Assembly: GCA_002104945.1 (NCBI GenBank) | Contig: MCFH01000094.1 | Span: forward strand, 53,836-117,835 | Direction: 5' to 3' | DNA length: 64,000 nt | DNA from: Piromyces finnis finn | Lineage: Eukaryota > Fungi > Neocallimastigomycota | Shown here: positions 1-64,000 of the stretch, piece after piece | How positions within the stretch are numbered: position 1 is the first letter of the stretch | Layout: each line of letters begins with the position of its first letter | The notes under the pieces: model-generated | Seen by the model: only the letters and a program-made list of their open reading frames with translations | Told to the model about the DNA's origin: nothing | Database searches by the model: none | Position numbers and translations under genes: made by a program

Positions 1-1002
1 TATATTTACTTTAAAATAACTTTTTATAAATTTTTTATTTATTTAATAATAATAATATAAATGATATTATAAGTAACTATATAATTAAGATTATAACTAT
101 AATCTTTACAAAGAATTAAAATCGAATTCAATTCATTCTCTTTTATATTCTTTGTTCAGATTATTAAATTGATATTAATAAGAATAAAGTATTACATGTA
201 ATATATTAGTAATATAATTAAATAAGTAATAAGATTGTTTATTTGTTTGTTTGTTTGTCATGACATAAAATAAAATAAACATATGATTAATCATTTAAAC
301 AGTTGATCCTAATTAGTAATTATAAAAACTATTCAATTAATAATTCATCATTATTAATTGATATTACCATAACATATTTGTTATAATTAAATAATTATTA
401 TTTTCAAAATTATTTCTAATAAAACTTGCCGTTAACCTATTTTATAATAATTAAAATTATTTAATTTATAGGTGTTAACTGTTACACCTAAATGGGTCTA
501 GTTCTATTTTTAGTAACAATCGTTATCATTAATTAAATTAATATAACTAAAATTCCTATTGATATATTTTTAATTTCATCAAGTCATAAGAAATATTTAT
601 GATCCATACTTGATATCATATTGATTTTAATTTACCTAATAAAATCTTTAAATGATCATAACTTCCTTAAATGATCAGTTAGAAGGACCGCGATTGTACC
701 AAATTGTAGCTTTCTTCCTAAGCTTTCCAATAAACCTAGTTTCATCACCGTAGCACTTACAGCCGTAGCGATCGTTTTTGGCGAGTTACACCTTATTTCG
801 TACTTGCTTATTTTTGGTTAAGGGTTATAGTGTATTGATATTAAATTTTTGAAATCATAACCCTTTCACTGAATCAAAATTTAAAAGGTGACTTTTAAAA
901 GTGTTTTAAAATAATTATTGAAATTATTTAATTATAATTATTATGTTTAATTAATTATAGATATTATCTGAATTTGTTTTAAATCCAGTTAATATCTTCA
1001 CA
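1..1002. mobile_element. Solo LTR, family H (left end outside window)
   Basis: Near-identical inverted copy at 17828-~18700; ends ATCTTCACA at 1002, 66 bp upstream of tRNA-Ala. Confidence 0.75.
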
Positions 1003-1053
1003 AATTTTCTACTAATATCAAATTTATAATATATTTATAATTATTATTTATCA
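1003..1053. mobile_element. Terminal remnant of a D/J-type LTR
   Basis: Ends ATTATTTATCA, the reverse complement of the TGATAAATAAT terminus of families J and D; 15 bp upstream of tRNA-Ala. Confidence 0.5.
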
Positions 1054-1068
1054 AAAATATTACAAGCT

Positions 1069-1140
1069 GGGGATATAACTCAGTGGTAGAGTGCTTGCTT
1101 TGCATGCAAGAAGCCTCGGGTTCGATCCCCGATATCTCCA
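1069..1140 (+). tRNA. tRNA-Ala: tRNA-Ala(TGC)
   Basis: Cloverleaf: acceptor GGGGATA/TATCTCC, anticodon arm CTTGC-TT TGC AT-GCAAG, T-loop TTCGATC. Confidence 0.97.
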
Positions 1141-1496
1141 TTAATTATTTTATACTTATAATATTAAAATATGAATATATAATGTATAAATTTATTTTAT
1201 TAAGTAAATGTGAGAATTATTTAGAGTATAATTGTATTTGAGTTTATAAATTAAGATATATTCTATTAAATATATAGTTAACACTATTAAATTTTAATAA
1301 TATATAATAAATATAGTATTTATAGAATTATTTTATTTAATTTTTTATTACATATAGATGATAATTACAAAATATTTAAATATTGAATTTACTATAAAAT
1401 GAACATTAATAATCTTACAAAGAATTTTTAAAATTATTCTTTATTCCTCTTATTTATACTTTCATTTTTTAATATAATATTGATATTAATAAAGTC

Positions 1497-1645
<149 letters not shown>

Positions 1646-2360
1646 TCTTTTATAATTTAAAATATTTTTATAAAGTAAACTATCATTAATAATATATTAT
1701 TATTTTTTAGCCACAAAATACATTTCTCCTATTTATTAAAATAATCGTAATAATGGTTATTGAAAAAATGTCTACTGTTTCTTATTGCTAAATGGTTATG
1801 ACCTTTCTGGTCTGTTATATCGAAATTTCAGCCTAAACGCACTTTCATACATTCATATGACTAATAATTGTACTATATTCTTTAATCATATGATTTTGTC
1901 ACATATGATTCTGTAGACCATGCATATTAATCATCTAAATGTTCCACTTCTTATGAGAAATGAATTTACATTTTTGGCTTGTTTATCTATGTCAATACAC
2001 ATTATTAATCTTCTAATTTAATATGTATCATGTACACTTGTTCATTTCAGGTAGGTAAGATAAGTGTTATTATAATGATTATAAACTAGAATTCTTTATC
2101 TTATTTTAACAATATTATCTAACACATAACAAAACAAAGGGGTGCATATTCGAACTAGAGGCAAAACATTATTATATTAATACTTTAATCAATTAATAGT
2201 TTCAAAATTACTATATTACATTGTTATTTTAAGAAAAAAATTCACAAAAAGAAAATTAACAACTTTTTTATAAAAATTTATACCTATCGACGGAATATAA
2301 CCACCTATCTTTGCTTTACAAAAAATAGGTTTTACTACTAATTCAAACATACATTAAATT

Positions 2361-2431
2361 TGAGTTAACCGGGAATCGAACCCGAGTCATTTGCTTGGAA
2401 GGCAATTATTCTATCTCTATACTATTAACTC
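2361..2431 (-). tRNA. tRNA-Gly: tRNA-Gly(TCC) with degenerate D-loop (possible pseudogene)
   Basis: GAGTTAA/TTAACTC acceptor, CT TCC AA anticodon loop, GGGTTCGATTCCC T-arm; D-loop reads AGAGAT rather than AGTGGT. Confidence 0.82.
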
Positions 2432-2447
2432 TTTATTTATTTACTGT

Positions 2448-3306
2448 TGTTAAGGAATGAACATAAATAGTTGAATTAGCTAGAATTTTAGGATTTAACC
2501 TTCAACTATTTATATTCCTTACTAGTGTTTAACTCTATTTTTAAAATATAAAAATTATAATATATAATTTTTATACATTTTTCTAGTAATTATTAATATT
2601 TTTATTATATAGTTATATTATTTGTATATAGTTATTTAAGACCTTTATTATTAGTATTAGTATAATTACTTATAATATTTTATACTTATAAAATTTTACA
2701 AAATTTTATTATTAAAATAGTTATAGGTATTTTATTATTATTTAAGGTTTATTTTATTAATTAACTTTATTGTATAATATTTTATAATTTGAAATTATGA
2801 CATAGAATTTAATTATAATTTTTACTAAAAGAGGCAACTGTTACACACAAAACAGAAGATACCTCGACAGAAAAATTATTATTTATGTCTAAAAAAGGGC
2901 ATAATTAATTGAATAATATAATTTTATTATATGTCATAATTAAATATATAATATATGATATGCAAAAATGTTACACATATCATAAATTAAAAATTTATTA
3001 ATTATAAATTAAAAATTTTTCTATTCAAATATTAAGAGATTATTCATAATATATATTAAGGATTTAATTAATATATGTTACAGTGAATGATCCATATATT
3101 ATGAATGAAATCAATTTAAATCCTTAGCTATCCAAAACCATTAAATTTCAAATAATGGATAGTTGGAAAAAGTACGAGGATTTTTGAGAAAAATTTTAAA
3201 AATTGAAAAATCAAAAATAAATTAAATGAATAAAAATTAAAATTAAATAAATTTTTATTTTTATAACTATTCAAGTGTTTTGTGATATCTTATTTGAACC
3301 GTAGCA
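2448..3306. mobile_element. Solo LTR, family C
   Basis: TGTTAAGG...CCGTAGCA; 4-bp TSD CTGT (2444-2447 and 3307-3310); inverted copy at 13158-14017; 16 bp upstream of tRNA-Gly. Confidence 0.9.
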
Positions 3307-3309
3307 CTG

Positions 3310-4111
3310 TGATAAATAATGAAATTAATAAATATAAAATTATTATTAAACCTGATTTTTAAGTTAACCCTAAAAGTAACTTAAAACAAGTTATAGTTTA
3401 ATTAAGTACTTTACCAAAATTCTTAAATAAAATTAATCCTAAACACTACATATATTTTGATTATTGAAAGAAAATAATAAACTTTAATTAATCGAGATCA
3501 AAATATATAACTCTTGTTAAATTAATTGTTAAATTAAATATTTAATAACTTCGTTAGTAAATTACACTTTAAAAGTAAACAAATATAATAATTCATGTTA
3601 TAAAATAATATAATTAAACACCTTTATTAAAACATTAAAAATAATTATTACTTTAATTAATTGTAAAATAAACAACTTTTTATATTTTTTAACTTTTAAT
3701 TATTTCTTTTATTGTTATTTCTAATTACTTTTATTGTAAATAGTTATTAATTTTATTGTTTTAATGTAAATAGTTTAAATCTAAAAGAAAATATAAATAC
3801 ATGTAAATATTCTTATTTTAATCATTATTATTATTATTAATAAAGAAATATTATATAGTTAGATTAATATTTTATAATTTTAATAATCACTTTTATACTT
3901 AAATAAATAAAATTTTAAATATTTAAATATTAGAAAAACAAGTGTTTCTAATAAAACAATTTAGTGTTTTAACAAAACAATTTTATTAATTTTTATTAAA
4001 ACGATCTTAAATCTTAATCAATATAACTTATATAGTTATAACAAAAGATATAATATAATAATCACTTTTTGAAGTAAAATTCAAAATTAAGATTATTACC
4101 AAATTATATCA
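3310..4111. mobile_element. Solo LTR, family J
   Basis: TGATA...TATCA termini; TSD ACTG (2443-2446 and 4112-4115); first T duplicated by the later C insertion; second copy ~22829-23639. Confidence 0.82.
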
Positions 4112-4117
4112 ACTGAT

Positions 4118-4983
4118 TGTAATAATTCCATTATAAATTATTATATAATAGAATTATTAACTACAATTTATTGATAAATTGAGAATAAAAAGAAAATAAA
4201 TATTAATACTTATCTTTAAGTTCGAGTTTATTATAAGAGTAGAAATAATTTTACACTTTAATAAGTTAATATGTTTTATTATAACTAAGTTAAGTAAAAT
4301 AAAATTAAAAACGCTTTTATTATTATAATTTGTTTCTTATAATAATAACTCTTGATTTATTAGAAGGGAATCAAGAGTCTTTATTTATATTATTTAATAA
4401 ATTTAAAGTTTAAATTAAAATTTTATCTAATCTTAACAAAATAATTTTTTGTTTAGGAAAAGATTAGAAGAAAAACCTAAACAAAGTTCGATCAACATTC
4501 TATACATATTGATCATCGTATATTTTAAGTAAAACCAATTATTTTAGAAATTGGAAAAAACCTTAAAATATCGATTCCTAAACAATGAATAATTATTTTA
4601 AAGTAATTAATTAAATAAATAATTAAATATATTTGATAAAAATATAAAGTTAAATAAAAGTAATTAATTAAATTAATTAATTAAATGAATAAATATAATT
4701 AATAAAAATATAAAGTTAAATAAAAGTAATTAATTAAATTAATTAGTTAAATGCATAAATATAATTAATAAAAATATTAAATAAAATATTAATGAATAAT
4801 ATAATTAAATGGCTAAATGTAATTTAAGATATTAAAATTAAGTGAAAATAAATAATTAAAATAAATTTAAATGAGAATAATTATTTAAATAAATTAATAT
4901 TATTAACATTAATTAATGATTAATAATTAATGATTTTAACTAAGAAATATTAATTATGTATCAAATAATTATTATTTCTTACA
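4118..4983. mobile_element. Solo LTR, family P
   Basis: TGTAATAATTCC...ATTTCTTACA; near-identical inverted copy at 14021-14886; no clean TSD here. Confidence 0.8.
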
Positions 4984-5995
4984 TACATAAACAGTGTAAA
5001 AGGTTTTTATATTATTAGTTAATAAGTTACTAATTAGTTAATTAAGTTAGTTATTACCTCTCTATACGAGTTAATAACTAAATAAAGTTTTATAAAAAAT
5101 AATAAAAGAAAGAAAATAAATATTATAACACTAAAATAAATATAAACACTTATATAAATATTTTATGAAATAACTTTTACTTAAATAATTATATTTTAAT
5201 TATATCTTTTATTTATTTATTATAATTATCTACATTAATTTTATTATAGCTATTAATTTACTTTAATACTAACGCTAAAGTATTTAACGTTAGTTTTGAC
5301 TATACTATTTAACTATATGAGTTTATTTTCTTTACCACTTGATTGGGTAAAGCAAATAAACTTCCTATTTAATTAATAACCATTAATATATGGTTATACA
5401 TATATTTGGCCAATAAATGATGACCAGAATATATGGTTTCAATTGAAATATTTGTGGGCAAACTTATGGCCACTGTAAAATATTGTATTAATAGAATAAT
5501 GTATTTTAATACGTATTTAAAATAATGTATAATGTATCGAATTAATGTACCGTAAATCTTTACAAAATTTATATCACAATACATTAACATAAATCTATGT
5601 GAAATATAAAGTTACGATAAAATAATGTATTACAATACATTAACATAAATTTATGTAAATTTAATTTTATGATAAGATAAAGTTTTTGATGATAAAATAA
5701 ATTTTTTAAATTAAATAATTTTTAACCAATAAATATTTTAGATAAGAAAAAATTTTTTTTATAAACTAAGCCTCAAAATTAGAAATAAATAAATTAAATA
5801 TATGTTTGAAATATAATCAACCATATAGTAAATAAATCAAAACTTTATTTTAAGTTTAGAAAATTCTTTAGTAAATAAATTGAATTTAAATAGTTTAATA
5901 CAAATAAATTCTTTTAATAAATGCATAAATGTAAACAATGTAAAATTATAATATTAAAACATGTATATTAGAATTTATTCAATTTATTTAAAAAG

Positions 5996-6001
5996 TATAA
6001 A
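5996..6001 (+). promoter_or_regulatory. TATA box of the A1 5' LTR
   Basis: TATAAA about 30 nt upstream of the inferred transcript start at 6032. Confidence 0.55.
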
Positions 6002-6282
6002 TAAAGAAAATTTTTCAACTATTGAAACGATAGTTGGAAAATCGTATAGTTTAGTTATATAGTTAGTTTAGATTATTAGTTTTAATTTAATTAGTTAATA
6101 ATTGATTACCTAGTGAGGGCTCTGGTGAAATAACCTTCACGGTAAAGTAATCAACGGTTGTTTTAGTTTAGTTTAGTTTAATATAATTTAATAAATAAAA
6201 AGTTTAATAATTAATAAATTTATAACTAGTGTTTAGTTTAGTTAGTGTATACAAACCTGAACTTAGAATAGAATATTTTACA

Positions 6283-6293
6283 ATTTTCCAACT
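6283..6293 (+). promoter_or_regulatory. Self-priming PBS of A1
   Basis: ATTTTCCAACT directly follows the LTR and is perfectly complementary to AGTTGGAAAAT at 6032-6042. Confidence 0.85.
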
Positions 6294-6332
6294 TATTAGT
6301 ATAGTAGTTCACCTTTGTATACAAGTAGCAAT

Positions 6333-6379
<47 letters not shown>

Positions 6380-6679
6380 TTTTGTTGTTAGAAATTAATT
6401 TTAGTTAATTTCGGGGAAATATTGAATTATTTGGTATAGAATAATTTGTTGTTGTGATAGTAAATATAGTTTATTAATAGTTAATAAATAGTAATAGTAA
6501 AATTAAAAAAAAAAAAAAAAAAATATTTAGTTTAGTTAATTATTTTGTAATTGAGTTGTTAAATTATTGGTTGGTTTAATATAATAATATAATAATTAGA
6601 AATAGTCAAGTTGAATAGTTTGAATAATTGGAATATTAATTATTGGTTAGTAATTTGTTGTTTATTAAGTAATAGTAAA

Positions 6680-9600
6680 ATGGATAGAAATAGTTATTTA
6701 AGAATAAACAACCGTAGTGATGGAATAGCTGGAGCCAGTGACGCAGGCTCTGAGGCGAGTTCCATGATGGACATTGAGGATGAGACTGGTAAAAGCGTTA
6801 ACACCAGGGGAAGACTCATCCCAAAACCTCCAAGATTTTCAGGAAAAAGAAGTGAACTTCTTTACTTCCTGGCAAGATTGGAGAAATATTTCAAATATAA
6901 CTTAGAAGAAGATGCTACCGACGCCTACAAGCTGGATATCTTGGGATGCTACCTGGAAGGAACCGCCGCCGAATGGTTTGCCGACTTGGAAAGAGAAGAA
7001 AGCCCCCTGTTGAACTCCTATGAAGATTTTATTGAGGCAATGAAGGCTCGCTATAAAACCTGTAACAGTGCCGATGTAGCCAACAGTCGACTTGCAAAGT
7101 TAAAATCAAGCCAATTCAAGAACGTCATGGACTACTGCGAGGAATTTGAGAAGATGGCTAGAGACTCGTCCTTTAATGATGAAGCAAAGATCCATTTCTT
7201 TATGGAAGGTTTACCAACTTCAGTCAAGGAAAAAGCGAAGCTCCTTTACCCAAGAATTAGAAAGATAACTGAGTTAATTAATGTTGTTGCTGCCAATGTA
7301 GAAGTAGAATGGAAAGTCTTCGGAAAGGATCCTATGGATGTCGACGGAAAGAAGAACCGAAGATATAACAGAGACTTAGGAACAAGGTACCTCTCTTATG
7401 GTGTAAAATATAGAAATTATGTAGACCAAGAAAACCCTACCACCTCAGCTAAGCCTAGAAAATGTTTCTTCTGCAAAAGGACTGGACATATTAAGAAGGA
7501 TTGTCCTCAACTTAAGGATAAGGTTATAAATAGACCAAAAGCGTTTATGGCTACTACCGCTGGAAGAAGAATGTTAAATGTTTATGACATTCTATTACAA
7601 GTCAATAATGGAGTGTATCTTAAGGCTCTTGTGGATTCTGGTTCGGACTTAGACTTTTTGGATTGGAAAGCCGTGGACAAGTACAAGATCCCATTCCAAA
7701 GAATGTTTAAGGATAAGTTTGTTGAAGGTATAGGTGGTAATGGATTCTTGAAGTATGAAACAATTCCTTTAATCATGAACATCAAGAATCATAAAGAATC
7801 CATTCAATTCTACCTTACTGATCTTCCTTCTGGTATTTCTGTCATTCTGGGTAAGAATTGGTTAAGAAAACACGATCCTACAATTAGCTTTAAGGATCAA
7901 ACTCTTGAATTCAAATCCGAATTCTGTTCTTTGAATTGCTGTGCTACTCCAGAAGACATGAAAAGAAGAAATCAAGAAGCGCAATTGGCCAAAGAAGAAA
8001 AAAGAAGAAAAGAAAAGGAACTCGTACAAGAAATACTTAACAATTATAAGAATAGTTTAAAAATTAGAGAAAGTGAAATTAGGAATAAAGAAAATAGAAA
8101 AATTATAGATAAAAATAAAAATTCATGTATTAAAAAGAAATGTAGTAAAAATTTAAAATTAAATAAAAAGAATGTTCAAAAGTATATTGTATGTAGTGTT
8201 CTTTCAAATGATGAAAATAGTGGTGAAGATGTTAGAGAAAATATTGTAGAAATTCCAGATGTATATAAGGAATTTGAAAATGTATTTGATGAAGTTGAGT
8301 GTAATGAACTACCTCCACATCGAATATACGATTGTAAAATAAGATTGAAAGATAAAGATAACTTATTTTATGGTCCTTTATACCCTCTAACAGAAGAAGA
8401 AAGGAATACGCTAAAGGAGTATATTTCTGAAAATCTAGAAAAAGGATTTATAAGACCGTCTACTTCACCTGCTGGAGCACCTGTGCTATTTGTTAGGAAA
8501 AAGGATGGAACTTTAAGATTGTGTGTTGATTACCGAAGACTCAATGAAAACACAATCAGGGATTCATATCCACTACCTCTCATATCTGAATTATTCGATA
8601 GATTAAGAGAAGCCAAAGTTTTTACTAAACTTGATCTCAAGTCTGCTTATAATCTAGTTCGAATAAATGAAGGTGATGAATATAAGACTGCATTTAGGAC
8701 AAGATTTGGTCACTTTGAATATCTTGTCATGCCGTTTGGATTAAAAAACGCTCCTGCAACTTTCCAACATTTTATCAATGATGTTCTCGGGGAATACTTG
8801 GATGAATTCGCCTTTTCTTATATTGATGATATTCTTATCTATTCGAAAAACTTGGAAGAACACCGAAAGCATGTAAAGAAAGTTCTTCAAAGATTAAAAG
8901 AAAATGGTCTTTATGCGAAACTTAGCAAATGTGAATTTGAAACTTCAGAAACTACTTTCTTAGGGCATGTTATCTCAGATAAAGGAATCTCTATGGATCC
9001 AAAAAAGGTTAAAGCTATTATGGAATGGCCTGTGCCAACATCTGTTAAAGAAGTTCAGTCGTTTATTGGATTATGCAATTATTATAGAAGATTTATTCCA
9101 AACTTTGCTAGTATTGCTAAACCGTTACATAATCTAACTAAGAAAGATGTCAATTTTCATTGGCCAGAAGAATGTAATGAAGCTTTTTGTATATTAAAGA
9201 AATTCTTTACCGAGGAACCAATTTTAATTCATGCTGATCCTGAATTACCTTTTGTGGTTGAGACAGATGCAAGTAATTTCGCAATCGGTGCCGTATTATC
9301 TCAAAGATTACCGGATAATAACGAGCTTCATCCAATTTGTTATTATTCAAGAGGATTGACTAAATCGGAAAAGAACTACCCAATTTATGATAAAGAACTT
9401 TTGGCTGTTATTGAAGCTTTGAAACAATGGAGACATTACTTAGAAGGAGCTAAGCATCAATTTATGATCTACACAGATCATAAAAATCTTACTTTTCCAA
9501 GGAAGCCCGAATTATTATCGCAAAGACAAATTCGATGGAATTTGTTCTTAACACGTTATGACTTCAAAATACAATATAGACCGGGTAAAGAAGGTGGAAA

Positions 9601-11185
9601 ACCTTATGCTTTTTCAAGACGCCCTGATTATGAAAAGGAAAAAATTAATAAAGAAGATGAAGAAGCTTATTCCTGTTTGACAGTCAAAGAAATTGAAGAT
9701 ACTTTATGTCTTGTGTCTATTCGAGGAAATCTTAAAGAAGATTTAATTAAAGAAATTAAAGAAGATGAAGAAATTAAAGAGTTAATAAAAATACTACAAG
9801 GAAAATCTACCGCAAATAAGAAGTATAAGAAATTAATGAAAAATTTTAAGTTAAGTGAAGAAGGAATTCTTTTGTATAAAAGTTTAATTTATGTACCAAA
9901 GAAAATGAGAAATACAATAATCTCGATGCATCATGATAATCCAATTCATGGTCATTTTGGTATTATCAAAACAAAAGAATTAATTACAAGAAACTTTGTT
10001 TGGATAAACATGACTCAAGATATAGTTAAGTTTATTGCTTCTTGTAAAGTTTGTGGAGCTGCTAAGGTTGATCGTCATAGACCTTATGGACTTTTACAGC
10101 CGCTACCAACTCCTGAAAGACCGTGGTCTTCTGTTTCTATGGATTTTATAACTGATTTGCCAAAGTCAAAGGAAAAAACAGTTATAATGGTTGTTGTGGA
10201 TAGATTAACGAAGATGGCTCACTTTATTCCGTTTAGAATGATTCCTACTGCTCAAATTGCTGCTGATGTTTTCTTTAGAGAAGTTTTTCGTTTACATGGT
10301 CTACCTGATGAAATAATATCGGATCGAGGAACCCAGTTTACTTCAGAATTTTGGCAAAGATTATGCACTTTGTTGAACATAAAGCACAATATCTCGAGTG
10401 CTCATCATCCTCAAACAGACGGGCAGACTGAACGTGTAAATAGTATTTTAGAACAATTTCTTAGATGTTATATTAACAAAAGAAAAGATAACTGGATGAA
10501 CCTTTTGCCTTATGCTGAATTTGCGTATAATAATACACTTCAGCAATCCATAAATCAAACACCATTCTTTGCAAATTATGGGCAAAATCCAAGATTTAGT
10601 ACCGAAATTCCTGCTGATAGCGACAATAGAAGAGCTAACAGGCACGCCTCTCAGATGCAAGATAATATTAAATTTTTAAAGAAGAACTTAGAAAAAGCCA
10701 AGGAAAGATATAAGAAGTATGCCGATTGTATTAGACTTATTGGACCTAAGTTAAAGGTTGGTGACTTAGTTTGGTTAAAGCGTCCTGACTTACTTCCTAA
10801 AGGACCTCCAAAATTAGCAAATAAGAAACTTGGACCATTTAAGATTATTGAGAAAACAGGACCTGTTTCTTATAAATTGGAACTACCAGAAAGTTTAAGA
10901 TGTCATCCCGTTTTCCATATTTCGAACTTAGAACCTTATGTTGAAAGAGAAGTTGAAGTGAATGAATCAACTTCTAGAATTCCAAACATTGCTACTGATT
11001 CTACTGAAGGAAGAATTCCATTGAAAATTGTTAGTGAAAAAGTTGTTAATGGAACCAAGTACTACTTTATGGTTTGGAAAAACTTATTACCTTCAGAAAG
11101 TACATGGCTTAAAGAAGATGAAATCGATGACCCTCAAATGATCCAGGAATACCTTAAATATAAGTCGCTCAGGGGCTCGACTTAA
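6680..11185 (+). CDS. gag-pol: Gag-Pol polyprotein with chromodomain (first ATG; frame open from TTG 6611)
   Basis: CCHC CFFCKRTGHIKKDC, protease LVDSGS, RT YIDD, RNase H ETDAS, integrase HHCC/DDE, GPF motif, C-terminal chromodomain (YYFMVWK...STW). Confidence 0.96.
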   Translation: MDRNSYLRINNRSDGIAGASDAGSEASSMMDIEDETGKSVNTRGRLIPKPPRFSGKRSELLYFLARLEKYFKYNLEEDATDAYKLDILGCYLEGTAAEWFADLEREESPLLNSYEDFIEAMKARYKTCNSADVANSRLAKLKSSQFKNVMDYCEEFEKMARDSSFNDEAKIHFFMEGLPTSVKEKAKLLYPRIRKITELINVVAANVEVEWKVFGKDPMDVDGKKNRRYNRDLGTRYLSYGVKYRNYVDQENPTTSAKPRKCFFCKRTGHIKKDCPQLKDKVINRPKAFMATTAGRRMLNVYDILLQVNNGVYLKALVDSGSDLDFLDWKAVDKYKIPFQRMFKDKFVEGIGGNGFLKYETIPLIMNIKNHKESIQFYLTDLPSGISVILGKNWLRKHDPTISFKDQTLEFKSEFCSLNCCATPEDMKRRNQEAQLAKEEKRRKEKELVQEILNNYKNSLKIRESEIRNKENRKIIDKNKNSCIKKKCSKNLKLNKKNVQKYIVCSVLSNDENSGEDVRENIVEIPDVYKEFENVFDEVECNELPPHRIYDCKIRLKDKDNLFYGPLYPLTEEERNTLKEYISENLEKGFIRPSTSPAGAPVLFVRKKDGTLRLCVDYRRLNENTIRDSYPLPLISELFDRLREAKVFTKLDLKSAYNLVRINEGDEYKTAFRTRFGHFEYLVMPFGLKNAPATFQHFINDVLGEYLDEFAFSYIDDILIYSKNLEEHRKHVKKVLQRLKENGLYAKLSKCEFETSETTFLGHVISDKGISMDPKKVKAIMEWPVPTSVKEVQSFIGLCNYYRRFIPNFASIAKPLHNLTKKDVNFHWPEECNEAFCILKKFFTEEPILIHADPELPFVVETDASNFAIGAVLSQRLPDNNELHPICYYSRGLTKSEKNYPIYDKELLAVIEALKQWRHYLEGAKHQFMIYTDHKNLTFPRKPELLSQRQIRWNLFLTRYDFKIQYRPGKEGGKPYAFSRRPDYEKEKINKEDEEAYSCLTVKEIEDTLCLVSIRGNLKEDLIKEIKEDEEIKELIKILQGKSTANKKYKKLMKNFKLSEEGILLYKSLIYVPKKMRNTIISMHHDNPIHGHFGIIKTKELITRNFVWINMTQDIVKFIASCKVCGAAKVDRHRPYGLLQPLPTPERPWSSVSMDFITDLPKSKEKTVIMVVVDRLTKMAHFIPFRMIPTAQIAADVFFREVFRLHGLPDEIISDRGTQFTSEFWQRLCTLLNIKHNISSAHHPQTDGQTERVNSILEQFLRCYINKRKDNWMNLLPYAEFAYNNTLQQSINQTPFFANYGQNPRFSTEIPADSDNRRANRHASQMQDNIKFLKKNLEKAKERYKKYADCIRLIGPKLKVGDLVWLKRPDLLPKGPPKLANKKLGPFKIIEKTGPVSYKLELPESLRCHPVFHISNLEPYVEREVEVNESTSRIPNIATDSTEGRIPLKIVSEKVVNGTKYYFMVWKNLLPSESTWLKEDEIDDPQMIQEYLKYKSLRGST

Positions 11186-11972
11186 GAAGAGGGGCATGTA
11201 AAATATTGTATTAATAGAATAATGTATTTTAATACGTATTTAAAATAATGTACAATGTATCGAATTAATGTACCGTAAATCTTTACAAAATTTATATCAC
11301 AATACATTAACATAAATCTATGTGAAATATAAAGTTACGATAAAATAATGTATTACAATACATTAACATAAATTTATGTAAATTTAATTTTATGATAAGA
11401 TAAAGTTTTTGATGATAAAATAAATTTTTTAAATTAAATAATTTTTAACCAATAAATATTTTAGATAAGAAAAAATTTTTTTTATAAACTAAGCCTCAAA
11501 ATTAGAAATAAATAAATTAAATATATGTTTGAAATATAATCAACCATATAGTAAATAAATCAAAACTTTATTTTAAGTTTAGAAAATTCTTTAGTAAATA
11601 AATTGAATTTAAATAGTTTAATACAAATAAATTCTTTTAATAAATGCATAAATGTAAACAATGTAAAATTATAATATTAAAACATGTATATTAGAATTTA
11701 TTCAATTTATTTAAAAAGTATAAATAAAGAAAATTTTTCAACTATTGAAACGATAGTTGGAAAATCGTATAGTTTAGTTATATAGTTAGTTTAGATTATT
11801 AGTTTTAATTTAATTAGTTAATAAGTGATTACCTAGTGAGTGCTCTGGTGAAATAACCTTCACGGTAAAGTAATCAACGGTTGTTTTAGTTTAGTTTAGT
11901 TTAATATAATTTAATAAATAAAAAGTTTAATAATTAATAAATTTATAACTAGTGTTTAGTTTAGTTAGTGTA

Positions 11973-13102
11973 TGTAAAAGTTTTACTAAACTTATAATTT
12001 AATATTAAAATATCAAATTAAATAAAAGGTTAAGAGATAACTAGGTTAGAAAAAAAAATGTTTTATTAAAATAATCTTAATTGATTTATAAATGAATAAT
12101 TAAATTATATATTATGGTTAAAATAATTTCTTTTATTTTATTTAATGATATATTGCTAAAATATATAATAATAAGATTATTTAGTAGTAATACTCATTAA
12201 GTATTAATTATTATTAATAGTTAATAATTTATAGTTAATAATCTTTAGTTAATAATTTATAGTTAATAATTTAATAATTTATGGTTAATAATTTTTGGTT
12301 AATAATCTTTACAAAGATTTTAATTTCATAAACTATTCTAAACTATTTATACTATTTGCAATTTTACATTTAATAATAAAATAACTTTTCAATACATGAT
12401 TATATTCATAATATATTTTATAATACTTAAACTAAACTTAAGACTTATTCCTAATTATTAAAAAATAACTATTGTTTATAATATTCATAATATTAATTAT
12501 TTCTTAATTATAATATAATTCATTGAATATAATATTAATAATTATAATCCTCTAGTTCAAAGATTATAAATTATGTTATTGAAATAATTATTATAAAATA
12601 AAGTTAATTAGTTCCGGAAAATAATGTTGATTTAATTAAACAATAATTTTTATACTTTGAGTGAATGATTTATGTTTGATATATCAGGGGTGATCATTCT
12701 CTGAATAAACAATTAATCATTGCTAACAAAATATCTTTAAATTGGAATATCTCGTGAACCAGCAGAGATATTGACCTGATTTTAAGATATGTTGTTTGTC
12801 TCGAGCGTGGCTTTCTAACGAACGTAATTATAACCAAAATATTTTTATTCAAAAATCGTCATTCGTTGAGGAGATACGCGTGTTTTTTCTTATTCCATTT
12901 TAACGATAAGGGTTAAAGTTATTTATTATAAAAATTATTAAGGGTTAAGGTCATATTTTAACCTTTCCTAAATTTTTAAATATTTCTTAATAAAATTTTA
13001 TAATTTATTTGAAAATAAACTATTTGTTGATTTTGAATTTTCATAAGTGATTTCACAATTCCAAGTGATCTTGAAATTGTAATTTCACTAGTATTCGTGA
13101 CA
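11973..13102. mobile_element. Solo LTR, family B, inserted in U5 of the A1 3' LTR
   Basis: TGTAAAAG...TTCGTGACA; TSD GTGTA (11968-11972 and 13103-13107). Confidence 0.92.
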
Positions 13103-13157
13103 GTGTATACAAACCTGAACTTAGTTTAAAATATTTTACAGCCACAAATATTTCTTA

Positions 13158-14017
13158 TGCTACGGTTCAAATAAGATATCACAAAACACTTGAATAGTTA
13201 TAAAAATAAAAATTTATTTAATTTTAAATTTTTATTCATTTAATTTATTTTTGATTTTTCCAATTTTTAAAATTTTTCTCAAAAATCCTCGTACTTTTTC
13301 CAACTATCCATTATTTGAAATTTAATGGTTTTGGATAGCTAAGGATTTAAATTGATTTCATTCATAATATATGGATCATTCACTGTAACATATATTAATT
13401 AAATCCTTAATATATATTATGAATAATCTCTTAATATTTGAATAGAAAAATTTTTAATTTATAATTAATAAAATTTTAATTTATGATATGTGTAACATTT
13501 TTGCATATCATATATTATATATTTAATTATGACATATAATAAAATTATATTATTCAATTAATTATGCCCTTTTTTAGACATAAATAATAATTTTTCTGTC
13601 GAGGTATCTTCTGTTTTGTGTGTAACAGTTGCCTCTTTTAGTAAAAATTATAATTAAATTCTATGTCATAATTTCAAATTATAAAATATTATACAATAAG
13701 GTTAATTAATAAAATAAACCTTAAATAATAATAAAATACCTATAACTATTTTAATAATAAAATTTTGTAAAATTTATAAGTATAAAATATTATAAGTAAT
13801 TATACTAATACTAATAATAAAGGTCTTAAATAACTATATACAAATAATATAACTATATAATAAAAATATTAATAATTACTAGAAAAATGTATAAAAATTA
13901 TATATTATAATTTTTATATTTTAAAAATAGAGTTAAACACTAGTAAGGAATATAAATAGTTGAAGGTTAATTCCTAAAATTCTAGCTAATTCAACTATTT
14001 ATGTTCATTCCTTAACA
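13158..14017. mobile_element. Solo LTR, family C (inverted relative to 2448-3306)
   Basis: TGCTACGG...CCTTAACA; TSD CTTA recoverable after removing P. Confidence 0.88.
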
Positions 14018-14020
14018 CTT

Positions 14021-14886
14021 TGTAAGAAATAATAATTATTTGATACATAATTAATATTTCTTAGTTAAAATCATTAATTATTAATCATTAATTAATGTTA
14101 ATAATATTAGTCTATTTAAATAATTATTCTCATTTAAATTTATTTTAATTATTTATTTTCACTTAATTTTAATATCTTAAATTACATTTAACCATTTAAT
14201 TATATTATTCATTAATATTTTATTTAATATTTTTATTAATTATATTTATGCATTTAACTAATTAATTTAATTAATTACTTTTATTTAACTTTATATTTTT
14301 ATTAATTATATTTATTCATTTAATTAATTAATTTAATTAATTACTTTTATTTAACTTTATATTTTTATCAAATATATTTAATTATTTATTTAATTAATTA
14401 CTTTAAAATAATTATTCATTGTTTAGGAATCGATATTTTAAGGTTTTTTCCAATTTCTAAAATAATTGGTTTTACTTAAAATATACGATGATCAATATGT
14501 ATAGAATGTTGATCGAACTTTGTTTAGGTTTTTCTTCTAATCTTTTCCTAAACAAAAAATTATTTTGTTAAGATTAGATAAAATTTTAATTTAAACTTTA
14601 AATTTATTAAATAATATAAATAAAGACTCTTGATTCCCTTCTAAGAAATCAAGAGTTATTATTATAAGAAACAAATTATAATAATAAAAGCGTTTTTAAT
14701 TTTATTTTACTTAACTTAGTTATAATAAAACATATTAACTTATTAAAGTGTAAAATTATTTTTACTCTTATAATATACTCGAACTTAAAGATAAGTATTA
14801 ATATTTATTTTCTTTTTATTCTCAATTTATCAATAAATTGTAGTTAATAATTCTATTATATAATAATTTATAATGGAATTATTACA
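14021..14886. mobile_element. Solo LTR, family P
   Basis: TGTAAGAAAT...GGAATTATTACA; TSD CACTT/CAATT (4 of 5); 18 bp upstream of tRNA-Val. Confidence 0.85.
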
Positions 14887-14904
14887 CAATTACAAACAGT
14901 CAGT

Positions 14905-14977
14905 ATCCAAATAGTGTAGTGGTTATCACGTTTCCTTTACACGGAAAAGGTCTCCGGTTCGAACCCGGGTTTGGGTA
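14905..14977 (+). tRNA. tRNA-Val: tRNA-Val(TAC)
   Basis: ATCCAAA/TTTGGGT acceptor, TTTCC-TT TAC AC-GGAAA anticodon arm, GGTTCGAACC B box. Confidence 0.96.
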
Positions 14978-15223
14978 ATGATGAATTCAATTTTAATGAA
15001 ATATATTTTGATATTAATTATAAAATTGCATATGGATAATATTTAAAGTTGACATACATACCAAGCTGAAATTTTTTTTCTTTATACTTTTATTTAATAA
15101 TTTTAATTTTAATTTAAAGTATTTCTAAATTTATTTATTTATTTTTATATATATATATACTATTTAAATAAATAAGTATACTCATTAGAATTTAAATTTT
15201 ATTATAACTACAACAACTACTGC

Positions 15224-15371
<148 letters not shown>

Positions 15372-16641
15372 ATTAATATTAATATATATTAATATATATA
15401 AAATATATAAAATTCTTGATAAATGTTTAAATAATCTTCTAATAATTTTTTTTTCTATTAGTATAAATTGAATTTGAATTTTTAATGATTTTATATATAG
15501 ATTATTAATATTTTATATTTCATAATTTATTACTAAACATAACAACTAGAATAATACTATAAAAATACTCTTTTATATATTTTAAATTTTTCAAATATTT
15601 ACTTACAAATTAGTAAATAATTATTATAATCTATAAATTTTCACTAATTAAAAATTTTATATTTTATATTATTTACATAATAGCTTTAAATTTGATTTTG
15701 ATGAACTTTTATTATCTTTATACTTATATCATCTTAATTATATTTTATTATAAAAACATAGTTAATATAATATATCTTTTTAATAATTACAAGATATGTT
15801 TCATAGCATATAATAAAGATTTTAAAATGCTAATTTTATTAAAGTTCGAATGCATGTTTAAAACTTTTTATTACAAAAAAGATTTGCTTGAAAATATTAT
15901 AACATAACTTTAAAAAGATTTTATAAGATTGAATATTCTTAAAAATAATAAAAAATATTTATAATTTGTAAATAATATAATGATAATTTTAAAAAATCAT
16001 TTTATTATTTTAGAAGAATTAATATAATATAAATTTTTAGTATTTAATATTAGATTTTTAGTAATTACAAAAGTTATTTAAAGAAATATCTCAAATTTTA
16101 AATTTCATCTTATAAAAATAAAATAAAATAAAATAATGTTTAATAAATTTATTCCATACTAAAAAGTTAAAAATATTAAGCTTTTTGTTAACTATATTTA
16201 TTAAGATTTTTTTTTAAAAAAAATAAGCATTAACTCATTTTTATTGATTGATTTATTAATATATATAAAGTATTCAAATATGAATATATAAATTTATTAA
16301 GAATAATATTTATTGTAATAAACCATATAAAAGCTAATTGTAAAAATAAAACTAAAATGGCCTAATATATACATCACTATCTGGAAATAAAAATAATTAT
16401 TTTAAGTTTGCATAATATTAAAAAATAAAGCAAGTTTTTTTTTTTATATAATATTCTAATATACTAATCACTTGAATCATTTTACTTTTTGATTTAAAAT
16501 AATTAAGTTATATAAAATAGAATAAGTATTTCAGTAATTGATTTCTCTTTAAATTTATATTATATAAATGTTATTCATTAATAAAATATTATTATTTTTT
16601 TTCTCCACCTCCAAATAGTATTTCATAATATTAAAAATATA

Positions 16642-16713
16642 TAGCAGCGGTATGTTTCGATCATACGACCTGTGGGTTATGAGCCCACCACGCTTCCACT
16701 GCGCTACGCTGCT
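16642..16713 (-). tRNA. tRNA-iMet: Initiator tRNA-Met(CAT)
   Basis: A1-T72 first pair (AGCAGCG), three G-C pairs in the anticodon stem (GGG CT CAT AA CCC), T-loop ATCGAAA typical of eukaryotic initiator tRNA. Confidence 0.97.
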
Positions 16714-16725
16714 CTTATCTATTTT

Positions 16726-17223
16726 TGTAAGAAATATTTGTGGTCATAAGTTTGCCCACAAATATTTCTATTGAAACCATATATTCTGGTCACCATTTAT
16801 TGGCCAGATATATGTATAACCATATATTAATGGTTATTAATTAAATAGGAAGTTTATTTGCTTTACCCAATCAAGTGGTAAAGAAAATAAACTAATATAG
16901 TTAAATAGTATAGTTAAAACTAACGTTAAATACTTTAGCGTTAGTATTAAAGTAAATTAGTAACTACAATAATAATTAATGTATATAATTATAATTAATA
17001 AATAAAAGATATAATTAATATAGGATTATTTAAGTAAACATTATTTCATAAAATCTTTATACGTCTGTTTGTAATTATTTTAGTGTTATAATATTTATTT
17101 TCTTTCTTTTATTATTTTTTATAAAACTTTATTTAGTTATTAACTCGTATAGAGAGGTAATAACTAACTTAATTAACTAAATTATATAACTTATTAACTA
17201 ATATTATAAAAACACCTTTTACA
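16726..17223. mobile_element. Solo LTR, family I
   Basis: TGTAAGAAAT...CCTTTTACA; TSD ATTTT; 12 bp upstream of tRNA-iMet. Confidence 0.9.
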
Positions 17224-17231
17224 ATTTTATT

Positions 17232-17772
17232 TGATACATGATAAAATTATATAGTTAAAAATATTAAACTTATATAGTTAAATTAAGGGTTAGGAATTAT
17301 TTAATAGTTTAATCAGTTATTAACTAACCAATAAAATATCATAAAAATTTCATATAAAAGTAACAAAGAATAACTTTTATTTAAAAGGAAGAGTTCTTTT
17401 AAAAAATATAATTAATTATTGAGAATTTTTATAGTTATTTTAACTTAAATATTGTTATATTAAATATATATGTATTTAAAATTATTTTTATTAATAAAAT
17501 AAAAGAGAAAGTTATAAATAAGATTCTTTTATGTCTATTTCTTTTTTTTATTCAAATACTTGGTGTATAAACTGTTAAAAGTAATAAAATATAATAAAAC
17601 AAAATAATTAATACCACTAAAATATAATTATTAGTTATAATATAAATAAATATACAAATAAACCTTTTCATTCTTTTATTAAAATATATTATTTTGTATA
17701 ATTCCCTTTTGTTCAATTCCTGGAAATAAAATAAATAATTAAATTTATGGTATTCTTAAATAATACCTATCA
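17232..17772. mobile_element. Solo LTR, family T
   Basis: TGATA...TATCA termini; 4-bp TSD TATT (17228-17231 and 17773-17776). Confidence 0.7.
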
Positions 17773-17775
17773 TAT

Positions 17776-17827
17776 TGATAAATAATTAAATTTATCAATT
17801 ATGAATTTATAATAATAATAATAATAA
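17776..17827. mobile_element. Terminal remnant of family D
   Basis: TGATAAATAATTAAATTTAT...(AAT)n matches the D terminus at 41281-41318. Confidence 0.7.
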
Positions 17828-18700
17828 TGTGAAGATATTAACTGGATTTAAAACAAATTCAGATAATATCTATAATTAATTAAACATAATAATTATAATT
17901 AAATAATTTCAATGATTATTTTAAAACACCTTTAAAAGTCACCTTTTAAATTTTGATTCAGTGAAAGGGTTATGATTTCAAAAAATTTAATATCAATACA
18001 CGATAACCCTTAACCAAAAATAAACAAACGCGAAACAAGGCGTAACTCGCCAAAAACGAGTGCTACGGCTGTAAGTATTACGGCTGTGAAACCGGGTTTA
18101 TTAGAAAGCTTAAGGAAAAAGCTACATTTTGGTACAATCGCGGTCCTTCTAATTGGTCATTTAAGGAAGATATGGTCATTCGAAGATTTTAATAAGTAAA
18201 TTAAAATTAATATGATATCAAGTATGGATCATAGACATTTCTTATGACTTGACGAAAATTAAAAAGATATCAATAGAAATTTTAATTATATTAATTTAAT
18301 TAATGATAGTGACTGTTACTAAAAATAGAACTAAACCATTTAGGTGTAACAGTTAACATTTATAAATTAAAAATTTTAATTATTATAAAATAGGTTAATG
18401 GATCAAGTGTTTAAATGATTAATCATATGTTTATTTTATTTTATGTCATGACAAAACAAACAAACAAACAAACAAACAATCTTATTATATTATTAACATA
18501 TTACATGTAATACTTTATTTTTATCAATTTAATAATCTGAACAAAGAATATAAAATAGAATGAATTGAATTCGATTTTAATTCTTTGTAAAGATTATAGT
18601 TATAATCTTAATTATATAGTTATTAAATATATTATCATTTATATTATTATTAATAAATAAATAAAATTTTATAAAAAAAGTTATTCTAAAGAATAAATAT
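17828..18700. mobile_element. Solo LTR, family H (right end approximate)
   Basis: Starts TGTGAAGAT; inverted near-copy of 1-1002. Confidence 0.75.
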
Positions 18701-18779
18701 TAATTTTTCATTTGGAAGTTTAAAGGGTTATTTTATATTTAAATTTAATTTCTTAAAAAACATATTTACTATATAATTG

Positions 18780-20042
18780 ATAACATTCTGACCTGGCCGC
18801 ATAACCAAATCCAAAAACTTAACAAATAATGTCAAGAATAGAAGACGATTAAAAAATAAATTAAATATTCAAATAAACAACTTAAAAATCAAATTTATAT
18901 TTCAAAAAGTATAAAACACTTTTAAAAATAATTAAAAAGATCACTTGGAAAAATTTAATATTGAAAAGGGTTAAGGATCACAAAAATTTAATTTTCAATA
19001 AATTAACCCTTGAGAAGAAAATGCACTATACGAAACTAGCGATAACTTCTAAATCTCGCGTCCTATTTTCATTTTCTAGAGACTTCAAATTAATTTTATT
19101 AGAAAGTACTAGTCGAGATCTATATTCTCACAAATTTTCAGCTAATTTAGACCACTAGTTCTTGAGATATAGCTATTTAAAGAATTAATTAGTTCCAATA
19201 AATATATAATAATATATATTAAAATGATCAATATTAATTTATATAATTAAAATCATTATTCAAGTCATCCAACTTTCTATAAATAATTCAATTTAAAAAT
19301 TCTCCATTATTATTAAATAAGGTTAGATAATAAATATTCTTGATTATAAACCTAATCAATTATAAAAATTAATTAATAATTTTTCAAATAATTTTGATTA
19401 ATAACCTCAATCATAATCAAACCAAAAAGCCTTTGGATCAAAAATCATTAATTATAATTATTAATTAATTGATCATGAGAATATATAATTAGTATCAGTA
19501 ATTATTATTCTCAATTTATAATATTAAATATTTACAATTTAAAATGGTTAAACAATACTTTTATTTTAAAAGTAATTTAAAAGATTAATCTTAAGATCTA
19601 TCATATGAATTCATATTATTAATATCAATATCAATTATTAATATTTTAATTTAAAATTATTTTATTTTTATCTTTATTATTAATATCAATATTAATATCA
19701 ATGTAATTTTATTAATTGTAAGAAAAAGTATTTAAACAAAGAATTGAAATCAATTTTGAAATTCTTTGTAAGATTATTAATTATTAATTATTAATTATAA
19801 TATAACTTAATAAATATTATCTTAATAAATAAATAATTAATAAACAAATTTCATAGTTAAATTATATTAAAATTTTTATTATAAAAACCTATTTAATTTC
19901 TAAATTAGTATTAATTAAATTCTTTAATAAGTTTTGAAGAAAAGATTTAATAATAAATAAGTTTAATATTTTATTAGAAAATTAAGTTATATTATATGAA
20001 ACATTCTGACCAAGTTACATACCAATCCTAGCCCACTTTACA
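18780..20042. mobile_element. LTR-like repeat, family G (left end approximate)
   Basis: Ends CCCACTTTACA; inverted copy at 44341-~45719. Confidence 0.7.
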
Positions 20043-20048
20043 AGTAAT

Positions 20049-20856
<808 letters not shown>

Positions 20857-21371
20857 TTATTGATAAAGAATGAAATTTATAAATAATGAATTAATAGAAT
20901 AGCTGATTTTAAAATTATATAAACTTAATATAAATTAAAATAATAGTAAATAATCAAAATAATATAAAATATAAATGTTTAATTAAATTTTAAAAATGTA
21001 AAATATAAACAACTTTTGTTTATAAACAAACTTAAATGTAATTATTTATTATAAATAGAAATAGAAATTATTATTTTTAAAGATTGTTACTAATTAGCCA
21101 GGAAAATTAGAATATTTTAAAATTATAATAAGTTAATATATTTTTTTTATAATACATAGCGAGATGTATTATACATTTATTTTAAATAAATAAACTAATA
21201 TTATAAAACAAGATGTGTTTTTAAATTTTTAAATTTTATTTATAAATTATATAAAACTTGTAGAATGAGAATGAGCAAGTAAAAATAAATCATTCAAATA
21301 CACACTAACCCTAAATATACCACTTTCTAAGCTTATTTAGAATTAAGGTATATTGAACGTGTGTCATTGTG

Positions 21372-22206
21372 TGTAAGAATTAATAATTATTTATGGAATA
21401 ATTATTAATTCTTATTTAATTATTTTTCTAATTATTAAATTAATTAATTATTTAAATTATTAGCATACATTCATTTAAATTACTATAAACATTTATCTAT
21501 ATTGATATTAATTATTCATTTACTTAATTTAAAATTTATTTAATTACTATATTAATTAATTATTTATTTAATTTAGTAATTTATTTAAAATAATAGTAAA
21601 CATTCATTTATTTTATTGATTAATAATATTTGTATTACATTTTATAAGAAACATTATGTATTTTATTTTACGTTTGTATTTTATATTTATGTATCGTATC
21701 TTGAAATAACTTATAGAAACAATTAGAAAATATAAATACATATTAGGACAATCGGATATTAAGGTTTTTCCGAATTTTATTCGGTTTTACTTAATATTAC
21801 GATGATTGATATATTAGTTATCAATCGAATATCTTTTTAGGTTTTTCTTCTAGTCTTTTCCTAAAAAGATTATTTGTTAAGATTAGAAATTCTTTATTAA
21901 ACTTTAAATTATTAAAAAATTATAAATATAAGAACTCTGGAATTCCACTAAAAATCCAGAGTTATTATTTTAAGACAATTATAATAAATAACCCTTTCAA
22001 AAAACTATATTCATAAAAAACATTTAAATTAAAGATAGTCTTAATATTTTGTGTTGCTTATTATAATTTACTTATAATAAACTTTTTAAGATAAGTATTC
22101 ATTTTTATTTACTATTAAGAAACTTTTCAATTTAATAATACATATTACGAATTGTATTATTATAATGTAGATAATAATTATTATTAAATATGTAATAATT
22201 ATTACA
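21372..22206. mobile_element. Diverged family P solo LTR
   Basis: TGTAAGAATT...AATTATTACA; similar to 14021-14886; flanks TTGTG/TTGTC. Confidence 0.65.
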
Positions 22207-22207
22207 T

Positions 22208-22821
22208 TGTCACAATAACATATATAAAAATTTAAAAAATTTAGACACATGGAAAAAATTAAAAATTTTTTTAAAATTTTAAAATTTGAAAAAATTTATT
22301 TTTTAAATTTTTATTAAAAAAATTTTCAAAGTATAAAATTTCTAATCTTTGAAATTATTAAATTTTTTTTTAAATTATTAAAAATTTATTATTAAAAAAT
22401 TTATTTTAAATTTATAAACTATTTACAATAATTATAGTAATTATTAATTTATAAAAATTAAATATTTTATAATTAAGCAATAGTTAATTAAAATTAAAAA
22501 TGTAATAATTAAAATTGTTCATGTATAAAAAGAACAAAAATTGACAAAAATTACGAAGCTTTAGCGTTAGTAATTTTTTTTACTTAAAGTCAATAAAATT
22601 TATAAACTCCTATAAAACCTACAATTTTAAAAATTTTAATATTTTTAATAACTTATTACATGCTGATATTAAGTTATTGCTAAAATAAAAATATTATTTA
22701 ATTTTCTTTATATAAATATTATTAGCTTTACGCCTTCAATAGGAAAGCGTATTATATTTGTTAATTAATATAACTAGTGTGCTTACCACACTTTTCTTTA
22801 ATAAAAAATCGCTTTTTGACA
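22208..22821. mobile_element. Solo LTR, family U
   Basis: TGTCA...TGACA termini; flanks TACAT/TACTT (4 of 5); single copy in the window. Confidence 0.55.
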
Positions 22822-22828
22822 TACTTTT

Positions 22829-23639
22829 TTATAAATAATGAAATTAATAAATATAAAATTATTATTATACCTGATTTTTAAGTTAACCTTAAAAGTAACT
22901 TAAAATAAGTTATAGTTTAAGTAATTACTTTACCAAAATTCTAAAATAAAATTAATCCTAAATACTGCATATATTTTGATTATTGAAAGAAAATAATAAA
23001 CTTTAATTAATCGAGATCAAAATATATAACTTTTGTTAAATTAATTGTTAAATTAAATATTAATAACTTCTTTAGTAAATTACACTTTAAAAGTAAACAA
23101 ATATAATAATACATGTTATAAAATAATATAATTAAACACTTTTATTAAAATATTAAAAATAATTATTACTTTAATTAATTGTAAAATAAACAACTTTTTA
23201 TATTCTTTAACTTTTAATTATTTCTTTTATTGTTAATTTTAATTACTTTTATTACTTTTATTGTAAATAGTTATTAATTTTATTATTTTAATGTAAATAG
23301 TTTAAATTTAAAAGAAAATATAAATACATGTAAATATTTTCATTTTAATTATTATTATTATTATTAATAAAGAAATATTATATAGTTAGTTAATATTTTT
23401 ATAATTTTAATAATCAATTTTATAATTAAATAAATAAAATTTTAAATATTTAAGTATTAGAAAAACGAGTGTTTCTAATAAAACAATTTTAGTGTTTTAA
23501 TAAAATAATTTTATTAATTTTTATAAAAACAATTTCAAATTCTAATTCATATAACTTATATAGTTATAATCAAAGATATAATATAATAATCACTTTTTGA
23601 AGTAAAATTCAAAATTAAGATTATTATCAAATTATATCA
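22829..23639. mobile_element. Solo LTR, family J (left end decayed)
   Basis: Colinear with 3310-4111; ends ATTATATCA. Confidence 0.75.
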
Positions 23640-23685
23640 TTTTTGAAAAATCTAATATATTTTCTATAAGAGGAATAGATTTATA

Positions 23686-24328
23686 TATTCATGAATAATA
23701 GTGGATTTATGATTATTTATTTAAATAATGTAATGTTTTATTTATTTAATTAATTAGGAATATTTTATTATAAAAACAGTATTAAATAATATTTAAGAGA
23801 TATTATTATTTTATAATTATTAAGATTTTATATTTATTAAAATTTGAATTAATATCTCTTTGTTCATTTGATTAAGAAGGAAATTAAAATTAAATTATAA
23901 AATAATCATTCCTTCTGCAAATGATTTATAATATGATTTTAAAATTATTAAATATAACTCGAGTTTAAGAAATAGTTATATATAATCAATATATATTTAA
24001 TTTATAGAATAGTTAATTAATATAAACAAGTAATCATGTATTAAATATTAAATGTATTCCTTTAATATTAAAAATAGTATAAATACACAAGAAAATTCCT
24101 ATCATTAGGAATTTCGAGAGTCCATTAATCTAAATATTTAACCTAATAATAATAATTAATAAAAATTTTTCTTTAAATAAAATTTTTATTAATAAATAAA
24201 GTTAATAAATTAATAATAAATTAATATTTATTTAAATTTTATTTATTCATTCATTTCATTTATATAATTAATTAACAATTTAGGTTAAAATAGTGCGTTC
24301 CGGCCCAACCGAAGTGAAAAACCTGACA
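23686..24328. mobile_element. Solo LTR, family E (ends approximate)
   Basis: Colinear with 56706-57313; ends GAAAAACCTGACA. Confidence 0.65.
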
Positions 24329-25039
24329 TTTTATGTTAAGATTATAAGGGGATTTGAATTTATAATTAAATCTACTAGGTTAGGATAGGCTTAATTATAT
24401 AGTAAAATAATAAATTTTAAAATAAAAGAATAATAAATATAGTTTTTTTAAGAATTATTTTATTTAATTTTTATTATATAACAACAAATGATAATTATCA
24501 ATTTTAAAGTATTGAATTTACTATATAAAAATGTGTATTAATAATCTCATAAAGAACTTCTTAAAGTTGTTTTTTTGTTCAAATTATTTATACATCATTT
24601 TTAATATAATCTTTGATATTAATAAAATATAATAATAATAATAATAATAATAATATAATTTAAGTTATACATATATAATAATATAAATGTAAATATAAAT
24701 ATTAATAAAATATAATATAATTTTCTTTAAATATCGATATTAATAAGTTGATAAGTTGTTAAAAATAATATTAATAATTATTTAAATAAATATTATTTTA
24801 TTAATTGGTTTGCTTAATATTAATTAATTGCTACACTATTTATCTCCTGATAATAAATAGTTTTACAATTAATATTTATCTTAAATAAACTATTATTAGT
24901 AAAATATTATTAAATTAATATTTTAATTAATTTAATTAATAATTTCAAAATTATGAAATATCATGAAATGTCGAATTTCATGAATTGGGATTTTGACATT
25001 TAATATAAAAAAATACTACAATAATAAATAAATAGCAAC

Positions 25040-25460
25040 ATCTCATACAAGCTAATATTATAAATAATGTTTTTATATTAAAATTTATAAAGAAATTAGT
25101 AATTATATAATGAATAAAACCATTTAGTTATATATAATAATAAATGTTTATTCGCCTTATTTCTCTTACTAATATAAAGTATCTTTACCTATTTTAAATT
25201 AATTATTCTTTATTATGAATTATTTATTATGTTATTTTACTTTAATAATAACACTAAAGCATTAGTGTTTGTTCACATGTTTTCTTTTATAATATCATTA
25301 ATTTGCATTATTGATTAATATTAAATAATATTATATACTATAATAATACACATTAATTTTTTAAATATAAAATTAAATATTTTTTAAATATAAAATTAAA
25401 TATTTTTTAAATATAAAATTAAATATTTTTTAAATATAAAATTGAATATTGTTTTAATAT
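25040..25460. repeat. Dispersed repeat family R with an internal ~23-bp tandem (boundaries approximate)
   Basis: Inverted, diverged copy at ~58120-58560; TAAATATAAAATTAAATATTTTT repeated about 4 times at ~25365-25460. Confidence 0.55.
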
Positions 25461-26519
25461 AAAATAGTTATTAGCATTTTATAATATTATATATAATATT
25501 AAATTTTTATAATAAATTATAAATTATATCACATGAAATATTATATGATATATATTGTGATATATGTTTCTTTTATGTTGTAGTAATTTAATATTAGTTT
25601 ACTTATAATTTATTATATTAGGTGAATATATTTTATTATTATAATTAATTCTTCTTTCTAATAATTTCACTTCTTTAATTAATTATTATATTTTATTATT
25701 AACTATAAAACTTTTCTTCTTATTAATTATTTTACATGTGTACTTCTATATTATAAAATTCCTATAATTAAATATAATTAAATATCAATTATATAAAATA
25801 TAGTGTATTCAAAATATATGAATAATAATTAAATAGGATATAATATAATATATTTTACAATATATTTAAATGAAATATTACTATAAAACTAAAAAGTAAT
25901 GTAATACAAATTAGTATCACAATAAAATGTAACTCTACATTTAATAATGAATATAGGAACGAATAAATATTAATATATAATGTTAATATACAAAAATATA
26001 ACGAAATATATGAATGCATTCTATAATTAATATATAAATAATATATTATAATATATATCAATTATTATATTATTATTATAAAATATTTAATATATATTTT
26101 TAAACATGAAATTGAATAATTTAAATAATAAAAATTATTTTAAATATGGCTAATATGTAACTAGGCATATGAGTTTCATATCAGAAACTTCTCTGCTAGA
26201 ATTGAGCTATCATTATTAATTATTTGATATAACTAAAATAATTATATGCGAAATAATTTAATAAAATTTATATTGAAATATCTTTATATTAATTATTAAT
26301 ATAAAAAGAAATAAAATTTTCTATAAATTTTTTTATATTTAATTTATATATATATATATTTCTATTATCATTGATAATTAATATAATTATTAATTTTTTA
26401 TGTTATACTTAACAATTTTTCTTATTTATTATTATATACCAATGTATAGAGTTAGTATATATATTTTTTCTTAATCATTTATATATTTTATATTTTTATT
26501 TTTTTTTTAATTTATTTTT

Positions 26520-26655
26520 TACTCCTTGAATAGTAATATGCTCTTAAAATTAACATTTCTTTCCAGATATTGTCCTGTAAGTTCATCTTGTAGTTTAGCT
26601 GTATTCCAAGATATTCCTCATATAATAAAAAGTCTGATAAAATAGGGTTCTAATC
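26520..26655 (-). pseudogene. C-terminal integrase relic of the old Gypsy element that hosts L
   Basis: Minus frame SWNTAKLQDELTGQYLERNV; joins 38027 onward across TSD TAATC. Confidence 0.5.
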
Positions 26656-27459
26656 TGTAAAAGTATAAAATTTAAAACAGATTTTATACTTAAAACAAAA
26701 CAATTTTTATTAACACAAAAATAAAAAAATAAAACATTAAATTTTTATTTAAAAAAAAACATTTTTATTTAAACTCTTAAAAATATTATTAACTATATAA
26801 TAGTTAATAATTAAAAAATTGAAAATAACAATTACATCGATTTAACAAATAAAAATTACATGTATTTATATTTTTTCATAATTATATTTTAATATATTAT
26901 TCTATTTAAATAAACATATATTTAATATAAAATAAACAAAACTAATTTAATTAAATAATAAAATAACAGAACTAAACTAAACTAATTCATTATACTTTTA
27001 ATTCAATTTGAGTAAACTCAAAATTGAATAAAGCCCATGTATTTTCTATAAATTAATTTAATATTATCAATACTATTCTTAATATATTTCCTATTGAAAT
27101 ATAAATAAATCTATTTTTAAAACTAAGTTAAAATTATTAAACTATTCTAAATTTAAATAAAAAAGTATAATCTATTCTAAAATTAAATAAAAAGTATTTG
27201 AAAAATATTTTAATTATTTAAAATATTTGAAATATTTAAATTTAATTAAAATTCTTTTATTCCTTAAACTTAAATATTTATCTTAATTTAAATTTAACGG
27301 AATTATTATAAAATAATTTATTATTAAATTATTCCATAAAATTTACTCAAAAATTTTATAATCAGTTTTACTAAATATTAATTTATTATTTAATAATTAA
27401 TAATTAATTATTAAATAATCTAAAGATATATATTATATCTTTACAATCTCGCCCTTTAA

Positions 27460-29590
27460 GTCGAGCTCCTGCGAGATTATTTTCTTGAAGAAATTTAAAT
27501 AACAAATGGTTACTACTTTTTCTAAATCATAACATTGTTAAAAAAATATATAAGTATTTAATTTATTTATACTCTTATTATCATTCTTGTTACTTATACA
27601 TAATTCTAATAATTTATCTAAAACTTAATCATCAAGAATCCATTTGTTTTTATATTCAGATTATGGTTATTTATAAATTGTTTTCTATTAACATTTTTAT
27701 TTAAGTATTCAAAACAAAACATTAACTTAAGTTTCAAATTTTTATTTATTCAATTCTTCTTGATCATCATGACTTTTATAATCTTCTTATGCATGATTAA
27801 AATTCTATTTTACAATTTTAATACTTTTTATTAATACTTATAGTAATCTGTTCAACTTTCTTTGATTTATTAGCTGAAGAAATTTCAATATTAAATTTTA
27901 AATTAAATCCATAGTTTGTATAAAATTGAAATTGATTGATTGATTACAATAAAATATTATAAGTAGATTCCAATATAACAATCAATTCGATTTTATTAAC
28001 CAACGGAGATATTGGAACAATATCTCGTTCACCCTCTCATTTAAATGAAAAGTCTGTGATAAAATTTATATTAAATATATCAAACAGACAATTCTAAAAT
28101 TATAAAGAAAATAGCATTTAAAGAGTATTAAATGTTTTTTATTATTGTACAAGCTTTAAACCAAGTGGAACTTATTTTTTTTTAAAGGTTATTATTAAGC
28201 AAATAAATATAACAAAATTCTTAGTAATAAAATATTTGTAAAAAAATTAACATTCATTAATAATAATGGAAAAACATCATTCAATAATTATATATACCAC
28301 TATTTTTTTTAATCTTATTATTAAATAAACAAAAGTGGTATCAAGTCATCAAGTAAATACTATAATTTAATTAACAAATTTATCATTTTTAGACGTTTTT
28401 AAAATACTTTTAGCATATTTATAATTCTCTTATTTTATAATTTATCAATATATGGTATTATAAAATTATTTCTTTTTTAAAAATTTAACAATGAATTCAT
28501 AAATTTAAATATCATCAATAAAACATCACAGAATTGATATAAACATATACATAATGTTGTACTAAATATTATTAATTATAAAGTAATTAAAATACTTCAT
28601 CAAAAGCATCACTTAAAATATTAAAATAGAGCTGATACATTTTTGAATAAAAGGTATGATAATAAATTAAAAATGCCATATAAAGATTAAAGCAATTTTA
28701 AATTCATCACCTTATTTAATTCTTACTAAGCTATTGATATATTTAAATTTAGTTTAAAAACATATTTTACTCCATTTATCTTATTTATTGATTAAAGGAA
28801 TATATGAATTTCAATAATTATATCATTTAATTTCCTACAATCAATATATAGTAATTATAGTTATCAATCTCATTATACTTCCATTAAAAAGAATTGTATA
28901 AAGATTAAAATCTTTTTTTTTTCCTTTATAAAGTTCGTTTTATTAAGTACATAAAAACTATTCATTTATTAAAAACTCTTATAATTATTATACATATTAC
29001 ATTAATTTATATTTGTTTTATTCATTATATTTATCATATTTATTAACTTATTATATTTATTAATTTATTCTATTTATTACATTTATCATATTTATTAACT
29101 TATTCTATTTATTACTTTATTCTATTTATTACATTTTATTATATTTTTTTTTTCATTTGTTGTATTTATTAATTCTATTTTTTTTTTTAATTATTATTAA
29201 TACTAACTATTATACTATCAAGTTGTTACTATTACTAAAACTATTCCTCATTAATTTCTATTATAGCTATTTCTAATTCTACAATACTAATACATTACAA
29301 TCATATTTATTTTTTAAATTACATTTATTATAATCAAAATTATTTAGATAACATTATTTTCCATAGGACGAATGTACTTAACATTTTGTTATAATCCTCC
29401 ACAATTCAGTAATTCATTAAGTTTCTTTTTAAAATATTGGAATTTTCAAATTTATTATTTCATTACTGAATTGTTCTTCTTTCTTGTTTCTTTTTATTTT
29501 CATTTTATTCTTTATAAAATCCAGATAAATGAAATTAAGAACAGATCCAGAATAGATTAATTTTCTAGCTCTGATTTCACTACCATCATA
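27460..29590 (-). pseudogene. Decayed and deleted chromovirus pol relic inside L
   Basis: Minus-strand fragments: protease-like RARKLIYSGSVLNF (~29521-29580), RT LVRIK*GDE (~28701-28730) and IDDI*IY (~28500-28525), integrase NFITDF and SINQFQFYTNYGF (~27900-28070), chromo-like SEYKNKWILDD (~27630-27670). Confidence 0.75.
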
Positions 29591-30123
29591 TTATTAAGAA
29601 TAAAAAATATTACACTCATTTCTTATTATATATTTATTTAACTTTATAATTATTCAATCAAAACTACTATATTAATTTATTCAAGTTATTTGAATCTTTT
29701 AAATATAAAACTTACTTCTTAATAAAAATATAAACTTATTAACTAGATATACAATAACTTCTTTATAAAAAATTCTTTATTTAATTAATTTATTTTAATT
29801 TATTAAATATAAAAAACATAATTTATTTAACAACTAAATTTGTAAAACCTCCTCATATTGAATTCAAATTATTTTAATTATTTATTCTTAATCATTTGTT
29901 TAATAAATTATTTAATAAACTATTACAATCAAATTATCTTAATTTACTAAATATAAAAATAATTTTTTTTTTTAATAAATGTATAACTTTTTAAATAACT
30001 AAATTTGTATTGACTTTTGTTGATAAATTCAAATCAAATTAAAAATGCTTTAAATTTATATTCTAATTATTAAGAATTTTCTATTTAGTCAAATATTCAG
30101 TTATATATAATACACCTTTATAT

Positions 30124-31475
30124 AAAAGAAGTCGACCTGACTCCATCATATCAACTGGTGTTAGCGAATTCTTTATAAAGTATAAAGTAAGTTATTACAA
30201 TGAAATTAAATTTTTAAGTTCGTTTTCGTATTACTTCAAAATATTTTAATATATTATATAATATATTTCTTAATTGTATTTATCTAATTTAATTAATAAT
30301 ATATTATCCTTGAATATATTATATTTATTTAGTTAGTTAATCGAATTTATATTGTATCTTCATATTAAAGAAGTCGACCTGACTCTATCCTTTAAAGAAA
30401 AGGTGTCATCGAATTATTTATTTAGTATAAAATTAAATTATTTTAAAAGTAATTTTAAATATCAAATCATTTTCTAACTTCATTAAATTAAATTATATAT
30501 TTCAAATTTTCAAGTTAAATTAATTTATAGTATTTTCAATTTAATTTATTATATACTATTTCCCAAAAAGATGTCGATCTGACTCTGTCCTCTAAAAAGG
30601 TGTCATCGAAATCTTATTATAATAAAGAATAATTTATTTATTTAACTAACTTTACACATTTATTACTTTTACTTTTATTGTAAAATTTTAATTCATTTCT
30701 TAATTTTAATTTATTATATACTATATCTAAAAGATGTCGCTCAGACTCTATCCTATCAAAAGGTGTCGAGCGAGGTCTTTTATAGTATATAATAAATTTA
30801 TTTCAATAAGATAACTTATTCCTCAACTACTTTTAATTAATAAATATCAAAATTTTAATTTTCATATTTCTCAATGTATTTTAAATAAATCTAAAATTAT
30901 TATATACTACGTCTAAAAGATGTCGCTCAGACTCTATCCTATCAAAAGGTGTCGAGCGAGGTCTTTTATAATATATAATAAATATATTTCAATAAAATAA
31001 CTTTTTCCAATAAGTGATATTTACATTTTAATTCACTTATTTCTCAATTTCATTTTAATTAATAAATATCAAAATTTTAATTTTCATACAATATATTTTA
31101 AATAATTCTATAATTATTATATACCATGTTTAAAAGATGTCGCTCAGACTCTATCCTATCAAACGGTGTCGAGCGAGGTCTTTTAAGTATATAATAAGTT
31201 CATTTCAAAATAACAATTAATAATTCATTCAAATAAGTGAAATCAACATACTAATTCACTTATTTCTCAATATATTTAAATAATTTTAAAATTTTATTAA
31301 CTTTTTCTTAATTTTCTTTCTTTTTAAATAAGTTTTAATTTTCTTACTTTGCAATTAATTTTTTGATTTAATTTACTCTTTTAATTGTATATATCCAATT
31401 TAATTTATAATATACTATGTATAAAAGATGTCGCTCAGACTCTATCCTATCAAACGGTGTCGAGCGATTTCTTTT
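30124..31475. ncRNA. Array of seven conserved ~50-nt hairpin cores (putative structured RNA, unidentified)
   Basis: GTCG at 30131, 30373, 30573, 30736, 30922, 31139 and 31430; consensus AAAAGA(T/A)GTCG..(T/A)GACTC..TC..loop..GGTGT...CGA..TCTTT; AT-rich spacers are much more diverged. RNA status is inferred. Confidence 0.6.
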
Positions 31476-32366
31476 TATAGTATATTATAATTAAATTTAA
31501 TTTTAAAAGAGTTTCATCAATTTAAAAACAAGAGTATTTCATAAATATATTTCTATTAGTATTACAGATAGATTTTATATATAAAGATTTCATTGTTCCA
31601 TACAGTAGAGTTACACTTATTCCAATTCCAATATAAAAAGGAAAGTTTCACAGAGTAGAAGTTCCACAAGCAAAGTTCCACGAGATTCGTTCAAAAGAAT
31701 TCCACGAAGGAAGGATTTCACAAGGTAGTGTTCCACAAGTAGGTAAAAATTCCACAATTATAGTATCAGGGGTTTGGCGAATAGGTTGAATTATTTTATT
31801 ATTAAATAAGGTTTGATAAAAATTTAGAAAAGACAATAATAGAAATTTATTTAAAAATTTTACACAAGACTCTTTTATTAATAATTTAAGTTTAAAATTA
31901 TATTTGATCTTTTATTAACATTGAAAAGTGGACTTTTTATAAGTCAGAATAATAAAAAGGTTTTTATAGAATTTGAAAATAATTCTCAATTGAAGCTTAA
32001 CTAATTATTTTTTCTTTAACTATTTATACTAAAGCTTCAATTGAGGCTTTACAATTATTTTAATTTTTTATTAATAATAATTACTAATAATTACTAATTA
32101 AATAAAAATAATTAATAATAAAGATTATAAAATTAATATTACTTCGAGAAGGTGTTATAATTCTTTTACTAAACTAAACTATTTATTCTTCTAAATTTTT
32201 CTATTTATTACTAATAACTAATTTATTAATAATTAAGATTCTTCTACAAAAATTATTTTATTATTTAATATTAATTAAAGTTAATTATAACAAAAAAATT
32301 TTCTTAACGTAATGTAACGTATTGATATATTGATAAGGTCCCTTCTCAAAGACGGATTCCAGACGT

Positions 32367-35300
32367 CTAAAGGAATTTTTCAAGTCTTTCTATATGCACA
32401 ACATCTGAGGCCTTGGAATTAGGCGGGAGTTCTAACTTAAATGTAACAGGGGATAATATTTCCAAGATTTTAAAAGGTCCAATTCTTCTGGAGGCAAATT
32501 TTTTCAATTTCTTCAACGATGGAATTTGTTTGACCCAAACGAAATCACCAATTTTAAATAAAGGTCCTTCAGAGCGATGTTTATCAGCGTTTTCTTTATA
32601 TAAAAGTTTACTTGAATTAATATTATTGTAAATAGAATTAAAATGAACTTTCCAGTCAAGGGTTGTGAATTCCGCATGATTTGAAGCACTAGTAAAGCTA
32701 AGATCTGGATCAAAACTAAGATTATATCCATAAACAATTTCAAAAGGAGACTTTTTCGTAGTAGCATTAATAGAATTATTAATAGAAAATTCCACAAGAG
32801 GAAGATAATAGGACCATAATTGAGGTTCGTCATGAGCAAAACATCTAAGTGTTTGGGTTACAATACCGTTTAGTCTTTCTACTTGTCCATTGCTTTGGTG
32901 ATGATGAGCAGTCGAATATTTGCATTCAATCTTGAGTAGGTTGAGAAGCTTTTTCCAAAAATGAGAAGTAAATTGACTTCCACGATCAGAAGTAATAGAA
33001 TGTGGTAAGCCATGAATACGGAAGATATTTTGAAGAAACAAATTGGCAACGTCTTCGGCAGAGGGAGTACCAGTAACGGAAATTAAATGAATCATCTTGC
33101 TAAATTGGTCAACAACATTCATAATGGTAGTATAGCCTGACGATTCTGGTAAGTCTGTAATAAAATCAACGTTGATGAAGGTCCATGGTAAAGAAGGGGT
33201 TTCTGTAAGTTGGTTCAGTCCGTATGGAGAATGTGTTGTTTCTTTTCTAGTGGCGCATATAACACATTTCTTGATAAACAGATCAACATCGTCATGCAAC
33301 TTAGGCCAATAGTAGTATCTGGTAATTAATTCTTCTGTCTTCTTTGTACCAAAATGACCGGCAACTGGCGTAGCATGATATTTTTGAATAGTGGGAATTC
33401 TCATGTTTAAAGGCAAATAAATCCTATTATTATAATAAAGAATATCGTTAATAATTTCATAATTTTTATTAAACTCACCCTTTACTTTAATTGAATTTAT
33501 AATATTTTGAATTTCAAGATCAAATTGATATTGTTTTTTGATTTCATCAAAGAATAGTTCATTATCGTTAAAAGAAGTAATAAGTCCAATAAATAAATCA
33601 GGTCGTCTTGATAGTATATCGGCTTTCTTGTTTGAGGCTCCACTGCAGTAGACAATTTCATAATTAAACTTTGAAAGAAATTCAAACCAACGAATTTGTC
33701 TGTCGGAGAGTACTTCAGGTTTCTTTGGAAATTTAAGGTTCTTATGGTCACAAAATATTTTGAATGGTTCCTTAGATCCTTGTAAATAATTACGCCATTC
33801 TTTAAGGGCCGATATTATGGCTAGTAGTTCTTTGTCATAAATGTCGTATCGTACTTCCGCATTTTTTAGTCCTTTTGACATGAAAGCACAAGGGTGTAAT
33901 TTATTATTCTTATCGTATTGAGATAAAACAGCTCCCACAGCGTAATTGCTAGCATCGGTTTCTACTATAAAAGGTTGAATAGGGTCTGGTATCATTAATA
34001 TAGGGTCGGTGGTAAAGGCACCCTTGAGCATAGTAAAGGCTGCTTCTTGTTCTTTATTCCAGTGAAATTCCTGACCTTTTCTTGTTAATTTTGTCAAAGG
34101 TTGAACAATTTTTGAAAAATTGCAAATGAATCGGCGGTAGAAATTTGCTAAACCTAGAAACTGCTGAACTTCTTTCACGGTTTTTGGACGAGGCCAATCC
34201 CGAATGGCGGCTACTTTGTCTTGACACATTGATATACCTTTATCAGAAATTTGATATCCAAGAAATTCTACAGAGGATTTAAAAAATTCACATTTTTTTA
34301 ATTTACGATAAAGTCCATTATCAAGTAATATTCTCAAGACTTTCTTGACATGACTAATGTGTTCTTCACGTGTTTTTGAGAAAATTAGTATATCATCTAT
34401 ATAGGAGAAGGCGAATTTATCCAATACAGGAGTTAAAATATCGTTAAGGAAATATTGAAATGTGGCTGGAGCATTGGTAAGACCAAAGGGCATTACTTCA
34501 TATTCAAAGTGGCCGAATCTAGTACGAAAAGCAGTTTTTGCTTGATCACCATCCTTGATACGTACTAAATTATAAGCACCTGGTAGATCTAGCTTAGTAA
34601 AGTAGGAGCATCCTTGAACATGGTCGAGTAAGTCCTTGATTAATGGCAACGGATATGAATTTCTAATTGTGGCTTGATTAAGTTTTCTATAGTCAATACA
34701 AAGGCGAAGCGTACCATCTTTCTTTGGTACAAATAATACTGGAGCACCATAAGGAGATTTAGAAGGCTTAATAAATCCTTTTCTCAAGTTCTCTTCGATA
34801 TATTCCTTTAAAGTTTCTTGTTCCTGAAGGGTTAACGAATATAAGGGTCCATAGAATGGCACTGAATTTGGTTTTAAATCAATGGCGCAGTCATACACTC
34901 TGTGTGGTGGTAATTCTTCTGGTAGCTTTTCATCAAAAATCTCTTTAATTTCCATTAATTCATTTGGGATTCTGGGTTCCTTTTGATTATTATCTTCTTC
35001 ACTAAAAAGTAAATCTTGTTCTGTGAAGTCCCTAATTACATTGACTTCAATACATTGTTCTTCATCTAAATTAGGAGTTAATGTCGGAAATTCTAAGATA
35101 ATTTCCTTATTAAAGTTAAAGGTGGCTTTATTACCCTTAAGCCAATTGTACCCAATGATGCCTGAATAGTTATTTAAGTTAATAACAAGGAATGTGATAG
35201 AACTATAGTAGTTTTGATAATGGATAGGTATCTCTGAAGTCTTTCCAAACACGGTAGATTTTCCATTAATGCCATGGACAAATTTAATCTCAGGATCTAG

Positions 35301-36308
35301 GGTGTATTGGATTCCATGTCGCTCAGCATAGTTCTTATCAAGGAAACAGGCAAAAGCACCAGTGTCGATTAAAAATGGGGTAGGTATAGTTTTACTATTA
35401 TTGATTAATTCAAAAGTAACTACAGGACATGTCTTTTCTTCTTGGGCTTCAGCACTAATAGTAGAAATATTGGTAGGATGGTCTTGTTGGTGTCTAATGT
35501 CGTTTTGACGTTTAAAACAATTATCTTCATTATGACCAATTCTTTTACAATAACCACAGCGTTCAAAGTTAGAGTTTCGGTTACGGATAACAACTGGAGT
35601 TTCACGAGAATGATTTGGAATAGGCCTAGATGGAGGGGTTTTGTAATTTCTCTGGTTATTTTTTCTTTGTCGGTGATTCATTTGTTGGAGTAAATGACGA
35701 TCAAGTCGGACTGCAAGTTGAGCAAGATCATCTAGGGTTTCTGGAGGAGGGAAAATATTGTCGATTCTTTCTTGTAAACGACTATCTAAGCTTTGGTAAA
35801 AGTTGTCAGTTAAAAGGGTTTCGTCAGTATCTATAAATACAGCGAGACGACGGAATTCGTTAACGTAATCTAACACATTACCAATTCCATGTTGGCGTAA
35901 ACGTCTGAACTGACGTTGGTAGTGATATTCTAAATCGGGGTCACCAAAGGTGTTACGGATTCTCTTGATGAATCCTTCAGTATCTTGCTTAAGTAACGGA
36001 TATCTTTCCAAAAGTTTACTAGCCCATTGATAGGCTTGTCCTCCCATATTGTTTAAAAGGTAGCTTACTTGCCTATCCGGGGTAGAGAAGCGATGAGAAT
36101 AATTTGCGAAGTTTGTTTTACAATGAGCAATGTAAGATTCCACCATAACTCTATCTCCAAAAAATCTTGGTGGACGTCTCATATTATCATCAACATCCAT
36201 TGGCTCAGCTTCTTCTCTAACGGATCCTGAATCATCAAGTAGAGGTTCTTGTTCTTCCATATCGGCAGCAGCATAGGCTACATAGATGTCATTATTATTG
36301 CGACTCAT
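32367..36308 (-). CDS. gag-pol: Gag-Pol polyprotein without chromodomain (first ATG after the PBS)
   Basis: CCHC CGYCKRIGHNEDNC, protease LIDTGA, RT YIDD, RNase H ETDAS, integrase HHCC/DDE, GPF motif; ends VVHIERLEKFL. Confidence 0.95.
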   Translation of the reverse strand: MSRNNNDIYVAYAAADMEEQEPLLDDSGSVREEAEPMDVDDNMRRPPRFFGDRVMVESYIAHCKTNFANYSHRFSTPDRQVSYLLNNMGGQAYQWASKLLERYPLLKQDTEGFIKRIRNTFGDPDLEYHYQRQFRRLRQHGIGNVLDYVNEFRRLAVFIDTDETLLTDNFYQSLDSRLQERIDNIFPPPETLDDLAQLAVRLDRHLLQQMNHRQRKNNQRNYKTPPSRPIPNHSRETPVVIRNRNSNFERCGYCKRIGHNEDNCFKRQNDIRHQQDHPTNISTISAEAQEEKTCPVVTFELINNSKTIPTPFLIDTGAFACFLDKNYAERHGIQYTLDPEIKFVHGINGKSTVFGKTSEIPIHYQNYYSSITFLVINLNNYSGIIGYNWLKGNKATFNFNKEIILEFPTLTPNLDEEQCIEVNVIRDFTEQDLLFSEEDNNQKEPRIPNELMEIKEIFDEKLPEELPPHRVYDCAIDLKPNSVPFYGPLYSLTLQEQETLKEYIEENLRKGFIKPSKSPYGAPVLFVPKKDGTLRLCIDYRKLNQATIRNSYPLPLIKDLLDHVQGCSYFTKLDLPGAYNLVRIKDGDQAKTAFRTRFGHFEYEVMPFGLTNAPATFQYFLNDILTPVLDKFAFSYIDDILIFSKTREEHISHVKKVLRILLDNGLYRKLKKCEFFKSSVEFLGYQISDKGISMCQDKVAAIRDWPRPKTVKEVQQFLGLANFYRRFICNFSKIVQPLTKLTRKGQEFHWNKEQEAAFTMLKGAFTTDPILMIPDPIQPFIVETDASNYAVGAVLSQYDKNNKLHPCAFMSKGLKNAEVRYDIYDKELLAIISALKEWRNYLQGSKEPFKIFCDHKNLKFPKKPEVLSDRQIRWFEFLSKFNYEIVYCSGASNKKADILSRRPDLFIGLITSFNDNELFFDEIKKQYQFDLEIQNIINSIKVKGEFNKNYEIINDILYYNNRIYLPLNMRIPTIQKYHATPVAGHFGTKKTEELITRYYYWPKLHDDVDLFIKKCVICATRKETTHSPYGLNQLTETPSLPWTFINVDFITDLPESSGYTTIMNVVDQFSKMIHLISVTGTPSAEDVANLFLQNIFRIHGLPHSITSDRGSQFTSHFWKKLLNLLKIECKYSTAHHHQSNGQVERLNGIVTQTLRCFAHDEPQLWSYYLPLVEFSINNSINATTKKSPFEIVYGYNLSFDPDLSFTSASNHAEFTTLDWKVHFNSIYNNINSSKLLYKENADKHRSEGPLFKIGDFVWVKQIPSLKKLKKFASRRIGPFKILEILSPVTFKLELPPNSKASDVVHIERLEKFL

Positions 36309-36375
36309 TTTGATCTTACTAAGAATAGTTAAATGTACAGTAGTTATAATAATCCAAGGTATTCTGTTAAAATAG

Positions 36376-36388
36376 AATTGAGAATTAT
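36376..36388 (-). promoter_or_regulatory. Self-priming PBS of K
   Basis: ATAATTCTCAATT directly follows the 5' LTR; complementary to the LTR segment 36604-36616; TATAAA at 36648-36653. Confidence 0.85.
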
Positions 36389-37225
36389 TATCAGGGGTTT
36401 GGGGAATAGGTTGAATTATTTTATTATTAAATAAGGTTTGATAAAAATTTAGAAAAGACAATAATAGAAATTTATTTAAAAATTTTACACAAGACTCTTT
36501 TATTAATAATTTAAGTTTAAAATTATATTTGATCTTTTATTAACATTGAAAAGTGGACTTTTTATAAGTCAGAATAATAAAAAGGTTTTTATAGAATTTG
36601 AAAATAATTCTCAATTGAAGCTTAACTAATTATTTTTTCTTTAACTATTTATACTAAAGCTTCAATTGAGGCTTTACAATTATTTTAATTTTTTATTAAT
36701 AATAATTACTAATAATTACTAATTAAATAAAAATAATTAATAATAAAGATTATAAAATTAATATTACTTCGAGAAGGTGTTATAATTCTTTTACTAAACT
36801 AAACTATTTATTCTTCTAAATTTTTCTATTTATTACTAATAACTAATTTATTAATAATTAAGATTTTTCTACAAAAATTATTTTATTATTTAATATTAAT
36901 TAAAGTTAATTATAACAAAAAAATTTTCTTAACGTAATGTAACGTATTGATATATTGATATATAGTTCCACAAAGTAGTGTTTCACAAAATTTATTTAGA
37001 ATTTCACAAAGTAGGGTAACACAAAATTAATGTTACACTGACAGAAGTTACACCATAAATAGTTCCACAAGGTAGGCTTCTCAAGTAGACAAAAAAAAAT
37101 TTCCGAAGAGAAAAAATTTCCGAAAAGTTCCAAATTTTCTACGGTAGCAATTCCCAATGTTGTAACTTCAGAAAATAAAAATTGTTTTATTATTAAATAT
37201 AAAACGTGTTTTTTAATAAGAAAAG

Positions 37226-37236
37226 GTAATTGTTAT
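37226..37236 (-). promoter_or_regulatory. Self-priming PBS of L
   Basis: ATAACAATTAC directly follows the 5' LTR; complementary to the LTR segment 37406-37416; TATAAA at 37446-37451. Confidence 0.82.
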
Positions 37237-38026
37237 TGTAAAAGTATAAAATTTAAAACAGATTTTATACTTAAAACAAAACAATTTTTATTAACACAAA
37301 AATAAAAAAATAAAACATTAAATTTTTATTTAAAAAAAAACATTTTTATTTAAACTCTTAAAAATATTATTAACTATATAATAGTTAATAATTAAAAAAT
37401 TGAAAATAACAATTACATCGATTTAACAAATAAAAATTACATGTATTTATATTTTTTCATAATTATATTTTAATATATTATTCTATTTAAATAAACATAT
37501 ATTTAATATAAAATAAACAAAACTAATTTAATTAAATAATAAAATAACAGAACTAAACTAAACTAATTCATTATACTTTTAATTCAATTTGAGTAAACTC
37601 AAAATTGAATAAAGCCCATGTATTTTCTATAAATTAATTTAATATTATCAATACTATTCTTAATATATTTCCTATTGAAATATAAATAAATCTATTTTTA
37701 AAACTAAGTTAAAATTATTAAACTATTCTAAATTTAAATAAAAAAGTATAATCTATTCTAAAATTAAATAAAAAGTATTTGAAAAATATTTTAATTATTT
37801 AAAATATTTGAAATATTTAAATTTAATTAAAATTCTTTTATTCCTTAAACTTAAATATTTATCTTAATTTAAATTTAACGGAATTATTATAAAATAATTT
37901 ATTATTAAATTATTCCATAAAATTTACTCAAAAATTTTATAATCAGTTTTACTAAATATTAATTTATTATTTAATAATTAATAATTAATTATTAAATAAT
38001 CTAAAGATATATATTATATCTTTACA

Positions 38027-38990
38027 TAATCTATTTCTTTGTTAATTTCTAATCTTTATTTTATCCCTTATTTTATAGTTGTTTTTATTCATCATACTTT
38101 GCTGAGCTAATCTTCTACTTTTCCAATAATTTATTGTCTTTAACGTTTTACTGGCAGCTTGTTTTTCTCATTTTAAAAACCTTTCCATTAATAATTCTTC
38201 TATTGATCTTTCTTTTATTATTAATATTGAATTTCTTATATTGATGTCAATTGGAATATTATCTGATCTTCCATACAATAGTTCAAAACTTGAATAACCA
38301 GTAGACACAGATTTACAAATTCGGATAGCCCATAATGCAATTGGTAGCAATACATTCCAGTTTTCATTGTTATCAGAGAAATTTCTTAATTGCTTGCCAA
38401 TTTTTCTGTTCCTATTTTCAATCAGTCCATTATATTCCGGATGGTATGCAATAATAAAATGAATATATACGTCATATAGGTCTACAAATATTTTTGTATA
38501 TTCAGAAACAAATTGTACATCATTATCTGTCATTATTAATTGTGGAATTTCATGCCTGCTGAACACTTCAACTAAAAAATTAGTTACATCTTGAGAGGTA
38601 GTAGTTCTAACTGGTTTTTCTTCTACCCACTTTTTAAAATAATCTACGCGTATCATTATATATTTGTTTCCAAGTGTAGTTTCTTTTAATGGACCTATAA
38701 TATCAAAACCAAGTCTAACAAAAGGAGCTTTGACAGGTGTTCTAAATTTTTCCGTTGGTTTTGGTAGTAGTTTCAGTTTGTTTAATTGATAGATTTTGCA
38801 TAAGGAGACATATTTTTTTACATCAATAATTAAACTTTTCCAATAATATTTATTCTTGTTCCTTTCATATGTTTTTTGTACTCCTTCGTGTTCTGTTCTA
38901 TATTCCTTTGCAATTATCTTGGTATTGTATAAGGATCGTCAATAATCTCTCAAAAATTATTATTATCTTTGAAATATAGTTTATTGTCAA
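38027..38990 (-). pseudogene. Gypsy integrase relic (HHCC region and core), includes ORF 38168-38656
   Basis: HRTEHEGVQKTY...YYW, FDIIGPL, DYFKKWVE, IMTDND, YHPEYNGLIENRN; stops and frameshifts present. Confidence 0.85.
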
Positions 38991-38996
38991 TAATGG

Positions 38997-39720
38997 TGTA
39001 AAGATATAAAATATATCTTTAAATTATTTAATAATTAATTAATAATTATTAAATAATAATTTTGATATTTTAATGAAAAATTATTTATAAAATTTATTAT
39101 ATAAATTTTATGGAATAATTAAATAAAGATTAATTTTAAAATATCAAAGTTAGAAATGAAAATTGGATAAATATTTAAATTAATGGATAATTAAATTTAA
39201 ATATTTTAAATATTCAAATTAAATCTTAAAAAGTTTTTATTTAATTAAAATTAGTTTAATAACTTTAGTGTAGTTTTAAATTAGCAATTTTTAATAGTAA
39301 ATATATAATAAATAGTATTATTAATATTTAATTAATATATAGGTAATACATGGACTGTATTCAATTTGTAGTTTATTCAAAGTGTATTTAATTAGTTTTA
39401 GTTTAGTTTTATTATTTAATTATTTAATTATTTAATTAAATTAGTATTAAATTAGTTTTGTTTATTTTATATTGAATATATGTATAATTAAATAGAATAG
39501 TATATTAAAATATAATTTACAAAAAAAATAAATACATGTAAAATTTCTTGATTAAAACAATGTAATTGTTGTTGGCTATTATTTAGTTAATAACTAAATA
39601 AATTTAATAAAAGAGATATTTTTAAATAATTTATTTTTTGTTTCTTTTTTGTTTATTTTGTGTTTATTGTTTTATTGTAAAAAATTTTATAATCTGCTTT
39701 GATATATAAAACCTTTTACA
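38997..39720. mobile_element. L-related solo LTR (diverged)
   Basis: TGTAAAGATA...CCTTTTACA; similar to L LTRs in the opposite orientation; no TSD. Confidence 0.7.
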
Positions 39721-40187
39721 AGAAAATAAAAATAAAATGATTTTTATATTTGTTCATTTTGCAAGTGTTAGTTAGTTTTATAGAATAAGATTTATTTTAT
39801 TTAATTATAAAATTATATCATTATTTAATAACTCTAGTATTATTAAATAAAAAATATTGTATATTTTATATTCTAATTTTTCAGGGATTATTAGTAACCC
39901 TTTTAAAAATAAGTTTTATTATAAAATCATTTTTTGAATTTAATATTTAAAAATATATATCTAATTTTTCGCTCTAGATTATTAGGACAATTTTAAAAAG
40001 AACATTTTTTATTACTATTTATACAAAATTATTATTTTAAAGTATAACTATAAACAAATATAAACTATTTAATTTAAAAAGAAATAAACAATTAAATAAA
40101 CAAAAAGTTTACATTTATAATTTTTAATTTAATAGTTTTATACATGTTAAATATTTTAATTTTTATCTGTATTTTAATTATTGTTAT
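39721..40187. mobile_element. Partial family D repeat
   Basis: Colinear with 40690-41110. Confidence 0.6.
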
Positions 40188-40583
40188 TGTAACGAGAACT
40201 AGTGAGAACCACTAGGTTGTTGTAGGAAATAATAATAAATAAAACAAATAAATAAAAACACAAAATTAAATAAACAACACTATTTAAGATTTTATATTAT
40301 TTTATTTATTATTATTCAATGTTAATAATAGCTCAAAGAGCATAAAATAAAAATAATACATGGTTATTTATATTCGTTAATTCTAATTCTATAATACATG
40401 ATTGGATTTTACATTAATGTAAAATTTATCTATTCTATAATTGTTCATACATTTAATTCATATATAATTTATCTAATTATTCATTTAATTAAAATATAAA
40501 TTATAAAAAGTAAATAATAGAACTCGAACCAGTGACATAATCCATACTAAACCAGAACCAGGTACCACCGAGCTATCTTAGTA
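40188..40583 (-). mobile_element. Small solo LTR, family Q, with tRNA-like A/B boxes at one end
   Basis: TGTAACG start; other end TA rather than CA; TSD GTTAT (40183-40187 and 40584-40588); minus strand shows A box TAGCTCGGTGG, B box GGTTCGAGTTC, then CCAAT and TATAAA. Confidence 0.55.
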
Positions 40584-40597
40584 GTTATAATAATTGT

Positions 40598-41010
40598 TGA
40601 TACAATAGAAAATATTATCTTAATTCTATAAATGAATATAGAACGTGATAATATTTGTATCTAAAATTTAATAAATAAAAATAAATAAGAAAATAAAAAT
40701 AGAATAAATGATTTTTATACTTGTTCATTTGCAAGTCTTTGTTAGTTTAAAATATAAAATTATTTTATTTGATTATAAAGTTTTAATATTTAATAACCCT
40801 TGTATTATTAAATATATATATATTATTGTTTAATACATCTTGAATGTATGTAAATATAATCACAACTATTATTTTAATAAAATTTAATATTATTATCTAA
40901 TTTTACTGGATTATTAGGAACATCTTTTAAAATAAAGTAATTCTATCACTATTTATACAAAATTATTATTTTAAAGTATAATTATAAAAAAATATAAATT
41001 ATTTAATTTA

Positions 41011-41041
<31 letters not shown>

Positions 41042-41115
41042 TTTACATTTATAATTTTTAATTTAATAATTTTATACAAGTTAATTATTTTAGTTTTTAA
41101 CTATCTGTGTTTTAA

Positions 41116-41181
<66 letters not shown>

Positions 41182-41213
41182 TACTATTACTTTACTATTA
41201 CTATTACTATTAC

Positions 41214-41286
<73 letters not shown>

Positions 41287-41318
41287 AATTCATAATTTAT
41301 AAATTTAATTATTTATCA
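40598..41318. mobile_element. Family D solo LTR with internal (ATT)n expansion at 41116-41285
   Basis: TGATACA...ATTTATCA termini. Confidence 0.72.
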
Positions 41319-41319
41319 T

Positions 41320-41786
41320 TGTAAAAGGTTTATTATAAATTAGTTAATAAGTTATCACTATCTAGTTAATTAAGATAGTTATTACCTCTCTATACGAGTT
41401 AATAACTAAATAAAGTTTTATAAAAAATAATAAAAGAAATAAAATAAATATATAAATATTATTAGGAAATAAATCTACTTAATAATTATTTGTTAATTAT
41501 ATCTTTTATTTATTTATTATAATTATTATACATTATTTATTATTATAGCTATTAATTTACTCTAATACTAACGCTAAAATATTTAACGTTAGTTTATGCT
41601 ATACTATTTAACTATAGTAGTTTATTTCCTTTACCACTTGATTGGGTAGAGCAAATAAACTTTCTATTTAATTAATAACCATTAATATATGGTTATGCAT
41701 ATATCTGGCCAATAAATGATAACCAGAATATATGGTTTCAATTGAAATATTTGTGGGCAAACTTATGGCCACAAATATTTCTTACA
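41320..41786. mobile_element. Solo LTR, family I
   Basis: TGTAAAAGG...TTTCTTACA; flanks ATCAT/ATAAT (4 of 5). Confidence 0.85.
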
Positions 41787-42121
41787 ATAATATTGATAAA
41801 TAATTAAATTTATAAATTATAAATTAATAAAAATCATAATAATAATAACAATAATTAAAATACAGATAAAAATTAAAATATTTAACATGTATAAAATTAT
41901 TAAATTAAAAATTATAAATGTAAACTTTTTGTTTATTTAATTGTTTACTTATTTTTAAATTAAATAGTTTATATTTGTTTATAATTATACTTTAAAATGA
42001 TAATTTTGTATACATTCATTTTAAAAGATGTTCCTAATAATCCGTCAAAATTAGATATATTATATTAAATTTAATAAATGGTTACTAATTATCCAAAAGA
42101 GAAAAATTAGACATTTATTTT

Positions 42122-42489
42122 TGTAACGAAATATTATAATAATAAACACACACACTCTAATGTATCAAATATATGTATTTTTTTTAATAATGTTTATTTA
42201 TTAAATTTATTATTATAATACGACTAACTCGCTAGGTCAGTGTATTATCAAACTAAAGACGAAACAAAAAAAACTAATTTTTATTAATTATTAATAAAAA
42301 CACTAAAGAACTATTTTATCTTTCTTATTCTCTCTTTTATACATGAAAATTATTTTTTTTTTTAATACAATTTGATAAGTGAATTAATTACTTAATGATT
42401 GGTTATAAAAATATAATTATGAAATTTTCATTAATCTAACCTTAATGATTTTCTAGTCTAACCCTTATCATTAGATATACCTCATTACA
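42122..42489. mobile_element. Small solo LTR, family M
   Basis: TGTAACG...CATTACA; TSD ATTTT. Confidence 0.8.
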
Positions 42490-42739
42490 ATTTTAATAAA
42501 ACAATATTTTTTTATATAACTTCTATGATACATACAAGATGTATTAATTCTTAATTATTTAATAATACGAGAGTTATTAAATAATATTATAATTTTATAA
42601 TTAAATATAATAAACTTTATATTTTTAAAAATTAACTAATACTTGCAAATGAACAAGTATAAAAATCATTTATTTTATTTTCTTATTTTTTTTAGATACA
42701 AATATTATCACTTTCTATATTTTACTATAGAAAGTGATA

Positions 42740-43761
42740 TGTCACGAATACTAGTGAAATCTACAATTTCAAGATCACTTGAAATTGTGAAATTACTTAT
42801 GAAATTTTCAAAATCAATAATATTTTAGCTTCAAATAAATTATAAAATTATATTAAGAGATATTCAAAAAATTTAGAAAAGATTAAGATATGACCTTTAC
42901 CCTTAATAATTTTTATAATAAATAACTTTAACCCTTATCGTCAAAATTGAATAAGGAAAAAAGTGCGTATCTCCTCAACGAATGACGATTTTTGATAATT
43001 GTGTTTTGAGAAATTATGGGTTCATTAGAAAGCCACGCTCGAGAACTACAACATATGTTAATACGAGCATGATATCTCTGCTGTTTCATGAGATATTAAA
43101 ATTTAAAGATATTTTGTTAGTAATGATTAATTGTTTATTCAGAGAATGATCACCTCTGATGTATCAAACATAAAGCATTCACTCAAAGGATAAAAATTAT
43201 TGTTTTAATTAAATTAAAATTATTTTCCGGAATTAACTTTATTTTATAACTATTATTTCAATAACATAACTTATAATCTCTGAATTAAAAGATTATAATT
43301 ATTAATATTATATTCAATGAATTATATTAGAATTAAATAATAATTAATATTATAAATATTATTAACAATACTTAAACTTAATAATTAAGATTAAGCCTTA
43401 AGTTTAACTTTAATATTATAAAATATATTATGAATATAATCATGTATTAAAAAGTTATTTTATTATTAAATTACAAATAGTATAAATAGTTTAGAATAGT
43501 TTTATGAAATTAAATCTTTGTAAAGATTATTATCTTATTAATACTTAATAAGTATTACTATTAAATAATCTTATTATTATATATATTCTTTAAATAAAAT
43601 AAAAAGAAATTATTTTAACCATAATACATAATTTAATTATTCATTTATAAAACAATTAAGATTATTTTAATAAAACATTTTTTTCTAACCTAGTTATCTT
43701 TTAATCTTTTATTTAATTTAATATTTTAATATTAAATCATAAGTTTAGTAAAACTTTTACA
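42740..43761. mobile_element. Solo LTR, family B
   Basis: TGTCACGAAT...CTTTTACA; TSD TGATA. Confidence 0.9.
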
Positions 43762-44340
43762 TGATAATATTCGTATCTAAAAAAAAATAAGAAAATAAAA
43801 TAAATGATTTTTATACTTGTTCATTTGCAAGTATTAGTTAATTTTTAAAAATATAAAGTTTATTATATTTAATTATAAAATTATAATATTATTTAATAAC
43901 TCTCGTATTATTAAATAATTAAGAATTAATACATCTTGTATGTATCATAGAAGTTATATAAAAAAAATATTGTTTTATTAAAATAAATATCTAATTTTTC
44001 TCTTTTGGATAATTAGTAAACATTTATTAAATTTAATATAATATATCTAATTTTGACGGATTATTAGGAACATCTTTTAAAATGAATGTATACAAAATTA
44101 TCATTTTAAAGTATAATTATAAACAAATATAAACTATTTAATTTAAAAATAAGTAAACAATTAAATAAACAAAAAGTTTACATTTATAATTTTTAATTTA
44201 ATAATTTTATACATGTTAAATATTTTAATTTTTATCTGTGTTTAAATTATTGTTATTAATATTATGATTTTTATTAATTTATAATTTATAAATTTAATTA
44301 TTTATCAATATTTTATATCGTTACAGTTATTATTACTATT

Positions 44341-45719
44341 TGTAAAGTGGGCTAGGGTTGATATGTATCTTGGTCAGAATGTTTTGATATAATACAACTT
44401 AATCTAAAATAAAATATTAAACTTGTTTATTTTTAGCCTTTTCTTTAAAACTTATTAAAGAATTTTAAATAATACTAATTTAAAAATTAAATAGGTTTGT
44501 ATATTTAAAATAAAAATTTTAATATAATTTAATTATGAAATTTATTTATTAATCATTTATTTATGAAAATAATATTTATTAAGTTATATTATAGATTATT
44601 ATTAATTAATAAATTAATTAATAATCTTACAAAGAATTTCAAAAATGATTTTAATTCTTTGTTTAAATACTTTTTCTTACAATTAATAAAATTACATTGA
44701 TATTAATATTGATATTAATAATAAAGATAAAAATAAAATAATTTTAAATTAAAATATTAATAATTGATATTGATATTAATAATATGAATTCATATGATAG
44801 ATCTTAGGATTAATCTTTTAAATTACTTTTAAATAAAAAGTATTGTTTTAACCATTTTAAATTGTAAATATTTAATATTATAAATTGAGAATAACAATTG
44901 CTGATACTAATTATGTATTATCATGATTAATTAATTAATAATTATAACTAATGATTTTTGATCCAAAGGCTTTTTGGTTTGATTATGATTGAGGTTATTA
45001 ATCAAAATTATTTGAAAAATTATTAATTAATTTTTATAATTGATTAGATTTGATATCAAGAATATTTATTATCTAACCTTATTTAATAATAATGGAGAAT
45101 TTTTAAATTGAATTATTTATAGAAAGTTGGATGACTTGAATAATGACTTTAATTATATAAATTAATATTGATCATTTTAATATATATTATTATATATTTA
45201 TTGGAACTAATTAATTCTTTAAATAGCTATATCTCAAGAACTAGTGGTCTAAATTAGCTGAAAATTTGTGAGAATATAGATCTCGACTAGTACTTTCTAA
45301 TAAAATTAATTTGAAGTCTCTAGAAAATGAAAATAGGACGCGAGATTTAGAAGTTATCACTAGTTTCGTATAGTTCATTTTCTTCTCAAGGGTTAATTTA
45401 TTGAAAATTATATTTTTGTGATCCTTAACCCTTTTCAATATTAAATTTTTCAAGTGATCTTTTAATTATTTTTAAAAGTATTTTATAATTTTTGAAATAT
45501 AAATTTGATTTTTAAATTGTTTATTTAAATATAATTTATTTTTTAATCGTCTTCTATTCTTGACATTCTTATTTGTTAAATCACGCAGATTCGGGTTAGG
45601 TTTGGATTAATTAACTAGGTCGGGAATGGTTATAAACTAATAATAATAGAAACTAATTTTCTTAATTATCCGGTTATTGGATGAAATTATATGCAATGGA
45701 TTTATTAACTAAAATGACA
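44341..45719. mobile_element. LTR-like repeat, family G (right end uncertain)
   Basis: Starts TGTAAAGTGGG; inverted copy of ~18780-20042. Confidence 0.7.
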
Positions 45720-45981
45720 CTTTAATTTCAAATTTCATTAAAATAAAATTAAGTTTAAATCAACTTTTATTTATAAAATTAGGGAAATCTAATGTAATAT
45801 ATTAATCTTTACTATTATTAATTTATCTAATTAAAATTAATAATCTTACTACTGATCAACATTTAACTAAACTACTCTATTTATACTAATTTCACAAAAT
45901 TACAATTTTTACATAATTAATTCACATGGTTATTTTATTAATATTAATTAATTAATTTTTGTAACTATGATTTTTATAAAC

Positions 45982-46411
45982 TGTCACGAGTAATAATAGT
46001 TATTAATATAATATATTATTATTTTAAGTCATGAGTTTAAATAACTTCTCACAACTTTTATCATCTGATTACTAATTTAGTAATTAATAATTAAATTTAT
46101 TATTAATAGTAATACTTAAACCAATATCTAAAAGTTTAGAAAAATTTTTATTAATTTTAAGTGTGAAATTTTTAATATTTAATTTATATTAAATTCCCTT
46201 TAATTGGTCATAAGTATCTCAACTTTTTGGAATATTGATGATTTAAATGTACCAAAAGATAGCTTAGGCCTTTAGCTTTCTAATGTTCATAATATCATCA
46301 AAGTAATTTGATTTTTCCAGTAATTTTCTTGGGTTTCGTAATTCACACTTTATTCAAGGGTTAGGTGTTTCACATCTATGGGATTATCTAAATCCACTTA
46401 GATTCGTGACA
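45982..46411. mobile_element. Solo LTR-like element, family S
   Basis: TGTCACGA...TCGTGACA 8-bp inverted termini resembling the B terminus; no TSD match. Confidence 0.55.
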
Positions 46412-47289
46412 TTATTATTATTATTATTATTAATTTATAATTCATAAATTTTGTAAAATATTCTAAACTAAGTTCAGGTTTGTATACACTCAATATTCTA
46501 AACTACACTCTAAATTATTTTTAATTTTTTATATTTTATTTATTAAATTATTTTAAAATAACTAAACTAAAACAACCGTTGATTACTTTACCGTGAAGGA
46601 TATTTTACCAGAGCCCTCACTAGGTAATCAATTTATTTTATTTAAAACTAAAATTATTAATCTAAACTATAAACTAATGTTAATTTATCTATACTAAATT
46701 AACCTATACGATTTTCCAACTATCGTTTCAATAGTTGAAAAATTTTCTTTATTTATACTTTTTAAATAAATTGAATAAATTCTAATATACATGTTTTAAT
46801 ATTATAATTTTACATTGTTTATATTTATACATTTATTAAAAGAAATTATTTGTATTAAACTATTTAAATTCAATTTATTTACTAAAGAATTTTCTAAACT
46901 TAAAATAAAGTTTTGATTTATTTACTATATGGTTGATTATATTTCAAACATATATTTAATTTATTTATTTCTAATTTTGAGGCTTAGTTTATAAAAAAAA
47001 TTTTTTCTTATCTAAAATATTCATTGGTTAAAAAGTATTTAATTTAAAAAATTTATTTTATCATCAAAAACTTTATCTTATCATAAAATTAAATTTACAT
47101 AAATTTATGTTAATGTATTGTAATACATTATTTTATCGTAACTTTAGATTTCACATAGATTTATGTTAATGTATTGTGATATAAATTTTGTAAAGATTTA
47201 CGGTACATTAATTCAATACATTGTACATTATTTTAAATACGTATTAAATACATTATTCTATTAATACAATATTTTACATGCCCCTCTTC

Positions 47290-50200
47290 TTAAGTCGAGC
47301 CCCTGAGCGACTTATGTTTAAGGTATTCCTGGATCAACTGAGGGTCTTCGATTTCATCTTCTCTAAGCCATGTACTTTCTGAAGGTAATAAACTTTTCCA
47401 AACCATAAAGTAGTACTTGGTTCCATTAACAACTTTTTCACTAACAATTTTCAATGGAATTCTTCCTTCAGTAGAATCAGTAGCAATGTTTGGAATTCTA
47501 GAAGTTGATTCATTCACTTCAACTTCTCTTTCAACAAAAGGTTCTAAATTCGAAATGTGAAAAACGGGATGACATCTTAAACTTTCTGGTAGTTCCAATT
47601 TATAAGAAACAGGTCCTGTTTTCTCAATAATCTTAAATGGTCCAAGTTTCTTATTTGTTAATTTTGGAGGTCCTTTAGGAAGTAAGTCAGGACGCTTTAA
47701 CCAAACTAAGTCACCAACCTTTAACTTAGGTCCAATAAGTCTAATACAATCGGCATACTTCTTATATCTTTCCTTGGCTTTTTCTAAGTTCTTCTTTAAA
47801 AATTTAATATTATCTTGCATCTGAGAGGCGTGCCTGTTAGCTCTTCTATTGTCGCTATCAGCAGGAATTTCGGTACTAAATCTTGGATTTTGCCCATAAT
47901 TTGCAAAGAATGGTGTTTGATTTATGGATTGCTGAAGTGTATTATTATACGCAAATTCAGCATAAGGCAAAAGGTTCATCCAGTTATCTTTTCTTTTGTT
48001 AATATAACATCTAAGAAATTGTTCTAAAATACTATTTACACGTTCAGTCTGCCCGTCTGTTTGAGGATGATGAGCACTCGAGATATTGTGCTTTATGTTC
48101 AACAAAGTGCATAATCTTTGCCAAAATTCTGAAGTAAACTGGGTTCCTCGATCCGATATTATTTCATCAGGTAGACCATGTAAACGAAAAACTTCTCTAA
48201 AGAAAACATCAGCAGCAATTTGAGCAGTAGGAATCATTCTAAACGGAATAAAATGAGCCATCTTCGTTAATCTATCCACAACAACCATTATAACTGTTTT
48301 TTCCTTTGACTTTGGCAAATCAGTTATAAAATCCATAGAAACAGAAGACCACGGTCTTTCAGGAGTTGGTAGCGGCTGTAAAAGTCCATAAGGTCTATGA
48401 CGATCAACCTTAGCAGCTCCACAAACTTTACAAGAAGCAATAAACTTAACTATATCTTGAGTCATGTTTATCCAAACAAAGTTTCTTGTAATTAATTCTT
48501 TTGTTTTGATAATACCAAAATGACCATGAATTGGATTATCATGATGCATTGAGATTATTATATCTCTCATTTTCTTTGGTACATAAATTAAACTTTTATA
48601 CAAAAGAATTCCTTCTTCGCTTAACTTAAAATTCTTCATTAACTTCTTATACTTCTTATTTGCGGTAGATTTTCCTTGTAGTATTTTTATTAACTCTTTA
48701 ATTTCTTCATCTTCTTTAATTTCTTTAATTAAATCTTCTTTAAGATTTCCTCGAATAGACACAAGACATAAAGTGTCTTCAATTTCTTTGACTGTCAAAC
48801 AGGAATAAGCTTCTTCATCTTCTTTATTAATTTTTTCCTTTTCATAATCAGGGCGTCTTGAAAAAGCATCAGGTTTTCCACCTTCTTTACCCGGTCTATA
48901 TTGTATTTTGAAGTCATAACGTGTTAAGAACAAATTCCATCGAATTTGTCTTTGCGATAATAATTCGGGCTTCCTTGGAAAAGTAAGATTTTTATGATCT
49001 GTGTAGATCATAAATTGATGCTTAGCTCCTTCTAAGTAATGTCTCCATTGTTTCAAAGCTTCAATAACAGCCAAAAGTTCTTTATCATAAATTGGGTAGT
49101 TCTTTTCCGATTTAGTCAATCCTCTTGAATAATAACAAATTGGATGAAGCTCGTTATTATCCGGTAATCTTTGAGATAATACGGCACCGATTGCAAAATT
49201 ACTTGCATCTGTCTCAACCACAAAAGGTAATTCAGGATCAGCATGAATTAAAATTGGTTCCTCGGTAAAGAATTTCTTTAATATACAAAAAGCTTCATTA
49301 CATTCTTCTGGCCAATGAAAATTGACATCTTTCTTAGTTAGATTATGTAACGGTTTAGCAATACTAGCAAAGTTTGGAATAAATCTTCTATAATAATTAC
49401 ATAATCCGATAAATGATTGCACTTCTTTAACAGATGTTGGTACAGGCCATTCCATAATAGCTTTAACCTTCTTTGGATCCATAGAGATTCCTTTATCTGA
49501 GATAACATGCCCTAAGAAAGTAGTTTCTGAAGTTTCAAATTCGCATTTACTAAGTTTTGCATATAAACCATTTTCTTTTAATCTTTGAAGAACTTTCTTT
49601 ACGTGCTTTCGATGTTCTTCTAAGTTTTTCGAATAGATAAGAATATCATCAATATAAGAAAAAGCGAATTCATCCAAGTATTCCCCGAGAACATCATTGA
49701 TAAAATGTTGGAAAGTTGCAGGAGCGTTTTTTAATCCAAACGGCATGACAAGATATTCAAAGTGACCAAATCTTGTCCTAAATGCAGTTTTATATTCATC
49801 ACCTTCATTTATTCGAACTAGATTATAAGCAGACTTGAGATCAAGTTTAGTAAAAACTTTGGCTTCTCTTAATCTATCGAATAATTCAGATATGAGAGGT
49901 AGTGGATATGAATCCCTGATTGTGTTTTCATTGAGTCTTCGGTAATCAACACACAATCTTAAAGTTCCATCCTTTTTCCTAACAAATAGCACAGGTGCTC
50001 CAGCAGGTGAAGTAGACGGTCTTATAAATCCTTTTTCTAGATTTTCAGAAATATACTCCTTTAGCGTATTCCTTTCTTCTTCTGTTAGAGGGTATAAAGG
50101 ACCATAAAATAAGTTATCTTTATCTTTCAATCTTATTTTACAATCGTATATTCGATGTGGAGGTAGTTCATTACACTCAACTTCATCAAATACATTTTCA

Positions 50201-51792
50201 AATTCCTTATATACATCTGGAATTTCTACAATATTTTCTCTAACATCTTCACCACTATTTTCATCATTTGAAAGAACACTACATACAATATACTTTTGAA
50301 CATTCTTTTTATTTAATTTTAAATTTTTACTACATTTCTTTTTAATACATGAATTTTTATTTTTATCTATAATTTTTCTATTTTCTTTATTCCTAATTTC
50401 ACTTTCTCTAATTTTTAAACTATTCTTATAATTGTTAAGTATTTCTTGTACGAGTTCCTTTTCTTTTCTTCTTTTTTCTTCTTTGGCCAATTGCGCTTCT
50501 TGATTTCTTCTTTTCATGTCTTCTGGAGTAGCACAGCAATTCAAAGAACAGAATTCGGATTTGAATTCAAGAGTTTGATCCTTAAAGCTAATTGTAGGAT
50601 CGTGTTTTCTTAACCAATTCTTACCCAGAATGACAGAAATACCAGAAGGAAGATCAGTAAGGTAGAATTGAATGGATTCTTTATGATTCTTGATGTTCAT
50701 GATTAAAGGAATTGTTTCATACTTCAAGAATCCATTACCACCTATACCTTCAACAAACTTATCCTTAAACATTCTTTGGAATGGGATCTTGTACTTGTCC
50801 ACGGCTTTCCAATCCAAAAAGTCTAAGTCCGAACCAGAATCCACAAGAGCCTTAAGATACACTCCATTATTGACTTGTAATAGAATGTCATAAACATTTA
50901 ACATTCTTCTTCCAGCGGTAGTAGCCATAAACGCTTTTGGTCTATTTATAACCTTATCCTTAAGTTGAGGACAATCCTTCTTAATATGTCCAGTCCTTTT
51001 GCAGAAGAAACATTTTCTAGGCTTAGCTGAGGTGGTAGGGTTTTCTTGGTCTACATAATTTCTATATTTTACACCATAAGAGAGGTACCTTGTTCCTAAG
51101 TCTCTGTTATATCTTCGGTTCTTCTTTCCGTCGACATCCATAGGATCCTTTCCGAAGACTTTCCATTCTACTTCTACATTGGCAGCAACAACATTAATTA
51201 ACTCAGTTATCTTTCTAATTCTTGGGTAAAGGAGCTTCGCTTTTTCCTTGACTGAAGTTGGTAAACCTTCCATAAAGAAATGGATCTTTGCTTCATCATT
51301 AAAGGACGAGTCTCTAGCCATCTTCTCAAATTCCTCGCAGTAGTCCATGACGTTCTTGAATTGGCTTGATTTTAACTTTGCAAGTCGACTGTTGGCTACA
51401 TCGGCACTGTTACAGGTTTTATAGCGAGCCTTCATTGCCTCAATAAAATCTTCATAGGAGTTCAACAGGGGGCTTTCTTCTCTTTCCAAGTCGGCAAACC
51501 ATTCGGCGGCGGTTCCTTCCAGGTAGCATCCCAAGATATCCAGCTTGTAGGCGTCGGTAGCATCTTCTTCTAAGTTATATTTGAAATATTTCTCCAATCT
51601 TGCCAGGAAGTAAAGAAGTTCACTTCTTTTTCCTGAAAATCTTGGAGGTTTTGGGATGAGTCTTCCCCTGGTGTTAACGCTTTTACCAGTCTCATCCTCA
51701 ATGTCCATCATGGAACTCGCCTCAGAGCCTACGTCACTGGCTCCAGCTATTCCATCACTACGGTTGTCTAACATTCTATATCTAGTACTCAT
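47290..51792 (-). CDS. gag-pol: Gag-Pol polyprotein with chromodomain (first ATG; frame open from TTG 51858)
   Basis: Near-identical to A1; all catalytic motifs appear intact. Confidence 0.97.
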   Translation of the reverse strand: MSTRYRMLDNRSDGIAGASDVGSEASSMMDIEDETGKSVNTRGRLIPKPPRFSGKRSELLYFLARLEKYFKYNLEEDATDAYKLDILGCYLEGTAAEWFADLEREESPLLNSYEDFIEAMKARYKTCNSADVANSRLAKLKSSQFKNVMDYCEEFEKMARDSSFNDEAKIHFFMEGLPTSVKEKAKLLYPRIRKITELINVVAANVEVEWKVFGKDPMDVDGKKNRRYNRDLGTRYLSYGVKYRNYVDQENPTTSAKPRKCFFCKRTGHIKKDCPQLKDKVINRPKAFMATTAGRRMLNVYDILLQVNNGVYLKALVDSGSDLDFLDWKAVDKYKIPFQRMFKDKFVEGIGGNGFLKYETIPLIMNIKNHKESIQFYLTDLPSGISVILGKNWLRKHDPTISFKDQTLEFKSEFCSLNCCATPEDMKRRNQEAQLAKEEKRRKEKELVQEILNNYKNSLKIRESEIRNKENRKIIDKNKNSCIKKKCSKNLKLNKKNVQKYIVCSVLSNDENSGEDVRENIVEIPDVYKEFENVFDEVECNELPPHRIYDCKIRLKDKDNLFYGPLYPLTEEERNTLKEYISENLEKGFIRPSTSPAGAPVLFVRKKDGTLRLCVDYRRLNENTIRDSYPLPLISELFDRLREAKVFTKLDLKSAYNLVRINEGDEYKTAFRTRFGHFEYLVMPFGLKNAPATFQHFINDVLGEYLDEFAFSYIDDILIYSKNLEEHRKHVKKVLQRLKENGLYAKLSKCEFETSETTFLGHVISDKGISMDPKKVKAIMEWPVPTSVKEVQSFIGLCNYYRRFIPNFASIAKPLHNLTKKDVNFHWPEECNEAFCILKKFFTEEPILIHADPELPFVVETDASNFAIGAVLSQRLPDNNELHPICYYSRGLTKSEKNYPIYDKELLAVIEALKQWRHYLEGAKHQFMIYTDHKNLTFPRKPELLSQRQIRWNLFLTRYDFKIQYRPGKEGGKPDAFSRRPDYEKEKINKEDEEAYSCLTVKEIEDTLCLVSIRGNLKEDLIKEIKEDEEIKELIKILQGKSTANKKYKKLMKNFKLSEEGILLYKSLIYVPKKMRDIIISMHHDNPIHGHFGIIKTKELITRNFVWINMTQDIVKFIASCKVCGAAKVDRHRPYGLLQPLPTPERPWSSVSMDFITDLPKSKEKTVIMVVVDRLTKMAHFIPFRMIPTAQIAADVFFREVFRLHGLPDEIISDRGTQFTSEFWQRLCTLLNIKHNISSAHHPQTDGQTERVNSILEQFLRCYINKRKDNWMNLLPYAEFAYNNTLQQSINQTPFFANYGQNPRFSTEIPADSDNRRANRHASQMQDNIKFLKKNLEKAKERYKKYADCIRLIGPKLKVGDLVWLKRPDLLPKGPPKLTNKKLGPFKIIEKTGPVSYKLELPESLRCHPVFHISNLEPFVEREVEVNESTSRIPNIATDSTEGRIPLKIVSEKVVNGTKYYFMVWKSLLPSESTWLREDEIEDPQLIQEYLKHKSLRGST

Positions 51793-52149
51793 ATTACTAC
51801 TTAATAAACAACAAATAGTCAACCAATATTTAATATCCCAATTATTTAATTTGCTCAACTTTATTTTCTATACTTATTTTAAACTTTCTTATTAATAACT
51901 AAAACCAAATAATGTATTATATATTATTAACTAAACTAGTATTTTTATATTATTACTATTTATTAATTATTAACTATTAAACTATTTTAACAACAAATTA
52001 TTCTATACCAAATAATTTTAAAATACCCCGAAATTAACTAAAATTAATTTCTAACAAAAAAATTTTTTTTTTTTTTTTTTTTTTTTAATATTAATATTTT
52101 TTATATAATCCCCGAATTTAATCTATTATTAAATTCTCACTATAATTAA

Positions 52150-52198
<49 letters not shown>

Positions 52199-52240
52199 CT
52201 ATTACTATTCGTATACAAAGGTGAACTTTCTATTCTAATA

Positions 52241-52251
52241 AGTTGGAAAAT
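52241..52251 (-). promoter_or_regulatory. Self-priming PBS of A2
   Basis: ATTTTCCAACT; partner at 52511-52521 in the 5' LTR. Confidence 0.85.
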
Positions 52252-53107
52252 TGTAAAATATTCTAAACTAAGTTCAGGTTTGTATACACTCAATATTCTA
52301 AACTACACTCTAAATTATTTTTAATTTTTTATATTTTATTTATTAAATTATTTTAAAATAACTAAACTAAAACAACCGTTGATTACTTTACCGTGAAGGA
52401 TATTTTACCAGAGCCCTCACTAGGTAATCAATTTATTTTATTTAAAACTAAAATTATTAATCTAAACTATAAACTAATGTTAATTTATCTATACTAAATT
52501 AACCTATACGATTTTCCAACTATCGTTTCAATAGTTGAAAAATTTTCTTTATTTATACTTTTTAAATAAATTGAATAAATTCTAATATACATGTTTTAAT
52601 ATTATAATTTTACATTGTTTATATTTATACATTTATTAAAAGAAATTATTTGTATTAAACTATTTAAATTCAATTTATTTACTAAAGAATTTTCTAAACT
52701 TAAAATAAAGTTTTGATTTATTTACTATATGGTTGATTATATTTCAAACATATATTTAATTTATTTATTTCTAATTTTGAGGCTTAGTTTATAAAAAAAA
52801 TTTTTTCTTATCTAAAATATTTATTGGTTAAAAAGTATTTAATTTAAAAAATTTATTTTATCATCAAAAACTTTATCTTATCATAAAATTAAATTTACAT
52901 AAATTTATGTTAATGTATTGTAATACATTATTTTATCGTAACTTTAGATTTCACATAGATTTATGTTAATGTATTGTGATATAAATTTTGTAAAGATTTA
53001 CGGTACATTAATTCAATACATTGTACATTATTTTAAATACGTATTAAATACATTATTCTATTAATACAATATTTTACAAATTTAATTATTTATAAAAATT
53101 TTATAAA

Positions 53108-53189
53108 GTCAGTTTGTCCGAGTGGTTAAGGAGTCAGACTTGAAATCTGATGGGCTTTGCCCGCGCAGGTTCAAATCCTGCAGCTGACG
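53108..53189 (+). tRNA. tRNA-Ser: tRNA-Ser(TGA)
   Basis: GTCAGTT/AGCTGAC acceptor, TCAGA-CT TGA AA-TCTGA anticodon arm, long variable arm GGGC/GCCC. Confidence 0.97.
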
Positions 53190-53747
53190 AAACAAAAGGA
53201 AAGGTTAATTTTTTAAAATATAGATCATTACTCATTCCTCCTTCAAATAATTTTATTAAATTTTAAATTATGTATATTATAATTAATGTAAATTTATTAA
53301 ATAGATTAATTATTCATTAATGTATTTGAAAAGTATAAAACTCATGGATAATAATTTAATAATGGAATCTTTTGAAAAATCTTTAAGCTACATAACTCTA
53401 TTTAATGATTAATTAATAATTTTAATTAATAATATGCTAATATATTTATTAATAGATAAAAATTATATAATAAAACATATTCTTTATTAATAAAATAAGT
53501 AGTGTTAGGGCATTCTAACCTAACTTATCTTATTTGTTCCTCAATATTTAACATATATTTATTGATAAATAAAATATTAATTAAAAAAATAATGTTTACT
53601 AAAAGTGTATTTTTCATATTTATGTGTTTATTTAATAATTTTGTTTATAAGTAGTTTTATATTATATAAACGAAACAAGTATTCTTATTTTCTTTCTCAA
53701 ATTAGTTATAATTAATTATTTTATTATTAATTTGCAAAATAAGTTAT

Positions 53748-54425
53748 TGTAAAGATATAATATATATCTTTAGATTATTTAATAATTAATTATTAATTAT
53801 AAAATTTTTTGAATAAATTTCATGGAATAATTTAATAATAAATTATTTTATAATAATTCCGTTAAATTTAAATTAAGATAAATATTTAAATTTAAGGAAT
53901 AAAAGAATTTTAATTAAATTAATTACTTCAAATATTTAAACAATTAAAATATTTTTTAAATACTTTTATTTAAATTTAGAATAGCTTAATAATTTTAACT
54001 TAGTTTAAAAATAAATTTGTTTATATTTAAATAGGAAATATATTAAGAATAGTATTGATAATATTAAATTAATTTATATATAATACATGGACTTTATTCA
54101 ATTTTGAGTTTACTCAAATTAAATTAAAAGTATAATGAATTAGTTTTAGTTTAGTTTTGTTGTTTTATTATTTAGTTAGATTAGTTTTGTTTATTTTATA
54201 TTAAATAGATGTTTATTTAAATAGCATAATATATTAGAATATAATTATGAAAAAATATAAATACATGTAATTTTTATTTGTTAAATCAATATAATTGTTA
54301 TTTTAAATTTTGATAATTAATAAAAGTGAAAAAGTTGTGATAAAAAATATTCTTTTATTTTTTGTTTTCGTGTTTAGTTGTTTTATTGTTAAATATATAA
54401 TCTGTTTTAAGATTAATATTTTACA
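53748..54425. mobile_element. L-related solo LTR
   Basis: TGTAAAGATA...TTTTACA; TSD GTTAT. Confidence 0.85.
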
Positions 54426-54773
54426 GTTATTTATGATTTATTTATAAGTAACTTCTTATAAAATAGTACAACTGATTCAGAAAAATGTAAAAATTATAGG
54501 AATATTAAAATTAATTCAACTACTAATTTTTGTATATAATAAAAATTTATAGTAAGATAATTATAAAATATATTGTAAAATTAATATTTTAAGTTAAGAT
54601 TTAGTTTATCCAGGATAGTTAACGTTATTATAGTTTATCATAAAAATAAAAAAGTACTTTATATAAAAATATGTACTGAAAAATAATTAAATTTATAAAT
54701 TATATATTAATATAATAATAGGAATTAAAACATTGATAGATACAAATTAAAAGATTTAACATGTATAAATTAT

Positions 54774-55164
54774 TGTAAAGAATTAATGTTCAAAAATAAA
54801 AACACAAATATATAAAAAGGAAAATAATAAAAGTAAATAAAATTTTATTATAACAGGTTAGGGTTTAATAATTTTCTTTTTATTATAAAATTTTTTTGTT
54901 AATAAAAACTCGAATTAAAAATTTTTTTAAACGAATTTCACTCGTATTTATATGAAAAATCTATAAATTAAATTTATAAAAATTTTACAACTTAATTATT
55001 TAAACCAATCAGAAAATATCTTTTTTGGTAAGATTTTCGTTGTAAAAAATTATTTTAATAATTAATATAAAATGAATTTGTGAGGGTTCAAACTCAAGCA
55101 GTCCAAACCAAAGTCTTAGCAACTAACCACTAATACAGATTATTAATTTCTATCATGTTTTACT
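54774..55164 (-). mobile_element. Diverged family F solo LTR with tRNA-like cassette (~55080-55144)
   Basis: Inverted homolog of 55604-56040; ends decayed, no TSD. Confidence 0.6.
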
Positions 55165-55211
55165 TTGTGTAAGAATTAATATTAAATTACTTAATATTTA
55201 TTCTTAGTTTT

Positions 55212-56702
55212 TGTCAAAAATACTAGTGAAATCTACAATTTCAAGATCACTTGAAATTGTGAAATTACTTATGAAATTTTCAAAATCAATAATATTTTAG
55301 CTTCAAATAAATTATAAAATTATATTAAGAGATATTCAAAAAATTTAGAAAAGGTTAAGATATGACCTTTACCCTTAATAATTTTTATAATAAATAACTT
55401 TAACCCTTATCGTCAAAATTGAATAAGGAAAAAAGTGCGTATCTCCTCAACGAATGACGATTTTTGATAATTGTGTTTTGAGAAATTATGGGTTCATTAG
55501 AAAGCCACGCTCGAGAACTACAACATATGTTAATACGAGCATGATATCTCTGCTGGTTCATGAGATATTAAAATTTAAAGATAATTACGAACAAATGATT
55601 AATTGTAACGAATCGTAGAAATAATGAAATGAAATTGTCTTAGTGGTTAGTAACTAAGACTTTGGTCCGAATGTCTTGAGTTCGAGATCTCTAAATTACT
55701 TTCTTTATTTATTTTATTTTAATTTTTTATTTTGATTTTTTTACCAACACGAAATTCTTTGATTGGTTAAGATATTTAAGTTGTAAAAAATCTTTTAAAT
55801 TAATTTTAAAAATTTTTATATAAATACGAGTGAATTTTTCTAAATAATTTAAGAAAATTGAGTTTTTATTAATTAATAAATTATTGTTAAACACTAACTT
55901 ATTAAGTTAGAAATTGTGTGTTTTTAATAATAATTTTAAATATTAATAATTAACAGTAATTAAAAGTGTTTTATATTTACTAAGTTATTTTAGTAAATTA
56001 TTATAAATTTCTTTTATTGTTAAGAACACATTTCTTTACATTAATGAAAATTCAGAGAATGATTACCCCTGATGTATCAATCATAAATCATTCTGTAAAA
56101 CTAAATTATCTTTTCCTATTGATTAAAGCAAATTAAATTAAATTAAATTAAATTACATTGTAATAATTCTCCGGAAGATAACAATTATTTCAATAATAAG
56201 ACAAATTATAATCTTTGAATTAAAAGATTATAAACATTATACTTATATTCAATGAATTATATTAGAGTTAGATAATAATTAATATTATAAATATTATTAA
56301 CAATACTTAATCTTAATAATCATGAATAAGCTTTAAGTTTAGTTTTAATATTATAAAATATATTATAAATACAATCATGTATTGAAAAGTTATTTTATTA
56401 TTAAATGTAAATTTACAGATAGCATAAATAGTTTAGAATATTTTATAAATTTAATTCTTTGTAAAGATTATTACTTATTACATTAATACTTTACTATTAA
56501 ATAATCTTATTATTACATTTTATTAATATATTATTTAAATAAAATAAAGAAATTATTTTAACCACAATATATAATTTAAATATTTATTTATAAAATGATT
56601 AAGATTATTTTAATAAAACATTTTTTCTAACCTAATTATCTTTTATCTTTTATTTAATTTAATATTTTAATATTAAATTATAATTTTAGTAAAACTTTTA
56701 CA
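55212..56702. mobile_element. Family B solo LTR containing nested F
   Basis: TGTCA...CTTTTACA; flanks GTTTT/GTTTG. Confidence 0.8.
55604..56040 (+). mobile_element. Small solo LTR, family F, with tRNA-Gln-like cassette (~55629-55700)
   Basis: TGTAACG...CTTTACA; TSD TTAAT; TGTCTTAGTGGTTAG...GACTTTG...GAGTTCGAGATCTC. Confidence 0.8.
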
Positions 56703-56705
56703 GTT

Positions 56706-57313
56706 TGTCATGAATATTAGTGGATTCATGATTATTTATTTAATTAGTGTCTTATTCATTTAATTAATTAGAAATATTTTATTATAAAACATAATTAAAT
56801 AATATTTTAAGAGATATTTATTAATTATAATTATTATGATTTTATACTTATTAAAGTTTAAAATAATATCTTTTGTTCATTTGATTATGAATGAAATTAA
56901 AATTAAAATATAAAATAATCATTCCTTCTACAAATGATTTATAATATGACTTTATAATTATTAAATATGACACGAGTTTTTGAAAAGTCATATATAAGTA
57001 ATATATAATTAATTTATAGAATAGTAATTAATATAAACAATTAATAATGTATTAAATTTAAAATGTATTCCTTTAATATTAAAAAGAGTATAAATACTCA
57101 AGAAAAATTCCTATCATTAAGAATTTCGAGAGTTCATTAATTTAAATATTTATTCTAATAAAAATAATAAATAAATAAAAATTTTTCTTTAAATAAAAAT
57201 TTTATTAATAAATAAAGTTAATTAATAAAATAATATTTATTTATTTAATTATTTATTTAATAATTTAGGGTAAAATAGTGCGTTCCAACCTAACAGAAGT
57301 GAAAAACCTAACA
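56706..57313. mobile_element. Solo LTR, family E
   Basis: TGTCATGAAT...ACCTAACA; homolog at ~23686-24328. Confidence 0.7.
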
Positions 57314-57394
57314 TATTTAGATTATATAATTGTACATTACATATAAATTTATTTAGTATATTAATTATTTATACATTTAATTACATTAATAATA

Positions 57395-59130
57395 TTTAAT
57401 AGAAAATGATAATATCTGTATCTAAAATTTAATAAATAGAAATAAAGAAAATAAAATAAATGATTTTTATACTTGTTCATTTACAAGTATTAGTTAATTT
57501 TTAAAAATATAAGTTTGTTATGTTTAATTATAAGATTATGATATTATTTAATAACTCTAGTATTATTAAATAATTAAAAATCAAAACATCTAGTATGTAT
57601 TATAAAAGTTGTAAAGAAAATATTGTTTTATTAAATATCTAATTTTTCTCTCTTGGATAATTAATAATCATTATAATATATAAATTTAATATAACTATCT
57701 AATTTTTACAGATTAATAGGAATATTTTTAAAATAAAGTAATTCTAACACTATTTATACATTTATATTATTTTAAAGTATTATATTATTAAACAATAATT
57801 AACTATTTAATGAATAAACAAATAAATAAATAATTTCTTGTTTACATTTATAATTTTAAAATTAATAATTTATATAAATATTTTAATACTAATTTAATTA
57901 CTATTAATCTGTGTTTAAAATAATGTTATTATAATAATATTTAATTTAGAAATTTAGTTGTTTATCAGATGTGAAGAATTAATGCTATTAAATGCTATAA
58001 TAACATAAATTCTTATAAGAATTCATAATATATGCTTAATTTAACATAAGATATGGTATCTAATGTGATATAATTTATGTAATAATATATATTATTATAT
58101 GAATTTAATAATATTATAAAAATCTAATATTATAATGATTATTTATATTTAAATAATATTTCATTTTATATTTAAATAATATTTCATTTTATATTTAAAT
58201 GATATTTATTTTATATTTAAATTATAGTTATTTAATATTTAATATGTATTATTATAGTAAATAATATTATTAATTATTAACCAATAATAGTTAATATAGA
58301 TTAATAATATTATAAAAGAAAACATGTAAACAAACGCTAATACTTTAGCGTTAGTACTAAAGTATAATAATATAATAAATAATTAATAATAAAGAATAAT
58401 TATATTTAAAATAGTTAAAGATACTTTATGTTAATAAGAGAAATAAGGCGAATAAACATTTATTATTATATAACTAAATTGTATTATTCATTATTTAATT
58501 ACTAATTTCTTTATAGAATTTAATATAAAAACATTATTTATAATATTAGCTCGTATGGGAGGTTGTTATTTATTTAATTTCTTTTATATAAAATAATATA
58601 TAAATCTATCCTTCTTATAGAAAATATAATAAACCTTTTATATATAATTTGTTACAATTATTAAATTAAAGATTATAGATGTAAACTTTTTGTTTATTTA
58701 ATTATTTATTTCTTTTTAAATTAGATAATTTATAATTTATATTTGTTTATAATTATATTTTAAAATAATTATTTTGCATAAATAGTGATAGAAAATGTTC
58801 TTTTAAAAATCATTCCTAATAATTCATAAAAATTAGATATTAAATTTATATTAAATTAAATAATGATTTCCAATTATCCGAAAGAAAAAATTAGATATTT
58901 ATTTTAATATTAAAATATCTTTTATACCTTTTATAATACATACATGATGTATTAATTTTTAATTATTTAATAATACTAGAGTTATTGAGTAATATTATAA
59001 TTTTACAATCAAATTAAATAAATTTTATATTTTAAAACTAACACTTGAGAATGAAAAAGTATAAAAGTCATTAATCTCTTATATACATATTTTTTTTTCT
59101 ATTTTTAATAATATATTAAATTTTTAGATA
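57395..59130. repeat. Decayed D (~57395-57950 and ~58660-59130, inverted) and R (~58120-58560) fragments
   Basis: Recurrent ATGATTTTTATACTTGTTCATT and TCGCCTTATTTCTC blocks; boundaries approximate. Confidence 0.5.
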
Positions 59131-59136
59131 CAGATT

Positions 59137-60400
59137 ATAAAGATATTATATAATAATATATATCTTTAGAATATTAATAATTATCTATTAATTATTAAAT
59201 AATAAATCAATATTTAGTAAAACTAACTATATAATTCTTGGAATAAATTTTATGGAATATTTTAATAATTAATTATTTCATAATAATTCCGTTAAATTTA
59301 AATTAAGATAAATATTTAAATTTAAGGAATAAAAGAGTTTTAATTAAATTTAAATATTTCAAAGATTTTAAATAATCAAAATTACTTTAAAAACTTTTTA
59401 GTAACTTAGTTTTAAAAATAGATTTGTTTATATTCCAATAGGAATTACATTAATAATAGCATTAATTTTTAAATAATACATGGGCTTTATTTAATTTTGA
59501 GTTTACACAAATTGAATTAAAAGCATAATGAATTAGTAATTAGATAAGTTTTGTTTATTTTATATTAAATATATGTTTATTTAAATAGAATTATATATTA
59601 GAATATAATTATAAAGAAATATAAATATATGTAATTTTTGTTTATTAAATCAATGTAAATATTATCTTTAATTTATTTTTAATATTTTAATATTAACCAT
59701 TATATAGGTAATATTTTCTTAAATAAATTTTTTTTTAAAAATAAAAATTTAATGTTTTTTGTATTACTAAAAAATGTTTCAAGTATAAAATCTGTTTTGA
59801 CTTTATACTTTTACACTATAAAGATATAAAATTTATCTATTAAATAATAATTTTGATATTTTAATGGAAAATAATTTATAAAAAGCATTAAATAATAATT
59901 ATTTTAAAATATCAAAATTAAAATAAAATTAGGATAAACATTTAAATTAATGGATAATTAAATTTGAATATTTCAAATATTCAAATTAAATCTTAGAAAG
60001 TTTTTATTTAATTAAAATTAAAATTAGTTAAATAACTTTAGCGTAGTTTTAAAATAAGTCTTTAGTAAGAAATATATTATATATAGTATTATTAATATTA
60101 AATTAATATATGGGTAATGCATGGACTGTTGGACTGTATTAAATTTGTAGTATATTCAACTTGAATCAAAAGTGTAATTAACTAGTTTTAGTATAATTTT
60201 ATTATTTTATTATTGATTTAAATTTGTATTAAATTAGTTTTTGTTTATTTTGTATTAAATATATGTATAATTGAATTGAATAAAAAATATATATAATGAG
60301 TGTAAATAAGAAAAATACATGTATTTTTTTTCCAAAATTTAAATAAATGTAGTTTTTATTGACTATTATATAGTTTATAGCTTTTTAAGAGAAATTTTAT
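59137..60400. mobile_element. Two adjacent decayed L-related solo LTRs (~59137-59815 and ~59817-60400)
   Basis: Both start TATAAAGATA (decayed TG); the first ends CTTTTACA at 59815. Confidence 0.55.
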
Positions 60401-60674
60401 TTGCCGATTTAATATAGTCTATGTATTATTTATATATTAATTTAATATTAATAATACTAATTAAAACTATTTAAAATATATTTCTTATTGAAAAAATATT
60501 ATAGAACTAAGTTAAATTTATTAAACATTCTAAAATTAAATGTATTTAAAATTATTTTGAATATTTAAAATATCTAAAATATTTAAATTTAACTAAAATT
60601 CTGTTATTCTTAAATAATTTATTAAATTATATAAAAATATTATACCTTTACACTAAATCTCTAAATAATAATAG

Positions 60675-61391
60675 TGTAAAAGTTTTTATTATCAAAACAG
60701 ATTATAAAATTATACAATAAAACAAAACACACAAAAGGTAAAAAAAAATAAAAACAAAAAAATATCCTTTTAAATTCTCTTTTTTTAAGTTAATTTTGTT
60801 ATTAACTAAATTATAGTCAATAACAATTATATCGTTTTTACATAGAAAATATTACATGTATATTTATTAATGATTATATTCTAATATATAATCCTATTTA
60901 ATCATACACATATTCAATATAAAACAAACAAAACCAATTTACTACTAATTTAAGTAAATAATAAAATAATAAAACTATACTAAAATTAATTAAATACACT
61001 TTTGATTCAATTTGAATATGCTACAAATTTAACACAGTCCATGTATTACCTATATATTAGAATAAATATTAATAATATTATTTGTTTATATTTACTATTA
61101 AAAATGCTAATTTAAAACTACGCTAAAGTTATTAAACTGATTTTAATTAAATAAAAACTTTTTAAGAATTAATTTGAATATTTGAAATATTTAAATTTAA
61201 TTATCCATTAATTTAAATATTTATCCTAGTTTTCATTTTAACTTTAATATTCTAAAATTAATTATTTAATTATTCCATAAAATTTATTTAATGATTTTTT
61301 ATAAATAATTTTCCATTAAAATATATTATTTAATAATTATTAATTAATTATTAAATAATTCAAAGATTTAAAAAAAATTTATATCTTTACA
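60675..61391. mobile_element. L-related solo LTR
   Basis: TGTAAAAG...ATCTTTACA; TSD AATAG. Confidence 0.85.
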
Positions 61392-63892
61392 AATAGTCAT
61401 ATCATTTTAACTAAGAAATTCTTTATGTATTTATATTTTATAATAATTTTTTTAATCATATGAATTTCTATTTAATAGTATATATAATATAAAATAAATA
61501 AAATTAATAAAATATTAAATAAAATAATAATTTTAAACTGAAATTAATTAAATCGAATATGTTCATGTATTATCTATATATTAACTTGATATTAACAACA
61601 TTAATTATAATATATATTTTCTAATAAACATTATAAACAAGCTATTTTAAAATTAAATAAAGAATTTTTATAATTATTTTAAATTTTTAATATATAGATT
61701 TGAATATGTTAAATATATATTTTCCCAGGCTTTAATAATTTTGATAAATTTCATAATTCACTACAATTTATTTATTATTAATTAATTAATTTCCTTATTA
61801 CTTTAATTTAACTTTATTAATTAATCATATTACATTTTAATACATTTACATAACACAACTTCATTATTTTATTACATGAATTATATATTACTATATTATC
61901 ATTATAAGCCACATATGAATAGATAATGTGTGGCTTATATATAATCCATAATAAATTTAATACGATTTTCATTTCTAATTTAAATATTTGTTTTATTTTT
62001 ATTTAAATTAATATTACTATTTAATTATTTTATAAAGTGATTATAATATATTCATGTTTTATTAATAAAATATCTTTAAATAAGAAATACTTTTTTTTTA
62101 CTATATATTTATAAATTATGGATTGAAATTTTGTTGTTAGATATAACAAATATTAAAAAGTTATATAAGATATTAATTTATTAATTTATTATTATTATAG
62201 GATAATATTATTTTAACCTTATATTAATAGTAATTTTAAAAAAAGATTATAAATTGTAATATAAATTTCGATTTATTATTTTAATAAAATATAAAATATT
62301 TTTCAATTAATTATTACTTTCATATAATAAATTAGCATTTTATCTTTTTTTTCGATATATTTAAGAATTATAGTTTAGAGAGAAAAAATCTAATATGAAT
62401 AAATATTTTATATATTTAATGAATAAAATTTAGATTTATTTATTTAAAATTCAAAATTTTATAAATTAATGTAATAAAATATAACTATACATATTAAAAT
62501 AAAATTTTTACATTATTTTCAATATAATAAAAGTTAATAATTATATATTATTATCATTGTAATAATGCTTTAAATAAATAAATATTTAATTAAAATAGCA
62601 TGTTGTTCGTAGCAAAAAAAAATATTTAATTGTCTTGATATCACAAGTTCAAATCATAGATATTTCATATTTGTATTTTAAAAAATTTTTTTATTATATA
62701 TGAGAAAAAATTAATTATTTAGTTATTATTGCTTAATACAATAAATTATATAGACTATTATTTTAAATAAACTATATATATACATTTTTTAATTTATTAA
62801 ATAATATTTTTAATGAAAAAAATTATAATTTAATTTATTTTTAATTTAATTTATTTAATTTATTACCAATCATATATATTCAATATAAATATTTAATTCA
62901 TGATAATAATATATTATAATACACTATAATAAAAAAATAAAAAAGTACGAAAAATTAAATTTACAGGTTAGAAAATTTTATTTTATAAATAAAAAAAAGG
63001 TATTTTAAAATTAATTTATAAGAGAGTATTAAAAGTAATATATTAAAAATAAATATTCATTTTAATATATAAATTTCGTATTAAATAAATAGCATTTTTA
63101 ATTATTTAACACAACTATTATTTATCTAATTATTATTATTTCATATAATTATAAATATTTTTTATTTTTTATTTAACCCTTTAATCATTTTAAGGGTTTG
63201 ATTATATTATATTAATAAGTATTTAATCTTCTATAATAACTAATATATTCCACAACAATTTTCATTTCTTATTTTTACATTTTAGCCTGATTCTTTCCTA
63301 TTTTAAATTTTTTTCTTGGTGTAATTACCAGAAACAAAAATGTGATAAGGCAAATGAAAAAGTAATTTTTTTGAATCAATTAGAAGATAAATCAGAAGAA
63401 ATAAAAGCAAATAAATGTAGCGAAAGTTACTATAATATACAAAAAAATATAAAAAGTAGGCATACTAAAAATATGAGCAAGTAATAAAAACAAATTGATA
63501 ATTTCTATATCAAAATAGTTTTTAAAAAGCAATGTATGCTATTAAATAATACTTATTAATTATTAAATATAGTATTGAAATATTAATTATATTCATCAAT
63601 AAATAACAAATGTCAATTTGTATGTTAAATATATAAAGTACAAATAATGTTGTAATTTAATTAAATATGACTATGATGAGCAAAATTAAAAAAATTAAGT
63701 TTAAAATTAAAAAAATTTTAAATTTATAAAAATGCATTTTTTAATATTAAAATGTATGCTGTTAAATATTATTAACTATAGTTTTATCATTATTAAAGGA
63801 TGGAATAGCTATAAAAGTCAAAATTCTTAAATTCAAAAAATAAAAAAAAATATAAAAATAAAAATAAAATACGTATGAAAACAAAAAATAAG

Positions 63893-63965
63893 CGCCCAAC
63901 GTGGGGGTCGAACCCACAACCTTGAGATTAAGAGTCTCACGCTCTACCGATTGAGCTAGCCGGGC
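63893..63965 (-). tRNA. tRNA-Lys: tRNA-Lys(CTT)
   Basis: GCCCGGC/GTTGGGC acceptor, TGAGA-CT CTT AA-TCTCA anticodon arm, T6 run downstream. Confidence 0.97.
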
Positions 63966-63981
63966 GAATTCACACTTTTTA

Positions 63982-64000
63982 TGCTCTGTGCAGGGGTCGA
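63982..64000 (-). tRNA. 3' end of a further tRNA, truncated by the window edge; isotype unknown
   Basis: Minus strand reads TCGACCCCTGC-ACAGAGC-A: T-loop, T-stem, 7-nt acceptor strand and discriminator. Confidence 0.7.

Follow-up and report, generated by a model that had tools for sequence, protein, structure and literature searches.

The window, by which we mean the whole 64,000-nt stretch of Piromyces finnis DNA that was analysed, has a GC content of 10–20% outside coding regions. It contains six tRNA genes, at which its elements cluster, and three intact Ty3/gypsy polyprotein open reading frames (ORFs). The seven hairpins described here lie inside an element, designated L, that is delimited by two identical LTRs and by a 5-bp target duplication (TAATC, 26651–26655 and 38027–38031; Table 1). 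Derived from a self-priming Ty3/gypsy retrotransposon, L is non-coding, transcribed and multi-copy, and its identical LTRs and several copies show that it was recently mobile. It has the features of a LARD, namely direct LTRs with a target duplication, a primer-binding site (PBS) and a polypurine tract, the latter within a 7-bp inverted repeat (ATCTCGC..GCGAGAT), and it carries no intact gag or pol. The longest ORF inside L is 62 aa, and the decayed integrase and faint RT remnants are colinear and located on the same strand. The PBS points to Tf1-type self-priming: its complement, GTAATTGTTAT, occurs in both LTRs (37406–37417 and 26825–26836), and, as in Tf1 and Tf2, the predicted transcript would pair through its first 11 nt with the PBS beside the 5′ LTR (GTAATTGTTAT/ATAACAATTAC), with the R region of this LTR probably starting near 37417. 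Self-priming concerns the replication of L and not the array, whose hairpins are complementary neither to the primer nor to the PBS.

Because of the self-primer/PBS layout and the colinear minus-strand RT and integrase remnants, the L RNA is assigned to the minus strand, which supports the placement of the array, in a preliminary description of this DNA, within a non-autonomous LTR element with minus-strand RNA. Read in this direction, L starts with the 5′ LTR, PBS and a leader made of CUUGUGGAAC repeats; the hairpin array follows, from unit 7 (U7) to unit 1 (U1), and is separated by ∼1.4 kb of AT-rich sequence from the RT and integrase traces, beyond which lie the purine tract and the 3′ LTR. 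The array is thus located just downstream of the leader, at the former gag site. The leader is split by an autonomous Ty3/gypsy element, N, which is flanked by its own target duplication (TATAG, 31759–31763 and 36961–36965) and was inserted within the leader repeat, 287 bp from the nearest hairpin unit.

Table 1. Features of element L, the hairpin array and the nested element N (window coordinates).
Feature	Position	Strand	Details
L 3′ LTR	26656..27445	-	790 nt, TG..CA
L polypurine-tract region	27446..27477	-	sense ...AAAGGGCGAGAT adjoining LTR; placed by position
Decayed integrase C-terminal remnant of L	27763..28059	-	tblastn vs A/C polyproteins: 37%/49 aa, E 4e-4
Faint RT remnant of L	28688..28732	-	tblastn 9/15 residues, E 0.6; weak
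Unit 1 core	30124..30175	.	last unit in L orientation; decayed in this copy
Unit 2 core	30366..30420	.	outer stem broken in this copy
Unit 3 core	30566..30616	.	−12.0 kcal/mol, z −3.0
Unit 4 extended hairpin	30708..30798	.	core 30729–30782; −33.5 kcal/mol, z −7.0
Unit 5 extended hairpin	30897..30981	.	core 30915–30968; −28.0 kcal/mol, z −4.7
Unit 6 extended hairpin	31114..31197	.	core 31132–31185; −28.4 kcal/mol, z −5.1
Unit 7 extended hairpin	31397..31497	.	core 31423–31476; −32.7 kcal/mol, z −7.1; first unit in L orientation
L leader, left part	31600..31763	-	(G/A)TTCCACAAG repeat (sense CUUGUGGAAC) about every 14–22 nt
Autonomous Ty3/gypsy element N	31764..36960	-	nested in L leader; separate from array
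L leader, right part	36966..37224	-	same CUUGUGGAAC motif array up to PBS
L primer-binding site, Tf1 self-priming type	37225..37236	-	sense ATAACAATTACC
L 5′ LTR	37237..38026	-	790 nt, TG..CA; 100% identical to 26656–27445

The array comprises seven hairpin units, all on the plus strand, which start at about 30124/5, 30367, 30567, 30730, 30916, 31133 and 31424, and the spacings given in the preliminary description (242, 200, 163, 186, 217 and 291 bp) were reproduced exactly on that strand. A gapped core pattern gave six matches, compared with none in 100 shuffles, and a covariance model built from the units (R1) recovered all seven of them with scores of 72–94 bits. Outside the array, the best R1 match on either strand of the 64 kb scored 23.4 bits; it is located at 14611 and was rejected as a different, unrelated LTR hairpin. 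When R1 was run over the whole window with filters off, the hairpin was absent from the autonomous elements A, C and N.

The ∼52-nt cores differ from the spacers both in base composition (42–45% GC vs 11–14%) and in conservation. Pairwise alignment z-scores relative to shuffles are 10–31 for the cores and mostly 0–5 for the 80-nt flanks (9–13 for those of the young pair U5/U6), which confirms, among the units, the claim that the cores are conserved far above the AT-rich spacers. Distant homology nevertheless persists between the spacers: self-alignments with a shift give values of up to 68% over 1.2 kb, and identical spacer blocks of 36 nt and 53 nt are common to units. As the spacers are old copies of each other, the array is the product of tandem duplication and not of independent insertions. 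U4–U7 share 93% identity over 121 nt, and their identical cores may simply be young duplicates. In units whose spacers are similar only at background level, the cores are still 76–82% identical and retain ∼14 invariant G/C positions against a background of 12% GC. The unpaired letters of the loop and bulge are conserved as well as the arms.

The fold that was originally drawn for U4 and U5 is the minimum-free-energy fold (−22.9 kcal/mol, z −4.9); the corresponding values for the cores of U6 and U7 are −23.7 kcal/mol (z −6.2) and −18.7 kcal/mol (z −4.4). For the U4–U7 cores, the plus-strand fold is slightly better than the minus-strand fold. The 16-bp AT-rich stem extension described for U4 is real but not specific to this unit, as the AT-rich arms are present in all of U4–U7, which form hairpins of 85–101 nt with energies of −28 to −33.5 kcal/mol (z −4.7 to −7.1). 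These outer stems are the least conserved part of the hairpin. When 60-nt folds across the 64-kb window are compared after correction for GC content, those of U4–U6 belong to the most stable. U2 and U3 had been described as keeping the same architecture with other pairs; the alternative arms are indeed seen, but in this copy the folds of U1–U3 are weak (z −0.6 to −3.0). Two of the stem versions pair TCGCTC with GAGCGA plus GAC with GTC, and TCGA with TCGA plus TGAC with GTCA, and two further ones pair TCGAC with GTCGA plus GAC with GTC, and TCG with CGA plus CTGAC with GTCAG; all keep 8–9 pairs and the 5′ bulge. Through these four arm arrangements, the hairpin is retained by 7/7 units in their family versions.

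In the seven-unit alignment, 92% of the cells are paired, compared with 39–53% when the partners are slid by 1–3 columns. One core pair has changed on both sides (C-G in four units and A-U in two), and in the outer stem a T-A pair of U4 is replaced by A-T in U7, while nine of the 14 main-stem pairs show no variation at all. Covariation across the seven units, confined to this one core pair and one outer pair, is only suggestive, and significance was not reached (73 of 500 shuffles equalled the observed score). Two further arguments of the preliminary description did not hold. G-U wobbles had been taken to favour the plus strand; however, the G·T of U1 is a mutation private to this copy, the U·G of U4–U6 represents one inherited site, and the wobble in U5 favours the minus strand. 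The runs of four to five T residues at unit ends, which had been noted for several units, carry no information at such a base composition. Wobble pairs, poly(A) tails and the depth gradient were all uninformative as indicators of the strand.

Transcription and variation between copies were read from Logan contigs, which carry no strand direction. The contigs of two RNA-labelled runs cover positions 27453–31689, array and spacers included, with a word depth of about 100–1000, in agreement with the proposed transcription of the array. The adjacent LTR of N has a word depth of 0–8 in the RNA runs, and since the ratio of interior to N-LTR depth in the DNA run is only about 1–4, the RNA-run signal does not come from carried-over DNA. 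The RNA contigs run through the spacers and break only within the repeated cores, which places the array within a long RNA. Its RNA word depth is similar to that of the remainder of L, and the highest depth of the stretch examined is found in the left part of the leader. In one RNA and one DNA contig, the sequence from 31439/31452 to 31764 continues with the letters of 36967 onwards, which corresponds to a clean empty site of N. Since an RNA contig bridges this site, N-free copies of L exist and are transcribed. The DNA word depth of the L internal contigs is about 3,400–4,600, compared with about 140–300 at one-off joints; although such a ratio gives no more than an approximate idea of copy number, it points to L being multi-copy, and DNA depth likewise suggests that the L LTR type is far more abundant than the L interior.

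The other L copies also shed light on the weakly folding units. In U1, both 30148 and 30162 are C in these copies, a version that folds with −15.9 kcal/mol (z −4.4), compared with −13.7 kcal/mol in the present copy. A U2 variant with 30408G, 30413G and 30416C, which accounts for about 45% of the DNA depth, folds with −17.5 kcal/mol (z −4.0), compared with −8.6 kcal/mol here. Because the versions from other L copies fold well, the weakness of U1 and U2 is attributed to private decay. The expected constraint on the cores was not seen among L copies: over the positions up to 30432, i.e. the U1–U2 cores and the neighbouring spacers, the cores contain 5 variants per 105 nt, which is no lower than the 10 per 228 nt of the spacers.

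In agreement with the preliminary description, no known RNA family was recognized. Nothing in the array reached an Rfam gathering score, and relaxing the threshold to E 10 gave only two chance-level matches in the array region (a bacterial sRNA, 26.6 vs 51.4 bits, and snR75, 14.5 vs 40 bits); hammerhead, twister, pistol, HDV and hairpin ribozymes and snoRNAs were all absent. No hammerhead was matched anywhere in the window, so L does not have the LTR-borne hammerhead of a retrozyme, and the tRNA model gave no match in the array at E 10. A C/D box snoRNA (RUGAUGA and CUGA) was rejected, as on the minus strand U2–U3 contain GAUGA without CUGA, and U4–U7 contain CUGA without UGAUGA. The core is open on the plus strand (KDVAQTLSYQKVSSEVF), but a coding exon was also rejected: the candidate exon is 41 nt long with non-canonical splice sites, the changes between units are non-conservative, and the RNA contigs are unspliced. 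The end of a MITE or Helitron does not fit units that share spacer blocks and one orientation and have no CTRR end. Exact look-ups of eight short L ORFs, and of the A polyprotein from its ATG, returned no record. A metagenome scan with the core pattern and free stem letters gave a single chance match in a GC-rich bacterial contig, and a literature search found no description of such hairpin arrays in anaerobic gut fungi.

We prefer the reading that a cis-acting RNA hairpin, which would serve to recruit helper Gag or to aid packaging, has been amplified in the array, and we estimate the probability of this reading at roughly 0.4. Of the three roles offered in the preliminary description (packaging or dimerization signals, a small-RNA precursor cluster, and a self-cleaving motif), the first is, by inference, the most plausible, although A, C and N in the same window are without the hairpin; nothing in the evidence favours self-cleavage. 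The broader claim, that the array is a selected cis-acting RNA module, stands slightly better than an even chance. Selection acting on master copies is suggested because GC-rich cores that keep the hairpin and its conserved loops are found amid drifting AT spacers, and, as the genome is so AT-rich, unconstrained G/C would be expected to have been lost by the time the spacers became unalignable. Each hairpin, with its bulge, asymmetric internal loop and apical loop, would form a putative site at which a trans-supplied protein binds, with helper-encoded Gag/nucleocapsid as the likeliest protein. A repeated site would raise the odds of L being packaged, or of its dimerization and reverse transcription, in competition with the helper RNA. 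Growth of the array would probably have involved jumps from unit to unit, by template switching of the reverse transcriptase or by replication slippage. U7–U4, the youngest and strongest units, are nearest to the 5′ end of the L RNA, and the position of the array would fit a packaging signal, as it is downstream of the leader in L orientation and transcribed (in contigs without strand direction). The UG-rich CUUGUGGAAC repeat of the leader is an alternative candidate for the nucleocapsid-binding region, and perhaps a better one than the array.

The alternative that survives best, which we nonetheless regard as unlikely, is that the array is a neutral by-product, i.e. a palindromic segment that was tandem-duplicated by template switching or slippage where coding constraint had been lifted. 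The cores would then align as complex GC sequence that mutates by substitution, while the AT spacers are scrambled by indels, and template switching within the palindrome would keep the arms complementary without selection. Tandem repeats are common inside LTR retrotransposons, and U4–U7, with their high identity and shared spacer blocks, are clearly young duplicates. The non-significant covariation, the free decay of single copies (the private mutations of U1 and U2) and the equal density of among-copy variants in the U1–U2 cores and spacers also agree with this explanation. It is opposed by the identity and the invariant G/C positions that the cores retain where spacer similarity has fallen to background, by the persistence of the hairpin, through four arm arrangements, in the family versions of all seven units, and by the conservation of unpaired loop and bulge letters at the level of the arms.

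It is improbable that the array is a small-RNA precursor cluster, in which Dicer would cut the extended hairpins, with about 35–40 paired positions, into siRNA- or miRNA-like RNAs. U4–U7 have the size and the near-perfect long stems of Dicer substrates, the hairpins are transcribed within a long RNA, and RNAi genes have been reported in anaerobic fungi. However, conservation is as strong in the loops and bulges as in the stems and is lowest in the AT-rich outer stems, and the RNA word depth of the array, similar to that of the rest of L, shows no sign of processing. Moreover, the products would match only L, as no other match is present in the window, and would therefore harm the element that maintains them.

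A role at the DNA level, in which the cores bind a protein as a downstream enhancer, insulator or chromatin signal comparable to the Su(Hw) array of gypsy, is about equally improbable. The layout would suit such an array, as short conserved cores alternate with AT-rich spacers close behind the 5′ LTR and leader, the best-kept letters (GACTC..TC...GGTGT) include unpaired positions, and the TGACTC of U1–U3 is a bZIP (Gcn4/AP-1) half-site. Yet the arms change their letters and stay complementary, which is not what a fixed protein specificity predicts, and the youngest and strongest units, U4–U7, read AGACTC and have lost TGACTC. In addition, the half-sites are 19–22 bp apart, and the loop length is variable in U2.

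The remaining RNA roles (a self-cleaving ribozyme, Pol III mini-units or tRNA-integration decoys, and a CTE-like export or stability element) are very improbable even when taken together: T4–5 is found at the end of each unit, TCGCTCAGAC and GGTGTCGAGCG bear a faint resemblance to tRNA-promoter A and B boxes, the clustering of elements at tRNA genes would be in line with a decoy, and conserved internal loops recall nuclear-export elements, but no ribozyme, tRNA or snoRNA model is meaningful at E 10, a type-2 Pol III unit (A box TRGCNNAGTGG, B box GGTTCGANNCC) was rejected with only about 5/9 specified letters matched per box, the units are not transcribed as separate small RNAs, given that the RNA contigs cross the spacers, and N was inserted at no fixed short distance from a hairpin.

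L and its array can be compared with several known systems. Like LARDs, TRIMs and the Gag parasites of the BARE2 type, L has LTRs, a target duplication, PBS, polypurine tract and a non-coding interior, and is multi-copy, transcribed and dependent on mobilization in trans. However, we know of no described LARD or TRIM with an ordered array of one conserved hairpin, and in L this array is the only clearly conserved internal feature. The repeats of Ogre/Tat, ZAM, Idefix, roo and gypsy (Su(Hw)) also consist of cores with variable spacers in an untranslated region near the leader. Those repeats are read as DNA-binding sites or satellite seeds, whereas the L cores form stable bulged hairpins with arms that vary yet remain complementary. 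Further parallels would be Psi of MLV and HIV-1 and the leader structures of Ty1 and Ty3, which are likewise 5′ stem-loops with conserved unpaired purine-rich loops (in the L sense strand, the hairpin loops read UUUUGAUAGGAUAGAG). These known signals are single composite domains, while the array in L has 7–8 tandem copies and is known from sequence. Retrozymes and Cassandra TRIMs are also gene-less LTR elements with a structured RNA module, but they carry a hammerhead and 5S rRNA, respectively, in their LTRs, and the module of L is internal, repeated and matches neither.

How gene-less retroelements win packaging from their helpers is poorly understood, and the known signals are single, ill-defined RNA domains. 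Elements with 6–8 copies of one compact hairpin would make packaging competition directly testable and would add a structured RNA module that is new, from a fungal lineage on which little work has been done. It is at present doubtful that gut-fungal gene-less LTR elements at large carry such arrays as a multi-copy capture signal for helper Gag or another trans factor; if they do, parasitic retroelements would have a hitherto undescribed way of out-competing their helpers, and the hairpins would form a new class of structured RNA module. If the array is neutral, it is still a clear example of the birth of tandem repeats inside a retroelement in an extremely AT-rich genome.

The family of the autonomous elements A and C, which carry Tf2-1 SH3 and chromodomain regions, is a possible helper family of L. 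The termini of L (TGTAAA...TTTTACA) resemble those of A and C, and both elements have the same kind of self-priming layout as L, each with its own sequences. The closest named relative of one of the polyproteins in the window is from Orpinomyces sp., an anaerobic gut fungus (51% identity). Several LTRs related to those of L are also present within the window.

In the leader of L, the gene-less, minus-oriented LTR element that carries the hairpin units, a UG-rich repeat recurs every 14–22 nt and forms an array that is cut into two parts by the insertion of N, an autonomous Ty3/gypsy element. Within the stretch compared with the contigs of public runs, the RNA word depth (the k-mer depth of these contigs) peaks at the leader repeats. 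Because nucleocapsid zinc knuckles tend to bind single-stranded repeats rich in UG, the array is a candidate Gag-binding region and may be the real one. The clean empty site of N is bridged by both DNA and RNA contigs from public runs, and N is therefore absent from most L copies. In the DNA run, the word depth of the L LTR is 20–50 times that of the L interior. This LTR type is therefore part of a large superfamily, in which many copies are solo LTRs or enclose a different interior.

Features of the L leader, LTRs and other folds
Feature	Position	Strand	Details
Leader repeat array of L	31600–31763 and 36966–37100		Sense CUUGUGGAAC; ~16 copies of (G/A)TTCCACAAG
N	31764–36960		Nested in L; TATAG duplication
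LTRs related to that of L	53748–54323, 59153–59815, 38997–39625, 60798–61391		70–85% identity to the L LTR
LTR hairpin kept in two other families	14611–14673, 4331–4393, 21921–21977	+, −, +	
Three strong hairpins in succession	41670–41790	−	−39.8 kcal/mol, z −6.3
Fold inside gag coding region of A and C	6828–6883, equivalent near 51591	+, −	−24.3 kcal/mol

The LTR hairpin of two other families, in which the arms ACTCTTGATT/AATCAAGAGT are replaced by ACTCTGGA/TCCAGAGT through compensatory changes, may be their R-region hairpin. The repeat that holds the three-hairpin run recurs at 5005–5473.

The fold inside gag of the autonomous Ty3/gypsy elements A and C ranks first in stability among GC-corrected 60-nt folds of the whole window, and its comparison with the hairpin of L revealed no similarity. 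The leader of A contains long A runs and GTTG-rich stretches at 6337–6375 and 6500–6522, and its two LTRs diverge over the final ~40 nt of the 3′ LTR (from about 11966).

The purine tract of L is adjoined by an inverted repeat, ATCTCGC...GCGAGAT (27446–27477), containing the heptamer GTCGAGC that is also present in the 3′ arm of units 4–7; this sharing may be due to chance.
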